From contig OZ038378.1 in assembly GCA_964036045.1 (NCBI GenBank), positions 29,946,001 to 30,010,000 of the forward strand: a stretch of DNA of 64,000 nt, in the 5' to 3' direction. Below are positions 1 through 64,000 of this stretch, piece after piece (position 1 is the stretch's first letter; each line of letters opens with the position of its first letter). This stretch comes from Eutreptiella sp. 'Long Island Sound 2002'. Lineage: Eukaryota > Protista > Euglenida. The position numbers and the translations under genes are program-made. The notes below the pieces were generated by a model. That model was not told the origin of the DNA. It saw nothing but the letters and a program-made list of their open reading frames with translations, and did no database searches.

Positions 1-891
1 GGGACCACACACAGGCATGTGCTACTGATTTTCTTGCGCACAATACTTGTGGCACACGTGCCAGTAGTGCAACCACAACAACCGCAAGGTTCGGCCTCAC
101 CATGCATCCTTGGGTCAGTTACCACCTCTCCCTTTTGCAAGTGCACTGCCACATGAATGCGCATCCTTGCCAAAGCAATGGCCGCTCCACAAAAGAAACA
201 AAATTATGTTGCTTCCGCGGGCCGCACGTTGGTATGTGCCACACCAGTGCATGGCTCTGCACGCAACCGAGGACAATTTGGCACCTTTGCGGTTTTCACA
301 AAGGCAGATAGGGTGCCCAGTGGAATGAGCCAACAACCATCGGCATCCATTTGGGCATCCAAAAAAAACGACATGCCCATTCCGAAACTCACATTGCGGA
401 CCACACCGTCCCGTCCACCGCAACAAAATCGGATCGTTGGTCATGGCGACAAAATGAAAAAATTGACCTGTTACTTAGGCGTCACAAGTTGCCCACCCCC
501 CACCTGGCGCTATGGCCCACGGAAGTCCATGTTGTAATGAGGGGAAAAGTATGTGAAAAGGGGTGTTATTTTTTGGGTATCCAAACCCCTCTGGTGGCAA
601 CATGCAAAAACAAGGTGTGTATTTCAAATATATGCCATTATTTGCATTTCTAGAAACACACAGATTTTCAAAATAAAGACATTCAATCCCCAAAATATAG
701 TGTTGTTTTACATTTAGACCACTGCATTCCAGTGGGGGGGGGGGGCTGCCTATTTTTCTCTCCCCTTTGTTCGAGCTTGATCACAGAACCCCCCTATACA
801 CCACAGATGAGGGAACCCCAAACATACCTTTCATTGAAGCACACAGAAAACTATCCCAAAGCATGTACTTGTATTTCCTATTTTAACCAAC

Positions 892-1215
892 CTGGCCGAA
901 ATTTCGGCCAGCTCTTCGAAAAATGTCCAAACACATGGTCCTATTTGACAGACAGGCCTAAGCTGGCCGAAATTTCGGCCAGGTCCATCGAAACTCCGAA
1001 TATGATCACTGAAATGGGTACCTAAGACAATAGACATGAGCAAGGAACACAGGAGCAGTGACATTTGAACAGGGTGTGCAACATAATATACTCAATTACA
1101 AGCAAATACTTGCCACCTGACGAATCAAAGCAGACTTTTGCAGTGCCTATGGGGAAACACAATAATAAAAGGCGGAAGAGGCTGAGGACTGCATGCTGGC
1201 CGAAATTTCGGCCAG
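892..1215. repeat. Cluster of 20-bp palindrome CTGGCCGAAATTTCGGCCAG (892, 963, 1196)
   Basis: Three perfect copies read directly; first spacing 71 bp. Confidence 0.95.
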
Positions 1216-1254
1216 ACTTCATACTGACAGGCAATATAAGCAGCAGGACTGGCA

Positions 1255-3844
1255 TTAGCGCTTGCGCAGACCAGATGCACGGGGCTTCTTAGCACCTGTG
1301 TTAGGAGGAGGCTTGGCAGGGGCTGCAGCACCAGGCTTGGCAGTGGCAGAGTTCTGTGACTGTGTGTTTCCACCCTGGGATGGTGAAAAATGATTCACAA
1401 AAGTATTCATACCTTTGCCAGTAGGGGCAACAGTGCCTGAGGAGGAAGCTGGGGTGGCCTGAGCGCACTGCGTGCCACTGGGTGAGGGGGCAGGGGCAGT
1501 TTTGGGTTTCTTCTTTGGAGTGTGTGTCTCTGGTTGCGACTCTGCCTCCCCATCTTGCTCCTCAGGATCCTCATCTACATACCTAACCCCAGAACAATCC
1601 ACAGGAAAACCTGCCCCCAAGTCGTGGTACACATCCTCCCATGACTTGGGGGGGGGCACGTGTTGGTGTTGGTGATAGCTGCTCTGATGGACTGAACAAA
1701 CTCATCAGGCACAACAGTCTCCTCACCCAAAAGGGCACACACAACATTACAGTCCTTGGAAAACCTGGTAGACATCATGCTTGCAAAATACACAGACAGA
1801 GTCCCTAGCAAAAACCAGTTGCCTGCCCGTTCTGGGACCGGAACCAGGCTCAAAAGAAATGAGAATATCTCAACAGGCATCACAGACGACATGGGTCCTT
1901 CAGTAAAAGCCACGTAACGGGGCAGCCTGTTATCAAAGGCAGTGGCAGAACAAACGGAAACCAGATGGGACGTAGAAGTGTACAGCGGGGTCTTGCTTGA
2001 CAAATTGTAAATTGCAACATCACACTGATACATATCCTTAGCCACAGTGGCCTTCAAAGCAGCAACAGTGGCTTTCACATCAGCAGACTCACCCGCAATG
2101 AACACAGGCACACCGGACAAAAGCAGCTGCGCAACCAGGTTATGCAAACCAGCTGTATAGAGGCGGGGCACCTCAATGACACAAGCAGCAAAGGGCAGTG
2201 AGCTAATGATACTGGGAAAAGGGACTCCACAACGCATTGCCATCAGTTCCACACGGCCTGACTCTGCAATGAGTTTGCCTGTGCTTGACTCAACGAGGGA
2301 CTCCCTAGCACACTGGATACTGACCAGACCAGTATCAGATTTTTCACAAACAGGCTTAGCAACAGGCTTCTGCAACAATCCCCGCAACCCCTCATATTTG
2401 GGTTCCTTCCAAAGAGGGGCCTTAATTACTGCTGACCACGGGGGCCAGGGGTTTTCTTCAGTCCAGGTCCAACTGCCATAGGCTACCTTCAGGTGTGATG
2501 TCATAGCGCGCTGCCTTTTGGCCATCTCGATAGTACCAAGTGTAGCTGCAGACAGGTGGTGTCACAGGGTGGGCTCCTATTGTGCATTAATTGAACGACA
2601 CACAAGCTGGCCGAAATTTCGGCCAGGTCGGTCGATTTATTCGAATACAAACCCCTGTTTGACCAAAACATACCTCTGGTGTTGTTCACAAGCCCATTGG
2701 TAACCGCCTCGGGATGAAGAATGTGCCAGGACCACATCTGGGCCTTTTTAACATCTTTTATAATTTTTTTGAGACCAGGTAGGGTACTTTTTGTCCCATC
2801 CATGTAACCTACGATGTCGCGAAGTCGGTCAGGCGTGATGCCTTCCACTTCCTTGAACGTACCCAGTGCGGGATGTAGTCCACGCTTTTCCATGGCTGCC
2901 ATGGCGTCTACTGAAGCAAGACCCACAAATTTCACCAAACGCCCAACGCCACCCCACCGTTTGGCAACAGCACTCTGCACAGGAGAACATGTGGAACACA
3001 GAAGCTGGCCGAAATTTCGGCCAGGTCGATCGACAAAACCGAATTAATAAACGAAACACACCACAGTGCCTTCCTCGGCAGTAACACCACACTCTTCAAG
3101 CATAACAGTAATGTGACGGTACAGGGTGTACTCATTGGCATCCTCATCCTCAAGCCTATCCAGGAGTAGGGACATTCGCTCCGATGTGGTGGATGCTGAG
3201 CCAGCAGTGGCCTGGATTTGATGTAAGCCTGCAAGCCGGCGCCTAGTCCGCAGGGGGCAGTCCTGTTTGACTTCATAACCACCAAATACCAGGGTCCAAT
3301 CCGGAGTCTCCATATTTTTCATCTCAAATTCGGTCTTGTGTTTTTGGGCAGCAGTGTAAACATGCTGACCCCCCAACAGAACCCAGCGAGTGGCTGTGCA
3401 ACAGGAATATTCGTAACAGCAGGGTCGAAAATTCAGACGCGAAAACGGTACTATCGAGAAGAATACCACAACACACATACGAGTGACTTTATAAAAAAGA
3501 AAATCCTGGATGTAATCCACAGGCGGGGCTGCCTTCAGATCGTCGTAGCGGCGTTGCACGCGATCATCCGAAATCCTACGGACCTGCCCAAATTTTCGGT
3601 CGTGGTCGATAATAATCTGATCCCACCGAACCTTTATTTTCGTCGTTGACGTAACCCAGTCGGATAACTTGATGGAGGATGATGAATTTTTCTTTGGTGC
3701 GGCCTTAGGCTTCTTTTGAAGTCCCTCTGTGCTCGCCTGGTCCTCTTGAGACTGGGATTGCACTTGAGATTGCCCATTGTCTGCTGCAGGCTCACCATCT
3801 GGCGAAACAGCCATGTCCTGTGATACCCCTCCAGGCTCAGTCAT
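1255..3844 (-). CDS. ParB/Srx-like N-terminal domain protein, about 762 aa, 4 exons (3481-3844, 3062-3393, 2674-2974, 1255-2545)
   Basis: Three GT-AG introns (3394-3480, 2975-3061, 2546-2673; donors GTATGT, GTGTGT, GTATGT) join the ORFs in frame. ParB-like motifs VRWDQIIID..KFGQVRRI and WVLLGGQHVYTAA, then PLRTRRRLAGLHQ. A +1 shift is needed at the G9 run 1648-1656. AG acceptor 11 nt before the ATG. Confidence 0.7.
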
Positions 3845-3963
3845 AAAATAAAGGGCTACAGGGCAACATTTCATGAAGGGGAGAGTTCCCAGATAGCAAA
3901 TAACAAGCACAGATCAACCAAAAAAGGACCAAAACGGACTGCCGGACAGGAAAATCGGATAAC

Positions 3964-4122
3964 CTGGCCGAAATTTCGGCCAGCACTGCTCTGCATGTCA
4001 AACCACTGTGTACAAATACCATTCTGAGAGGCTGGCCGAAATTTCGGCCAGAACCTTATGTCATTTGTGTTCTGGGGGTAGCCATATGACAAAACAACAA
4101 GTCTGGCCGAAATTTCGGCCAG
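3964..4122. repeat. Intergenic cluster of 20-bp palindrome (3964, 4032, 4103)
   Basis: Three perfect copies, spacing 68 and 71 bp, between the transposase end and the ParB-like start. Confidence 0.95.
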
Positions 4123-4214
4123 AAAAACATGAAACAGCAAATAGACACACCAAAATCACTGGCAATGCGTGGCAGAACCCATACCACAGTGACAAACACA
4201 GCTGCAAACAGAAA

Positions 4215-6435
4215 TCAGTCCCAGTCCTGGGTATCCACACCGATGTGTTCCGCCTCATCTAGGGCTTCAAAGGAGGCAACGCTGTCTGCATCACAATCAA
4301 TATCCTGGTCACTATCACAAGAGTCGACAGCAATGGAATCATCAGGGGCGGGGGGGGGGGGGGGTACTGGGTGGGGGGGGGGGCGGGGGGGGTACTGGGG
4401 GGCCTCTGGCTCGGGGCTTCGGGGGTGGCTTTGGGGGCAAGGCAATTCCACCAGGAGCAGCAGTAGCAGCAGCAGGCGGTGCACGGTTGGCAGCACGAAT
4501 AGAAGCATGTGCAGTACGCAACACCCCTTGCTCGGCAGCAGTGCGGGCAGGTGCATTTGTCTGTAAAAAATCCTCAACACCCATAGGAACCCTGGTACGC
4601 GCAACCAGATTTTGGATTGCATGCAACGGAACCACTTTTAAACGGTCTGTGGTGATTCGTGTCCTAGACATGGTACCGGGGAACGTCAAATCCTCAACTG
4701 CATCCAGTCTTCTCACCTCAACTTTATAGTCCGGAACGGGAACACAAATGGGCAGGCTCTGTGTATGGGCTGTCAGGATGAATTGTTTAAGATTGGCAGA
4801 GAACATTGCCACGGATCTCTCAGTCAGCACACCACGCAAAACTTTCTCTCCCGGTTGGACAGGGGGAAGTGTCAGAAATAAATCAGACAACTGTTGGACA
4901 CTAGTACAGGCAGTGTTGCGGCGACAGTGGGCTGAGAACCGACTCAGAAGTGCCTCACCCAGCTCCTCAGAGTGGATACACCCTAGGGAGGCGGAATGCC
5001 ATTGACTCCAAAACAAAAGAGCAACAGCGGTGGTTTTCACATACTCCGTGGTTAACTGTTCCTCGGGCTTTAGGATGTTCAGCATGAGCAGTAGTAGGGA
5101 CATCTCAAGTGCCTGCTTAGCTACAATACCGGAACCTGCCCCCCGTCCCTCCCAGTTGCACTCACGAACCAAAGTCCGAATGCTGAAAGCAGCTGGACAG
5201 TATGTGTACAGCAAAGCCTTAAGGGCTAATAACATACGCAAACCCTTGCGCTGAATGGGTGTCAAGTCCCGCTGGCTATTGAGCAGGGAAGTGACGCGCT
5301 CATCTAGTCTGCCTCTATTGGACGATGTGGCTAGCATGAGTCCAAGCAACGTCTTTTCCATATGGATGACCTTGACCTTGCGAGGGAGGATAGACCCAAC
5401 CTGAAGGCTGTTCCCATGCTCCAAAAACTTAATGAACGGCGGGAACGCCCTGTAGATCAATTCAACGCAATACTTATAGCTATGCCATAGTCCGTACACC
5501 AAAGGAAAACCGAACAGTAATTGTCATACATTCCAGGGAACATAAGCAGCACCATAACACAGCTTAAGTAGGGCAAAGTGTATTTTCATGTCCACAAGCA
5601 GCGGAACGCAGTGTCTGGTGCGGTGTTCCACACATGACAAATCAACCACGAGTTGCAAAAGCTCTTTGTGTGTGCCGGAGCGGAGCTCAGACAGGAAAAA
5701 GGGTCTCCAGTTGAGGGAACGGACATTTTTTCTGGCAATATCCAAAGGAGCACGAACCCAAACTCTCTGAATACCTTGGTTGGCAACATCAATACGATCA
5801 AACAATGCTCTATGTGAGGGAAAGATGTCATCAGCAACCTTTGGTACCCTGGCCTCAATTTCGGCCAGCTCCGGCAGACCCCGGTATGCAAGTAGGGCAG
5901 TAGTGTGCAAAACAGCAACAGCTGTGCAGTTTAGGGTTAAGTCGGGTGAATGGGGATCAGCTCCCGACCTGTAACGCCTCAAGTTATCAAACCATATACA
6001 AACTTGCCTACGGTGCATGGTGTTCCACAAGTTGTGTGCTGCTAGTCCAGCACGATGGTGAATGGACTCCTGCTTAGTGTTACACTGACCAAGGACTCCT
6101 ACCTTACGGCGTTGGCGGCAGGACATAATACCCCAGTTGTAACCAGACCCACAGTTAGAGTATGGGAGGGCCATACGGCGCAGCAGGCAGTATAGGGCAT
6201 GGAACTGTGACAAAAATGTCATGTACCATCGTGGGGGCTTCTTCTCAGTGGCGGCAGCCTTCAACTGTGTCAAGGAGTACCGGCTCCTGCGATTCTTCCG
6301 CAACAAGAGGCAGAATTGCAAAAGCTTTTGCAAAGTCCCACCACGTAATGCATTTCGCAACAGCCCTTTGGCTGTAGTAGCAAAAGCACCAGTAACTGCA
6401 GCATGTACAACATTGACAGTAATAGCAGAAGACAT
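4215..6435 (-). pseudogene. DDE-type transposase, Academ/DUF6589-like, about 740 codons, one nonsense codon
   Basis: ORFs 5524-6435 and 4342-5502 are in the same frame, separated only by TGA at 5524-5526; this aligns to Arg in the 40-42 kb paralogue. Motifs IWFDNL ... LLVDMKIHF ... VYGLWHSYK ... HSEELGEALLSR. The acidic C-terminus (to 4215) is reached by a frameshift in the G-run near 4345-4400. Confidence 0.7.
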
Positions 6436-6506
6436 TAATGCTGAGACAAGAAAACAGTTATGTAGGAGTGTATGGTGTAATACTCATGAACAACGACAAT
6501 TGCAAG

Positions 6507-6807
6507 TTGGCCGAAATTTCGGCCAGGTGTGTTCAAAGGGGAAATAATTGCTTAAATGTTCAAAAATAGGAAAAGCCGGCCGAAATTTCGGCCAGACCGC
6601 CCAAAAACCAAAATATAAGTGCTTGAATAGTGAACAGACCAAAAAGCTGGCCGAAATTTCGGCCAGCCCTAAGAAAAATGAAAATAACTATGCCTATTCA
6701 CCAGGAAACCAAAAAGCTGGCGGAAATTTCGGCCAGAAGGGTCAAAAACTGCATATACACATAGTTGTTTGCAATGTTACCCAAAACCTGGCAGAAATTT
6801 CGGCCAG
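6507..6807. repeat. Regularly spaced array of five 20-bp palindromes (6507, 6576, 6647, 6717, 6788)
   Basis: Period 69-71 bp, with 49-51 nt A-rich spacers; one perfect copy and four with one mismatch. Confidence 0.95.
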
Positions 6808-7391
6808 CTTCAGAAAAACGTCAAATACAACACACTAGAAGACGGGGATACACAAGGCTAACACATCAACACGTATTTCAACGGGTGTCACACAGCTCTG
6901 CCAACAACTTTGGTCCCATACGTCAAACAACATACTCAAAGTAGAAATGTAGAATATTGTCAAATCGCGCGTGTACGGGGTCCTAGAGGGTGGGCAACTT
7001 GTGACGCCTAAGTGTTACGGGGATGGCATGTCCTGTCGCAAGCGCCTCCTCAGTGGTACCATAAACCCGTGCACCGTCAACCAGGGATGGATCTAACTAG
7101 GGGGGTGGGTGTCCCTCCCCCCCCCCTTGTTGTGACGAGGCGTCACGATATGTGTCACGAAAAAACCCGGTCACAGATTGAGCCACGCAGGGTACCAAGA
7201 GGCAGGCAGCACACCCCTTCCAGAGAGGCATTCAATGCAAACCATTGCATAGTCCAACAAACAGTTTTTTTTTGTTTCTTGCTAGTACACTAGGGTTCTT
7301 ATTCACTGTCACTGTGCACCACGGTTCTTATTCACTGTCACTTTCACTGTCAGTACCACTTTCCTCGTCACTGACACTAAGGGCGCTTGAG

Positions 7392-9700
7392 CTAGAAAGA
7401 GGACAGGGAGCTGCCTGAATCTGAGAGCTGTTCCAGGTTATCAACATACTCCGCAGTTTCTGGCACAAGGCGTTCCCTGGCTTGTCCTTTTCCCTTGTCC
7501 TTTCGAGGCTTCCTCACAATTTGAGAAGATCGCCGCCGCCGCTGTGCCGTGCTACCCCATGACCGAGCCACTAACTCATACGGGTAGCCATCGGCATCAA
7601 CATCCTCGGCCCCAATTAAATGCAACCGAACCATGGGCCAGCTCATTCGGTTGCGCAAGGCTGTCATGATGCGGTTCAGGGTTGAAATGGCCCTCTCCGC
7701 ATCATAGGATGATGGTGAGGCAACCGCCCCATACAACCTCAGGGACATGGGCAGGCTTTCTATGGCTACCAGTGCCTGCCAAAACTTAATGAATGTGTCC
7801 ACACCATTCATCTGTGACTTGTTTGCCTGAGGAAGATCAAAATACCTTTTTTTGGCAAGCCCAAAATGCTTGTGAGCGCCATACAAATTAGGGCAGGCCA
7901 GCCCCCATTTTTTTTTCTGATGCAACCACCTTGTCCATCTCCTCTGGTGTCACTGTTGCAATTTGCCAGGTCCTGAAATCTGCAACTTGCAGCTGGGTGT
8001 ATGCCTCATTTTGGAAGCTTTCCTCTTGCTGTTGCAATAGCTTTGTCAACAGAATCGTTTTCGTCACATCAGCGCCCCCGACCCCTTTACTGTCCAACAC
8101 CCAGCCATGCAAAACCGCCCGTTTGACCTCTTTTCGCACAACTAAATTGTGACGCAACCGCCTCTCATATGGACCATGTTTATTTTGGAGTTCACGCAGC
8201 TCTTCTTTCACTGTGCGTAGCACGCTCGCTATTCGTGCCGCACAGGCATTCCCTTGTTGTCCTTCAAAAGAAAGCTGCAACAGGGATGTCAACACGTCTT
8301 GCGGCACTGCAGTGTAAACATGGAATTTTAGGGAGGCCAGAAGAGTGACAATGACATACAGTTTTTCATGCTCTGTTTCTCCTTTTTTTGTGCCTTGGAA
8401 CCCGGTTTCAACTTCGGGGCTGTCATTTTTTTTAGTGCACGCAATTTCTTGCTCGGGACCTTGTGTGTGGCTGCAGCATTGGAGAGGACAACCTCTCTTG
8501 ATCAAGCAAAGGGTGGGCCCAACCCACCGCTGTACAACCTTTCCCTGCCAACTCGCCGATTTCTCATTTTCCTGCTGCATCAAAGCATCAACCTGCCCGG
8601 CGACAAGGTTACTTTTGCGCAGCATTGCGCTAAGGTTGCGCAGCCCTGTCAAAATCTCACTGTGAAAAGCCAGCCCCTCTATAGCCGTATGCACACTGGA
8701 TTCACATTCGTGGGCCACATCGGTAAACTGCCAACAATCAACGGCGCCCAAAGCCTTCACTTTAGCACTGAATCCAGCTCTGACGCCGGTCATTGCACTA
8801 GCGTTGTCTGTAGAGCAAACAACTAATTTACGCAAAACAGCTTTCACATCTCCAGGCTCAGACGACGCGTGTTGCAAAAGCCATTGCAACTGCTCCTAAA
8901 ATCAGGCCGCCAGCCGGTCTGCACTTTGGGGCTTTTCTACGAACTCCTGACTGTCAACTTGAAAAAAATCTTCAATACTACGGGTTACCAACTTGTCGCA
9001 AGTGTACTGTTCCCGATAACATATCAATAAAGCGACATTTGACTATATCGGGGGGGGGGGGGGCGCATGGCCTTTTTATGCGCCCCGTCTATTATCAACC
9101 CCCACATTGGCGTGTCCAACAATCCCGTTGCTGTGATGGACCGTTCCCTGGAGACAATGTGGTTCATCAGCTGTTGTGCGTGCTTACGGCCACTACCGAA
9201 CACAGATTAAAAAACAAGGCGCATCACAGTCCTGTGGCAGGGTAACCAGGGGAGTGAAGTCAGTGTCAGGCCTCGTGTGTTTCAACGGATGCACCGCAAT
9301 GCGCAAGTTGCCAATGTCCTGCTTCCGTTGCCAATCCTTTAGAGGAGTCTCTGCGTCACATCCCGCTGCTGCTCTTAAGTGGGTTGTGCTCTGCAGCCCA
9401 ACAATCTGTGGAAACCATGGTGGCACAACAAGCAGCAACTAAAAATGGGCCTGCACGCGTGCCACAGCACAGAAGCAGTGCACCCGGCTGATGTTGTGTG
9501 CAGCACGAAGCTGTTTAGCGGCTGCGCGAGCATCATTGAGACCACAGGCAGCAGATTGCAGCACAGCCTGCACGACGTCACTGAAATTCACCTCAGGAAG
9601 CACAGTCTTGACGCACAACACTTGAAAGCTTGGCACAGGACCCAGAAAGCCACGAGCACTCCCTTCAGACAGCAATGGTGCCAGTGACTTCCCCATAATG
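7392..9700 (-). pseudogene. Degenerate hAT-family transposase
   Basis: WGLIIDG (first D), VCSTDNASAMTG, DVAH (CxxH position), and C-terminal dimerisation-like SSYDAERAISTLNRIMTALRNRMS. Multiple stops and frameshifts; termini not found. Confidence 0.75.
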
Positions 9701-11275
9701 ATTGAATACTGCTTTACGTCACTGGTTAGGTGGGGTTTCACAGGTGGCTTGGTTGTCCTCTGTGCAACATACGTGTCGTGCACCTCCACACAGACCGCAC
9801 GTGGATACTCCTTCACCATGACAGCCGCAGCCTTCTCGGCAGCTATCTTTCTTGCACTTGTGACCTTCATATGGGGCTCGCAACGGACGTGTTCCGTGGG
9901 CACGTTTGGTTTTTCATGGTGCACCGTTGACGGCGGGGATGGATCTAATTTGTGCGTCACTCAGGGGCTGGGGGTGGGGGGTGGGGGGTAGTGAATTGTG
10001 ACATGTCACAAAAAATACAATAGGCCATAGTGGGAAAACGGCTTTTCTGAAAAAATTGTGACACCCAAAAGACTTTGTGGTACTTCCTGAGGGCAGTGGT
10101 ATTTCTGAGGGCATGTGGGAAGGTTGTGGAATTGTCATGTTTGTGTTTTTGAGCTTGCTGTTTTCTGTGACAGTTCTAGTTTTGTGACATTCTGATTGCA
10201 CACGCAACATAGAAATGAGACACGGTGTCAACCGACACTGTGTTCTCTGTAGGCTCCAATGACTGAAGATATTGACAACTCATTCGTGTGCTGCATCTTT
10301 CTGACAGCCTTTGTCACAGTTCTGTCATGGGTCGAAAGAAAGTGGATTGTCAGTGTGATCCGCCGTGTGTTTCTGCCGCGGCATGTCGACAAAAAAGGAG
10401 CCGTGCAGGCCGTCGCGCCGTGGGTGCTGTGGGTGCAGCTGTGGTCGGTGTTGGTGCTGTTGTTGCAGCTGCAGCTGCTCTAGCCGCCAGGTCCGGACTG
10501 CAAACGCCTATCAAGCGGCCTGCATCACCGACACAAATGGCACCTCCTCGGAAAGCAACAAAACACAGGAGCCTGTTTGAAACATTTCAGGCACAACAAC
10601 CAAAGGCTCCTCCGATAGTGAAGGTGCAGGATGTTGCGCCAGCTCTGCTGTGGTTCCGCGGTCACGGTGCATTTGAGGGGGACGCACTTGCCACTGTGAC
10701 TGCGTCTTTATCAAAATTGCAATTGTGATACAATGCAACATTGTTTACATTTGTGGGGGTTTGACCACACCGGGCGGTTTGTGATGTGCGCCGCAACCGA
10801 TCGGTTGACGCATGTTCAACATTGCCGTTCAAATACTCAATGACAAGTTGTGTAATATGCACGGTGTGCCCATTGGCGCAGGGGACATAGGCTCGATTTC
10901 GGTCACAACCATGACAACACAGCCACAATTCCAGGGAACAAGCATCGGTAGGATCGCTATCCTCCATTCAAGGCGGTCCTTAACGCAAAAAGTTGTTCCA
11001 TAACTTGGTATTTTCAAAAGAGCCCGCGGACAGTACATGTCTTCACCCCGGTGTTCCCAACTGTTCAACCATGAGTCCCCAGCCCAAAATTTGTGCAAGC
11101 ACACAACCATATGATCCTAGCCCCACATGTGTTGAACGATAGCATCCGAACCGTACCTCACACCCTGCACAATTCAACATGAACAAGAGCAATGTTGTTT
11201 TCAATCAAATGCAGTGACACAGCGTTCGACCACCCACATGTTCCATTGCCGTTGGCACAGCTCATAACAAACCCT

Positions 11276-12358
11276 CTACAACTGGTACAACCTCTGGAAG
11301 TGCACCGTGACACGCTCCATAAGCTCACCCTTCCCCCCGCTGACACTCAAACCATGCTTCCTACAAATGGCCTTAAACTCAACTTTAGTCCAGTCATGCA
11401 ATTTCCCCCTCTCCATTGCCTTCAACACCGCCTCATCCACATCATACGCGAACACCAACTGCGCGGCAGGGTTAGAAGAGGTAGAGGGGACAGCTGATGG
11501 GTTACAAAGGTCGGAAGAGGAGCTACTAGCAACTTCACCTGGCTGCTCCAAATCCTCGTCCTCACTATCTTTGTCCTCACCCTCCAACCCAACCCCATAC
11601 ACATCGCCAATATCGGCGTGACGAGTTGCCCTCTTCGGGACAACCCACAAATCTTGAATGTTCAAATGAACCTCTGCCTGAGCATCCTCTTCGAAAGAAA
11701 TTGGCAAATCCTTGAAAGCAACAAACCCAAGCAAACCACCATCTTCCACCTCAACCGCATGCCCTTGCTTCCGTTTGCGCGGGCGGAAAGGGGTCTTCCG
11801 GAGATCATGAAACACCTCAAAGGGCCCCCAATCCTCTGGTGCCTCCCCATTGCACCTTACCCAAAGTGTCTCACACATGCACTCCGTGCTTTGGCCAAAG
11901 TCAGTAGCCGTCACGTAGCTAAACACTCTACACGAACACGAGCTTGCCTCAACCCAATCCTCCGCTGTAGCACTAACATCCCACTAAGTTCCATTGAAGC
12001 GTGTTAGGACATCTTCAATCAGAGTGCGAAGAAACTTCATCTGGCTACCCTTGATGAGGCTACTCCCTACGTCAACACCCAACGATTCGTCCCTCCCCGC
12101 TGGAATGACATGACGCATGGTGTGCAACAGCTGTGTGCACATCACGTTCATCAAACCCTCGACGGCGGCGACTCGTGCCCCCCTGGTCGCTTGAACTTTC
12201 TTGTTTGTGGCACAAACCACAGCAAAAGCATCACAAAAAAAAAACAGCCGTGAACTTGAAAAGGGGGTGCGAAAGTGCATTGAATAAGTCCTAGGCCTTC
12301 TCCCTACGCCCCAGGTCAGCCTCAATGATAATGTACTCGGGTAGGTGTAGGAGAACAA
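11276..12358 (-). pseudogene. Disrupted ORF ending in a SAP domain
   Basis: ORFs 11984-12358 and 11276-11926 are in frame across one TAG. Acidic linker, then WTKVEFKAICRKHGLSVSGGKGELMERV, a SAP-type pattern. Confidence 0.55.
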
Positions 12359-12589
12359 CAGGAAGATTCTCTAGAAAGATATCCAGCTAATGGGTACCTA
12401 CTCCCATCGCTCTGCGGCGGGTGCATTCATTTTGGTTTAGGTTTCGGCACACACAGCTTTGGGTTTGGGCACCACTTGCTGCTTCAAATCTCATATGGGG
12501 AGCCGTGCCACCAACGAGTTGCCTAAAAAGTGCATGCACATGCGCGCAACAAACAAAGCGTGGACCGTGGGTCCCTGAAACCAAGCGCA

Positions 12590-14030
12590 GAGGGCAGAAT
12601 CAGATCGGGGGGCAAAATCACAAGTGACCCACAAGTGGGCAAGATGGCTACATAACCTCTGCCGCCTGGGGGGTCCCCACCGCTTCTGAGCGGGGGGGGC
12701 AGAATCAGAAGTGGCCCACAAGTGGGCAAGGTGGCTACATAACCCCTGCCGCCTGGGGGATCCCCACCGCTTCAGAGCGGGGGGCAGAATCAAAAGTGGC
12801 CCTCAAGTGGGCAAGGTGGCTACCTGACCCCTTTTTCAGGCGCCCAAAAGAGGGCGGAATTGCTACGTAACCCCTTCTTTCTCGGGGATCCCCCAAAAGG
12901 GGGGATAGACATGGCCCACGTTGGGCCGGCGCAAAAAGGCCTCTAGGCGGCGGTCCTTAAGGGCGGTCTTTAACAAAAAAAAATCTCGTCCCTTAAGGAC
13001 CGCCCTGGCTCCATTCCTTTGGTGTCCGGGGCGGTCCCCAAAAATTCGTCTTCTTTGTCCAACACAAGTAGTGCACCACATGGTTGCAGTAAAAAAAGGG
13101 GTTGCACCGCTTTGGAAAAGAGATTGCAACACATCCTGCGCAGATGAGCCAATCTGTGGGTGTTGCTCAAGGATGGTTGTGGCACGCTTTGTAACCTTTT
13201 CGCAAACCTTTTTGAGATCAACACCATTTGTTGCTTTACATTTCATCAAGGGGACCGCCCCTACGACAACTTACCTAAAAAAAACCACATGCATACGAGC
13301 AAAAGAAAGGGCAATAAAGGGAGCAAAATCAGAAGTGGTCCCCAACAAAGGGGAATCAAATCAGAGTCCCTAACCCCAACTCAAGGGGCCACGCAACAAA
13401 GCGTGGATTGCGAGTCCCTAACCCCAACTCAAGGGGCCACGCAACAAAGCGTCGATCGTGAGTCCCTAACCCCAATTCAAGGGGCCACACAACAAAGCGT
13501 GGTTTGCGAGTCCCTAACACCAACTCACGGGGCCACGCAATAAAGCGTGTATTGCGAGTCCCTAACCCCAACTCAAGGGGCCACGCAACAAAGCGTGGAT
13601 TCGGAGTCCCTAACCCAAACTCAAGGGGCCACACAACAAAGCGTGGCAGTAAAAAAAAAAAAAGGAAAGAAACTGGGAGGCAAAATGTGTTCCCCAACAA
13701 AGAGGGACAAAATCAGAAGTGGTTGCCTCACCCTTGCCTTCTCGGGGGCCCAAACAACCATACTCGCGCCTACCATACTTGGGGATCCCCAAATAAAGGG
13801 GGACAAAATCAGAATTGGCTCCTTCACACCTGACTTCTTGGGATTCCACAAGTGGGCGGAAATGCTATGTCACCCTTGCATTCTCGGGATCCCCAAAACA
13901 ACGGGGGACAAAATCAGAATTGGCTCCCTCAGCCCTGCCTTCTCGGGGGCCCAAAAGAGGGCGGAAATGCTACTCCACCCTTGCATTCTAGGGGGTCCCT
14001 AGCCAAGGGGACAAAATCAAAAGTGGTTGA
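12590..14030. repeat. Composite repeat family (CAAAATCAGAA..CCCCTGCCTTCTCGGGG units of about 60-110 bp); further copies near 14580-14700, 15100-15150, 16080
   Basis: Recurrent caaaatcagaa(g/t)tggc and ttctcggg(g)atcccc motifs read directly. Confidence 0.75.
13364..13647 (+). repeat. Minisatellite, 6 x 48 bp (GAGTCCCTAACCCCAACTCAAGGGGCCACGCAACAAAGCGTGGATTGC)
   Basis: Unit starts at 13364, 13412, 13460, 13508, 13556, 13604. Isolated related units near 15015 and 44980-45050. Confidence 0.95.
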
Positions 14031-15893
14031 ATTGGGGGCAAGGACAAAACTTTGGATGTGCAGTCCAAAAGAATACCACCAAAAAATGTTTTCGCAGAAG
14101 TGGTGTGTCTGCGTCGAAAAACACCCTTAAAAACCCCCCACAGACCATTTTTAAAACACGGGGGGGGGGGGTTCCAAAACCCCCCACGCTATCGGATTTC
14201 TCAGAAACCCCCCCCCCCTAGCTAGCCCTGTGGGCATGGAGCTGATGCGAAAAGCTTTTTTTTTGACCCTCTGTGTGCGTTTGGAATCCTGATTTGGGAT
14301 GTGGGTACTTGGCCATATGGGCTGCTTTATCATCTCTCATGTGCACAATGTGCAACGCATATGAATAGAGTTTGCCATACTCACGTACCACCATGTCCAA
14401 GTGGGGCATTTGGTGAAACCTAGTATGTACGTAGCAAATACTAGTAAAATGTAGCAAAACCTAGTAAATATTTTCCGTTTAAATTTTTTTTTGAAAAAGT
14501 TTTTTTTTACTAGGTAAAAAAAGCAAAATTTTGAAAAAAAATTTCCTTACTAGGTCAATTCCCGGGGGGGGGGGGGGGTTGCAAAGGGGGACAAAATCAG
14601 AATTGGCTGCCTAACCCCTGCCTTCTGGAGGGCCCACAAGTGGGCGCAAATGCTACGTCACCCCTGCATTCTCGATGATCCCCAACAAAGGGGACAAAAC
14701 AAAAACACAAAAAAAAACAAAAACAAAGATTCCCCCATGATGTCTATGACTCAGCCACAGGGTCAACAGATTACCCCCAATGGGGTTTGAACCCAGGACC
14801 TTCCACTTGCAAAGGCACTGCTTTACCCATTAGGGTATGAGTCATTTCTGTAGTTTATATGCACAGGGGTGGTATTGATATTTGGGCCAATTTGGTTTGC
14901 ATCCATTATTTGGTTCTCCTGAAAAAACTGAGTATTTTGAGTATAGACACATGGGTGAAGACCCATTTTTTCGCCCTCTACTAGTTCAAGCAAAATTCCC
15001 ACCTGTGAATTGTGAGTCCCTAACCCCAACTCGAGGGGCCACGCAACAAAGCGTGGGGATCAAAAGAAAAAGGAAAGAAGGTGGGAAGGGGAGCAAAAGC
15101 AGAAGTGTTCCTCAACAAAGGGGAACAAAATCAGAAGTGGCTGCCTCACCCCTACCTTCTCGGCCAAACCATCCCCCGAGGCCCCCCCCCCATCCGATGT
15201 GTAATACTTGGGGGCTCGGCCACCCCTTGGTCCCTTGACCCCCGGTTGGTACGTCCAGTCTAACCCACATGGCTTTGTGTATTTCTTTAATTTTCCTTAC
15301 TCCAAATTCCCCCCAAGTGTCCGCTGAGCGCTCACAAAGTAAGTCAAGGGTAAGTGACAGTCCCGGGTTTGGGTTTAAGGCCAGGTTGCCCTATCCTCTT
15401 CGCTGTCCGGGTACAGCGCGGTGGCAGGGGAACAAGTCCCACGCCTTACCCCTTCCCTACCTCACAGTAGAATGGGTGCTTTGTGTTGTGGAGGCGTGCC
15501 TCCAGGATGTGGATTCCCAGCAGTGCAGTGTTTGGTATATGGGGGGGGGGATGAAGGGCGGGGGTGCCATAAAGGCTGTGTACGTGTGCCAGGTGGTACT
15601 TCCAGGTGTACACACCGGTTTGAGTTTCCACGAAGATCTTGTCCACATTGCGTTTCCACAGACAGTGGGAAGTGGGTGAGAGTGGAACAGTTGTACCTCT
15701 GCCTAGGAGTACTGCTTCTGCCCTCTGCATTCACAGGAAACCTTTCCCAAGACCGTGAAGCTTGGAAGTTGCTCACCAGCACCATATGTGGGACAACCCC
15801 CCCCCCCCCAAGTAGCCTTGTCACCATGCTCCCATTTCGAACCTTGAAATTCCATTTCCATTCTTCGATTTCCATGGGGCGTGTGGATGTATT

Positions 15894-16055
15894 GAAGATA
15901 ATAAATCTACCGCCCTCCGAAAACGGCCCAAATGGCCGAAGATAATAAATCTACCGCGCTCCGAAAACGGCGACAATGGCCGAAAATAACAAATCTACCG
16001 CCCTCCGTAAGTGGCCAAAGTAGCCAAAAACAATAAATCTACCGCCCTCCGAAAG
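15894..16055 (+). repeat. Tandem repeat, 4 x 44 bp (GAAGATAATAAATCTACCGCCCTCCGAAAACGG...)
   Basis: Unit starts at 15894, 15938, 15982, 16026. Confidence 0.9.
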
Positions 16056-16151
16056 TGAAAAGCCCCTCAGAGCGGGGGACAATATCAGAAGTGGCCAACA
16101 AGTGGCCCGAAAGTTTTACAGCCTAGTTCTTTTGTTTTTGGCGGTTTTGGG

Positions 16152-16355
16152 ACCTAGTAAGAAAAAAAACTTTTTTTTTACTCGGTTGTGAAACCTAGTA
16201 AAAAAAAACTTTTTTTTTTACTAGGTTCTGAAACCTAGTAAAAAAAAAGTTTTTTTTTACTAGGTTCCCGATACCTAGTAAAAAACTAGTGAACCTAGTA
16301 AACTGTTACCTAGTAAAAAAAAACTTTTTTTAAAAAACTTTTTTTTACTAGGTTT
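16152..16355. repeat. Array of ACCTAGT-A(n)-C/G-T(n)-ACTAGGT hairpin units; related cluster at 14420-14556
   Basis: Self-complementary units at about 40-bp period (16152, 16193, 16233). Confidence 0.85.
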
Positions 16356-17534
16356 AACTGCAGACCCGTCCAAGTGCAGCAGGGTAGCGCTTTTTTGTCC
16401 CCTTCTTGGCCTTAGGCACTCTTGCTTCGCAAGTCTTGTTGGTTTGTGTTGTGGATGGCCACAACATCAAAGAGATTGGTTGCAAAAAGTCCCATTCTTG
16501 AGAAGCTCTGCATTCTCATGCGGCCGCAACAGCCGCCCACATGCACAGAATTGTGAGCTAAGCTGAGGCAAGATGACGTGCTTGTGGGGTGCTCCTCCGT
16601 TCTGACTCCTTGAGGGCTCCTCTTGGCTCCTGGCTTCTCTCAGAGCCCGCCCAGGGTGCGGCAGAGCCGTCCTGGAGCCGGGAGGGCTTCACCATCATTG
16701 CTGAGTGTGCAAGAAGAGGTTTCAGAGAGTTTTAGTGCTGCGGCTGTGTGCTGTTTGCCTTTGGATTTGCCGCTAGCCTGTGGTGGGGCGTTGGCAATCA
16801 CCACCATATCACCATTCAACAACCAACTGCCACTCCAAGAATAACGGGGGGGTTGGCACGAGGCCATGGGACTAAGGGGGTGGGGGGGAGGAAAATGTGA
16901 AATGTGGAATGGCAAAATTGGGCGCAGAGAAAATCTAGGCTGAATTCTTAAATATTGCTGGAAAATGTGCCACAAAATTTCCAGATTGTGGCACAAGAAC
17001 ATGCCGACCGTGAATGGTGGTTGTTATTTCCTATGAGCCTTTGGTTGGCTGCTGTTATTTCTTGGAGACTTCTGGGGGCTGGTTTCTTGGATGCTGGATC
17101 CCTGTAGAGCAAAATGCGCGGGCACAATGGGAATGTGCATGCCAAGCGAGTTGCAAATGACACCTGGAAAAACGGCGCCGGACCTTACAATACCATGGCA
17201 CAATTTGGCACACTTTTGCTGTGCCAAATTGTGGCATTCCAAGTTTCATCATTCCCAATTTCGCATGTTCCCTATTCCCCCCCTCCCCGGTAGGTGGGCA
17301 GGGCTGGCCCACATCCCGGGAAGATGCCTCTGCTCGTTCTGTAAAATGCGCGTCACGTGCTGTCTTTTGCGCGTCAGCTTCGTGTTGACTGCACATTGGA
17401 TACCGTCGGGTGCTGCTATGTGCTGGTCGTGTGCTGCGTCCGGGTGGGTGTCGGGTGCTGTCGAATTGCGCGCGGTGGTGCGCGCGACTCCTGGACGCCT
17501 CGTCTGCGCCTCGCCCGTGCCGGGCTCGCCACAC

Positions 17535-17751
17535 CTTCGCCTCGTCTGCAACGATGTACAGCGGCGGGCTCGCGAAAGTCACGCGGGACAAGTGCTGCAG
17601 CGCCGCGTTGTTGGTGGCGGAGAACATCATCGTCTGACGTGTAGAGGGCAGCCTCTCCAGAATCTCATCAATGTCGCGCTGAAACCCGTCAGCCAGCAGC
17701 CGGTCCGCCTCATCAATGATGAGGCACCGCAGCCCTTTGTATTTCCAGCCG
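17535..17751 (-). CDS. DEAD-box RNA helicase (HAS1/DDX18-like), exon 5
   Basis: GWKYKGLRCLIIDEADRLLADGFQRDIDEILERLPSTRQTMMFSAT (motifs II and III). Acceptor tctgcag, donor GTGTGG; phase matches exon 4. Confidence 0.92.
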
Positions 17752-18288
17752 CTGCAGACACAAGCGTGCGCTGAGGGGTACCCTTGAACACGCTGTGCAG
17801 ATGCAGTCAGAGGGCAAAGCATATGAGGGACTGACATCACGGAGGGTCCCATAAAGGCTGAGTAGGTGTGCTGGTTGAAGGCAAAATACGAGGACCGTGT
17901 GGATTGACCCCAGCTGACCCAGAGCGACCGGGACAATGCAAAGGAAACCCGTGGCGTGAAGTGAAGAATGCGTGGCTGCATGGCACGCAGTTCCAGCAGT
18001 GAAAAAGTGATTTAGGGTTCCCACTCGAAAACCCCGCGAGCCCTTGGCGCCATGACTGAGACTCAACATGTAGCGAAGTTGAGGGCATCGGAGCAGAGCC
18101 TGGCAGACCGCGGTTACACCGCGAGTAAAAAATGTTAGCATTATTCAAATACTTCAACTCACGATTCCATGTTCTTGGATTTACTTGCGGTTGAAACACC
18201 CATACACTTGCGGTTACAACGTCCGTTTGATTGACGTTGCAACCGCAAGTAAAGGGTGTTGTAACTGGACGTTGTGACCGTAAGTAAA

Positions 18289-18968
18289 CCATGGGGGAGG
18301 GGGGCGACTCCTCGGGTTTGGACGCCCGGGGGGGGGGGGGGGTTGTCACAAGGCCTCGGTATCCCCCGGGGGGGGGGGGTCCAGGTGGGGCGATTTGGGG
18401 TGGGGTGGGGGGGTTTGGCACAAGGCCTGCGGTGGGGTGGGGGGGGGGGGGCATGCCCCCAAGGCCAAGCGTTGGTCAATCACAGGCTCCCCTTGCCTCC
18501 CCTTGCCCTCCCTCTAACCATGCCATCACCCTAAACCTAACCCTATCGTTTAGTCCATGCCAGCCATGTTGAGTAGGCTGAACAAGATCCCCCAAATTTC
18601 GTTCATGGCTGCTTTTGCCACATGATTGCTGTCCATTTTGGACCCCAAAACGAACCTAGTGTAGGGTTAGAGCTAGAGCTAGGGCTAGGGCTAGGGCTAG
18701 GGCTAGGGTTAGATTAAGGGTTAGGACTAGGCTGAGGGTTGGGGTGGGCGTTAGGGTCAGGGTTGGGTTTAAGGATAGGAGTGGACAAAAGGTTCCTTCG
18801 CGTGCCTTTGGTGCCCATGGAGTGTCGGGCACCATCGGCGCCCATGGACTCCTGAGGGCGGCAGGTATAGCAACTAACTATTGGCCAGAGGCCCCCTTTG
18901 GGGGGGGGGGGGAGGCGGGCAGTTCGGGTCCTAGGACCCATGGAGTAGCCCCCCCCCCCCCCCCAGGA
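18289..18968. mobile_element. MITE-like element with G-rich TIRs and a (TTAGGG/CTAGGG)n core
   Basis: Imperfect TIRs GGGGGGCGACTCC..GGGT..GGAC. The interior is clearly homologous to 33553-35380. Confidence 0.7.
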
Positions 18969-19645
18969 ATAAATGGACGTTGCAACCGCAAGTAACCGGA
19001 CGTTGTGACTGCTCGTAAATGGACACTGCAACCGCGAGTCAATGGATGTTGCAGCCACAAGAAAATGGACGGTCAACGTCCATTTACAACGTTGAACTCG
19101 GCGCAATTGCAAGTAATGATGCGAATAATATGATCTGTTGTACTCAATTCCCGCAGACCCACAGAACAAGTGTTGCACATGTGCTCGCATGGAACCAGAG
19201 CACCCCCTCCTCCCCCAAAAGCTACAAGACGAAGAAGGATGTGCACCTCTATCAAACAGAGGAAGTGCCATGAGGCTCCGTCCACAGTGAATTTTACGTT
19301 TGCTCGTGCCCCGTACCACAACAAAAAACACCATAACTTATTTGTGGTGTGCCGCAGAGTGTTGGAGGATTTGGCTCTGTGGGTTTGGTCCACCCCAAAG
19401 AGGCCACGACATGATACATGTTGATACGTGCTGCCACAACGGCGGACGATATTGACAATTGTGGGCACTTGTTGACACATGGTGGCACTTGCTGACCGTT
19501 GACACTTGATGACACATCGTCAGAAGATATTGAAACATGTTCACCAGACTCTCACAATTGCTATTGTGCCAGGGCAAGGGATACCACTCCCCCACAGCCT
19601 CAAATGCCGCGCCGCGGCTGATTAGCAATGCAGAGAAGGAGGCTG

Positions 19646-19662
19646 GTGTGTGTGTGTGTGTG

Positions 19663-19737
<75 letters not shown>

Positions 19738-19740
19738 GTG
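19646..19740. repeat. (GT)n(TCTG)n microsatellite
   Basis: Direct reading. Confidence 0.98.
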
Positions 19741-20385
19741 ACGCCCAGGTATTTTCCACAGCAACATGGCGCTCGCTATCATACACTACCCTGCCCCCCC
19801 CCCCCCCCCCCGAAATCACCCCCCTTCTGTGATGACAGTTCCCCCCCAGGGGGTTGGGGGTTGGGGCCAGTCATGATGTGACGGTTCCCCTCCGGGAGGG
19901 GGGGGGGGAGGATTGCACCACAAAACTGTACCACAGTATCATAGTGTAAATCAGCTTCGGCGCCTTTGGCGCCTTGTAAAACTTTTCTTCAGCGCCTGGT
20001 ATTTGCTGTGCTTTTTGGGCCAAGTGACCGTTCCCCCCCAGGGGGCAGGGGGAATTGCAAGAGGGGCGGGGGGGCAGCGTAATTGTACAGCTACTGCAGC
20101 AACGTATGTCTGTGTGTGTGTGTGTGTGGGTGGGTGGGTGCTGAGGTATGCATTCCTCCTTGCAAAGCCAGATTCATAGGTACCCACAGGGCAATCCCAT
20201 GACCTACTCAATTTAGCGATTGCCCTGGTGTGTGTGCGGGAGGGGGGGGGGGGGGGCTGGATGAACCATATACAAATCCGGGTGTGGAGGAGGGTACTAC
20301 TTGGGACCAGTGTCTTGCGTAAGGGGGAGGGGCTGGAGGAGGCACTACAGAGGCAAGTCTGAGACTGGGCCTGGGTGGTGCAGAC

Positions 20386-20456
20386 CTGCAATGCATCAGA
20401 TGGTCCAGAAGACGACCCGGTGTCGCGATGACTATGTCCACTCCGCTTGACAGAAG
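20386..20456 (-). CDS. DEAD-box helicase exon 4
   Basis: LLSSGVDIVIATPGRLLDHLMHC (motif Ic). Acceptor gtcacag, donor GTCTGC; in phase with both neighbours. Confidence 0.92.
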
Positions 20457-22682
20457 CTGTGACACGTGACGCATGCACACCCTGACCGCGCTGCAGGGCC
20501 GTTTGTTTTGGATCGCGCTGCTCTCCTTTATGTCCGCACTTTGGCATTAGGAAGGATGCCAAAGGTGCCCAAAAGGGTGCGGGCATGGGCGCAGGGGGGG
20601 GGGTCCACAGGGCCACGCGTCCCTGGCGCTTCATTGACGCTTCTGTACACCTCCCTTGGCCAGATAGGCCACGCATGTCACCATGCACTTGCCTCTAGGG
20701 CAACCTTGGCCTCTGTGCCTGAGGCTGTGGATAAGCAGGCCTGCAAAGGAATCTTCTGCCTCAGTCAATTCGCACTATGTGGGCGCGGGTGCACGGTGCA
20801 CACCGTTTTGGGCAATCGCATCCCCCCAAACGGACCCCCACAACAAAACGATTGATGTACAACATATAGATATCCACATGCATTCGTACATTAAGCTAAG
20901 CAACAATGCTGAACATCAAATATTGCCCACAAAATCAGCCCCGATGGCACCTTTGACAGAATGTCAACTCACAGGAAGCAGAAATCTGCACACCAGGGCT
21001 GGCACAAAGTTGACAAGTTCAGAGTTTGTGAAATATCAACCTCTTTAGATGGCACCTAGGGACCTTTCTAAGAACACAGCCCCTCGGGAACATGTAGCCA
21101 TAGGCCTTAAGGCTAATACTTGAATTTTCTGTTATTCACAAACTGTTCCATGTGAGCAACACGCACGTAGTCTCATGCAATTCCTGCTAACCACCCTACC
21201 AAACGTTACACACAACCTTCCACTGCCACAATTGTGCAAAGATGTGCTGCACTAGGGCACGATACCAACCGTGCACATCGTTGTTATCGTGTTGCATGTT
21301 AGTCAACTTCCCTATTCCCCAAAAAGGCATCACTGCATGAATGTGTCCCTTGCATGCCCTTGGGAAGAAGTTAAGGGTGATGGGGATGGGCATCAAATGT
21401 GGAACTCGAGGTGGTGCAGTGCAACAGCTTCATGAATCACTGCCTTCCCATTCACCTCATATTGTATGCATAGGTAATCATCACGGCGTTGTGAGCGGCC
21501 CAGAATAGTAGCACGAACCGATCCATTGCACTACTGCGGTTGTACAAGACAAGGGTATCGGCGCGAACCCAAGACAATGACATTGTGTTGCTGAGCTATA
21601 GACCAGAGAATAGCATTTACAATGCATTTCTCACGGCATGTAGGGTGAAATGGGGTATCACCTCAGTAGCCTAGCACCTTGCGGGGCAACAACAAAGAGG
21701 ACAATGGTGTTAGGTAAATCATCTAAATAAAAAAGGAAAACGGTGTGCGCACGGTGCTTGCACGGTGTGTGCCGCTCCCCGTATGGCAGCCGTTTAGCAC
21801 CTTTGGCAATCCATGGAATGGCACCCTCATGCAATCCTTGTTGGAACGTGTGCAGGCTGGGGAGCGGGGGGCAAGGATGCATGGAAGGGGGTAGGAGGAT
21901 GAAGGGGGGGAGGTGGTGGGTTTGCACGATTTGCACCCGCACCAGGTTGGCCAGGAGCATGGCTCATGACCACCCATCCCATTGTTGACCACCGACTATC
22001 CGGGGGTGCCGGGGGGCGGGGTGGGCACTCACTCTTTCCCTGCCAGCCAAGGCAGATTGAAGTGAAAGAGGAAATGGTTCTGGTGGCAGGGGGCTCAAAG
22101 CTCCCCTCGCGCAAGTTGCGTACTCCAAAGGTCGTAGCTCCTTGTGAGGCCACACTCTAGTGAGGTCCACGCCGAAATAATTTGTGCCCGACAAAAATGG
22201 GGAGAGCTGTGGTATAGCGAGTGCTGTGACTCCCATAGGTTGGGGTGCACCCAAAAGCAAAATACTTGACTGGCATTGTGAGGGAGAGCCACCACCACAT
22301 GGTGAGATCGGAAAATCCCAATGGCTGGGGGGCAGTTGTAGAAGTTACCACTGGCAGGGATGAATCCGCCGACCCCTCACGTGTACATCTTGTGCTGTGA
22401 CTATTGACCTTGCAATGGTTGTTTGGCCCTACACAGAGACCTTGTTTCTATCTGCCACTACACCTAGCAAGGGAGAGACACCGCATGGCAAGTCCAACAA
22501 CTCCCAAGGGATGTGTGTACCTCATGGAAGAGCCACGCTACAGCGAGTCCTGTGACCCGCATAGGTCGGGATGCACACGATGTCTACAAGCAAGCACTGT
22601 GAGGGAGTGTCGCCGCACAACAAGCCTAATGACTCCCAAGGTTCAAGTGGAACTCTGGTTGTGGAGCGCATCTAGAGAAACG

Positions 22683-25654
22683 CAAGGATGAATTAAACAC
22701 TGGCCAAAAGATTTTTGGCCAGTGGCCAGTAAAGTATTGATTTCAATGTTTATTTTTGTTCATTTTGTGTTTTTTTTGTCATTTTTGCTAATTAACTAAT
22801 GCTTGTTGCAAGTCCATTTGCACTTCCTATTTGATTGAGGTTGTTATCATCCAAATTGCCTTGAAATACACACTGCCGTTTGGTTTTTTTGTGTTTTTTT
22901 GTCAAAAACTGTAGGAAATGCTTATTACCTGATGTTTTTTGCCAGTTCATTTGCGCTTCCTATGTCCTTGTGGTTGTTTTCATCCACATTGCCTTGAAAT
23001 ACACACTGCTCTTTGGTTTTTTGTGTTTTTTTGTCAAAAAGTGTAAAAAATGCTTATTACCTGATGTTTTTTGCAAGTTCATTTGCGCTGGCTATTTTCT
23101 TGAGGTTGTTTTCATCCACATTGCCCGATGGTTCATTTTTTAAACAAACCATCACACTTTCTACCTTTTACCTGCAAACAGTGGAACCATGATTGAGCAA
23201 ATGACATTGTGCACATGGTATACAATCAATAAAGCAATTTGAAAAAAATCACTTGCAGATTGTCACGGTCAAATTGTGAGCGGAAGTGTGCATGCTTAAA
23301 AGTCAGGAGGCCATTCGCTAGCCGCTGCCTCTCTCTGTTGCAACGTGTCGTGCATATGTCCAAGGCAGAATAGGCGCTCCCCCTCTTCTTCTCCCTCCTC
23401 CCCTAATTCCTCCCCCTCCCTTGCTTTTTCACCCCCACCCCCCTTTGTCTCCTGACCCCCCCCAACATGGTACTGCATTGTTCATCGGTGCCAGAGTCTC
23501 CGTCAATGTGCAGGCGCTTCTCAGCATCTGCACCAGGTTCCTCTTCTCGCAGCCCCCTCCCAGGCACCAATTTTAGACATTTCGAGGAGGCAAGCAGTCA
23601 CACTATGGTCCTGAAGTGCTGAACACGGCTGCGTAATCTGAAATGCGAGTGACATCAGCGAACAGGCTTTCACGACGTCCAGCATGAAAAAGAGAGCACA
23701 CAGAAAGACATAATTTGTCATGGACAGAAGCAAGGCATCCCGGTGTTCCTTGTTTGCGGCCTTGGTCAAGTGAATCTCATGCAATGCAACAACCACAATC
23801 ACATAGCACCGTTTCAGGCGGCGCAAAGCATCACCTGCGAATGCAGACCACCAGCGGGTGTGCAAGACACCCAACTTCAGGGCAGCCGACTCAAGACTCT
23901 GTGCGACAGCCTGCAAGGTTTTTAGCCTAGAGGGGGCGTTATTCCAAAATGAAGCGGCCGATTGCAGGGTATCTGCCAAAAGATCCAAAAACGCGTGGTC
24001 GAGTTGCATGGCGGCCTTGAAGGCCAAGTCACACCTGTGGCAACTCGCATGGTAAGGCACAATCACGTTATACCCTGTTAATTGTTGCTGCAACTCCCCA
24101 AGGATGGCAACCAACCCACCATGTTCACCTTGGACAACGCTTGCGCCGTCGCCAGAATAGAAAAAAATCTTTGGCAACCACATTTCAAGATCCACGCTTC
24201 ATTGGCGTTACCCGCGGGGAGAGGTTGGCATGAAAAAAAATTGGTCACCATTCGTGCATCCACGACCGTACGAACATAAAAAAGCTCCTCCTTCTTTGAT
24301 GAACGGGTGTACACGAAGCTGATGCAATGGCGAAAAATTCGCATCCAGTCACAATGGCACCTCAGTTGGCAACGTACAAATCACCGAGGTGACACGGCCA
24401 CCGGTCTTCCACAGGGCAAGAGAGACGCAATGGGTGCCCGATTTACCATGTTCTTTCAAAGAGAACACCTTGAAGTTGGAGGTACCTTGGACAAAGGGCA
24501 CAGAACAGCCAATTTGTGGATGCGTGCGACAAGCCTCGCACCACATCAAGACACAAACCGGGTCGTACCAAAGCCAAGGCCTGGACAAGAGCCACCTTGG
24601 ATTGAACTTGCGCGGCTTGCGCTCTGTAGCACTCCCACCGGAAGCGCATGCGGCACTACAAAGGGTGCAAACACCATCTGTGGTGCATTCACCATTCATC
24701 ATCATCATCATCATTCACCATGCACCCGAAAGTTGCACTTCCGGCATTGCACCAAGTGGGCGATTAGTGCACGCCTGCAAGCCCGACACGTGCATGTGAA
24801 GCAGTGTACCTCGGTGTCGACACGGGCCATACAAGCCTCGTCGACAGTCGCATTACACCTCGTGCAAGAGTGTCTCACACCACATATGTTCGCACTGCAA
24901 CAAGCGCAACGCACAGCAGTCAGCCCAAATGATGCCAAAGTGGGCGTGGTTGCCGGCTGCGGACGCGCGGGCCTAGCGACAACCACGGACGCTGGCTCCT
25001 TGAAGGTGAAGGAATAGCCGTCCCAGGTGCCGTCGCTTTTGGCTGCACGGGCGACTTGGGTGTGCTTGAGCTGCCGCAAAGACCCTCCCGCCTCGGAATG
25101 CAGGAAACGGAGGGCCTCGGCAACACCGTGGAAGTGTAACTAAGCCGCACCCTCAGCCACAACCAGGCCAAGTGGGCGCGTCCATACATCAAACCCCACG
25201 TGAACAACGAGGAAGGGAAAGAGAGTTTGACAAAGGGATATACGGAACAATAAAAAATGTTAATGACACACATGCACACATGCACATGACATGAATGCGG
25301 GGCATGAATGAGTGTACATGGCGTGTCCGTGTGTCCATTCATGCCATGAGCCACATCCTAGATCTTCCCGCTATGATGCACCATGCCGGCTGACACACAA
25401 TACTATTCACCCTTCCCTGCACCACATTCTAACTTTGATACCCTCAAACATGCACAAATGCACAAATGCTCTAAAAATACGTCACACAAGGGATAGAAAC
25501 CATCAGCAATGTATGCAGGAATGCCAATAAACACCAATAAACGTCGATAAACAACGGCTATCCCCCCAAAAGGAGCATTTTTTGAAAAATAAACGCATAA
25601 ACGCGTTTATTTGCCATTTGGCCAGTGGCCTGGCCAGTACTTAATTCATCCTTG
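22683..25654 (-). mobile_element. hAT transposon, internally deleted, in intron 3 of the helicase gene
   Basis: 24-bp TIRs CAAGGATGAATTAA(AC/GT)ACTGGCCA and a perfect 8-bp TSD GAGAAACG (22675-22682 / 25655-25662). TTF-type zinc finger (RKFNPRWL..WCEAC..H..S..H), core SGDGASV and HASCHRCDLA, RW. About 133-bp tandem repeat at 22812-23125. Confidence 0.92.
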
Positions 25655-26118
25655 GAGAAACGGGGTTCGCCTTCTCCTGTGACATTATGCGGTGGCCGCT
25701 GTGTGGCATTGTCCTCACACCTCGCCCCTACCGGATGACATGCTTGCCCACAGCTAATTTCTTCCAAAGGCAAGTGTAGATAAAATCTAGATCCTTGGGA
25801 GGCAGGCAGAGCCGCTGAAAGGCTCGCCACACGCAAGTTCGTGCCTTCGGTTTGCACGAAAGGAGGTACGCACAGACTGGGATACAAGCGAAAACCGTAG
25901 GCCATCCTTAAAGCAGAGTGCAGGAGACACACCGGACACACGCAACTGCGACTCCCATGCCCTCGCTAGGGACACTAGAACCGAGCGCAACTCCTCCTAG
26001 TGAGCTGGGCGCAATTTACAGGTCCCGCGTGTGGTGTTAGGGAGGCGCACGCTCCAAGTGTTTGTATGAACAAGGTCGCGCACTCGTAGCACATACTGGC
26101 GTATAAAATATTGGCAGG

Positions 26119-27180
26119 TCACACCTTGGCCAACCACAGTGAACACCCGAGTATTCCACAACGTCGCACTCGCGACTTGACGCCAATCAGCGATAGGCCA
26201 CCTTGCAACTTGTTTACTTCAGAAAGCGCCTTGACGGGATAGGCCAGCCACGCTTCCCCCCCCCCCCGCCCCGTGATGGCACATGGGGTGAGCTGTAACA
26301 AGAGGAGAGCTGAAACGGAATGCAAGATTCCTTTATACGCCAGCCAGTCCCTTAGCACATTCCGTTGCAGCACACCAAAGCGTGTCGGCTGTTGAAAGTA
26401 CCTCCAAAAAGTGGAGGCATGTGTTGACAGGAGGTAGATATCAGGCATCAAGAGCGCATGATCCCTCTCCGTCCTAGGTAAATGGAGAATGTCGAGCGTC
26501 CGTTTCTAGTTACCAACAATGTTGAAAGCCACCCGCAGTGCCGCTCGTAAGCGGACTAGCACCCCTAGCGGCGCGTAGTATGCCACCGCCGTAACCTGCA
26601 AAATAGGGTAACACCACGTATGAGCGATTTGCACCTTTTGCCATGCTTCTTCAGCCATGGATAGTGGCATTCGAGAAATCAATGTGCAACGATGTTCAGA
26701 GGTAGCGACAACCTTATCAAAAGCAACCTCTGGCGTCACGTCACCAAACAAAGCTCCCAAGTACTTGACAGAGCGAACCACCGCAATGTCGGCCAACTTT
26801 TTAGGCCAGGGGCCCACTCCCTGCGGCCGGGCTTTGGTTTTGGACAAGTTCAAGCGCAAGCTAGTATACTGGCTGAACTCCAAGAAAAGAGAGCAAAATC
26901 GGAGCAGTGCCTCATCAAAATACAACTAGACCGCTGCGTCCAGGGGACAAAACACATAAACCATCAAGGAGGTGAGAAGCGAAAACAAAATCAGGGAGAG
27001 TGGGTCTACGTGGCGGATCCCCGACGCCGATCTCAGGACCTCTTCCCGCACGACATCACCGCCCACCAAAAACAACATCAGCCCCTGCAACATCTGTCCC
27101 GGCACACCTATGCAGGGCACCGGTAAATGAATATACCGAAAAAGTGCTTGCAGCATAGGGTAGCTCACCGAATCATATGC
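26119..27180 (-). pseudogene. Non-LTR retrotransposon reverse-transcriptase fragment
   Basis: SGIRHVDPLSLILF, LYFDE (YADD position), LRLNLSKTK, VKYLG; broken by stops. Confidence 0.8.
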
Positions 27181-28699
27181 CTGTGTGTGTGTGTGTGTGT
27201 GTGTGCGAAGGTATCGGGGGTGAAACATTATTAGAGAGGGTGACCATGGGTCAAGGGCCCCCATGGTCACCTGTGGTGCCATCAAAAGTAGGCCTAACAT
27301 CTACTCCCCATGGCCTGCTTGCATGTCTAGCACCTGTCTAGTCACAGCTTGGGGGCTCGCCTAGGTCAGAACCTCCTGGGGATGGGGTCTCAGGTGACCT
27401 CCGTTCCGGCACGCCTGTGCCATGCTGCATCTTGCAGCTGTAGGCCTGCCCTCTTGCCTGGGGGGGGGGGGGGGTTGCTCCGCTCTCCCCCTCTTGAACA
27501 CCCGCTCCTTGACGGCCAAAGCGGTTGCGGCCGCTTGTCGCTAAAGTGCCCCCCCCCCCCCACCACCGTGGTGCGGGCACCAGCCACGCATGCACGGGCG
27601 CACATCTTGTGCAATTCTATGGGGCGTGGGAGGGTTGGGAGGACGAGGATGCCCAACATGTCTCCTAGCACAGTAGTGCCTCGCCCCCCTGCCCACTGCA
27701 ACACACGAGGCGCATTGTCTCAGTTGGTGTGTGAAGCATAGCCACAAAGGCGGCACGTGGGGCTAGATCGCGGTGCGCTTGGCGTTTGTGCACGTTTTGG
27801 GTGGGGTGAAAAGTGCCACCCTTGCCGGGGGCCCTACTGTCCGTGGGTGGTCCTCCTGCTCCTCCACTTGGCATAGCATGCCCCGTTTGGCCCCCTGCGG
27901 CATTGCTGGGGCCGCATGGAAATCCATCGTGTAAGCCCCCATACTCCGTTTGGCTCCACCTCGCCCCGGGCATCGTTCGGCCTCGCGGTACTTCCCGTCC
28001 TTCCTGCCAGCGTGTGCTGGCTCCTCCGGTGCTTCTTTCGCTACCGCGCCACACTCGCCTGCTGCTATATCGCTTATCGGTCAGAGCTGTATTTTCTTAT
28101 TCTTTGCAAGTGGTGCCCCACTGCCATGGGCCTCATGACATGGGCCGCCCCTTGACCGCGACCACGGTGACAGCCCCAAGGCACCAGGGACCAGCGAACG
28201 GCGCCCGGCAACAATGGCCGCCAGGAGGATGAACTCCACCCCCACTACCTTGCCCACGAGAGTCAACACCACCCAGAGCACCTGTCCCTTCTTCTACAAG
28301 GACATCTCTAATCCCGCAAATTGCGACTGTGGGGTAGGCGGGAGTGGCCTCCTCGTGGGGCACAAAATCCAGCGCAAGCTCCACACAGGACACTTGGCTG
28401 TGTCCCTCGAGGAGGAGATCTTCTGGCCCCAGCCATAGCAATTCGCGGAGTCAACGCAACACTGCTGGCAGGAAATCTGCCCCCCACTTCCAATCCCGAG
28501 GCACGTCTCCAATGGGGGAGGGGGGTCCGCCGGGCATGCCCTTCAGCATGGGAGCTGCAGCTGGTACGAGGGGTAGCGGTCTTGCTACAACTTCCATTTC
28601 CTCCTTCTCCTTTGTCGCCCGTAGCACGGCCAGAAACATTCCATGCAGCTGCCGGACAAACTGCTCTAGTAGGTTGTTGTCCTCTGATGCCCACCGCTG

Positions 28700-30030
28700 C
28701 CGTGCCACGGCCAGCTCATCGAGCTCCCGATGTGCCTCGTGCTAATCCTCCCGAGGGCCTAGCACCCAGTGTCGGGACACTGTTGAGCTCCTTGCATCAC
28801 TGCTTCCACCCTGCTCCTCGCGCCAGTCCACTATGCTCAACCACGGCCTCCAGCAAGAGCCCATAGCTCCGGATGCACGGGGGCGAATTCGACAGCGCCC
28901 CTAGCTTGATCGCCGTGGCCAATAGAATCACCTCTACCAGGAAAGGTGCCATGGCTGACTTCCAGGTTGCACACCACCATAGCAGGTGGTCCTCATCCTC
29001 TTTAGCCCGGTGGTCGCGGTAGGGGCATTGGTCATCTAGCCGCAAACCTCTGCAGCAAGCCCTGTCCGCTGTCCAAAGTGCCCCAGCAAGGGCCCCCGGT
29101 GCAGAAATTTGTAGGATTGTGTGGTCAAATATTTAGTTTATACAGGGTCAAATCCCTGTCCAGCCACGCTTCCATCCCTCCAAATACATGTGGTCTCCTC
29201 ATTTCCAGCGACGCCAGCTCACTTCCCCGAAGTGATTCGTGGAATTGATGCTCCGAGTACTCCTCCTTGGACGAAGTGCACCGCTGTCCCCGTGCCCGGC
29301 AGGGCCCATTCCCACCATCCTCGCATGCAGCACCAGTCCAGCCGCGTGAATTCATGTACCGCCCTACCAAAAGAGGCCGTGGCCTTGGGCAGTTCCGTCT
29401 CCTGCTAGAAGCCTGCGCTACTGCATGTGCCGTGCCTTGAGTGCCTTTGTATGGCACAACCATGGATGGCGCCACCCTGTGGCCCGGTAGCAGCAGCGCG
29501 AACATCACCTCCGTGGCTCTGCAAGGCCTCTCGGGTCCCCAAACCGCCCTCATTATGGTTGTCTCCGTGTTGGTGACGTCTCTTTGCACGATGTCCGCCA
29601 GCTTGACCCCAAATAATGTTGTTGCGACCATCATGGCCGCCGCCACTGTGGCCTTTTAGTTGAAGCCTCCTGGTATAGTGTGCATCTTTTGCAGCGCCTT
29701 CTTGCCTTCCCTAATGCGCTGCTTCAGCAAGGGCCCGGTGCCCCGACATGGTATCGCATGCACTCCCACCCCAAGCTGGCGAAACTCTTGCTGCACCGGC
29801 AACATCTCCCCATTGAGTGTTGCCTCCGGGTCCTCCGGCTGTCACCGGGCCGAGCAGGCCGCCGAGAAGTCCGGCGAGTTCTTCGCATTGACTTCTTGGC
29901 CCCTGAGCCCTAGCCACTTGCTAGTCGCAGCTAGCATGGCAAGCAGTGAAAGGAGGTTGAGGGCCAACATGTAGGTGTCATCAGTAAAGCCTTCCGCTGA
30001 TAGAGTGAAATCCGCCTCTGGGGCTATGTC
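28700..30030 (-). pseudogene. Second non-LTR RT/thumb fragment (different lineage)
   Basis: SFTDDTY (YADD position), GQEVNAKNS, FRQLGVGV, and a C-terminal EDEDHLLWWC zinc-knuckle-like segment. Confidence 0.65.
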
Positions 30031-31638
30031 CGCCTCATCATCCCAATCCTCCGTAACGCTCGTGCTATCGCTCGCTGTGTCTTCTTGGTCCGACCCAAAC
30101 AGATTACGCGGCTAGATGGGCCAGAGGGGCTCCTCCTTCAGCGCATCCGGTTCCCCGTTCCGCGAAGAGAGTTCTCTCAAGGAAGCTCTGGAGTGCTCCA
30201 TGCTCGCAGGGGTTGCCATTTCTTGCAGCCTCAGTTGCCCCCACCCCTTGGTTGCCAGTGTGGTCCCCCCCGCTTGGCACCCCTTCGGTCTCTTGGGCGG
30301 AGTCGTGGCTCCTCCCTGCTAAAGGTTCGGTGGAGGCCCGTGTTCCCCGTCCACAATCCATCCCATTTCCCAACAGCAGCAAGGTTGCACGCAACGCCAC
30401 ACCCAAATGTGGTCCCAGCTTGCCTTAAAATTGGGCCAGTAACACGAGGGCATAACCTCCTCCTTTGGGCCTAGCGGCAGCTCCTTCGTCATCACCGTCA
30501 CCGGTGTCCTCAGAGGTCATCGATGATGCGCTTCCAAGGAATCAATTCCAATCATGCTCAAACTGCGAGGTTCAACGATCCTAAGTCCGTGTGTCTGTGT
30601 GTATGTGTGTATGTGTGCGTGTGTGATGCCCGATGGTTTCAACCAAAACAATAGCGGTCGCTATGACACATTACCACTTTGCAGCTCTGTACGCACTGCT
30701 TGGATCTCCCACCCGTTGTGGCCTTTCCTCCCTCTCGAAGTCTATGTACAGTCCTCATGCGCCTACTGCACCTGCAGCCCCACATGCCCATGCACCATGT
30801 GCCAATCCTTGTGCAAGGGCCCCCAATGGAGCCAGCTCGCGACTGCACATGGCGATGAAATGGCCCATGTGATGCTAACGTGGCACTTTTTGGAGCAAGA
30901 TGTACGGTGATGCTTTTGGTGTGTGAGTGTGTGTGAGGCGCCCAATCATTTCAACAGAATCCATGGTGTTCACTATCATACAGCACCTCGCTGCAGCATT
31001 GTTCGCACTGCAGCAATGTTGGGATGTCCTTCCAGTGCAGCCTTTCCTCCCTCTCAGCATGATCTCAGCATGACACGAAGACGATACACAGCAGATCTGT
31101 GTGTGTGTCTGCGTGTGTGCAGGGGGGTGAGGTCTGGGATACCGGCTTAAAACCGCCCCCTCGCAGGAATTGCAATGGACTGCGGGCCCAGTGATCACAT
31201 CGGCAGAATGAGGGGGGCGGGGGAAGGGCAAGAGGGCACCAGAATGGCCCCAGGACCCTCCCGCTTCCTTGCCGCCTGGGGGCCGCATAGACCAGTGAGG
31301 AAATACCCGCAGAGGGGCCACCACAACATGATGACGGGGGCACAGCAAGCCTGGGAGAGAACAAGAAGACACCCAGCATCAGCCACTCCATCACCGAGTG
31401 CAAATACCCAGAGCGTCTGCCACAATGGCCCAGCCCCATTGCACGACCAAAAAGCTGAGTTTGACAACGTGGGTGTTGACCTTGACCTTGAGGCTGTTGA
31501 CACAGGATCGCTATGCCCCCTCTTCGTTCCCACACACAAACCACTATCACAATGCAGTTCGTCACAGCTCCATTACCCTGGCTTACTGTAAGTATGCAAC
31601 AGAGTCAGGCATCTCGGATATGCGACAGGGGAGCACAC

Positions 31639-31775
31639 CTCACGCTCCTTTTTGACAGCCACACCACCCGTGATCACCGTGAACTTCAATGCCGTATGGC
31701 TCACAATCTTCTCCAGCACGTCGTGAATCTGCACGGCAAGCTCCTTTGTTGGTGCAATGATCAGGATCCCCGTGC
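31639..31775 (-). CDS. DEAD-box helicase exon 3
   Basis: GTGILIIAPTKELAVQIHDV...ITGG (motifs Ia, Ib). Acceptor ccctcag, donor GTGTGC. Confidence 0.92.
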
Positions 31776-33552
31776 CTGAGGGTGGGCAGCGGAGGCCACA
31801 ATGCCTTTGAACCATGGCATAACCCATTTGTACTGGGCACCAGCCACATCTCAGAGCGAAATGCTAAGCGCAGCCACAGCTGCATCTCACGCTCATCCCT
31901 GCTGAGTGCTGCTGCAGCAACCTGGCCAATCAAAGCAACCGACAACGCTGGCCAGGATAACAATGCCTGCCCCCAGATGCATGTGCAGGTGCAATCCATA
32001 TGCCGCCGAGGCAAAAAAAAAAAGGAGCCCCACTCTGGTACAACTGGACAACAATAGTGCATCACCTGCTCAGGAACAGATGTCGCTTACGGGGCAAACG
32101 GTGTTGGTTGGCCTGTGGGAGCATGTTGGAGACACCGGGCCCAGCTCCTTGGTTAGTATGCGATGCCCCCCCCCTCCCACTACCTGTTGGCCGGCGGCCC
32201 CCAAAGGGGGGGCTCTGAGAGGGGCGATTTTTTTTGGGGGGGATTCCTGTTAGTGCCTATATTTGCTGGAGTTGTTTGGCCGACGGCTTGTACCATCTGT
32301 GGGGTGGGAGGAAACAGGGCCGGCATGGCTGCTCTGTTGACCTTGATTCGTGTGTACATCCCCTGGGTTTATTCACACGTGGTGATGGGGTGAAAGAATC
32401 CTTGTCCGGGACCGCCCTGTTCCATTGTGTTGTGGGTGGCTATGCACACATGGTGCTTGGTTTCAGGTTAAACATCCTGATGGGGGTTTGTGGGGACCTG
32501 GGGCTTTTATACACAGGATTGCCATGGCAGGGCCATGGGGGAGAACACAATCCAAAATCACAGTGAGTGGGCTTTAGGGTGTGGGTGGTGTGGCACCAGT
32601 ATCATGCACTACACGGCGTGTGTAAACTGCGGGGCCAACTCACTGTGCCCCCCCGCCCCCCGCCCCGCAACCCATAGGCACCAACCACGCCTTCCACAGC
32701 CAAGTCAGTGCTGGAGTTGGTAAGCCTAGCATGGACTCGGAGTGTGCATCTTGATGCACCTGGTCAACAGCACGGGCAACAGCCTGTCTCTGGGACAGCC
32801 AACCCCGGAGTAGTCAAACAGGACAAGTCATCCAAGGGCTCCATTGACACAACCAAAACACGTTCGGACCCACAGAGGGTCGGAGTGTGCAGTGTTGAGA
32901 GGCCAATAGGCGCTGCCAAAGGCAAACAAACCAAAACCATGGCCTCGTGCCAAACTTCTGTTCCCACAGTGACTAGTGACTGGGGGATACGTAAGCAGGA
33001 CACGTGGTGCAGGTCCGCAGCCAACACTCTGGTCCACCATTCCATCATCGTGCCATGCCATGGTCCCCATGTGTCGAGCCACATATTTCGGAATGCGACT
33101 TTCCATCGCATACAATGAATGAGGTGGTTATGGACTGTGGTACCGTGGTGGAGGGGGCGAAGTGGGCACTTGGGGGTCACATGTTCCCAAGCAAGTTCCG
33201 TCCCAGTGCTGCGTCTTTCTCCCCGCATGGGCAGCGAAGACGTCCAATGTGTGCCGTCGAAAGTTGCAATGCGCCTCCTCTAGAGAATCCATTTCCGTGC
33301 CGGACTCGGAGTAGGTCTGCCACAAACCGCGATATCCTCCGGTCGGGAAGGATCGTAATCTGGGACTGACAGCCGCATGTTTTTGCAGTAAACGTGAGTA
33401 CCGTTTACTCACAATTACCGCAAAAGCAAATGACACCACGGTGCGATTTGTTTGTTACACGCATTTACCGCAAAAAAAAATTAAACGAATTACAACATAC
33501 ACAGTCGCAGTGCAGAGTCGCTGTTTAAACCTATGAAAACCTGAAACCTGCC

Positions 33553-35380
33553 CACGGGGGGGGGCGACCCCTCGGTTCTGGACGCCAACTACCCCCCCAA
33601 CTAACTGTTGGCCAGAGGCCCCTTGGGGGGGGTTCAGGGAGGGCGAATGGGGGGGGGGTATAGGAGGGGCTGGGGGGGGGGGGTCCAGGTGGGGCGATTT
33701 GGGGTGTTGGGGGGGGGGGGGCACAGGCTCCCCTTACCTCCCCTTGCCCTCCTCTAACCATACCATCACCATAAACCTAACCCTAACCTTTGCAGCCACT
33801 TGGTTTGGCCATGCCAGCCATGTTGATTGGGTTGAACAAGATCCCCCCAATTAGGTTCATGGTTGCTTTTGCCACATTATTGCTCTCCATTTTGGACCCC
33901 AACACTCACTTTGACCCTAGCCTAGGGTGAGAGCCAGGGCTAGGGTTAGGGCTAGGGTTACCGAGCTGGTGGAACCAGTCTTGGTTTTATAACCCTTTTT
34001 AGTGTCTAGGGTGGACCTACCAGGTTTAGCAGCAGCAGCAGCAAGCAGCAAGCAGCAGCAGCAAGCAGCAAGCAGCAGCACGCGCGAAATGGGTAAAAAT
34101 CAGATTTCCGTCGTGGTGCTTCAGATTCGGGTGAAATTTTGGTGGATGATACCTATGGGTGTGAAGTACAATCACACAAAGTTTGAGCAAGAAACTCAAC
34201 GGTGGCGGCCGGGAACGGGATTCGCAAGTGGCGGACCTCAGTTTCAAAATCTGCAGTTTAGGGCCAAAAACAGCCATTTTTGGGCCAAAAATGCCCTGGA
34301 ACACATTCAAAACGGCCAAACGAAGGGAAACGGTGGGTACACTCCACGTGCCGCTTGACTTCCCCGTGTCAACGAGCTCTTTGCGGCCCTCTAACTCCAT
34401 GATATGCCGCGGAAGTGGCCCAAAAAGGCCCCCAGAAGCTCCAAATGCCGACAGCCACAAACCAAGAATAGGCCATATCTTTGGCTACATGGCTCAAAAT
34501 GCGATTCCGAGGGCACCTAATCCACCCGCAACCCCCCACGTTTTGTGGTTTCCACCCCTCAGAATTGCCCAAACGGACGCCTAGACCCCAATAACTAGGC
34601 CCACTAGGCTGTGGCAAGCTGCAAGCTCAAGCCCAAACAGGTGGGTACCCAAATGGGTCAACAGGGTCCGAAAGGGGTAAAAATGTGACTTTCCGCAAAA
34701 ATGATCCTAGACCATGTGCGACGCTAAAACAAGTGTTTTTGGACCGTTTTGAGCTTGTGGTGGCCCATTTGGGTCGTCCAAAAATCCCAAAATGCCTTGA
34801 AAATGGGCTGTTTTGGGACCAAAAATGGGTCAAAAATGGGTCAAAAACACATTTTTCCAAAACTCATCGTAGACCATTTGGGGTGCACAAAAGGGTGAAA
34901 TGAGCCCATTTTGAGCCCATTTTGGGGCATTTTGGCCCCTGAGAAGTCCAAAAAGCCTTGAAAGTGGGCGTCGTGGTGATGGGGTTCAGGTGCATTTCAC
35001 TTTGTCAAGAGCCATCAGTGTGTGAATCATTCTTGATGTCCCTCACCATTCATATCTAATGTTCCCTCCCCCACCAGCTCGGTCCCAATATTCAGTCTTG
35101 ATTAGGGTTAGGGTTGGGTGTAGGGACAGGAGCAAGCTGAGGGTTGGGGGTGGGTGTTAGAGTCAAGGTTGGGTTTAAGGATAGTGTTGGGGTGCAAATT
35201 GGACAAAATTTTCCTTAGGGCACCTTTGGTGTTCATGGAGCATCGGGCGCCTTAGGCGCCCATGGAGGCCTGAGGGCGACACCTTTGGCAACTAACTGTT
35301 GGCCGAAGGCCCCTAGGGGGGGGGGGGGGGGGGGCAGGGGTAGTTGGCGTCCTAGGACCCGCGGAGTCGCCCCCCCCGGG
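33553..35380. mobile_element. Second copy of the telomere-repeat MITE, interrupted by a nested 1.1-kb element
   Basis: TIRs C(A/C)CGGGGGGGGCGAC..GGACGCCAACTAC, with 8-bp direct repeat AACCTGCC at 33545-33552 and 35381-35388. Confidence 0.75.
33960..35083. mobile_element. Non-coding element with 13-bp TIRs ACCGAGCTGGTGG inserted in the TTAGGG-like core
   Basis: Inverted repeats at 33960-33972 and 35071-35083. The sequence is absent from the 18.3-kb copy; no clear TSD. Confidence 0.6.
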
Positions 35381-35422
35381 AACCTGCCATTTCTCGAAAC
35401 GTGCACACAGCTGAGGTAACAC

Positions 35423-35578
35423 CTGTGGTACGCTCCTTCAGAAGGGTATTCACAGCCGGGATGAGGAAAGCAAGGGTCTTTCCAGACCCGGTCTTGGCCT
35501 GCCCCACCACGTCCTGCCCATACAGCAACGCTGGGATGCACTTCTGCTGGATGGGGGTCATAGTGGAGAAGGGCAACC
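35423..35578 (-). CDS. DEAD-box helicase exon 2
   Basis: [37 protein letters not shown] (Q motif and motif I). Acceptor tttcag, donor GTGTTA. Confidence 0.93.
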
Positions 35579-37829
35579 CTGAAACAGCAGGGCAAGTGCG
35601 GCGTGGGACATGTGGTACAAGCAGCCCACATGTGCAATGTTGTTCCTTGTCTTCCCTTAGGCCAGGAGAACACACAAAATAGACAGCAGAAGACACATGG
35701 TGTACAACACCGGGTGCTTGGTCTGCGCAAATGGCCAAATAGTCGCACTGCACACGCACTTTGCTCCAGCTCCCCCCCCAGTCCCTCACGGAGAGGCCAT
35801 TCAGGTGTGGTGCACTCTGGGCCCCCTCGTCTACGCGGGCTGTAGCACCGCAGCTAGCACCGGTGGCACCCAGGGCAGGGAAGCACTCTCTGTGCCCTGG
35901 GGCCCCTCCACCTGCCCGGGGTATGCCACAGGCTGTGGGGAGCCAGACCCAGTCCATGTGGCAGCACCACCTGCGCCGAAGGCAGTCAAGTAGTGCGGGT
36001 CTGACCCCAGTCATGCCGCGTACCACCGCCTTCCTGTGCCGGCCGGCAGTTGTGGAGCAGTTGGGTAGCTTGTCCTTGTGATGTGGAGGTTGCGCTCAGC
36101 GTCAGGCTCTCCAGCCTCCCTGCTGGGGCCTGGAGCACCAGGCACACACTTCCCCGCGCCATGCGCGCAAACGCTGACCAACAGTGGAGCAAGCACGTGT
36201 GCCACAACCCACCCTCCCCCCGCTCAGACACACAAGGGCACATACACACAGGCACAGCAACATCTCCCACCCGCGAGGGCCACTGCGGGGTCTGGGGGCA
36301 GTCAACAGTCCGGCAGGCCTTGTGACCGGACACGGCCGCCCAATCCCGCAGGGAAGGGGTCGCAGACCGTGAGTTGCCAACCAGTGAGGCCTTGACCCAA
36401 CCCAACCCAACCCAACCCAGCTCAAAAGAGAGGCCATTCAGGTGGTGTGCCCTCTGGGCCCCCCTATCTACAGCAGCGTCACAACAAGGTCATCCCCGGC
36501 AGGTCCTCAGAGCAGGGAAGTGCTTTGCCTGCCCTGAGACCCCTCCAACTACCTCAGTGGCAGGCACAGGCCATGGGAAGCTCGCCCCAGCTGACAGGCA
36601 AAACCACCTGTGCCAACTGGCAATCACGGAGTGTGGAGCCTCCCCAGTCGGACCTGGAGCCCCACCTGCCCCCGTGCAACAGCAGTCGTAGGGCGGCACG
36701 GTAGTATGTCTTTGTGACCTGGAGGTTGCGGTGCCCTGGCCCATATCTCCCCTGGTGGGCTCAGCGTGTCAGGCTCCCCTAGCCTCCCCACTGCGGCCCA
36801 GAGCACTGGGCACACACAACCTCTCCAAGGCACCCACAGTCACACACACAGGCACTATGATGGCGTCTCCTGCTCACCAGCGCCACGGTGTGGTCTATGG
36901 CGGCTCTACCAGCCCGCTCAGCCTTGGAACCGGACAGCCAGGATTGGGGACCAGTGCCGCACAGGGAAGGATGTGCTGGCCTGCAGTCCCCACCTGTGTG
37001 AGGCCTGTCACAACCCAAACCCCCAGCTGGATGGTCAGAGGGTAAACCACGTCGGTTGGAAGGCAACCAAGGGTGGGTTGATGGTAGTCAGCACAGTCAC
37101 TGGGGGCGGTCCATGATGCAAAAAACAAAAACCCTTCCTCCAGAATTGCCCCTAGTTTCTAGTGAGCAGTGGGGCACTCCTGACTCCGGCATATGGCAGC
37201 ACTGTCGCGCAGAGGTAAAGCCACTGCAAGGGGCATGACACAGCTCCTGTGTGGGTGGGGGTGGGGGGCATAAAGCAGCACAGCCCATGTCACAGGGTTG
37301 AAAACTTGCCTGTGGTAGTGACGTGCCGGGCAACTGCAGTAGGGCGGCAACCAACAGTTTTTGGAGCGTGACTGACGACCGTTAGGTGACAACTGACGGC
37401 GGCTCAAGTCTCTGTCAACCAGCAGAACGCATGTTGCATTGGCACGCCTGAAGGGGCACCCAAACGCGTTTATGTGGGCAGAAGGGCCAGGGCTGTCCTG
37501 AATGGAACAAAGCAAACAACGGCTGCCCTCTTATAGCACATGATGATCAGCAAAGGCGATCGATTACTGGCCAAGCGGCGTCAGTTGACCATTGTGTACC
37601 GTCGGTTGAGAACCCACCACCGTGGGTGAACCGCCATTCTGCCACCCAAGACCTCAGGCCGTCCTCGGTCAACAAAAAGAGAAGTAACTCATTCCTAAAG
37701 GACAGCCTTGAGAATGGCAGGAAAGAGGGTATGGCATGCCTGATCTCCGTAGAATTACCAACCGCCAGCCAAACCCCCACCCTGTGCAGCATTGACCCAG
37801 GGACAGAATCATGACAGAGGGAGTGAGAC

Positions 37830-37899
37830 CTTGGATTCCTTTCTGCAGATCCGGGTGCAGCTTCAGCGAATCAAACGTCTGGGTCGCAGGGTCTGCCAT
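37830..37899 (-). CDS. DEAD-box helicase exon 1
   Basis: MADPATQTFDSLKLHPDLQKGIQ (Q-motif Phe). AG acceptor 7 nt upstream of the ATG; donor GTCTCA, phase 1, joins exon 2. Confidence 0.85.
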
Positions 37900-38225
37900 T
37901 GTGAACCTGTTAAACAAATATGGACACAACCTGAAGAGAATAGCGTCTGTGGGGGAGCCCTCGTTCGTCACTGTCACCAGAACAATGACTGCCAAGTCCA
38001 ACAACCAACCTCTGGTGGGGCGGCTCATTTTGCTGCCCCTCTGAGAAATGTTAGACCCAGCCTCGTTCAAAGGAGACGATGTAGACAGCAAATCCGTTCG
38101 GTACGAGCTGCATGTGTTGGCAGACAAGCAAAAGAAGCCCAAGTGGGCACCATGTTTAGCTTTGTGCCATTCATGTTTTGGGAGCTCAACACCGCCGTCG
38201 AACCGGTGGACTGCGGTGTTGCTAT

Positions 38226-38860
38226 TCAGATTGTGGGATACAATAGATTGCAGTTGGCCTCATGCTGAATACCCACAAGATGTGCAGTAAGAGGCTCGGG
38301 TAGTATGCCGAGGGCAAGGATGAAGGTACCAGGTAGTCCGTCAACGCAGAGGTTTGAATGGACTTGTATGTAGTGCCTACTCAGGAACAAAGTGGCAAAT
38401 GTTTTTGTGATCAACGCTCTGCTATGGTGGGTCGGTGGGCGACACTGCGACGGATTCTTGCGAGGCGGGGTCGCTGAACTCGTCGTGACTGACCGTACTT
38501 CAGCTCCTCATCCAAAATAAGCTTGCTGACATGAACGTATTTCCTGGCAATGATGGATGTTCTAACTTGCTGAGCCTCTGTGTCTGCACCCACCAAGATG
38601 CACGGCCGCGATTTCATTTTGGTCCTGTCCTCCTGCTCCTGCTCATCTTCCTCCTCTTCAGATTCAAAACTCTCCTCCTCCTCCTCACCAAAACCACTTT
38701 GGTCACCATCAGCATCTGCTTCACCGCCAGAATTGTGCCCCGTTTGTCATCTTCCTGTTATTCACCATCAACGCCACTGACACCCGAGTCATCTGCAGGC
38801 ACTTCACCAGATTCCGTTGTGTGGCCTACTGCCTAGTCCGGGTGCTCAGGCTCCACATGC
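38226..38860 (-). pseudogene. ParB-like gene remnant of element 2
   Basis: After an acidic N-terminus, KYVHVSKLILDEELKYGQSRRVQRPRL aligns with KIKVRWDQIIIDHDRKFGQVRRISDDRV of element 1. PEPLTAHLVGIQHEA aligns with PLRTRRRLAGLHQIQA. Confidence 0.7.
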
Positions 38861-39756
38861 GGATGACAGGGGTCCTCAATTTTACTTGATCCTACAGAGA
38901 GCAAGCAGGAGCCACAAGTAGGAGAAAAATAGCCCAAAACACCAAGAAATAGCCCGTCCGAGGCACCTTTTGGAATGGTGATTCGCTGTCAACAGTGAAA
39001 GTGTGTTGTAGGCAATTGGGTTCAAAGCAGTAGGTGTCTTTGGTTATCAACAAGGCACTAAGTTTCGTTTGTCACTATCACGCCAGACACTGGGTTCACC
39101 TTGTTTTGGCTATTTTCAAATTCCTTAATTTGTTGTTGAACGCAAGAGTCAGAGCAACTAGCAGGTCCTGAAACTGACATTGTGTACCATGGTGCTGCAA
39201 CATAGTGACATCTACGTCTCATTTACTTGCACCGGTTCCTTCTGCCAAGGGATGCACAATAAAGGCGCAAATTAATCTTGCACTGGTGCAAGGCTACCAT
39301 GAGTGATATCATGCTGGCACCTTTTGAATGCGCGGTACATGGACAACAGACCCACAACGGGCAGGGGGGGAGGGAAACCATAAGCGTCATGTACCACGCG
39401 CGCAGAACGTTGCACTGGATGTTATTCAGCGTATGCACCGTCCCCCATTTTGGACCCTTGTTTCCCAAGGGTTTCCTTGTCAACAGTGAAAGTGCTCTGT
39501 GATTGAATGCTATTCGTGTCATTATGATCTACTCACCATTGCATAATTGTGCTGTAATACATTCCAGCCTGCTTCACCTTGTGTTTCACAGTTGACATTG
39601 AAAGTCACTCCCTGTCCCCCGTCCGAATGGCAATTGCACTGGACACACAGGCATCAGCAAACCCGGGGTACGTGGACACATTGTGCGGCCGCAACCATTG
39701 GCAGTATGACAGGTCTGTTCGCCACTATACATCCGTGTTCCGGAGCATCACCAGCC

Positions 39757-42157
39757 CTACCCAATTAAGATATAGTCGTCGTCATCGCTTTCAGAATCAA
39801 CATAGCACAACCAATTGTCACCCAATGCCACGGCATCAAGGTTGACATAATCTCTGGAGTCCGATTGAGACCCGTTTTGGTCACCAACGCCACCTGCTCT
39901 TTTGCATTTTCTAGGTACCTTTTCCCAAATGGGCAGTACCAACGCCATAGCATCACGTGGTAGCATTCCGCGTAGGCGTGCGGCTGTTCCTGCATAGTCA
40001 TCAAAAAAGGAACTGTAGTCACGACCATGGGGCGGTTGTTGGTGCTAGATCATCTGATCAGCTACAGCCCGGCGATCTGCCTTCTCACACGCCTTGACAG
40101 AGAGGTAAAAAAGAGTGTGAAGGCTTTGGTGCAGTAGGATATACTTCGACTCAACCAAGCTTGTTGAGTCCATAAGGGCAGGTGGAAACTTGAAACTGTC
40201 TGGCCAAATGTTGGCACCTGTTACACAAGCGTCCTTAGGATTATCCTTCATCTCACCTGTTCTAATATCTACAAATGGGGCCGTGCCTAAGGTCAGACAG
40301 TGCAATAGATTTTACAACCTACCTTGCACCGTTTGGACACAACCCAATGTTATATTGGGCTTCTGCTGAAACGTGGTTCCTTGTGCAGCCTTTCTCATGG
40401 TTAACAACACAGACTCGTATTGCTCCAGTGCGGTAGCACTGAGATCATGCTGTGATGCTTTCACAAGACGAGACAGCATAGATTCCCCTTTTTCTTCAAC
40501 ATGTGCAGTACCTGGCAATGCATCATGGAACGAACTCCACAGAAGGAGAGCAATGCGGATCGTGTTTTGATAGTTGCCGACACTACGTGTTGGCTTGATC
40601 TTCCGCAGCGGAAACAGGCCGCATTCTAAAACCTTGCGTGCTGCAACACCAGTGCCACAGGCCCGATGTCTCCTGGAGCAGTAACGCACCATTATCCCTA
40701 ACTGCAAGACAGCAGGAATATAAGACTGCAATAATTCCCGCAGGGCCTCCCAACGCTCCTTTCATAGGGAAGTTTCACTGTCAACAGTGAAACCCCGGAA
40801 GCCACGGTCGAATTGAGACTGCAGTGCGGGATACGCAAGGTAGCACGAGAGAATGAGCCTCTCTAGGACAATGAGAGGGGGGTATTGGGACACCCGTGTG
40901 GCAGTTGGATCCATTAAGAAGCAATCATACCCCATGCAGATAAAAACAGGTGAAAAAGCCTCGTATAAAGCGGAGACACACGCCTTGTATGCGTGCCAAA
41001 TCCCATAGACAGGGCATATGTCACGGAGCGCACCGCGTACTAGGGAAGCAACATGCTCCCTATTGTATACAACCTTCGCAACCCTCCACCATATGTTCAT
41101 GTCACAAAGTAATCCCTTCGCTGGGTTCCGGTTACCAGGATTGTCTTGCAATCACTGCACCAAAGCGCCCCCGAATCCCGCCGTCTTGGTGACATTGATG
41201 TCCCATAACCCGTATGGCTACCATGATGAAGTCCTGGGGTTGCCCCGGCGAATATCCAACGGGCAGCGAAGAAGACCAAGGGACAGTCCATCCGATCCCA
41301 GGTCCTGCACAACAGTCAAAAACTCAGCAACCGAGTCCCACATATGCAGTCCCACGCCCTTGACCCGTGTTGTCCATTTCTCTGCAGAAGGCCACCTAGC
41401 GTACGACAATCTCCCGACAGACCTTTGAGGACAGCGACAACAGTGCACGACAAGGAGATGTCCCGTGGTCCATCCGGATTTTTGCTGTACCGGCTCTTTC
41501 AAAACTGGTCTGCCCATGTCACATAGCATCCTTGTGTCATTTCTTCGCGGATGGGCTCTTGTGCAAGGGCAACCCGGTTGGTCAATGGTGGTTCCCGATG
41601 GAGTATAAGTCCACTTTTCCGCAACTCAAGCCGCTTTTCCTTGGTCACTGCTGTTAATACCCCTGTCCTGGGGACCGTTTGTGCCACTGTCATTGGCTTT
41701 GCCAGCACCAGCATGCAGCTGAAGAGCTTGAACGCAGCAAGCACAAAGCGCAGTAGCAATTGGTTGGACCCACGACTCGACCAGTATTGCTTTAGTTCCG
41801 CTATACTTCGTCTTGTTTGAGGATTCCGACGCAGCTCCAGGGCCATCTCCACAAAACTCAAAGCTGGTCCGCCCCCCAAAGCACACTCCACCAGTGAGTC
41901 CCCGTCTTGGTACATGTTAGCCCGGTCCAGGACGTCATACAACCTCGAGCACAAGTCTCGTAGACTGAATGGGGAGGCAATGCTGTCAGTCGGAATGCCC
42001 TCTGAGGCGTCAAAGGCAGATCATATACAGACAGAACAAGCAGACAGCATTCAGTGGTTTCATAGTTGACAAGAAAAGTTGGTTGTGAGAAGGTGTCAGG
42101 TGGCACAACAGACTGGCAGAACTTGTGCAGAGGGTGAAAGACAACGTGTGGTGCCAA
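39757..42157 (-). pseudogene. Transposase remnant of element 2
   Basis: LVECALGGG..LRRNPQTRRSIAELK, VTWADQF, RCPLDIRR, LLCDMNIWWR, VYGIWHAYK, HVEEKGESMLSRL and an acidic tail are all collinear with 4215-6435. Several frameshifts. Confidence 0.8.
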
Positions 42158-44239
42158 CAGGAAGTGGCTACGAGTGGTTTCACTGTTGAGAGTTAAAGTC
42201 CTTGGGATCCAGTGCTACGCATGCCTCCCACCTGAAAGGCAGGTGGACAATAGAGTGAATGCAAGTACATTAGGGGGGCACAACGTCAATAAGATCCTCA
42301 CCTGGCACCCCACTCTCCCCCCATGCACCACAACCACAGGGAAGCCACAAGGACATAACGGATCTGGCACAACTCTATTGATGCCTCCAAGTCCTGGTGG
42401 GGTACTTTTCCTACCACTAGGGCAAGAAATCTCGTGTCGCACCACATGGTCAACTATATGCTACAAAACATGTCTACAAACTACCGGTTCGGTAGTACTA
42501 GGGGGCACAATGTTGGTCGGTCTCAGAAATTGGAGGCCCCCGCCCAGGCAGTTCCAGCCCATGTTCTCAGTGTGCAATGATCCCGCCATCTGGTAGTACT
42601 AGTAGTGTACCCCCCCTGCAACGGGGCACTTACCATGCCGAGTGGGTAATTGAAGCTTTACGCTCAGCACAGGACGACCAAGGTGCAGAACACCCCTTGC
42701 ATATCAAAGCCACCCTCGAAGATTTGGGGGCAGCCATTCACCTCTCATTATAGAGTGGCTTGAGATTTCCCTCTAAGTGAGTGCGCAAAACGTTCTTCAT
42801 GTTGATCGATCAAGGGAAAGAATGTGAGGCAAAATCGCACATGATAGAAGGAAACATCGAGAAAGCTCGAAAGGTCCTTCAGGGACACATGCGAATCAAC
42901 AAATCAAGTTGACAAAGCCAAACATCTACACTCTCTTGCACAATCTTGATGAGCATCTAGGTGATACTATCCGACAACAACAAGCTGCAGTTGTACGGCA
43001 ACAACAAGTGCTCGTGGAACCATGAGCCAAAATGGATCGCCAGCTTGCCATTGCAGTTGGCTCTTCACCATTAAAAAAGAAAGAGTGCCATGCACCAATT
43101 CAAACACTCCCTGAAACACCATGAACACCACAACAAACCCATGCCATCATCCTAGGTCTGCCGCAAACTAATACACAACCTGTACATGGCATGAGAGCAA
43201 ATGAACAAATTGCTCACGCAAGAGGCCTGCAGATTGCTGCTTGACTCTAAGCAGCAGATGGCAGCTTGACTCTAAGCAGCAACAACCGATGCTGCGATCT
43301 CTATGGGAGACGCCTTTCCTTGCAGTGCAAAATGTTTTTGTTCGGAATTCCATAGGAATGAAACAAGGGCTGGTTTGAGCGGGGCTTCAAGCGGTGCGGT
43401 GGCTTGGAGGAGTCGTTGGAGGACTATAATGAGGTCCTCAAGGTCTTGATGGTCGCTGATATTGAGCACTTGTTGGGCCATTGGCAAGTCAACTAGGGGG
43501 ATGATTCCCTGGGCTGGCGAATTGTTGCACGTCGCCATTTTGAACAAAGGGCTCCTCAAGAATGTCTTGGCGTAGGGGGAGGCAATTACCCGGGGTAGTC
43601 GAGGTTCAAGAGGGGTTCGGAGTAGAAGTTTCAGAGTGTGTAGCGACCAGTGTATGCCAAGCGAAAGTGTGCAGGGGGTGTGGGGTACAGACCCCAGTCA
43701 CAGATCTTCAAGAGGCGCCCGTAGCAAAAGAAATCAAGCATCCAGAAATACGTAGTAGATCTTGGCGTGACGCAGATGGTCTACACAGTGTTGCTGCCCA
43801 GTAGGGCTGAGGAATGTGTGTGTAAGATTGATGGGCCTCAGTCTTTGCTAGAGTGACAGGGGTGACGATGTCTCAACAATGCTCTGGGGCATGGTCCCAA
43901 GGGAGCGCACGGCCAGAAGACATCGAAAAAAATAGACGCCCAAAAAGTGTTTTGGTGGGGAAAGGGGGGGTCCGAAGGGTTGAGGGGGGCAAACTCATGC
44001 AAAAAAATACATACAATCCAGACCTGGGGGTGGGCTGAACCTTCCCCAAGTACAGGCTTGACCATTGGTTTGTGGTCCCCTCAGCCTCCATACCTCAAGG
44101 CCACATGCACCTCCACTGCCATGCACCTCCACTCTTACTTGGATGTGCATCGTCCAGGTGGGCTTGTAGCGGCCACCGGGCTAAGTATGAACTTGGGTGG
44201 GCGCGCTTTCAACTGGGGCAGCCAGGCTTTTGATTTGAG

Positions 44240-46110
44240 GTGGGAAGGGGGGTCAACCCCCTGCCTAGACCCCCCCCAAAAAGGGGCTCGATTGACGGGA
44301 CCCCCAAAATACTACCGAGACTGACCCCTAGGCCTCGGAGGTGACCTAGACCCGAAAATCGGCAAAAAAAAATGAAACTGGGATTTATGGAATCAGCGCG
44401 TCAAGGGGGTTTAGAAAATTAATTATTTGCCATATATTTGGTGAAAAAAACTGACCGCTTTTAATGCGCAAAAAAAATCTGGTGCAAGAGTTCATAATAA
44501 CTGATTAATGGTCCTATCAATTGAACCCTTATCCCAGCCCCCCCCCCCCAGTTTTGGGGGGGCTCTATTGACACGCCCCCTCCCCCAGTTGAAAGCCCTA
44601 TAGCCCCTGGGGGGGGGGGGGTATCTGCGCTGCGCACGCACTGCGTGCTACTTTTACGCCGGGTATACCCGGGATGGTTTGGCTTCTAACACCTCCCAAA
44701 ATACCTCCTACGGAGAGCAAAACCTTGGGTACACGACCTGTGGAAACATCCCTCTACCTTGCCCCTATCCAACGCCTCCCAAGGTGAAAATACATATACA
44801 ACCCTGACAGTAGCAATGGCGGAGTACTGACTTCACCAAGTAGAAGCCTTCCTTAGCCATTTGTTCGGTGTTTCTAAGGAGAGTTTCTTCCCCTTCATTG
44901 GGATTGGCAGCACCTAGCACCTAGAAGTCCAACGCCACTACCTCCTCGTTATTCAGCTCCCATTCTTCCCCCCATCACCCCAACTCAAGGGGCCACACCG
45001 AAGTGAAAGAGTCCATTACCCCAACTCAAGGTGCCATACCAAAGTGTAGGAGTCCATGGTGGAGATGAGCAAAAGGTGTGAAAAGGGGTGGAAATGGGTG
45101 AAAGTGGGTGAAAATACAAAAATGCCATACCCCCAATGTGGAAGAAGCATCAAAACCTACGCTAGGGGCAACAATGATGCCCCTAGTATCACAAAATGTG
45201 GGTCTCCAGTACGGCTAGACGCCCAAATAGTTGCACTGCGCCTGCATGGCGCCACGTGTGCCCCCATAAGATGGCCCCTTGCGAGCAACCACCACCCTAG
45301 TTTGGGGTCTCCTTGCACAATCGTCCATTTTTCCTACCCTTGTTCTCAATAACGTAGGGAAATTATGGCTTTTGTGGCCTAGCTACCAGCTTATCTCCTG
45401 CTGCTTTGTCGGGCCAGACAGCTGAATCTCTGTGCTTCGTCAGGTCCACCCCCTGAGGGGGCGCAAGCAGGTCTCAAAGCGCTCTACACATGCACGTCCT
45501 GGTATGAATATGCAGCAATGTCCGGCAGTTCCGCATGATCACAGGTCTGATACACGTGTGCTACCATTGTCTGCACCTGATGGTCTTTATTTTGTCAACA
45601 CGTCAGTGTTTATATGCTACAAGACAGGAAAAGGCGCCCTGCTGCTGCCCTGCTGCTGCCATCCTGCATCCGAGTCACCTTGCGTGTGCTGGCACTCCTG
45701 GGCCAAGTAACCTGGACTAGGACTTCATCTCAGGGGAAGAGTGTGGGGGGTATGGGGTGTACCGTGGTAGGTAAAATCAAAGCATTAGAAAGATAGGGGG
45801 GGAGATACAGCCCTCTGCTAGAGCCCCCCTCCCCCAAAAAAGGCTCAACTGATGCCCGCCCCCCCCAAAATCCTACCGAGACGGACCCTGGGCCCCAGAG
45901 GTGACCCGGACCCAAAATTTCGGACCCGAAATTTGGCAAAAAACGAAAATGGGATTTTGGAATCAGCGCGTCAAGGGGGTTCAGAGAAGTCATCCTTTGC
46001 CATGTATTTGGGGGGAAAACAATTGACCATTTTCAATGCTCACAAAACCTTTTCAGCGCCAGAGCTCATCACAACAAAAAATGGTCCTGTGGATTGAGCC
46101 CTTTTCCCAA
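44240..46110 (+). repeat. Two direct copies of a ~290-bp dispersed repeat (about 44240-44530 and 45810-46110)
   Basis: Shared ctaccgagac..gaggtgacc..gacc..ggaatcagcgcgtcaagggggtt blocks. Confidence 0.75.
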
Positions 46111-47413
46111 TCTCCCGCCCAGCTGAAAACCCGACTTCCCCTTCAGGTTGCACTAGCACCAAAGCAATACTCTTCAGAATAGGCGCATGAGTGGTCCTTG
46201 GCTTTTCCTGTTTGCGTCTTCATTGCACACTGACCAGCCCTTCCGCCAGACCCTGTGCCCCAGCCCTTCTACCTTAACCACTCGGCCTCAGCCCCTCAGC
46301 CCCAGCCCTTATGACTACCCAAGTCCCCTGTAACTTGGCCTCGCAGCCTAACCCCCTGTGCCTCAGGCCCTGTGTCTCAGCCGCTCTGCCTCAAGCAGAG
46401 GGCAATGTGATGTGGATCTCTGCTGTAGGGCCACAAAGCAATCCAGCTGTGGACCTGGGCTCTGCACAGCAGCTGTCCGAGGCTTTGGCCCAGCGCTGTG
46501 GCGTGCGTGTAGGACCAGCGCATGATCACATCCCCCTCGTGCAAGAGTACGGGCCCTGGATATGCCGCGCTGCACGTGCTGTATCCGTGGGAATCCCGAC
46601 CCCAAAAAGCACTTTTGTCCAACGAACCTTTGAGCGTACATCTGCAATGGCAACGGGCGGTTGTGACAACGAGATCGTTCTTGGTGTCCAATGCTGAGCC
46701 TTGGGACCGCCGTCCGTGCTGGCAACCACCTGCCAGCCACCTGCGGTGAGCAGCCAGCCAGCAGTCGCTCACTGGCCACTGGCGGTTGGCGACCAACGTC
46801 TGGCAGCTACTGGCTGCCTTTGTTGGTAAACTGCCAAGCGCTGTCGATTCCTGAACTGCTGGTTGATTGAATGACCTTTGGAGGAAAGCGGAGTTGAACT
46901 GCAACGGGCTGTGGTCTTCTGTTGCCCCCTTGTTTCTGCTAAATGCATCGGTGAAGCGTCTAGTTTTGTGCTTGCATGCCTCTTCGCTGTGCCAACAACT
47001 GCATGACTCGTACCCACCCACCCCCGCAGGAGGGACTGTGCAAAGCGGGGGGACTGTTCAAAGGGGGCAAGGGGGATAGTAGATCCATATGTTGAACATA
47101 GCTTTGATTATCTCGGCACTCGGTGGTATGATGGGCAGTTAGCACAAGGATTCCGCACTGGTATCCGCTGCTTCAAGAGGTGGGGGGCGGGGGGGGGGGG
47201 GGGCTGCTAGTAACTGTCAGATACGATCAAACCGTATCCTTCCCACGCCAACTGCGGCTGCAACGGATTTGTGACCGCCGTCTCATGCTCCACAACTGAT
47301 TTTGCAAGCGTGGCCAACCGGTGTCACAGGCCTTTGCCGCATCAACCCGTGGCCAGCCCCCTCCCTTCCCAGCCTCGAAATTGCAAGTCTGCTGCCCGCA
47401 CCGACAGCCGCTC

Positions 47414-49183
47414 TTAGGTGCCATCCCCCGGCGCATCAGTGGGTGCCTTCCGCTTGGCGCCCCGGGGCCCCTGCTCCGGGGGTGGGGGCGGGGGCAGGGG
47501 GGCAGCGGTGCGGTCCAGCACAAAACAGTGGCACCGGTGCCCCATGTGCAGCAGCTCCTCCTGCACAATGGCCCAGACGCCGCCGAGCGCCGCAACGCCC
47601 TCGTGCACCAGCCGGTGCTCGGTCGTCAGGAGCACGGCGCGGCCGGTGCCGGGGCGGCAGACCCGTGCGAGCTCCCGCAGCGCCGCGTTGTAGAGCCGCA
47701 CGTTGCTCGAGTGCTTGCCGCACCGCTGCCCGAACGGCATATCTGACACGACCACGTCCACGGCCCCGGCGCGCAGCGGCAGCCGCGTGACATCCCAGTG
47801 CACGACATCGATGCGGGTGCCGCGGCAGTTGGTGGCGGCGTGCCCGATGGCCCCGGGGTCCCGGTCCCCGGCGACGTACGCGGCGCCGGGCCACCGCCGC
47901 AGGCCCTGCACGCACACGGACGCCGTCCCGGCCATGGGGTCGCACACGACCATCCCGGGCCGGATCCGACCGAGGCGCGCGAGGCAGTGCGCGACGCAGC
48001 TCTGCAGCGTCGTCGGGCAGAACGACTTCACCCGGTCCCCCGTGTCCTTCCGCCGCGAGATCCGGTTGCCCATGTCGTGGCCGCGCGTCAGGGTCACGCC
48101 CACCACCGCGTCGCCGTGCATGAGCCGGAGGTAGACCTCCAGGTCCGGGCGGTTGAGGTTTGCGGGCCACCCGAACATTTCATTGAGCGTTGCCCCAAAC
48201 TGCGCCGCAGCGAGAACGGAGCGGAATGGGTGGTGCCCGAGGCGTTCGCAGGCGACACGGAACGACGGCAGCCCGGGGCCTGCCCCCCTGGCCCCACGCT
48301 CGCCGGCCCCGGTGCCGTCCCCACCACCGGCGGCCAACGGCGGTGGCAGTCCAGGGAAGCTCTGCTCCCACTTCCGCAGCGCGTCGGCCCAGGCGACTTT
48401 ACGCGGCAGCTCCGCCAGGCACGCGACCGCGGCGTCCTTGTCCTGCAGGGGGAGACCGACGGCGACCTCCACAAACGCGTACACGTTACTGAACGCCGTA
48501 ACTGACTGCACCGCCTCGGGGGCCCCCTCGTAGCGGAAGAACAGGTGCCCGGCGGTGCACACAACCGCCGCACGCGCCAGCTGCAGCTCCTCGACGCAGT
48601 CCTCCACCGCCAAATGCTCGATTCCGAGCGGGATCGTCGCGAAGTAGTTGGGGCGCATGGCGCGAATCGTGGGCCACAGGGCCGCCAGTGTGCCGAGCCG
48701 CTCCTCCGCATGGTGGTGCACAGCCTCCTCCGGCGGGATGTGTTCCGTGTTGGCTGGCCCCTTCACCGGCACTGCCCCCACAACTTGGCTCGCTTTGTTG
48801 GTGACAGCCGCATCCAACGGAATTGCGAACTCCGCTGCCGGGGACATTCCGCTCGTGTTGCCGCCAGTGCTCTGCACTTGGATCGCGAACTGGTACCGCG
48901 CTCCCGGCAGCAGCCCCGGCACGACGATGCTGCGCCGGCGCTTCTTGTCCCGGCACACCTGCCGCCAACTCCCCCACGCGCCATCGTCCCAGGCGCGGGA
49001 GAACACGATGTAGGCGAACACGTCGCTGTGCTGCCGCTCCCCAACGGTCTTCGGGTCCCAGCCCGGTGCATTGCGGGCCTCGGGCCACTCCAGCATCACA
49101 TAATTCCCCTTTTTGTAGTGCACAACAGGTGCTGCCTTGACGTCAGGCGGCGCAATTGAAGCGGCGGGGCTCTCTGCGTCCAT
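47414..49183 (-). CDS. tRNA (guanine-N2) methyltransferase, THUMPD3/Trm14-like, with N-terminal FN3 domain; 589 aa, intronless
   Basis: THUMP region (SFRVACERLG.H.F.S, NLNRPDLEV), motif I VVCDPMAGTAS, motif IV VDVVVSDMPFG. FN3 pattern VMLEW...VVPGLLPGARYQFAIQVQS. Very GC-rich uninterrupted ORF. Confidence 0.9.
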   Translation of the reverse strand: MDAESPAASIAPPDVKAAPVVHYKKGNYVMLEWPEARNAPGWDPKTVGERQHSDVFAYIVFSRAWDDGAWGSWRQVCRDKKRRRSIVVPGLLPGARYQFAIQVQSTGGNTSGMSPAAEFAIPLDAAVTNKASQVVGAVPVKGPANTEHIPPEEAVHHHAEERLGTLAALWPTIRAMRPNYFATIPLGIEHLAVEDCVEELQLARAAVVCTAGHLFFRYEGAPEAVQSVTAFSNVYAFVEVAVGLPLQDKDAAVACLAELPRKVAWADALRKWEQSFPGLPPPLAAGGGDGTGAGERGARGAGPGLPSFRVACERLGHHPFRSVLAAAQFGATLNEMFGWPANLNRPDLEVYLRLMHGDAVVGVTLTRGHDMGNRISRRKDTGDRVKSFCPTTLQSCVAHCLARLGRIRPGMVVCDPMAGTASVCVQGLRRWPGAAYVAGDRDPGAIGHAATNCRGTRIDVVHWDVTRLPLRAGAVDVVVSDMPFGQRCGKHSSNVRLYNAALRELARVCRPGTGRAVLLTTEHRLVHEGVAALGGVWAIVQEELLHMGHRCHCFVLDRTAAPLPPPPPPEQGPRGAKRKAPTDAPGDGT

Positions 49184-50883
49184 CCGGATTTGGGAGACTT
49201 CAGTGCGGGGGGAGTGTATCAGAAGGAGGCCGCTCCGTCCTCAGCCATCTGCCCTGGAAACCAAACACAGCCAAAGCCGATGATCCACAGAAATTGACAG
49301 CACACCACACCACACCACAACACACAGTCTCGCTCTTTAGCACCAGCCCTGTCAGGAAGAAACGCAGTAGCACTACTGGCAACACGATACAAAATATCAC
49401 TGATGAATGGATTCATCACAGCCATGATGTGGCTTTGGCAGGCAGTCTGCATACTACAAAGTTTCACTTGGTCCCTATGCAAAGTTTGTGTGTGCATACC
49501 CCCCCCCTTGTGCAAGCACGGCCGCGAGGTTCCAAAAGTCCAGGCAAAACAGTGGTTCAATGCCCACTCTGTGCTTGCGCAAAGGGGGGGGGGGGGTATG
49601 CAGGTAATTCCACCAGAATGGAAACCCACCAAAAACCACCAACCATCTTTGTACAAAAGGGCAAGCCTTGCACGATAGAAGCCATACACATTCCTGTTGG
49701 GCTTTGCTTGTGTACTTGGGATCAAATAGTACATCAAACAAAGATCCACAAACCGAGCATATGGGCATGCTGTTGTTGTAGTGTGTCACAAATGGGGATT
49801 ATGATTGTAAGGTGACAATCTTTGGGACAACCAACTCTCACATGGAGAGAGATGAATGTACTTGTCATCAGGTGATTTCTCAAAATCCAACCTCCACCTA
49901 CAAAGGAGCAGAAGGGGTGAAGAAAAGGAGAGGAGTAATCTCGTTGCAAAGTAGATGTGTGTACACTACATATGCATTACTATTCAACTTGGGTATGTTC
50001 TTGTACAGACGTTGTACACACCCCACGCACTGCACGCAACAATCTGTGGGATGAGCAAGGGTCCAAGTTGTGATAGCCTCATGACTCCTTGCCCAATGAG
50101 GGCAAGGTAGCAGATTGTGTTGCCTCGAGGATCCTTGGAATGTTGATTGTGCCAGAGACAAGGGTTGTGTCCTATCATTTGGGGAAGGGAGACTATAGAG
50201 GCGGCCGTCAGCCAAGTGACGCTGTTGTGGGATTGGGATTGGACCCGGGGGACTGGTGGGTGGTGTCGCAGGGGTCCAATGGGGAGGGGGGGAAGAAGGG
50301 GAAGAAGGGGAAGAAGAGGAAGCGGGAGCAAGAGGGGGGCACCTTCCGGGTGGCGGGGGAGCTCCTCTTCCGCACCCGGGAGGAGGCGGAGGCCCACCTC
50401 CGGGAGGCCTTGGGGGAGGGGGACGACGGGGATGACGAGGGGGGCGAGGGTGGCGACAAGGGGGGGGGGGGGGTTGCAAGGGGGGTGAGGTGGGGGGTGA
50501 CAAGGGAGGTGAGAGGAAGGGGACACGGGGGGTGAGAAGGGGGGTGCCGGGAGCAAGGGTGAGCCCCGGCAACCCCCCACCACGCAGGAGGGGTAACCTG
50601 CGTGTCGCGACGCGCGAATGGGGGCCGGGGGGGCCAGGGGGGGTAATCGGGCTAACCAGGCTAATTGGGCTAACCCACCACCAAGTGACCCGGCGCCGGC
50701 CCACCAAGTGACCTTCCAAGTGACCTATGGGGTGCGGTGGGGGGCTAACCGGGCTAACCGGGGGGTGGGGTGGGGGGACCCGGCGCTCCGTGAGTCGGGT
50801 CCAGCATCGGGACCCTGTGATTGGCCACGGCTGGCCATGGTAGCCGGGGCAGCTTCTCTTTGAGGAGTGGCGGAGCATTCAGC

Positions 50884-51170
50884 TATATTGTCCTAGCGGC
50901 GTTCTAGCGAACCGTTATAGCGGCGTTCTAGCGACGCTCGCTAGAACGTCGCTAGAACGCCGCTAGAACGAAATTTTTTGGACTCCAAAATCAGGTGAAA
51001 ACAATGAAATTGTGAAACAAAACTATGGGCCCCCGAGTACGGATAGGGGGGTCTAGGTTAGACGCCTCAACCCCCCCCCCCCCTGGGGGGGGCGGATCCC
51101 CCTCTTTTTTTCGTTCTAGCCGCTCTAGTGGCGTCTAGGCTAGAACGAGATGGGGTCTTCTAGGGTGTAC
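50884..51170. mobile_element. Partial copy (right end) of the GTACAC-terminated MITE
   Basis: Homologous to 55850-56143; GTTCTAGCG/CGCTAGAAC internal repeats; ends GTGTAC|CAAG. Confidence 0.65.
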
Positions 51171-51999
51171 CAAGGGCAGGGCCGGAGAGTAGCCATAAGA
51201 GGTGAAACGCATTTAGCCGAAAGTGCTAGGAGGGGCCTAGCTGACATCACTGGTCACCAAGAACATCATTTCCTTTGGTACATTTCAAAATGTTGCATAG
51301 TGACCATTGCGCGTGCTGGGGGGGGGGGGGGGGTCAATCGTGGTCGGTAACAAGATACTGGATGCCCCGCCCAGGCAATTCCAGCCAATGTCCAAAGGGT
51401 TCAATCTCGCACAGGCAAACACAAACTGCTATGCTACAGATGGCTAAGTACAGAAGTGACCTGAGTGGGACATCTCTGAACCTGAAATAGCCCCAGAAAA
51501 ATGCCGTCCCCGTGGGCACAACAGGGTCCCGACCAAAACGCCCTAGGGCAAAAGCACCCGATCCATGTACGCTTTTCTCATATTGGGATCAAATGGGGGG
51601 GACAAGCCACCAGAGGGCTATCAGCAGCCCACACAGGGCCCACCCACGCCCACAGTGCAATCACTGGGCCTCCAGAGTTACCGTCCGCGCCTCTGTCAGT
51701 TATCTCCTTGCCAGCCGTTTGCCCCTGTCCGGGGGCTATGGCAGTATAGCTAGTGTAAAACCCCTGTTCCAATTATGCAATGAAGAGCAGGGAGTCGCTA
51801 GGAATGTTCACGTCCAATTGGAAAAACTTGATATGGAGAGGCGTAACGTTAACGGCCCTCGGCGCTACCTAGGATGTGTACGCCTTATGGACTGTCTGTG
51901 TGACCAAATCTGAGTGCAAGAACGACTTCATGAAAAGGGCTAAAGGGCGCCACCTCAAGTCATGGCCATGGCTGGTCCCATGCCACCTTTAGATTCAGA

Positions 52000-53650
52000 G
52001 AGGTCTAGGATGTCGTGTGTCAGGCCCCAAGAATTAAGGCCTGGAGCTATATTGTAGACAACTTTCAGGGCATCCACCACTTATTTGGATCACTTTGGCT
52101 GGGTACACTAAAACCAGCAGAATCCACATGTAAGACATGTAAGCCAAAGGCACTGTCCTGCAGTGTGAGCTTCCAGTGCTGCATGGAATGGGCCCTCCCA
52201 AGAGGTTTGTGCATGGCTAGGGCAAAAGCTTCTTTTGGGGTCACATATGCTAGCTCAATGCCCAAATATTTATAGGAATCACAAATGGGGATTTCCGTTT
52301 CATGCAGTAGTGTTTTTTGGTGATCAAACTAGTCCCCTAGTAGGAGCAGTGACTGTTTTGAATTTGTCCGCAGGACACAAAAGGCAGAGAACTGGCGGAG
52401 GAGGAGTGCTGCGCATTGGATGATGATAAGAGTTGCCTGTGGTGGGTTGGGGTTTACGATGATTAACACATCGTCGGCATACAGCAAGACGGAGACAACT
52501 GGCCAGACCTTTTGCAAATAAGATGCGATGGGGGAAATCAAGAGAGCAAACCTATACAGGGACAGTGGGCACCCTTGTCTTATCCCCAAAGTGGGGTGCA
52601 GCTGTGTGTGTACCATCACAGAGTCATGTACAATAAGGGGCCATTGGGGCCTGACACGGCGGCAATAGAACATCGATAATTTCCGTGGGCAATTCGATCA
52701 AATGAAAAAAGCAAAGAGAATGGTACGCCTTGCGGAAGTCTACCGGGCAGAAAACCCCTTCACTGTTTGTATGCCATTCCCGAAAAGATTGCCAAATGTG
52801 ATCAAAGATACATCGTCCTTTAGTCAACCCTTTACCTGTATTGGGGTCAAAACATTAGTGAAATCTTGTAGTTGCAAGGAAATGGCAGGTGTGTTGGAGG
52901 ACAAGGGGGCATAGCTCCTCACAGGGGACAATGCCATGCGCCTTCGGTATTACGTTTGATAAAGCCAAAGCCCATTCATCGTTGATTGAACTTGTCTGGT
53001 AAAAGTGGTGCAACACCTGATGCATGATAGGGGCAAAAACGTCGGCAAATGCGGCATAAACAGAGCATGGAATACCATCAAGGCTTCGGGCTGAGGTCCG
53101 ATTGAGGGCTAGCAGGGCGGCGTGCACTAAACTTGTGGAAAGGCGCTTGATTAGTGTTCTCGCCATCAAGAGGGATGTTTTTCTATTTAAAAAACGGGGC
53201 TGAGGAAAATATGGCACTCTGGCATATAGGTCTCCCTTTCACTGACATAGTGTGTTGCCAAAACCGAGATATTTCATGAGCAATTTTATCCGCATCAAGC
53301 AGAACCTTACCCTGTCTGTCTCGGATGGAGGCTAGTTTATGCTTCATCTATAGCTCTTTCACCAATCTCCACACCTCTTGCCGTTTACACTTCAAGGACA
53401 TATCAAACGGGTCATGGATGATGGTTTTGAGTTTTTCCATGATGGCGTTATAGGACCTGTATCGCCAGTCTTCGACCAAGCGAACTAGGAGGGAGTATGC
53501 TGCCTGTGGGTCACGTACAGACTTATACCCTTTGGACCACAAATAGTGCCAAGTCCAGGGCCATGAGGCAACGGATACTGGGCTCGCATACGCCCCCGTG
53601 TCACAGGCGCATGGTTATCACCACTCAGTTCAATGTTTTGCCATCGCTGC
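52000..53650 (-). pseudogene. L1/Tx1-like LINE ORF2 reverse-transcriptase region
   Basis: SARSLDGIP, VIPKAHG..PLVLQ, VDFRKAY, GIRQGCPLS, LLYADDVLII. Confidence 0.85.
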
Positions 53651-55148
53651 ACTGCCAAGTCTAGGGGGGGCGGGGGTCTCTGGCAAGAAGACTCCATGAG
53701 GAGGACATGTAGCTCTGTGAAACTTGTGGCCGTTTGCTAGAATCCAAACTCGAAAGCAGAGGCCCGTATGTGTGAAATGGCTTTGCCCACCACGTTGTCC
53801 CATCACTAGAAATCTTTTTTCATCAAATAGGCCGAACTGAAAGTGCCGAAGCCCGAGGGCGAGTTCAGGGTAAATACAGGTTTTGGCAGTGCCAGGGTGT
53901 GCATATTGGATCCAACTCAAGCATGGCCCCAGAGTACGAAGGGAGTAGCTGGGGCGTGGTCTGTGGCGATGCTATGCCATTGGGATGTCCGGGCCGGTGT
54001 TAGTTGTAGTTAGTCGGGAGGGTTTCCCATTCAATGGGGTCCCAGTGTGCTTTAAGGCGTTTGGGAAAGGGTTGTAGTGGGATTTCCCAGGCAGACGGGT
54101 CGCATTCCTCTCTGTGTCGCTTGCGCTGCAAGTATAGTTGTTGGCTCATTGGTCGTGTCGTTGTTTTGTTTAAAGTGCGTTTTGTATGGTGGGCATGCGC
54201 AGCTCGCCTCTCGCGGTACATCAAGCCGAGGATGTGGTTCCGTATGGCTTGTGTGTGACACTATCTTGTACGGTATGGATCCTGTAATCTGTGTAGAAGT
54301 TGTACGTAGTGACGTGTTGGGCAGATAACTGTCGTGCTGTCACAGTACAAGGCACTCACTGCATGTTTGGCTGTGTAGTACAGGGCTTCCGTCATGAGGT
54401 GGAGTGAAATCACTTAGTGTCGCATGCGTACAACAAGCAGTTGATCGTGTAGGTGGCCAGTCGCTAATTAGTGGTACGCCTGCTTGGCTCCCGAGGCTTC
54501 GTCGTAAAGTGATCTTAGCCCGCGGATGTGGTGCATACCTCGCACCCCAAGGCAGTCGCATTGGTAGGTGCTGGCTATCGTAAACAGGTGGGTCCGGGTG
54601 ACATCCTCCATATAGGTGCAACTAAGCAGCCATCGGTTGTGCAGTGCATTGAGAATCCTAGGCTTCTTGCGGTATTGTTTCTTGGCCTCTACCTGTTGGA
54701 GGACGGTGCGTGCAAACCACTGTATCATTTCCGAGTTGTTGGCTTGTCGTGCCTCTTGAATCGACGGGTCCAAGGTGATAACGGGTGTGTTATGTTTTTG
54801 TGTTTGTTTGCGTTTTCGTGCACCGCTGGGTGCTCCGGCCATTTGACGTAGGTTTCCTGGGTGTTTTCTTGCGAGAGTAGTGCTGCGCGACGAAGCGCGT
54901 GAGCTAGAGGGGCGAGGGCGGCAAGTCCGGAGTGGGTCGAACCAGTGTGCGTCGGAGTCCCTGCACGCCCTAGATTGCCCGGAGCCGGAAGAGTCCGGCC
55001 ACTAAGCGGAGTTTGTTTCGCTCGTGGGGGGGGGGGGGGGGCTGCTTCCACCAGCGAGAGCGGGATAAGGAGGCCGGTGCACAACCACTTTTTGTGGTCC
55101 CATGCAGCCCCATCACCAGAAATCTCCGATAGCTTGTCCTTGCCCTTG

Positions 55149-56143
55149 GTACACGCTGGACCACCCAATTTCGTTCTAGCCTAGAACTTCTATTCTAGAT
55201 GTTCTAGCCTAGAATGGTTCTCGCCCAGAACACAAATCGTTCTAGCCCGGACTGGTACAATACGTAGAAGATAAAAAACAAATTATCACAGTGGGTTGGG
55301 GGGTGCATGACACACACACTCATAGCAACCCACACACTTGACACATGCATACACATGTGCCCCCCCCCCCCCCCCACCAATAGTACACTAGACAACCCCA
55401 CACAACAGACACACATGGTGGGGAGGAGGGAAGGAGTAACACACCTACCTCTTGGAGTCACTTTGTACGCACTTCTTAATTCACTTCTGAAGTCAACCAA
55501 TTCAAAAAAACAAAAGCACACTTGCAAAAAGGTAATGGATACCTTCCCTAACCTTAAGCACCACAAGCAGAGTAGCCCCACAACCCAGATTACAATGTGG
55601 AAAGGGGGGGGGGGTGATAGCTTGACACTCAGAGGGTGCTTGTGCGGTGCTTGTGGCCGGCCTCTTACCCCACCCTCACACTTGACATCTTATGTTGTGT
55701 GTTGTGTCTATGCTAAGCTGTGCGTGTGTGCGGTGGGGGGGGGGGTATGTGTATGCATGCGTCAAGTGTGTTAGTTTCCATGTGTGTGTGTGTGTCATGG
55801 AACCCCTCCCACACACACATTGGTGTCCTTCGCTTGCCAAAATGTTTGAATGTTTTTGTTCTAGTTTCCTTCTTAGATGTTCTAGCGCCGTCCTAGGGAG
55901 CGGCGCTAGAATGTCGCTAGAACGTCGCTAGAACAAAAACTTTTTCCATTCCACTTTCAGGTCAAAACGCTAACATTGTGAAAAACAAGCCCTAGGCCCC
56001 CAAGTACTGATAGGGGGGTCCTAGTTGGATCCCTTATATCACCCACCCTTGACCCCCACGGGTGGGGGTAACCCCCTCTTTTTTTCGGTCTAGCCTTCTC
56101 GCGCCACTTAGGCTAGAACGAAATTGGGTCTTCTAGCGTGTAC
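55149..56143. mobile_element. MITE, ~35-bp TIRs GTACACGCT(G/A)GA..ACCCAATTTCGTTCTAGCCT
   Basis: Inverted termini read directly; flanks CTTG / CTAG (4-bp TSD candidate with one mismatch). Confidence 0.75.
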
Positions 56144-56659
56144 CTAGGGTGATACTGGCCACCACCTCTTCATTTTCTGGGAATGAGGTGGGGCATCTTT
56201 TTCGACTATTCCCGGGAGCAGTGGTGGTGGGGTGCAGTGCCAAAAGGAGCAATTTGTGGTCTCATTCCCCCAGAAAAGGTGGGGTCTATAATGTAGCCTT
56301 CCAAATTGTGGGGCACATGGATTCTGTCCATCCGTCGCCTTCGGTCACCATTGACCCTGGAGTGTTTCCTTGCATATTGAAATGGTCCGCCTTTTGACAT
56401 TTAGAGTTTTGCAATGGTGTGGTCTATTGTGTGGCATCCTATGGCAGTAAAGCAGGGAAACCCAAGGCCCATCCATGCAGGTCAAAGTCCGTTGGCGCGC
56501 CCGTGTACATGCAAACATATGCGTCCACTTGGCTCGGCTTCTTTGGGACCGTAGACTTTTATTCTCTAGCTTCTAGGTTTGAACTCTGCGTTGAAGAGGC
56601 TCGGGTATTTGCTATGTCCATGATTGGCAAGAGGAGCGAATTATGATTGCAAAGCAAGA

Positions 56660-59600
56660 TGGGCCATGAGGCAACGGATACTGGGCTCGCATACGCCCCC
56701 GTGTCACAGGCGCATGGTCATAACCACATATTTCAGTGTTTTTCCTCGCTGCACTGCAGCGCAGACCAGTTCTGTACCACTCCAGGTGGCTGCTGACTGT
56801 GCTTTGGCCTTGGCCATCTGTACATCGAGGTCAGCTCGCACCCACCACCCTCCCACAGTGCCGGTTAGTCTCTAACCCTTGCCCTGCAGGTCTTGCTCTT
56901 GCTGCCCCTGTCTTGCTCTTGCTCTCTGGCACGTGAAGACGTGTCATATCCGAACTCCGGGGGCGCAAAGGCGCCTTTGGGGGCGCAAAGGCGTCTCAAC
57001 TGTTTCCCCTGACGTGATCACCCCCTTGAGCTTGGAGAGCGTTTCCATGCCCGTTCTGTCACGCTGTGCTTTTTCATATACCCCAACCAGGAGGGTGTAG
57101 GCCGTTGATGCTTGCTTCTGTTGCTGCAATTCCCAGTGATGATAGAAACTGATAGACCACCGGTGTGACGGAGTCCCTTGTGGAGACACGTAGGAGCCGT
57201 AGAGCTTGAAGTTCAACTGACTGCTTTTTGTTTTTGTGTTCCCTTTGGTAACTGACCGCCTTCGTTTGGATGCAGCCCAGTGCATCTTCCCACCATTGAT
57301 CTCCCGTCGAGGTGATAGACTTGAGGGAGGTATCCAGGTCTTCCATTGCCTCGGAGTCTTGGAGGATTGTCTCTGGACGGTAGAATCTGGGGATCGGGCC
57401 TTCCGTTTCGAAGGGTGGGGGTGTGAATTCAGCCAAGATTGCCCTGTGGTCTGAGTTGGCAGCAAACATGGGGTACACGCTTGTCGCCAAGCTCAACAGT
57501 TCCGATGTCGTGTGTATGCGGTCAATGCGGCGTAATCTCTGTGGATCGAGCCGCTCTCCTTCCCGAGGGTAGCCGTACGTGAAGCCCGTTGGACACGATG
57601 ACTCTTTGTCCTTGATATCCGTCAAAGTTGGACAATGGATGTCCACCCAAACGTCCTGCAGACCCGCTTTCGCCAAGGTTGCAACCTCTTGTTCCCGGGC
57701 ACGTAAAGACGTGTCATGCTCAAACTCTGGGGGCGCAAAGGTGTCCCTATGTTTCACTACTAGACTATTGTGATCAGCACATAAAATCAGGTTCGGTCCA
57801 TGCAACGCCTTGGCGATGTCTTTCCATTGCTACTGTCGTCGCGTGTGCTTGTGATGGAAATGGACCACCACTAAAGTGATCTCTGGTGGACCACTCGACA
57901 GTGAGGCTTTCAGCGCCATGGGAGCCAAGAACGTCATTGATTGTAATGTCCACTTGGATGTTTTCCACGCCAGTGCCACTCCTCCCCGTCCTTCTTCATG
58001 CAGTGGTCCGTCCAAGCCATACCCGTACTTTGATAGGCACCGCGTGCCCGCCTGACGATCCTCCGCCGTGACGAAGTGGGGCTCTTGGATGGCGAAGAAA
58101 TCCACCTCCAGGGACCGAAGCAGTGACCCTAGAGCCACTATCCGAGTTTGCTTTCGCTTTCTCATGGTTATTTTTGTTTGAAGTCCATTGACATTTTGGG
58201 ACAAAACTCTGAGCGTGCTGCTCAGAGGGATGCTTGATGCAGACGTCATCTTGCTACTCCATTGGACGACGAAGCCTCATCCTCCTTCAAGTCCCGCTTG
58301 CGTTTGAGGGAGCTGATGACCTTGTCGACTTGATCGTCCAACTCCATGGCCTTGGCCATTTCACCCGCCGTGATTAAGCCTTGCTTGTGTGTCTTGGCGT
58401 CATCTGTGCTCCTGGGCCGGTCTGTGATACGCTTTTTGCGCGCCTCATAGTCCGCCTCGGAGATCACAAACATTGGAGGCATTCCAGAATCCAACAAGTA
58501 GACTTTCCCAATTAGCTGTGACACACTTTCCCCGGTCAGCCGCCATGTGGCCGTGCGCATCTCCCCAACACTCCACCTGACACGGTCTGCGATGTATCGG
58601 CACGGTACCGAAGGAGCAAGGGCCTCAGTCAGATCCGAGAGATACCACCAAGGTGCCACATCCAAGATGTACACTGTGCCCACCAGTTCCTTCTTCCACG
58701 TCGAGGGGACAGTGGGCTTGGAGATGATGTCTCTGTCGAGGAACTATCCTGTCTCCAGGTCCTTGAAGACAGCCCCGATGGCCGCCACCAGTTCACGATA
58801 CCTTGTCTTCAACAGCGAGTGCCCAGTTTCTGTGAGACCCAGCAGTAGCTTACTTGGGCCCAACACATGGATTTTCACTGGCGACTGCGCTTGCAAGACG
58901 CCCGGGATCGTCCAGAACATTGCGAAAATTGAGGCATACAGCATGGGCGACCATGTTCCCTTGTGTGTCTTCTTTATCCAGACCTCATAGACAGCAGACA
59001 TGTTTGTCAAGTTGGCCCCGCGATACCATTCCACTGGCTAAATCTGGAACCTTGGCTTGGACCCGAATTGTGAAACCACGGTATTCACTTGTTCCTCATT
59101 CAGCTCCGTGAAAAACAACTTTGAGTTCCGTGGGTCTGTTCCCGGAAGGAGATGGACTTCATCAAAGTTCAGGCCGATAGACCCCAACAGCCCATTCATC
59201 GGGTCATTGTGGACCTGGATGGCGTACTGATTGTCCCGCACATCTAGCTCATGGAACACCACTTTGTCAACCTCTGCTCCAGGTGTCATAAGTTGCAGGA
59301 GCTTGTACGTTGGGGGCGGCGACAGGTTCATGGAGTCCCTTGTGCTGCTCGCAATCCAGACATCAAATCGACCATGTGTGCGTATGTGCATGAGAGACCT
59401 CTCTGCCATTTGCAGCTTGTCGCACCCGAAAGGCAAGTTGGAATTGAGGGCGAGTGCCCGATTGAGAAACGATGGCTTGTCATCATCGTCGCTAACAGGT
59501 TCAAGCAGGATGGCAACAAAGCGGCCCAGCATGGGCAGATGAGTAAGCAGCCTCTTAATTGCATTTTGCATTTTTTCATACTCAGTCATTCCCCCAACGA

Positions 59601-59949
59601 GCACAACGTTGGGGCGACTGCCGTAAAGGACGGCAGCTAGTTTTTCGGACGAGTCGCAGTCCTTGAAGAGGTGGAACGACAGGGAGGCAGCCTCTGTAAC
59701 TCCACTCTTCAGCACCACTTCGTCCTAGATGATGTAATCGGCGTCATCGATGGCTGCCAAACACGCCAATTGGCCGGCGTCGGCAGGGACGATGACCTCA
59801 TCGCCTGGTGTGGCCGGACGGGCTTGGGTGTCCTGGACACTCATGCGGTCAGGGGACAGGGAGGTGACGTCGGTGGCAAGCTGTCAAGGGCCAGCGGCCC
59901 GGGCAAGCATGGACAAAAAGAAACCGAAAAAAAATAGACACTCAGAAAG
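56660..59949 (-). mobile_element. 5' part of an L1/Tx1-like LINE: ORF1 (59910-58246, disrupted) and ORF2 APE endonuclease (from 58249)
   Basis: APE motifs SQNVNGL, AIQEPH, LCADHNS, RRIDRIH, NSDHRAI. The ORF1 stop TGA (58246-58248) overlaps the ORF2 ATG (58247-58249). Confidence 0.85.
59925..59949 (-). other. Relic spliced-leader exon (CTTTCTGAGTGTCTATTTTTTTTCG)
   Basis: 25 of 26 nt match the Euglena SL exon ACTTTCTGAGTGTCTATTTTTTTTCG as recalled from the literature; 14 nt upstream of the LINE ORF1 ATG at 59910. Confidence 0.85.
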
Positions 59950-61083
59950 CAAGGTGGGGGGGGAGGTGTTTGGGGTAGCGTGGCTAAGTTTAGCCGTAGC
60001 CTTTTCCAATGGTGGCGTCGTGCTTGAAATGGCCCCCCTGTTCATCCATCCTCTAGGGTCACCTGCAGAATCCTCTAGGAGTGGGACCAGCTGAACACAC
60101 ATTTCTAGGAAGAAGTGGAAACAATAGCCCCCCCCCCCCCCCCCCGCAACCGAGAAAGTTTGCAAATCATTTGGAGGTGCCGGTGTTTTAATGTTCTCTC
60201 ATTATCCAAAAATATTCTTTCGTCTTTCACATGCGGTTCTTGTAGTCCTAGGATATTCAGTCGTACCGTTCATATGAATCTAATGATCGAGTGAACTTGT
60301 AGTTGTAAATCCGGGTTGTTGTGCGGTCTCACAAGAAAGGCATTGCAATCAAAATAGCCACCCTCAGGGGCACATCGAAATGACAAAAGGGTTGAATTGG
60401 AAGCAGTGGGGGGGGGGGCATAAAGCGTGGGAATAGGATGATATTGCGGAATGTCTAGGCGGGGGCCCTTGGCAGCCTTAGCATTAGTTGGGGACATCAT
60501 GATGGAAGGTCAGTCCTCTTCCTCTTGAAATCGAAGGCTAGAATTGTCTCCCCCCGTTCTTTTCGGTCCTCCGCTTTTTATTCACCAAAAGCTTTGACGG
60601 TTTTTTTCAGGTGTCCCCGTTGTTGATACTACACCTTGTTGATGATCATCATATGATTATAATTGCCTTGTGTTCTACACCTCTATCAATGAGGCTGGCA
60701 ACCTCCAACGCTTGAACTTTCCGCGTAGAAAACGTCATTTTCGCCACCGACCATCTCATTTTTGTGAAGAAAAAATCCTTATGATGAGACAGTGACAGGA
60801 TGTGCCTTACGACCGGTTTCTTCCAATAGGGCGGGCTCCAATGAGAAAACACACGTCAATTGTACCCCACTCTCACATGACACTTGTGATGTCAAAGTTG
60901 TCACCGTTGAAAGCTGTAACATAGTCCATAGTCTCCTCATTTTTCAAAATGAAACCCATTTTCCACATTTCTTGATTTTTAGTCATCAAAGCTTCCGTGT
61001 GTCTATTGCTAGTCCAATACGGATTTTATTGCAAGATACTCAGATAGGCACGGCCACAAGTTCTAGCGGAAGTCAAGAGCGAT

Positions 61084-62833
61084 TTGACCATATACCAGCA
61101 ACTACTCTTGAATGCGTTTGAACGTGTGGTGCTTACTAATGCGGTATTGATACTGTGGCTATGCCATTCCATGTTTGTACCTCATGATAGGATGTTCTAC
61201 AAAATAGATCAAGGGGCCAAGGAATTTGTGACCATAGCCAAGGGTGTAGACCCTAGGTACAACACTACCCGTAGTGGCGGCACAAAGGAAACTAGGACTT
61301 GGGCTCCCTCAAATGTATTGAGTATACGGAGCTAAGTATATCACGGTCATGCAACACACGTTGAGGGACCCAGATCACCCGATCAAGCAGGCTACTCAGA
61401 GACCAGTGCATCACACCATGGCACCACTTAGGGACTACATCCTTATAGTGGAGCAAATGGGAGTCACAGTGCCATTGCATATGACAGACAGGTAACGACC
61501 TCAAAACAAGACTCGGAGGATGGTACCATGCTACGGGCCCAAGAACAACTGGTGGCTTAGCGGAAAACCGTGCACCATATCATGGCAACGCACATTTCCC
61601 AGATGTGGATGATACCGGCACGACACTGGCAGGGTTCATGCCAATGGTAGTGGATGGCATGGTATGCTATACCAACGGAAGGGACAATGTGGTACAATGG
61701 TGGTAGTAAAAAAGGCCACCGAGCGGTAGTGGGGATAAAGTGTGGCCCACTAGAAATAATAGCAAGGGTGACTGGACCTCAAACATCATACCGCACCAAA
61801 CCACAAGGGGCAGCCATCGTGTGTTCCTTGGCATGCCCTCGCGATGAGTTAGTCATAGACAACCAAGCGGTGGTAGAGTATGGATCAGTGCCACCACACA
61901 GGGAGTGCTTGTCGAGGGTCATCAAGTCGCCAAGCAGTTGAGGTGGCAATGGATACCAAGCCACCGCATCATCCGGCCCCACCATACCAAGGAGGAGAAG
62001 AAGGACCTAAGATGCAATGATGCCCTGGACAAGCCGGCCAAAGCAGCGACTCAACTGCCTTTGCCCGAACCACCAAAGGGTGGGGTGGATAGTGTACTCA
62101 TATGCAACACTGCCGCACCAACACCTGCCAAAAAGTGGATCATGGGGTACCGCCATGAGGCGACATGGGGAGGCACCCGCTAGATCAGCTGGTTGCCACT
62201 CAAAGGGACGCAATGCATGACATGGGTCGCGTGGCTAGGGGGTAATGTGCGATGGCAAGGAACGTCGGCACCATGGGACAAAGGGCAGACAAAGTGTGTC
62301 CTATGTGGGCAGACACATGGAATAACAGTAGCCACCCGGCACCACAAATCACACCTGGGACTCGCTTTGATATATTCAATCAAGGTTTCTGGGACCTGTA
62401 GCCTACTCATTCGGCATTTGTCTTCGGGCGTTGCTGCGTCATACCACTCCTCCATTCTTGGGGCCCTGACCTCCCAACTTTCTATCCACACCTCTTTGAA
62501 AGCTGGTTCCCACTGTGGGCAGTGAGTCAATATGTTATGTTGGGGGTGACGCGTTTGAGAGGGACTCTACCCATGCTGCCAAAGGACGCTGATTGGCAAA
62601 ACGACACTACTGGTTGTGCGTGCTATGGCGTGCTCACGGAGCAAAGGACCACGCCTCAAGTTACGGACAAGAATCTTCGAGACAAGTGCACTACAACCCA
62701 CGTCCACAGAAAGGACGTTCTCGGGTTCTTCGGCACGGAGGCACAAAGAAAGATGATGTGGTGTAAATACCGAAGATACGGAACCAGGTGCGGGCGTACG
62801 CGACAGGAGAGATCACGAGACACAGTAAGGTGA
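61084..62833 (+). pseudogene. 3' part of an RNase H-containing non-LTR retrotransposon
   Basis: WYNGGSK (YTDGS position), GPQTSYRTK, VIDNQAV, WQWIPSH..NDALDKPAKAA, then CVLCGQTH. Confidence 0.75.
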
Positions 62834-64000
62834 CGGCAGGTGATATCCGTGACTAGATATGGATAACACTACATTCACCATGGACCTTGGGCTTCACGCT
62901 AAGGGCCAACATGCCGCTAGGCATGTGTGGGATCATGAAAACGACGTTAGAAAAGATGCACGCAGACGTGTAGGGTATGCTGGGCGCACGGTATAGAGCG
63001 GGAGTGACATTGAGGAAGATAGCCGCCTAGATGAGCTTTGTAACATAGTGGCAGAAACACAACCATTACCACTACGTGCCAAGGACATCGTGAGACAAGT
63101 GTTTAGACGGTGGTGCCGACAAGGGAAGCAGATGAGCACCCAGGGGGTACATGCACCGAGATTGTCTGCCAAAGGTCGGCTAAGAGCGTGCTGGAGGTGG
63201 CATATTGCAGGGTAAAGGAGGAGGTTTGTCAGTACGTGGCGAGACTGTTGGGGTCACATGAGTGGGGAATAGCCATAATGTAGAGGGAGAGTGTTAGTGC
63301 AAGCTGACAGGGCACGGCCAAGGAGAAAGAGGCAGTGGCTCCACCCAAGATGGCGTAGAACCAAAGAATAAAATAACGCACTCGAGGTAGTGGACCCCTG
63401 GGCAGGCGGCCGATGACTCATGGCATGGAGATTGAATAGCTTTACACCCATCCATACTGGCTGCCAAATGTGTGAGAGAGAGGACATGGAGGAGGATGGT
63501 GGGAGGGCTAGGGGCTGCACCATCACTCACAGCGTGTTGTGTAATGAACAAGAGAGCGGAATAATGGAATTGCCGGTGCCTCTTTTACAACTACGCGCAT
63601 GGGACAATCGTTCTCAAGTGTACAGCCTGGAAGCCGAGTGCGTGGCGCTGTGAGCTGTGCGGATGCCAAAATGGGAAACATTGTGCATTGTGTCACTAGT
63701 GCCCCCAACCGAGGGAGGTGAAGCAAGTAGCGATGTCGCGGAAGCCGGCCCCAAAAGGGCAATGTACACGGCCCCAACACTAGCAGAGCAACCACAGCCT
63801 GCAAAGGGGGAAACCGTCCCGTAGAATAGACCACCGACGAGAACGCGGGCGCCACCATCGAAGGTCCAAGGCATCATAGACAAAGCGCCGCAGCCACAAC
63901 AAGAGCCAGCAATGGAGCAAGCGATGCCTGTGAGAGCCTTCGCACATCGAGAGCAGAGTACAAGGGCCTCCCCGGAAACACAGCAAGAGACGGAGGAGAC

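Follow-up and report, generated by a model that had tools for sequence, protein, structure and literature searches.

The window analysed in this study (the whole stretch of DNA, 64 kb) contains a complete cut-and-paste element of 6.5 kb, at positions 474-7012, that carries two minus-strand genes. Gene A encodes a putative transposase and gene B a protein predicted to contain a ParB/Srx-like domain; both are accompanied by multiple copies of one 20-bp palindrome. Recurrence of both genes, each time with a palindrome specific to the lineage, in diverged relatives suggests that protein and site co-evolve as a self-recognition system. The element itself is real, and it extends the known theme of ParB-like accessory proteins to an apparently unclassified group of transposons.

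Results

Structure and ends of the element

A eukaryotic element with terminal inverted repeats (TIRs) and a target site duplication (TSD) had been proposed in the first-pass annotation. This proposal is borne out: the 25-bp TIRs are perfect, the target site TGTTA is duplicated (Table 1), and the element is multicopy with non-autonomous derivatives. Duplications of 5 bp also flank two more copies, L001 (TGCTA) and L002 (TATGT), for three independent insertions in all. The termini, CTTAGGC...TGCCCACC, are fairly conserved between the window element and lineages L003a and L003b. Coding sequence accounts for 69% of the element, genes A and B are its only conserved genes, no ParA-like gene is present in it, and an Rfam search of the whole window returned no match. 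The classic superfamily with 5-bp TSDs is Transib, which has a RAG1-like transposase core and CAC-type termini. The element does not fit this type: neither RAG1 nor any other Pfam family was matched at E up to 1, and the termini start with CTTAGGC.

Table 1. Coordinates of the element and its components in the window
Feature	Position	Strand	Remarks
Left TSD copy	469..473		TGTTA
Left TIR	474..498	+	CTTAGGCGTCACAAGTTGCCCACCC; related termini in diverged lineages L003a and L003b
Palindrome	892..911		exact; downstream of gene B
Palindrome	963..982		exact; 71 bp from the preceding one (892)
Palindrome	1196..1215		exact; just downstream of gene B stop
Gene B exon 4	1255..2545	-	C-terminal domain and basic tail; frame broken
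Gene B intron 3	2546..2673	-	128 nt, GT-AG; contains palindrome
Palindrome	2607..2626		exact; in gene B intron 3
Gene B exon 3	2674..2974	-	possibly continues helical DNA-binding region (sequence pattern only)
Gene B intron 2	2975..3061	-	87 nt, GT-AG; contains palindrome
Palindrome	3005..3024		exact; in gene B intron 2
Gene B exon 2	3062..3393	-	second half of ParB/Srx-like domain (GGQH motif), first DNA-binding helices (predicted)
Gene B intron 1	3394..3480	-	87 nt, in frame; ORF reads through
Gene B exon 1	3481..3844	-	low-complexity N-terminus, first half of predicted ParB/Srx-like domain (GQxR motif)
Palindrome	3964..3983		exact; gene A-gene B spacer
Palindrome	4032..4051		exact; 68 bp past the 3964 site
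Palindrome	4103..4122		exact; 71 bp past the 4032 site; missing in L001 through a 30-nt deletion
Gene A (putative transposase)	4215..6435	-	intronless; broken in window copy
Palindrome-like site	5849..5868		2 mismatches; within gene A coding sequence; also in L001 and L010
Palindrome	6507..6526		1 mismatch; upstream of gene A
Palindrome	6576..6595		1 mismatch; 69 bp past the 6507 site
Palindrome	6647..6666		exact; 71 bp past the 6576 site
Palindrome	6717..6736		1 mismatch; 70 bp past the 6647 site
Palindrome	6788..6807		1 mismatch; 71 bp past the 6717 site
Right TIR	6988..7012	-	
Right TSD copy	7013..7017		TGTTA

Gene A, a putative transposase

Gene A is conserved, lies always upstream of gene B, and encodes about 740 aa in intact copies (738 aa in the sister copy L001). 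The window copy is disrupted by an in-frame stop at 5524-5526 and by the loss of 2 nt in a C-run near 4383. An intron at 5470-5530 was considered and rejected because intact copies read straight through; for the same reason the stop is taken to be a mutation. Gene A, its intact and distant homologues included, had no match in Pfam, NCBIfam, PHROG, PADLOC or the PDB. Pfam searches with every ORF piece of genes A and B gave nothing at E up to 1, sequence and profile searches of the PDB with gene A yielded only noise, and a gene A profile run against a set of 5.8 billion proteins recovered only copies from the same assembly, with no annotated relative among them. The DDE-type label given to this gene in the first-pass annotation was confirmed by none of these searches. 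The AF2 model, built on a 14-row alignment, was unusable (pLDDT 32). By pattern reading only, candidate residues for the D, D, E/D triad of an RNase H-like fold are kept in all lineages, in the motifs W-F/M/V-D-N, L-x-D-x-x-I-H and E-E-x-x-E-A-x-L-S. The N-terminal region is basic and conserved. The element shows hallmarks of the transposase-driven type, namely TIRs, a TSD of fixed length, a multicopy family and non-autonomous derivatives. We infer that gene A is the transposase gene on the strength of the TIRs, a TSD of 5 bp, the number of copies and the conserved acidic motifs. Since detectable relatives are absent, it may represent an additional superfamily of DNA transposons in eukaryotes.

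Gene B and its predicted ParB/Srx fold

Gene B is made of four exons separated by GT-AG introns, two of which contain palindromes, and encodes about 761 aa. Intron 1 was placed where subfamily conservation ends (...FLFYK), in a stretch missing from intronless relatives, and intron 2 where the ORFs of several relatives end, a few residues past the same conserved V-C; the intronless relative P0068 spans exons 2-3 at identical spacing. Compared with the intact sister copy L001, in which the exon 4 counterpart (L001:7383-8522) is one open frame, the window copy has two extra bases in a C-run at 1648-1656. With both of its genes broken, the window copy would depend on intact copies for the proteins needed to move it.

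A ParB/Srx-like domain in the second gene, also claimed in the first-pass annotation, finds support in structure prediction and in the profile matches of relatives, not in Pfam, which did not detect the domain in the window copy. The AF2 model of residues 78-288 has a pLDDT of 81.7 and a pTM of 0.75, and the best 24 Foldseek matches to it in the PDB are all ParB, Noc, KorB, PadC or Srx structures (best E 6.7e-3, probability 0.98-0.99). In a fold search of a viral library, the best matches were ParB/Spo0J helix-turn-helix proteins (E 1e-4, probability 1.0), and 7 of 67 members of the gene B family matched PHROG 1033, "ParB-like partition protein" (best E 2.4e-5). Sequence and profile searches of the PDB with the same residues returned noise, bar one non-significant alignment with sulfiredoxin. 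Residues 78-288 are predicted to adopt a ParB/Srx fold that leads into the initial helices of a DNA-binding region. The model stops at the exon 2 boundary. A full helix-turn-helix may be present, to judge from the fold-search alignments, some 190 columns long against ParB, Noc and KorB chains that measure about 180-220 residues, and from the sequence pattern in exon 3 and P0068.

The most conserved motif of the gene B family, GGQH(x)3A, is found at the Gly-rich active-site position, in the turn from strand to helix. Variants of this Gly-rich motif include GGCHR in Srx, GERRxRA in ParB and DGQHR in DndB-like proteins. In the sulfiredoxin alignment (3cyi), GGQH is paired with GG(C/S)HR at E = 2, a match not significant alone. 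The arginine patch with which ParB binds CTP, GERRxR (box II), is absent from the gene B family, where GGQH is followed by variable residues with no conserved arginines. The ParB-like CTP clamp initially envisaged is thereby made doubtful, and CTP-dependent loading or sliding cannot be assumed. The C-terminal domain (about 300 aa) had no match in Pfam, NCBIfam, PHROG, PADLOC or the PDB; no signature of a methyltransferase, a 2OG-oxygenase or another enzyme was found in it with Pfam, NCBIfam or a PDB-sequence profile, and no catalytic-looking residue, including an HxD...H pattern, is conserved across lineages.

A palindrome confined to the element within the window

The 20-bp palindrome CTGGCCGAAATTTCGGCCAG has 14 matches in the window: nine exact, four with one mismatch and one with two. 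All are inside 892-6807, none elsewhere in the 64 kb, and none is expected by chance, in agreement with the original count. Despite the high coding content of the element, 13 of the 14 sites are non-coding (binomial p ~2e-6, from coordinates). The spacing between neighbouring sites is often close to 70 bp; TRF detected no 70-bp tandem repeat, so the arrays are not simple tandem repeats. Nor are the palindromes parts of a longer repeat unit, an interpretation we rejected since the copies are 97% identical to one another and their 25-nt flanks 33%. A literature search on the palindrome and the TIR found no match. A metagenome scan for the exact 20-mer returned 26 contigs, each with a single copy and none with gene A or gene B, which we discarded as unrelated. 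Most of these contigs represent one conserved locus of marine bacteria.

The family and its diverged lineages

The family is large: one cluster of gene A at 90% identity holds 267 member sequences, and two of gene B exon 1 hold 248 and 90. Every close copy is from ENA assembly ERZ25074135 or from one JGI metagenome contig. The non-autonomous derivative L002 has kept the TIRs and holds 26 palindromes in 3.6 kb. Both genes, together with a lineage's own palindrome, recur as a trio in L003b, L003a and L008 of the same genome and, from other, unrelated metagenomes, in L009 and L005-7; gene A identity in these diverged relatives is 27-44%. In all, four diverged lineages besides this family keep the trio, with the palindromes in the same non-coding places. 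A 10-bp core, CGAAATTTCG, is common to four lineages, flanked by lineage-specific arms that vary yet remain perfectly symmetric. Nature offers a set of specificity variants: four arm variants on one core and two unrelated palindromes. No clear palindrome was seen in L004, an incomplete contig. In all, the idea that the element encodes its own site-specific module gains from the element-specific palindromes and from the five lineages (four besides this family) with the trio; its clamp component does not share in this support.

Discussion

The combination of features described above would be accounted for if the gene B protein binds the palindromes, coats the element and is needed in cis for mobilisation by gene A. 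We give this interpretation, drawn from comparative sequence analysis, an even chance of being right. The protein would bind the family-specific palindrome as a dimer, and the common core with its lineage-specific arms would provide each family with a separate address. Sites are present in every non-coding stretch: upstream of gene A, in the spacer between the genes, in introns of gene B and downstream of it. With a spacing that is often about 70 bp, many dimers would therefore line the whole element and label it as "self". Such a coat would be required in cis and could bring in or place the transposase and assist the pairing of the two ends, in the manner of the En/Spm TnpA protein or the Myb-like protein of PIF/Harbinger. 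It is tempting to speculate further, if tentatively, that these elements form an unclassified and widespread group of eukaryotic cut-and-paste transposons, with a 5-bp TSD, CTTAGGC-type termini, a transposase without detectable relatives and an obligatory ParB-fold partner that co-evolves with its palindromes as a ParB-parS-like pair. The arms would then be a barcode preventing cross-mobilisation, and the phasing would reflect a higher-order complex spanning the whole element.

Several considerations speak against parts of the coating interpretation. Genes A and B both co-diverge with the palindromes, and the sequence fits either protein as the reader. The end-most sites lie 205 and 418 bp inside the termini, and other sites occupy promoter-like positions, an arrangement that would equally suit regulation or a chromatin function. 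Further points are the basic N-terminal region of gene A, the missing arginine patch, a model that ends before a complete helix-turn-helix, the L004 contig and the C-terminal domain of gene B, which matches no known family. Gene B might bind the palindromes to control chromatin or transcription, through VANC-like anti-silencing of its own family, targeted DNA modification of the kind proposed for PAG3 and the ParB-methyltransferase proteins, or KorB-like autoregulation, which we consider rather unlikely. The site arrays directly upstream of both starts (6507-6807 for gene A, 3964-4122 for gene B) and across non-coding DNA are consistent with this role, as are the presence of KorB, a transcriptional repressor, among the best structural matches, the fusion of published ParB-like transposon proteins to DNA-modifying domains, the dependence of phage T-dioxygenases on ParB-like partners (PMC13229309), and a C-terminal domain of about 300 aa that could be enzymatic. 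However, Pfam, NCBIfam and a PDB-sequence profile gave no enzyme signature in that domain, no catalytic-looking residue is conserved there across lineages, and a non-autonomous copy without an intact gene keeps and multiplies the sites, which points most simply to a cis requirement for movement.

Retention of sites by non-autonomous copies would be compatible, too, with palindromes recognized by the gene A transposase, gene B being an accessory with some other role, such as a ParB/Srx-type nuclease or NTPase or a host-interaction factor. Subterminal repeats bound by the element's own transposase are common in DNA transposons, the site clusters lie about 200-750 bp from both ends, and gene A has its basic, conserved N-terminal region. 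We nonetheless regard this explanation as unlikely: perfect dyad symmetry suits a helix-turn-helix dimer of the ParB/KorB/Noc type, like the predicted fold of gene B, and the termini are fairly conserved between lineages whereas the palindromes differ, which suggests two separate recognition systems. As perfect inverted repeats, two of them in introns and with arms that change between lineages while complementarity is kept, the palindromes might instead act as nucleic-acid structures, either DNA cruciforms or RNA hairpins affecting splicing, stability or small RNAs. This is highly improbable, given that the sequence itself is kept within a lineage, that variant copies show one-sided, uncompensated changes, that the 10-bp core is common to four lineages, and that a palindrome with zero loop makes a poor hairpin.

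ParB-family proteins are best known from the segregation of bacterial chromosomes and plasmids, and their occurrence as accessory proteins of eukaryotic transposons has been noticed only recently. The element described here offers a compact system, with two genes and one 20-bp site in 6.5 kb, and raises the questions of how a transposon distinguishes its own copies from sister-family ones, whether DNA can still be bridged or coated by a ParB fold that lacks the arginine patch for CTP, and what sets the 70-bp phasing.

The predicted N-terminal fold, the start of a DNA-binding region and the multicopy palindromic sites liken gene B to the ParB-parS, Noc-NBS, KorB-OB and SopB-sopC systems. KorB sites are dispersed over the replicon, and sopC is a phased array. 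Unlike the bacterial systems, gene B has no ParA partner, has GGQHxxxA in place of GERRxR, contains introns and resides in a eukaryotic host. The sites of its family, 20-28 bp long, differ in sequence from bacterial ParB sites, and a segregation function is not implied.

Among eukaryotic transposons, En/Spm (TnpA and TnpD) and PIF/Harbinger (a Myb-like protein and a transposase) use a separate DNA-binding protein and internal repeated sites that non-autonomous copies keep. The present element likewise pairs its putative transposase with a second putative DNA-binding protein and internal repeated sites retained in non-autonomous copies; it differs in the DNA-binding fold, the TSD length, the termini and the transposase, and its sites are palindromes, also found in introns and between genes. 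The VANC protein of VANDAL elements (Mutator) is an anti-silencing factor with a demonstrated effect on methylation, and its motifs accumulate in the non-coding DNA of its own family and diverge between families. An accessory protein with family-diverging short motifs in non-coding DNA is common to both systems, but VANC does not resemble ParB, and its motifs lack palindromic symmetry.

The statement in the first-pass annotation that no described transposon had such a combination has been overtaken by work on algal elements (Petroll et al. 2025, bioRxiv 10.1101/2025.02.11.637652; PMC12477816). Accessory proteins combining ParB and methyltransferase domains have been reported from transposons of brown, green and red algae (PMC12477816). 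They too place a ParB-like domain beside a eukaryotic transposase, and binding to their own DNA has been proposed; they are methyltransferase fusions in giant elements, whereas gene B has no methyltransferase match, and no palindrome arrays are described in the accessible part of that source. The closer parallel is with red-algal Plavaka (EnSpm-like) elements, which carry the ParB-like protein PAG3 beside tandem arrays of inverted repeats, with self-binding proposed (Petroll et al. 2025, bioRxiv 10.1101/2025.02.11.637652). PAG3 is accompanied by PAG1 and PAG2 and resides in giant elements of the Plavaka, Zisupton, Mutator or Fanzor kind, whereas the present element is compact, with two genes, a TSD of 5 bp and a transposase that could not be classified, and its sites, in contrast to the PAG3 arrays, are dispersed over all non-coding parts at about 70-bp phasing. 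PAG3 is described as having a putative 2OG-oxygenase domain whose own signal is faint by HHpred (E 0.016; bioRxiv 10.1101/2025.02.11.637652), so that the missing oxygenase signature in gene B may, but need not, set the two apart. Both are nevertheless accessory proteins of eukaryotic DNA transposons with an N-terminal ParB-like domain (predicted for gene B) and inverted-repeat arrays in the same element, and 7BNR, the best HHpred match of PAG3 (bioRxiv 10.1101/2025.02.11.637652), stands near the top of the gene B fold search as well.

Results

The association of a putative transposase gene (gene A) with a following gene for a partner protein of predicted ParB/Srx fold (gene B) recurs across lineages, each of which carries its own palindrome; this is the main new result. 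The palindromes occupy similar places throughout: upstream of gene A, between the two genes, in the introns of gene B and downstream of gene B. A 10-bp core, CGAAATTTCG, is common to four lineages; only the arms differ, and always symmetrically. Across these comparisons, the family-specific palindromes change in concert with the element. The termini are better kept than the palindromes (CTTAGGC...TGCCCACC in the window copy and in L003a and L003b, the two elements of locus L003). The incomplete metagenome contig L004 holds both genes and no clear palindrome; its gene B is intronless (2241-3185) and is followed by a 552-aa ORF (3552-5210) with an Arg/Glu-rich tail. In locus L003, two diverged members of the group (1-6476 and 7338-13660) lie head to tail with about 860 bp between them; both have degenerated, and gene B of the second contains an internally inverted segment (~10966-11526). 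Sites in the lake-type contig L005 lie at 7, 424, 561, 2903, 3718, 3972 and other positions, with arms TTTAG...CTAAA whose outer bases are those of the KorB operator, possibly by coincidence.

Lineages carrying gene A and gene B, with the palindrome of each
Loci	Source	Gene A (identity; ORF)	Palindrome
Window, L001, L002, L010	ERZ25074135; L010 JGI metagenome	reference	CTGGCCGAAATTTCGGCCAG
L003b	same genome as window family	41-44%	CTGGGCGAAATTTCGCCCAG, one symmetric C/G swap
L008	same genome as window family	34%	TTCCATTCGAAATTTCGAATGGAA, 15-16 sites
L003a	same genome as window family	31-38%	GGTGCTGGCACCAGCACC
L009	metagenome	29%; 750-aa ORF, E 4e-79	GGACCCGAAATTTCGGGTCC, 12 sites
L005, L006, L007	lake-type metagenomes	27%; 706-aa ORF	TTTAGGGGCGATCGCCCCTAAA-like, 11-13 sites

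In the window itself, the first-pass annotation had proposed a complete element with 25-bp TIRs and a TGTTA TSD, a four-exon gene for a 762-aa protein and 14 copies of a palindrome absent from the rest of the sequence. All of this is borne out. The element is a mobile TIR/TSD element with both ends intact, and gene B has four exons separated by GT-AG introns, with a predicted spliced product of about 761 aa. At up to three mismatches, the palindrome has 14 matches (nine exact, four with one mismatch and one with two), all within 892-6807, as against zero expected in shuffled sequence and none in the other 57 kb.

Features of the element (window positions)
Feature	Position	Strand	Remarks
TSD TGTTA	469-473 and 7013-7017		flanks element on both sides
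Left TIR	474-498		25-bp CTTAGGCGTCACAAGTTGCCCACCC, perfect inverted match to right TIR
Right TIR	6988-7012		25-bp, perfect inverted match to left TIR
Gene A	6435 to 4215	minus	
Gene B exon 1	3844-3481	minus	
Gene B exon 2	3393-3062	minus	
Gene B exon 3	2974-2674	minus	
Gene B exon 4	2545-1255	minus	
Gene B introns 1, 2, 3			87, 87, 128 nt; GT-AG

The exon boundaries are supported by the relatives. Conservation between gene B subfamilies stops at the end of exon 1, among the alignment rows displayed, the ORFs of several relatives stop a few residues past the same conserved V-C at the end of exon 2, and the intronless relative P0068 spans exons 2 and 3 with the spacing unchanged. Introns 3 and 2 have in common a 49-nt stretch (2598-2646 and 2996-3044; 86% identity) centred on the palindrome, which points to a common origin of the two interiors, through duplication or through one unit having inserted in both. 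Intron 1 holds a palindrome as well in the P0024/P0026 subfamily, where it is translated as GRNFGQ.

Relative to the sister copy L001 (97.5% nucleotide identity), in which exon 4 of gene B is one frame of 380 aa, the window copy has 2 extra bases in the C-run at 1648-1656. Gene A is a single open frame of 738 aa in L001 and is 722 aa long in the commonest cluster; in the window it has lost 2 nt in a C-run near 4383 and carries an in-frame stop codon (5524-5526; VPWNV*Q vs VPWNVPQ). Long G/C homopolymer runs (1648-1656, 4345-4400, 730-745) vary in length among copies. Both frameshifts sit in such runs and so may reflect misassembly, not mutation; the stop codon cannot be an assembly error of the homopolymer type.

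Close relatives all come from ENA assembly ERZ25074135, apart from one JGI metagenome contig (L010), and clusters of 267, 248 and 90 members point to a copy number in the hundreds. L001 and L002 have 5-bp TSDs of their own (TGCTA and TATGT, respectively). L002, 3.6 kb long, derives from a sister subfamily and is non-autonomous; its termini are the same but for one mismatch. Both of its ends are made from the terminal array of the gene A side; it carries 26 palindromes, and all that survives of the genes is a piece of gene B exon 1. An ORF for a piggyBac-type transposase (L002:1133-1945, PF13843) lies about 4.5 kb from this copy, and the source genome appears rich in DNA transposons. The window sequence is eukaryotic, with a host-like SAP-domain ORF (11276-11926) and two minus-strand DEAD-box helicase fragments (17055-17981 and 35352-36026, about 18 kb apart) interrupted by introns. 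A further host-like ORF (47414-49183, 589 aa) contains an RMKL-like methyltransferase domain and matches fn3 weakly, and an Rfam search of the window gave no match.

A Pfam search found nothing in the window copy of gene B, and residues 78-288, used as query in an exhaustive HMMER search, recovered 81 relatives, most of them ORF fragments on eukaryote-like contigs from ENA, JGI and Logan; P0068, P0087/P0146, P0102, P0106, P0109 and P0123 are intronless. From a 67-row alignment, AlphaFold2 gave a model (pLDDT 81.7, pTM 0.75) that ends inside the DNA-binding region, low confidence being limited to the translated intron 1 and the last few residues. In a Foldseek search of the PDB, the top 24 hits were all ParB, Noc, KorB, PadC or sulfiredoxin (from M. 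xanthus, B. subtilis and C. crescentus), with E from 6.7e-3 and best probabilities of 0.98-0.99. Alignments to ParB, Noc and KorB cover about 190 columns, the target chains comprising the N-terminal and DNA-binding domains. TM-scores are only 0.3-0.4, which we attribute to a 29-residue insertion and a variable angle between domains. Among viral models the best matches were ParB/Spo0J helix-turn-helix proteins (E 1e-4, probability 1.0), and, as an independent line, 7 of 67 family members matched PHROG 1033, 'ParB-like partition protein' (best E 2.4e-5). These models show an element encoding a protein of predicted ParB/Srx fold, in agreement with the ParB/Srx-like domain first noted.

The conserved motifs of gene B are, in order, D...GQxRxL, GGQH(x)3A, PxW and TPLxxRRxLAGxHQ; the box II arginine patch GERRxR of CTP-binding ParB proteins is absent. 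Sulfiredoxin has the motif GGCHR and DndB-type proteins have DGQHR, and the GGQH motif looks more like either of these; the alignment to sulfiredoxin was not significant. The exon 4 domain (~300 aa) had no match in family or PDB searches, with no catalytic-looking residue kept across lineages, and the tail is basic.

Gene A, as a single sequence or a profile, had no match in Pfam, NCBIfam, PHROGs, PADLOC or the PDB, and its AlphaFold2 model reached a pLDDT of 32. Kept across lineages down to 27% identity are W(F/M/V)DN, RxPLD, LxDxxIH, YGVWHxYK, (M/I/V)EK, VRxCxWxGR and EExxEAxLSxL. Read as a pattern, the candidate D, D and E, at intervals of ~130 and ~180 residues, would be in keeping with a DDE enzyme that has a helical insertion domain. 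Among the classic superfamilies, TSDs of 5 bp are characteristic of Transib, which the element resembles in neither its termini nor its protein. We regard the superfamily as unclassified. This unclassified putative transposase is a second point of interest.

Within the element only the palindrome is maintained, since its 13 non-coding window copies are 97% identical pairwise while their 25-nt flanks are 33% identical, about random, and TRF found no long-period array. By coordinates, 13 of the 14 sites are non-coding, whereas 69% of the element is coding (binomial p ~2e-6). Changes in variant copies are one-sided, as expected for decay. Neighbouring palindromes are very often 67-73 bp apart (window, L001, L002, L003b, L009), or 77 bp in L008, and 42 of 96 adjacent spacings over all lineages fall at 62-80 bp (median 70.5). 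L009 and L003b show this ~70-bp phasing despite having unrelated spacers. The site within gene A, CTGGCCTCAATTTCGGCCAG (5849-5868, 2 mismatches), encodes LAEIEA and is found in L001 and L010 too; comparison with other lineages shows no insertion here, so it seems to have arisen in place.

Clusters of the palindrome were seen only in these elements among the window and the metagenome contigs scanned. The exact 20-mer is also single-copy in 26 JGI metagenome contigs, mostly one conserved bacterial locus; none has gene A or gene B, and we rejected them as relatives of the element. In L011, L013, L014, L016 and ~14 other metagenome loci the exact 20-mer occurs once, in the conserved context cgcctgtggcaacgc / ccttgaccttataaa; these contigs are GC-rich, probably marine bacterial, and unrelated to the element.

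Discussion

We infer that the palindrome would be bound by a dimer of the gene B protein. Its dyad symmetry fits dimeric binding by a helix-turn-helix protein like ParB, Noc or KorB, the common core and variable arms suggest one conserved and one family-specific contact, and the same idea was proposed for PAG3, a protein of red-algal transposons. Furthermore, the sequence itself, and not pairing alone, is kept within a family, and the palindromes are unlikely to act purely as structures, whether hairpins or cruciforms. They may instead be bound by the transposase itself.

Bound sites might act in cis in mobilisation, through self-marking, transposase recruitment and end pairing. We favour such a cis-acting role because the gene-less derivative L002 keeps and multiplies the sites. 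The main alternative, that they serve chromatin or transcription by anti-silencing, targeted modification or autoregulation, draws on the promoter-proximal position of the arrays and on published proteins in which ParB-like domains are fused to DNA-modifying enzymes; gene B, however, has no identifiable enzyme, and we consider this role the less likely of the two.

The view at first pass that no described transposon has such a combination does not hold, in light of two precedents. In red-algal Plavaka and other elements, PAG3 combines a ParB-like domain at its N-terminus (top HHpred hit 7BNR) with a putative 2OG oxygenase, tandem arrays of inverted repeats adjoin its gene, and its authors suggested binding and modification of its own transposon (bioRxiv 10.1101/2025.02.11.637652). 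ParB-methyltransferase accessory proteins are reported from transposons of green and red algae and from Ectocarpus Sola1-1 (PMC12477816). PAG3, compared by description, is the closest described case. In contrast to both, the present element is compact, with two genes and a TSD of 5 bp, its transposase has no detectable relatives, and gene B has no recognisable enzymatic domain. Its sites lie in every non-coding segment, introns included, with ~70-bp phasing, and they come in natural specificity variants, in at least five lineages drawn from three or more separate assemblies or metagenome sets.

Follow-up and report, generated by a model that had tools for sequence, protein, structure and literature searches.

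Five palindromes of 20 nt each, set at intervals of 69-71 bp between positions 6507 and 6807 of a euglenid DNA window (the whole stretch that was analysed, 64,000 nucleotides in length), belong to a young, high-copy cut-and-paste DNA transposon. On balance, we infer that these palindromes are docking sites for a dimeric protein encoded by the element, and that their arrays nucleate a complex which the element needs in cis. This reading draws on the anatomy and copy number of the transposon, on the predicted fold of its transposase, on the pattern of conservation in a derivative that has lost its genes, and on related families, each of which carries a palindrome of its own.

The transposon, its ends and its copies

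The array lies within a transposon of 6.5 kb located at positions 474-7012, with both genes on the minus strand and a perfect inverted repeat of 25/26 nt at both ends. The left terminal inverted repeat, CTTAGGCGTCACAAGTTGCCCACCC, occupies 474-498 (25 nt, plus strand) and the right one 6988-7012 (25 nt, minus strand). Reading of the flanks identified the 5-bp target-site duplication TGTTA at 469-473, and the same 5 bp were found at 7013-7017; these duplications, like the palindromes below, are listed without strand. Both ends were located in 13 of 16 further copies, each of the 13 having a 5-bp duplication of its own; seven of these copies are about 6.5 kb long and the others have internal deletions. 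All the features of a class II transposon with terminal inverted repeats (TIRs) were found, namely TIRs with copy-specific duplications, a transposase of DDE fold, and dispersed copies accompanied by non-autonomous derivatives.

The host has a genome of 2.28 Gb with chromosomes of up to 200 Mb and GT-AG introns. A 24-nt spliced-leader sequence of Euglena gracilis matches this genome 5458 times, against 0 matches for the reversed control sequence, which identifies the host as a euglenid. A first look at this genome returned 14,258 candidate loci for the transposase and 1778 candidates for the right element end, and the 40 right ends that were scored are ~98% identical. The copy in the window is dead, its transposase gene (ORF1) being broken by an in-frame stop and its second gene by a frameshift. 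Rfam and tRNA scans of the window gave zero matches.

Geometry of the array

The five palindromes of the quintet (6507-6807) start at 6507, 6576, 6647, 6717 and 6788, so that the start-to-start distances are 69, 71, 70 and 71 bp and spacer length is held at 49-51 nt; this confirms the spacing given in an earlier, sequence-only reading of this DNA. The consensus palindrome, 20 nt long, is CTGGCCGAAATTTCGGCCAG. In the window copy it is perfect only at 6647, the other four of the five sites each having one private point change. Among 14 other element copies nearly all of the quintet palindromes are perfect, with all five being so in nearly every copy. The quintet is positioned between the ORF1 start and the right element end; its first position is 72 nt upstream of the start codon of ORF1, and its last is 205 nt short of the right end.

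When up to two mismatches were allowed, the 16-nt core of the palindrome was found 14 times in the 64-kb window, and all 14 occurrences fall within 892-6807. The chance expectation is 0.05, and 14 occurrences were reached in 0 of 100 shuffles. Genome-wide, the exact 20-mer was found 6174 times in the 2.28 Gb.

The spacers had been described as A-rich, with short A-tracts at a fixed distance from each palindrome. They do contain 45% A on the plus strand, compared with 28% over the whole element, and the end of three of the four internal ones reads CCAAAAAG or CCCAAAAC. At four of the five palindromes a run of five A residues lies 6-7 nt downstream; at the first there is only AAA. The A-tracts may be just an inheritance from a duplicated unit, or may reflect T-richness of the sense strand in the region preceding the gene.

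The spacers had also been said to differ from one another. Overall, their mutual likeness is 58%, against 55% in shuffled controls, while the palindromes of the family are identical; to this extent the description is accurate. The spacers are nevertheless weakly related, two adjacent units showing 73% identity over 71 nt. The spacers therefore cannot be called unrelated, and the quintet is an old tandem duplication of a ~70-bp unit, in which the 20-nt cores stayed identical and the remainder drifted.

Other palindrome sites in the element

All 14 sites of the window family lie within this one transposon, and intact copies have 13 perfect sites and one imperfect site. In element coordinates the quintet extends from 6035 to 6335. 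Near the left end, a subterminal pair is located at 892-982 (892-911 and 963-982, spacing 71; element coordinates 420 and 491). Its flanks are inverted relative to those of the right array, with 42-65 nt showing 71-86% complementarity (pairs I1-I3), so that each subterminal region is a mirror of the other. A single palindrome follows at 1196-1215 (element coordinate 724), just downstream of the stop codon of gene 2. Two of the three mapped introns of gene 2 contain a palindrome: one site lies at 2607-2626 (element coordinate 2135) in the GT-AG intron 3 (2673-2546, minus strand) and another at 3005-3024 (element coordinate 2533) in the GT-AG intron 2 (3061-2975, minus strand).

A trio at 3964-4122 lies in the stretch that separates the ORF1 stop from the start of gene 2, with sites at 3964, 4032 and 4103 (spacing 68 and 71; element coordinates 3492, 3560 and 3631). 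The recurrence of the period at 892/963 and at 3964/4032/4103, which had been pointed out before, was thus verified. The three clusters (pair, trio and quintet) also have flanking homology in common. The imperfect site, CTGGCCTCAATTTCGGCCAG, is located at 5849-5868 (element coordinate 5377) within ORF1 codons (LAEIEA); one of its half-sites is intact, and the site is the same in every copy examined.

ORF1 encodes a predicted DDE transposase

ORF1 (4273-6435, minus strand; ~724 aa) is broken in the window copy by a stop at 5524-5526. In intact copies it is a single open frame, as in L024 at positions 953-3124. The AlphaFold2 model of ORF1 has a pLDDT of 86.6 and a pTM of 0.82, and among its 25 best structural matches there are only DDE transposases and the related recombinase RAG1. 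They include the P element (Z 9.8 over 290 residues, rmsd 5.7), Hermes (Z 9.4), HzTransib (Z 8.1), ISCth4 (Z 7.3), Tn5 (Z 7.2) and RAG1 (Z 7.2), and a helical insertion in the RNase-H fold is present in most of the 25.

Across an alignment of 29 homologues, D150-N151, D232, D282, G315, W317-H318 and E489/E490/E493 are invariant. In the model, the invariant acidic residues D150, D282 and E489/490/493 lie on strand 1, after strand 4 and in the helix that follows the insertion, respectively, which are the places expected for the catalytic triad. The confident model, the structural matches to DDE enzymes only and the acidic residues at the places of the triad together identify ORF1 as a predicted DDE transposase; Z scores of 7-10 do not tell which known superfamily is nearest.

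At the sequence level, ORF1 has no match in Pfam, NCBIfam or the PDB sequences, and 28 homologues are likewise without a Pfam match. No profile of the named superfamilies hAT, P, Transib, CACTA/Plavaka, KDZ or MULE matched ORF1; the comparison covered superfamilies with a Pfam model, which Sola, Zator, Novosib, Kolobok, Academ and Dada lack. Homologues of ORF1 form 961 clusters in a library of 1.84 billion proteins, and the clusters that were looked up had no informative name. The transposase therefore belongs to an unprofiled family.

Gene 2, the accessory gene

Gene 2, at 1255-3814, is located downstream of ORF1 on the same (minus) strand and has at least four exons (3814-3481, 3393-3062, 2974-2674 and 2545 onward), the borders of which were read from the sequence. 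Its introns are ordinary GT-AG introns, the first of them in frame, and the frameshift of the window copy lies near 1650. Apart from the transposase, the gene 2 product is the element's sole conserved protein. Collinear gene 2 exons follow the transposase gene in the metagenomic relative L029, and homologous exons were also found in three sister families of the same genome (L045, L048 and L036). All gene 2 homologues compared have in common an LGG(Q/A)H motif, which in the window family reads LLGGQHVYTAA and which we take to resemble the GGCHR/DGQHR motifs.

Searches were run exon by exon, and neither the gene 2 exons nor their alignments gave a credible match in Pfam, NCBIfam, PADLOC or the PDB sequences. 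Exon 3 gave a weak match to HTH_47 (E = 0.17). Among the language-model neighbours in the ESM Atlas, DUF3723 scored 0.94 and ParB_N 0.90 at rank 28. The structure model of exons 1-2, which was built from an unspliced in-frame reading with a shallow alignment of 16 rows, has a pLDDT of 39, which is too low to be of use. A word-based homologue search with pieces of gene 2 found only copies from the same genome, and none of the element's ORFs looked ParA-like. A DENN/folliculin-like assignment of the C-terminal exon was considered and not credited, all of its ESM Atlas scores being below 0.9.

Related families carry private palindromes

Related families have a different palindrome in the place of the window family's own. 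The palindrome is TTCGCTCCATGGAGCGAA in L029, CCGCGAAAGTTCGCGG (i.e. CCGCGAA-AG-TTCGCGG) in L030, GTTCGCGATCGCGAAC in L031, TGGGCACTGCAGTGCCCA in both L032 and L048, TGCGCGAGGCCTCGCGCA in L044, L046 and L047, and CTATCGAAATTTCGATAG in L045. A decayed sister element in the window itself (38226-42197) has the palindrome TTCACTGT-CA-ACAGTGAA. In every related family, several sites lie upstream of the transposase gene at distances of a few hundred nt at most, and in L029, L030, L031 and L032, as in the window family, one site lies inside the transposase codons.

Some of the related families are metagenomic and have transposases that are only ~30% identical, with a palindrome of their own in the same kinds of places. 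In L029, four sites with a 69-bp period precede the transposase gene, the last of them ending 87 nt before its start, and each of four gaps between gene 2 exons contains one pair at 67-68 bp; two introns contain copies of a 113-nt module that are 79% identical. In six of eight families the dyad symmetry includes the central bases of the site, and the centres range from AT-rich (AAATTT) to GC-rich (GGCC, CTGCAG). As in ParB/parS systems, the sites are palindromes of ~16 bp that are located on the same element and are private to it.

The window family and the TGGGCAC family (L048) agree in the terminal tip CTTAGGCG and in having a 5-bp duplication, and differ in the palindrome. Ends that are common while palindromes differ look like two separate recognition layers, as far as this can be read from the sequences. 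A terminal tip common to all families was also considered and was rejected, since it was found in only two.

Palindromes are conserved in a gene-less derivative

A derivative of 3.9 kb, L049, is without a transposase gene and carries 29 palindrome sites; L050 is a shorter version of it. L049 ends in the terminal repeats of the autonomous element, with one mismatch, has a 5-bp duplication, and consists almost wholly of array-bearing segments that are 74-81% identical to those of the autonomous element and have been rearranged. Full-length copies of L049 number at least 24, and their identity of 97-99% indicates recent mobilisation.

In the comparison of the derivative with the autonomous element, from which it has diverged by 20-25%, palindrome positions are 91% identical (548/600) and all other aligned positions 76% (2319/3067; Fisher p = 3e-20), with 1 gap against 34; the test used overlapping BLAST segments anchored on palindromes, and gene conversion could mimic the effect of purifying selection. 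The conservation of the sites in an element that has no genes shows that they matter beyond the control of the element's own genes.

The ~70-bp period

The sequence-only reading had preferred a bent or phased protein-DNA array to acquired spacers. In support of this, the palindromes are better conserved than their surroundings and a spacing of about 70 bp has been kept repeatedly: the three clusters of the window family all have 68-71 bp, and it is 68-79 bp in the diverged gene-less derivative, and 67-69 bp in L029 despite the unrelated palindrome and the ~30% identical transposase. In other families, however, neighbouring sites are 37-39, 48-51 or 55-58 bp apart or are spaced irregularly, and the locus L040 is flanked by a 52-bp array of yet another palindrome. 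Moreover, 68-71 bp corresponds to 6.5-6.8 helical turns (6.7 for 70 bp), which places adjacent sites on different faces of the helix. Once six other families had been compared, we rejected both a universal 70-bp period and helical phasing. The equal spacing of the three clusters is partly inherited, given their common ancestry, and the 113-nt module of L029 is likewise a repeat shared between introns. From these comparisons we conclude that close pairing or arraying of the sites is conserved, with the exact period being typical of the family and partly inherited. The phased-array reading is to this extent borne out in part.

Proposed role of the palindromes

According to the reading that we favour, the quintet would be five sites at which a dimeric protein of two-fold symmetry, encoded by the transposon, binds DNA in a sequence-specific way. 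Each family has its own palindrome of 16-20 bp, in 8 to 29 copies, across all non-coding parts of the element: in both subterminal regions, in the 5' regions of both genes and in gene 2 introns; one further, imperfect copy lies in codons. Clusters of two to five sites at the spacing typical of the family (~70 bp here) would nucleate a multi-protein complex on the element's DNA. Such a complex would be needed in cis, would mark the DNA as belonging to its own family, and would help the transposase, whose terminal tip is common between families, to act on the right ends. Since clusters lie directly upstream of both genes, feedback of binding on the expression of both is a probable second role. 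The most likely candidate for the binder is the gene 2 product, because the element has no other conserved protein besides its transposase; the N-terminal helical part of the transposase (~120 residues) is ranked lower.

The alternative that the palindromes act as nucleic-acid structures, either as RNA hairpins (small RNAs, splicing) or as DNA cruciforms or hairpins in transposition or replication, appears unlikely to us. A single site does fold into a 9-bp stem with a 4-nt loop (as DNA, -11.7 kcal/mol, z = -5.3), the quintet as RNA reaches -119 kcal/mol (z = -8.7 against shuffles), many sites lie in transcribed non-coding parts (introns, 3' end), and introns defined by secondary structure are a known feature of euglenids. 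Strong folding is, however, an automatic consequence of any palindrome. The symmetry that reaches the site centre suits a dimer reading duplex DNA, whereas a hairpin loop would not need the central 4-6 nt to be self-complementary, as they are in six of the eight families; the RNA hairpin role that the sequence-only reading had allowed for is disfavoured on this ground, although the sites fold as it stated. Easy cruciform extrusion cannot be a property common to sites whose centres vary from AT-rich to GC-rich, the changes in degenerate sites are one-sided and none is compensatory, and the site-bearing introns have ordinary GT-AG ends with the palindrome in the middle. The zero result of the Rfam scan also counts against a structural role.

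An array without a function of its own could have arisen from a duplicated 70-bp unit in which conversion or slippage homogenises the palindromes, or from tiny selfish insertions. The relatedness of neighbouring units, the clusters with common flanking homology, the repeated 113-nt module of L029 and the variation of spacing between families all fit this explanation, to which we nonetheless assign a small probability. The layout (array in front of the transposase gene, sites in gene 2 introns, site in codons) has been kept at ~30% transposase identity, and each family has replaced all its site sequences together. Conversion should homogenise the flanks too, yet these have diverged almost to random, and the gene-less derivative consists almost entirely of array segments and is mobile.

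Reading of the sites by a host protein, such as a repressor or silencing factor or an insulator protein, or their use as a nucleosome-positioning signal, is in our view improbable. The regular 68-71 bp spacing (~70 bp being roughly half a nucleosome), the A-tracts at fixed offsets and the sites upstream of both genes agree with it. One host factor would not, however, read at least six unrelated palindromes in the same genome, and the element would gain nothing by keeping and multiplying perfect repressor sites, including those of the gene-less derivative. As for a CRISPR-like adaptive array with acquired spacers, which had been raised on geometry alone, the short palindromic repeats and the spacer length of ~50 nt are indeed similar. 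The sequence-only reading had named identical spacers across copies as part of the result that would refute the idea, and the spacers are identical: the right-end 560 nt is collinear, without length change and ~98% identical across the 14 other copies, with scattered point changes only. The host is moreover a eukaryote, the array lies inside a transposon along which the repeats also occur singly and in pairs, the neighbouring ORFs have no Cas or defence-family match, and there is no Rfam signal. The idea of acquired spacers is therefore refuted.

Returning to docking sites for an element-encoded protein, a wider version of this reading may be put forward tentatively. The element could represent a large, unnamed eukaryotic DDE superfamily with an addressing system separate from its TIRs, in which a co-evolving, element-encoded protein (ParB-like or otherwise) reads palindromes of 16-20 bp that are private to each lineage and present in all non-coding parts, coats or bridges the element and chooses which copies a transposase can move; the introns of gene 2 might then be kept partly as carriers of sites. 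We regard this as possible, though rather doubtful.

Relation to known systems

Among the plant transposons, CACTA (12-bp motifs of En/Spm TnpA), Ac/Ds (AAACGG motifs) and Mutator have subterminal motif arrays that overlap the promoter; these motifs are bound by an element protein, are needed in cis and are retained in non-autonomous derivatives. The euglenid element is similar in having many copies of an element-specific motif in both subterminal regions and in keeping them in a gene-less derivative. The plant motifs, however, are 6-12 bp long, are confined to the ends and have no ~70-bp period, whereas the euglenid sites are perfect 20-bp palindromes that also occur in introns and intergenic DNA.

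The partition and control systems of plasmids are also comparable. The sopC locus of the F plasmid consists of twelve repeats of 43 bp that each contain an inverted repeat, and KorB of RK2 has 12 dispersed palindromic operators. Palindromes of these systems are 13-16 bp long, are arrayed or dispersed, and are read by a dimer of the replicon's own that serves both in DNA handling and in promoter repression; site sequences of ParB/parS-type plasmid systems differ between incompatibility groups. The euglenid palindromes, too, are perfect, are both arrayed at a fixed period and dispersed, and are private to the element. ParB/parS systems differ in being prokaryotic, in working with a ParA partner and in serving segregation, whereas the euglenid element is a chromosomal transposon without a ParA-like gene, and the homology of its gene 2 to ParB is putative. 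By analogy, the element has a possible plasmid-like module of site and reader.

In the model, ORF1 has in common with hAT, P-element and Transib/RAG1 proteins an RNase-H-like DDE fold with a large helical insertion, as well as an invariant Trp-His after the strand that follows the second Asp. Target duplications of Transib elements, too, are typically 5 bp long. Unlike these groups, ORF1 is without a sequence-level match to them, and its terminal repeats are not RSS-like.

A comparable combination has been described in a red alga, Bostrychia moritziana, in which a Plavaka element of the EnSpm/CACTA lineage encodes the accessory protein PAG3, with a ParB-like N-terminus (HHpred E = 0.29) and a 2OG-oxygenase domain (bioRxiv 10.1101/2025.02.11.637652). 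Tandem inverted-repeat arrays adjoin PAG3, and the authors propose self-binding (bioRxiv 10.1101/2025.02.11.637652). Both are eukaryotic DDE transposons with an accessory gene and internal inverted-repeat arrays. The euglenid transposase differs in matching no Pfam family and in making 5-bp duplications, and no 2OG-oxygenase domain was detected in gene 2, the C-terminal 430 aa of which are without a match. The euglenid sites, furthermore, extend over the whole element including introns and are different in each family, and a ParB-like fold of gene 2 is putative.

A literature search on palindromes or Euglena transposons with these features found no description. Arrays of element-specific sites are known; what is new here is the unprofiled transposase family, the perfect 20-bp palindromes across the whole element and their family-private sequence. 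If the private palindromes are a code for self-recognition, this would explain how many sister families with similar ends coexist without cross-mobilising, and it would be the second, independent case after the red-alga Plavaka of a transposon with a plasmid-type combination of site and reader. The transposon family is a major building block of the 2.3-Gb euglenid genome, and palindromes that form regular arrays in euglenid DNA are a mark of these transposons; they should not be annotated as CRISPR-like loci, satellites or genes for regulatory RNAs.

Palindromes of sister families and the non-autonomous derivative

The nearest sister family among those found, read at locus L045 (G000:C1:185560500-185568500), carries the palindrome CTATCGAAATTTCGATAG, which has the central CGAAATTTCG in common with the palindrome of the window element and differs from it at the outer positions alone. 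The two palindromes would form a natural pair for mapping the positions, and the protein residues, that set specificity. A decayed sister element was also located in the window itself (38226-42197), with its own near-palindrome, TTCACTGTCAACAGTGAA, present five times (at 38982, 39473, 39585, 40774 and 42179); these sites are irregularly spaced and the 70-bp period is absent. At the comparison locus L040 (positions 47-375), seven copies of the palindrome GGGGGTCTAGACCCCC follow a strict 52-bp period, and a TGGGCACTGCAGTGCCCA-family element lies next to them. This array may belong to yet another family, with a differing period.

Two loci, L049 (193-4115) and L050 (3487-7110), represent a foldback-like, non-autonomous derivative belonging to the family of the window element. 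Duplicated array segments make up its long inverted arms, which are about 92% alike, and a decayed piece of gene 2 lies inside it. A palindrome is still present in intron 1 of this piece, whereas intron 1 of gene 2 in the autonomous element is without one.

Querying of the 2.28-Gb host genome with a relative of the transposase returned 14,258 first-look candidate loci, and a considerable part of the genome may consist of members of the transposase superfamily.

Substitutions in the array of the window copy

Compared with 14 other copies, the window element carries eight substitutions of its own in its final 560 nt; four of them fall in palindromes of the array (window 6507-6807), each in a different one. 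The palindromes make up 100 of the 560 nt compared, giving a hand-computed binomial p of about 0.04 for four of eight. This excess could be due to chance, or could hint at faster mutation of palindromes after the death of a copy.

Other features of the window

Directly adjoining the right end of the element are two minus-strand ORFs of 177 and 333 aa (window 7392-8889), the C-terminus of which looks, by eye, like a hAT-type dimerisation motif; a Pfam search of these ORFs gave no match. An unrelated transposon may have left them as a remnant.

On the minus strand, positions 59925-59948 match a 24-nt Euglena spliced-leader sequence exactly. This sequence has 5458 such matches genome-wide and its reversed control has none, and the assignment of the host to the euglenids is based on it. 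The window site is probably a copy of the SL-RNA gene.

A series of unrelated tandem repeats spans 12600-16345, comprising 87-bp units (12600-12832), a 48-bp unit repeated 5.9 times (13364-13646), 105-bp (13782-14026) and 44-bp (15894-16054) repeats, and a 40-bp repeat (16152-16285) whose unit forms a long A9/T9 palindrome.

Follow-up and report, generated by a model that had tools for sequence, protein, structure and literature searches.

A truncated transposon copy in a Eutreptiella genome carries dispersed palindromes that may be read by a ParB-like accessory protein of its own family

A ParB-like accessory protein encoded beside inverted repeats in algal transposons is already known, having been reported in 2025. 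Red-algal Plavaka (EnSpm/CACTA) transposons encode the accessory protein PAG3, which has a ParB-like N-terminal domain, and contain inverted-repeat units; the authors proposed that PAG3 binds its own element (Petroll et al. 2025, bioRxiv 10.1101/2025.02.11.637652). The accessory protein of Sola1-1_Ec32 from Ectocarpus combines a ParB-like domain with a DNA methyltransferase (PMC12477816). In the VANDAL transposons of Arabidopsis, the accessory protein VANC is an anti-silencing protein that recognises short motifs repeated in non-coding parts of its own family (PMC5735166).

We analysed a window of 64,000 nucleotides from Eutreptiella sp. 'Long Island Sound 2002' that holds two related transposons. 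Element 1 (E1; 473 to 7013, minus strand) is complete, with 26-bp terminal inverted repeats that match perfectly and a 3-bp target duplication; the E1 termini and 3-bp duplications were seen in two copies, with GTT in the window and AAA at locus L017. The other transposon belongs to the E2 family, a distant sister of E1, and occupies 38432 to 42647 on the minus strand as a truncated and decayed copy, which blastn aligned to four further loci (L013 to L016) at 77-88% identity. It corresponds to L016:3953-7966 of an element of ~8.4 kb, and both termini are missing. On this alignment, the copy is a dead internal fragment with roughly half the length of a full element (8.4 kb) of this cut-and-paste transposon family. 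With contigs summed, the depth of the E2 fragment was 30-100x that of the unique flanks, indicating that it is multi-copy in the genome. An earlier sequence-only reading had placed the limits of element 2 at 38226 and 42197, which was not borne out: at 38432 the other E2-family copies diverge from the window copy, and the fragment extends to about 42647. A stretch reading 'LVGIQH' (38229 to 38339) was considered a candidate for the second ParB motif in E2 and rejected because family homology ends at 38432; the true motif is LVRGGQH, located in exon 2 of the fuller copies.

These fuller copies have two genes, one for a DDE transposase and the other, which contains introns, for a protein with a putative ParB/sulfiredoxin-like N-terminal domain. 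The order of transposase and then ParB-like gene, as proposed for element 2, was confirmed in them, although in the window copy the ParB-like gene is reduced to a stub of exon 1. In the fuller copies there are 14-16 palindromes of the form GTTTCACTGT(CA/TG)ACAGTGAAAC, 20-22 bp in length, with counts of 16 in L016 (9 perfect), 14 in L015 and 11 in L014; a complete E2 element would have about 18 when the two right-end sites of L014 are added. Some palindromes form subterminal clusters and others precede the transposase gene; further copies are found in a loop-coding part of the transposase frame, between the two genes (three copies) and within accessory-gene introns. In both E1 and the E2 family, they cluster 150-520 bp inside both ends. 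L015 and L016 have a 24-bp terminal inverted repeat of the E2 family at their left ends, and L014 has it at its right end. No inverted repeat was observed between the two ends of L016, because the right end of this copy is cut off and the right repeat is found in L014.

Six copies of the E2 palindrome, TTTCACTGTCAACAGTGAAA, are present in the window, against a chance expectation of 0.01, and none of 100 shuffles reached six. All six positions and mismatch counts given by the sequence-only reading were reproduced, and each site has an ortholog in L016 (6/6). Three sites with two mismatches (18/20) lie between the genes, at 38981 to 39000 (plus strand; L016:7440, perfect there), 39472 to 39491 (plus strand; L016:7001, likewise perfect) and 39584 to 39603 (minus strand; L016:6891); at the first of them, the majority letter of the other E2 copies restores the consensus. 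The only perfect site (40773 to 40792, plus strand; L016:5690) is within the transposase frame, where it encodes FTVDSE, and shares a variable loop with the intragenic palindromes of lineages L001, L005, L008 and L009. Upstream of the transposase gene are a decayed site with five mismatches (15/20) at 42058 to 42077 (minus strand; L016:4406), which is nearer to the consensus in other E2 copies, and a site with two mismatches (18/20) at 42178 to 42197 (minus strand; about L016:4292). The central two bases are asymmetric (CA or TG), so every site is oriented, and both orientations occur among the E2-family palindromes.

The palindromes of the two elements did not mix in the window. No E2 palindrome with up to four mismatches was found in the window outside element 2, and the 14 copies of the E1 palindrome CTGGCCGAAATTTCGGCCAG all fall in 892-6807, in agreement with the claim that element 2 lacks the element-1 motif. 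The placement was also said to parallel that of element 1; the position of the intragenic site is not homologous to that in element 1. The sites at 42058 and 42178, taken as copies at the 5' end of the element, are upstream of the transposase gene but not at an element end; the true subterminal cluster and terminal inverted repeat of the E2 family are missing from the window copy. A hand count gave 13 of 120 palindrome bases changed in this copy, compared to ~13% divergence from L016. Conservation of the palindromes after insertion is no better than neutral, as expected of dead copies, and is uninformative on function.

The transposase of the window copy is a pseudogene (39988 to 42008, minus strand) recognised by tblastn with E1 pieces and the relatives P0087 and P0041, and three-frame translation showed many stops and frameshifts. 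Amino-acid identity between the E2 and E1 transposases was 25-30% over 41903-40378, and the homology reached 42008-39988 with P0087 and P0041 as queries. The AF2 model of a homologue (P0008) had a pLDDT of 93, and its best solved structural matches were P-element transposase (Z 10.0), Hermes (9.5), Transib and RAG1, with an identity of about 8-12% to solved structures. In VIA-align with one row per PDB entry, the top 36 rows were all DDE transposases or RAG1. The modelled fold is an RNase-H-like DDE fold with a helical insertion domain, nearest to the P-element and hAT transposases. Three acidic residues, D (WxDN), D (PLLVDxNxH) and E (EExxEA), were invariant in 9/9 sequences, and the latter two were at least 90% conserved among 61 sequences; they are the predicted catalytic residues. 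No Pfam match was found in ten full-length homologues (E 0.1) or in the window pieces, and no significant family emerged when every piece was scanned against Pfam, PHROGs and PDB sequences. More than 500 transposase clusters of this type occur in protist genomes and in aquatic and sediment metagenomes. A large unannotated family without a Pfam match is placed by fold beside the P and hAT families, and the present analysis supplies its ends and target duplication.

The accessory gene is represented in the window by an exon 1 remnant (38432 to 38870, minus strand) that encodes an acidic tract followed by ...KYVHVSKLILDEELKYGQSRRVQRPRLARIRRSVAH and is collinear with E1 3631-3551, whereas exon 1, the intron and exon 2 are intact in L016. 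An HMM comparison of this gene scored 31.9 bits, against a best score of 7.2 in 2000 shuffles. The gene, with its intron at an identical position, recurs in E1, the E2 family, L002, L003 and L017b. A PDB sequence search with the N-terminal domain gave sulfiredoxin on top, with E-values of 0.34 (single sequence) and 0.07 (profile), and the Atlas feature scores were 0.95 for DUF3723, 0.92 for ParB_N and 0.91 for DUF6551. Neither Pfam ParB_N nor any other Pfam family matched the accessory protein, and the AF2 model of the ParB-like domain from a 6-row alignment had a pLDDT of 47. We call the domain ParB/sulfiredoxin-like, a resemblance that is below threshold by sequence. At the position of the GERRxRA motif, E1, the E2 family, L002 and L003 have L(S/G)GQH; GGQH stands where true ParB has the arginine motif GERR, and the CTP-clamp chemistry of true ParB is therefore unlikely. 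The reading frames of E1, L016, L002 and L003 had no Pfam match to ParA or another ATPase, and no enzyme domain was detected by Pfam or PDB sequence searches in the downstream exons. Word-indexed protein searches returned only the query itself for the L002 accessory protein and only near-identical copies for the E1 accessory reading frame.

Dispersed palindromes are not confined to the two elements of the window. A metagenome scan yielded 8 short loci, and 13 related lineages (five in this genome and eight metagenomic) were each found to repeat their own palindrome. At least one palindrome lies inside the transposase frame in all 10 lineages whose frame was examined. Five short contigs (L001, L005 and L007-L009) show the transposase gene alone, yet they contain palindromes; L018, a transposase fragment, has no recognisable palindrome. 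Together with the two-gene layout of the fuller E2 copies, the 13 private palindromes support the proposal of a conserved architecture with a switched sequence. In two informative pairs, the palindromes are related where the transposases are. E1 and L019 share 42-54% amino-acid identity and have the half-sites CTGGCCGAAA and CTGGGCGAAA, the latter being an inferred consensus found in only 4/8 half-sites of L019; E2 and L001 share 33-46% and have the half-sites TTTCACTGT and TTT(A/T)ACTGGT. At transposase identities of ~35% or less, the palindromes of the lineages are unrelated. The expectation that motif type tracks transposase phylogeny is supported on the basis of these two close pairs.

The presence of a private palindrome in each family along the whole length of the element suggests a DNA tag read by an element-encoded protein. 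For the dead, doubly truncated E2 copy in the window, we consider it on balance probable that the palindromes are sites for an element-encoded dimer, most likely of the ParB-like protein. We infer that such a dimer would bind the palindromes and thereby mark or coat the DNA of its own element, possibly for assembly or compaction of a transposition complex or for protection from silencing. If protein and site change together, each lineage would recognise itself alone. A broader view, which we hold tentatively and with some doubt, is that these elements form a widespread unclassified eukaryotic superfamily in which every lineage pairs a private palindrome with a ParB-like reader loading on 10-20 sites dispersed from end to end of the element, even in coding sequence, and that co-switching of site and reader would create incompatibility-like groups with no cross-talk among co-resident families.

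The reader of the palindromes could equally be the transposase itself, by way of the helical and basic region at its N-terminus. The sites would then be subterminal and internal binding sites comparable to the motif repeats of hAT, P and En/Spm elements, and the ParB-like protein would have another task that does not involve selecting them, for instance anti-silencing or the modification of DNA or chromatin. The N-terminal domains of the P-element and Hermes transposases bind repeated subterminal motifs, and these are the transposases nearest in fold. The clustering of sites 150-520 bp inside both ends of E1 and the E2 family is consistent with such a role, as are the palindromes on the five contigs with only a transposase gene, but these short contigs may merely stop before the second gene. 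Furthermore, the transposase already has an end-recognition site in the terminal inverted repeats, which differ from the palindromes, and sites in accessory-gene introns and across 6.5-8.4 kb would be unusual for an end-binding transposase. On balance, we consider a transposase reader unlikely.

Reading by an accessory-protein dimer also has to be weighed against two explanations with no protein reader. The palindromes may act in RNA, for example on splicing or stability of the transcript, or may form hairpins or cruciforms in DNA; such a role would fit the copies in accessory-gene introns (E1, E2 family and L003) as well as those within the transposase frame. However, many copies are subterminal, near the inverted repeats and outside both genes; the sequence itself is kept within a family beyond what pairing requires, variants break the symmetry without compensation, and the asymmetric centre occurs both ways round, so that we regard this role as very improbable. 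Still less credible to us is the view that the palindromes inserted selfishly or by accident, as tiny mobile palindromic units or scars of repair, with no role for the element. The intragenic copies are indeed found only in variable loop-coding segments and the rest in introns and spacers, where insertions are tolerated, but the E1 and E2 motifs in the window are each confined to their own element, 13 lineages show the same architecture built on different sequences, and the positions are orthologous among family copies.

Among the systems described previously, the E1/E2-type elements resemble Plavaka with PAG3, in that a eukaryotic DDE transposon encodes a putatively ParB-like accessory protein and has inverted repeats in its own DNA. 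However, PAG3 is a 2OG oxygenase fusion, whereas no enzyme domain was detected in the E1/E2-type accessory protein (Pfam, PDB sequence), and the PAG3 repeats are tandem arrays adjoining the gene, as opposed to palindromes dispersed over the element, introns and transposase frame included. The E1/E2-type transposase had no match to the Plavaka, KDZ or CACTA Pfam families. The 3-bp target duplication in two E1 copies, the second gene and the subterminal palindrome clusters do resemble CACTA/EnSpm/Plavaka/KDZ elements, but the termini are ACTTAGG and CTTGGGG, not CACTA. Sola1-1_Ec32 differs in its transposase superfamily and its methyltransferase fusion, and the word palindrome is absent from the text of the paper (PMC12477816).

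The RNase-H-like DDE core with a large helical insertion, together with the best structural matches, relates the transposase to those of the P-element and hAT (Hermes) elements. Target duplications of P-element and hAT transposons are 8 bp, as opposed to 3 bp in E1, and the E1/E2-type transposases have no THAP, BED or hAT-dimerisation Pfam match.

With bacterial ParB-parS, the elements share a putative ParB/Srx-like N-terminal domain and 16-20-bp palindromes in several copies, but they have no ParA, GGQH in place of GERR, and no Pfam ParB_N match. The outer E2 half-sites, GTTTCAC and GTGAAAC, are identical to those of the parS consensus given in the sequence-only reading, which allowed for coincidence. 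The match holds, and coincidence is most likely because the spacing between the halves is 8 bp greater in E2 than in parS and the 12 other family palindromes bear no resemblance to parS.

VANC is unrelated to ParB, its motifs are not known to be long palindromes or to occur in coding sequence, and the superfamily is Mutator. Protein and motif reportedly differ between related VANDAL families. If palindrome and reader are indeed paired, the elements would provide a eukaryotic example of a natural series of orthogonal pairs in protein-DNA recognition and a clean system for studying how a mobile element distinguishes its DNA from the DNA of co-resident relatives, in parallel with plasmid incompatibility groups and with VANDAL/VANC.

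We searched the window for TTTCACTGTCAACAGTGAAA, the palindrome that the sequence-only reading had assigned to element 2, a decayed transposon copy (~38432-42647, (-)) and sister of the full copy at 473..7013 (-), element 1. With up to 3 mismatches allowed, five matches were found in the 64 kb, all within the flagged stretch, against a chance expectation of 0.01 from shuffles. The match at 40773 is perfect, and those at 38981, 39472, 39584 and 42178 carry two mismatches each. A looser scan returned a sixth site at 42058 with five mismatches, and the six sites originally listed were thus all recovered. The centre of the palindrome is asymmetric (CA or TG), so that each site is oriented, and both orientations are present. 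The 14 window matches to the element-1 motif CTGGCCGAAATTTCGGCCAG all lie within 892-6807, and element 2 contains none, in agreement with the earlier claim.

Public contigs from the same organism aligned to 37300-43200, mostly 85-95% alike, reached a summed depth of 200-2100 over ~38432-42650, compared to 7-10 on the unique flanks, and several stopped matching the window immediately before 38432. Both observations indicate that element 2 belongs to a multi-copy family. Four further copies (L013 to L016) were collected from the same assembly. L016:3191-10858 and L015:3613-11152 are 88% identical across 7.7 kb, and the window copy matches only L016:3953-7966. At its left end the family has CTTGGGGGTACGAACCTGACATCC, whose exact reverse complement terminates L014 at 11439-11462, giving a full length of ~8.4 kb; the window copy has neither end. 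L016, L015 and L014 contain 16 (9 perfect), 14 and 11 palindromes, respectively, and a complete element is estimated to carry about 18, the right-end sites of L014 included. The six window sites are orthologous to L016 7440, 7001, 6891, 5690, 4406 and ~4292, four of which are perfect or one base off, and the majority letters in other copies shift the window sites toward the consensus (38981 A>T, 42063 T>C, 42194 T>G). The 18/20 and 15/20 matches are therefore decayed versions of a perfect consensus of the family, GTTTCACTGT(CA/TG)ACAGTGAAAC.

Some neighbouring features were also observed. Summed contig depth at 42422-42618 was 2135 to 11111, far above the rest of element 2 (about 500-3000 in this comparison); this segment contains a small palindrome, CTACCGGTTCGGTAG, near 42481 and may also occur in a different repeat or in a short derivative of higher abundance. 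Depth at 37497-37693, in a flank that is unique elsewhere, was ~8x that of the flank, and this segment is therefore a small dispersed repeat. A 224-residue ORF at 35352-36026 (-), whose end matches the start of a DEAD/DEAH-box helicase domain (Pfam E 1e-13), is probably a host-gene exon.

The region 42008-39988 (-) is homologous to the element-1 transposase (25-30% identity) and to its best database relative, P0087 (33-46%), with a frame broken by many stops and frameshifts. When a 386-residue transposase piece was compared with 1.84 billion representative proteins, 503 matched at E <=0.001. The full-length homologues, of 650-820 residues and from assemblies and metagenomes, had no family in a Pfam scan. 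The model of one of them, P0008 (pLDDT 93, 61-row alignment), had as its top solved-structure matches the P-element transposase (Z 10.0), Hermes (9.5), Transib (7.8) and RAG1 (7.0), and in the AlphaFold DB it matched uncharacterised and DUF6589 proteins. The motifs WxDN, RVPLD, PLLVDxNxHYR, YGxWHxYK and EExCEAxLSR are conserved. Element 1 has perfect 26-bp terminal repeats (473-498 and 6988-7013), and two independent copies show 3-bp target duplications, GTT in the window and AAA in L017. From these fold matches, motifs, repeats and duplications, the family consists of DDE transposons with terminal inverted repeats (TIRs) and belongs to an unclassified superfamily. By modelled fold it is nearest to P and hAT, and it has the 3-bp duplication and two-gene habit in common with the CACTA group. 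In the window, one in-frame TGA (5524-5526) divides the transposase frame of element 1 into pieces of 303 and 386 residues, and one copy in L012 (9293-11221) has an uninterrupted 642-residue frame. L012:3878-14817 holds two head-to-tail element-1 copies, the second beginning exactly at the break of the first (equivalent to window 2306), an arrangement explained either by nested insertion or by truncation and the later arrival of a new copy.

The layout proposed for element 2, a transposase followed by a ParB-like gene, holds for the family, but the window copy retains only a stub of the second gene, which stops at ...RRSVAH (38432). In L016, exon 1 of this accessory gene, downstream of the transposase, ends with ...KYVHVSKLIWDEELKYGQSRRVQRPRLARLRRSVAHRGLIEEVRGYLLDRG, a 133-nt GT-AG intron with two palindromes follows, and exon 2 starts with DIQLVRGGQHMCAIVKEL... 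The protein shares the motifs KxGQxR, L(S/G)GQH and PLxTxRxxAG with element 1, L002 and L003, and the intron position is identical in element 1, the element-2 family and L003. The spliced domain scored 31.9 bits against a profile of element 1, L002 and L003 (best of 2000 shuffles, 7.2). Accessory-gene GT-AG introns with palindromes occur in three lineages (window 2607-2626 and 3005-3024; L016:8048, 8090 and 8576; L003:3721 and 3796); the first intron of the element-1 gene (3393-3479, 87 nt, in frame) has none. Pfam scans gave no match for the accessory gene. Its top solved-structure sequence match was sulfiredoxin, a protein of the ParB/Srx fold, below threshold whether the query was the single protein (E 0.34) or the profile (E 0.07), and both alignments fall on the GxH..A motif. 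Language-model features pointed to DUF3723 (0.95), ParB_N (0.92) and DUF6551 (0.91), and the structure model of the domain was of low confidence (pLDDT 47). GGQH replaces the arginine motif of CTP-binding ParB, and Pfam scans of the element-1, L016, L002 and L003 reading frames found no ParA partner. The product is at most a ParB/Srx-domain protein and not a partition ParB.

A de novo search for repeated palindromes in every related locus found a palindrome of its own in each of 13 lineages. Among metagenomic and transcript contigs these are TTTCGTAAC-N-GTTACGAAA (L002, at least 12 copies), TTCGCTCCATGGAGCGAA (L003), ACGGCGAGGCCTCGCCGT (L005), TTTGCGCC-NN-GGCGCAAA (L008), AGTCCGCG-N6-CGCGGACT (L007), TCCGCCCGGGCGGA (L009), ACTTTAACTGGTACCAGTTAAAGT (L001) and GGTGTT-N4-AACACC (L004). 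The same assembly holds three lineages besides elements 1 and 2, with CTGGGCGAAATTTCGCCCAG in L019, TGGGCACTGCAGTGCCCA in a second element of L017 (L017:11628-14882) and arrays of CGTACGAA(A/T)TTCGTACG with an 11-bp period in a third (L017:1799-1837, 4271-4298). Both L017 elements lie beside an element-1 copy; the second has a transposase ~27% identical to that of element 1 and a collinear accessory gene, and the third is a fragment adjoining its arrays. An intact 701-residue reading frame (L019:12346-14451) adjoins the decayed L019 element and showed no similarity to element-1 proteins in tblastn.

Copies of the same family (88-97% DNA identity) retain the same palindrome. Element 1 and L019, at 42-54% amino-acid identity, have half-sites CTGGCCGAAA vs CTGGGCGAAA, in which one base, the same in each half, is changed; the inferred L019 consensus is present in only 4 of 8 half-sites. 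Element 2 and L001, at 33-46% identity, have TTTCACTGT vs TTT(A/T)ACTGGT, and lineages at ~25-35% identity have unrelated palindromes. The predicted co-divergence of protein and site is thus seen, resting on these two informative pairs only.

At least one palindrome lies within the transposase frame in all 10 lineages examined, in segments that the alignment and the P0008 model show to be poorly conserved. The sites fall around P0008 residues 191-204 (element 1, L002, L004), around 383-401 in a loop between two insertion-domain helices (L001, L005, L008, L009, element 2), around 456-464 (L007), in the C-terminal tail (L003) and within the transposase match of the second L017 element. Element 2 therefore parallels element 1 in having one site inside the frame, but places it as in its nearest relative L001 and not at the element-1 position. 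Intron and spacer copies included, the largest gap between sites along element 1 or L016 is ~1.2-1.75 kb.

The palindromes have dyad symmetry, are strictly kept within each family, change in both halves together between families and, within the window, are confined to their own element. These features fit the prediction that the palindromes serve as DNA-binding sites of an element-encoded, sequence-specific dimeric protein. Our tentative choice for this reader is the ParB-like accessory protein, since the elements have separate terminal repeats, its domain probably belongs to a superfamily of DNA-binding proteins, and its sequence has diverged more quickly than that of the transposase: BLAST barely detects the similarity between the element-1 and element-2 accessory proteins. 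The main rival, that the transposase N-domain reads the palindromes, seems rather unlikely, as the separate terminal repeats would already serve the transposase as its own end-recognition site. Binding by the putative accessory reader could compact or bridge the element and bring its distant ends together, mark its own DNA against silencing, or control its own transcription.

The sequence-only reading had also equated the element-2 half-sites with those of the bacterial parS consensus, and the match is indeed exact over the seven outermost bases of each arm (GTTTCAC and GTGAAAC). However, these half-sites lie 8 bp further apart than in parS, and the other 12 family palindromes are all unlike parS, so the resemblance is probably coincidental. 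Accessory proteins with ParB-like domains have been published before from algal transposons. In Plavaka elements, PAG3 joins a ParB N-domain to a 2OG oxygenase and lies beside tandem inverted-repeat arrays; the authors of that work suggest binding of PAG3 to its own element (bioRxiv 10.1101/2025.02.11.637652). An Ectocarpus Sola1 element encodes a fusion of a ParB-like domain and a methyltransferase (PMC12477816), and VANDAL transposons encode anti-silencing VANC proteins (PMC5735166). What is new here is the unclassified transposase family, an accessory protein with no detectable enzyme fusion, palindromes dispersed over the whole element, introns and coding sequence included, and a set of 13 lineages among which the palindrome has switched. 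The marking of own DNA against silencing, one of the possible roles named above, has been proposed for PAG3 and shown for VANC. VANDAL elements and VANC reportedly also form family-specific pairs of motif and reader.
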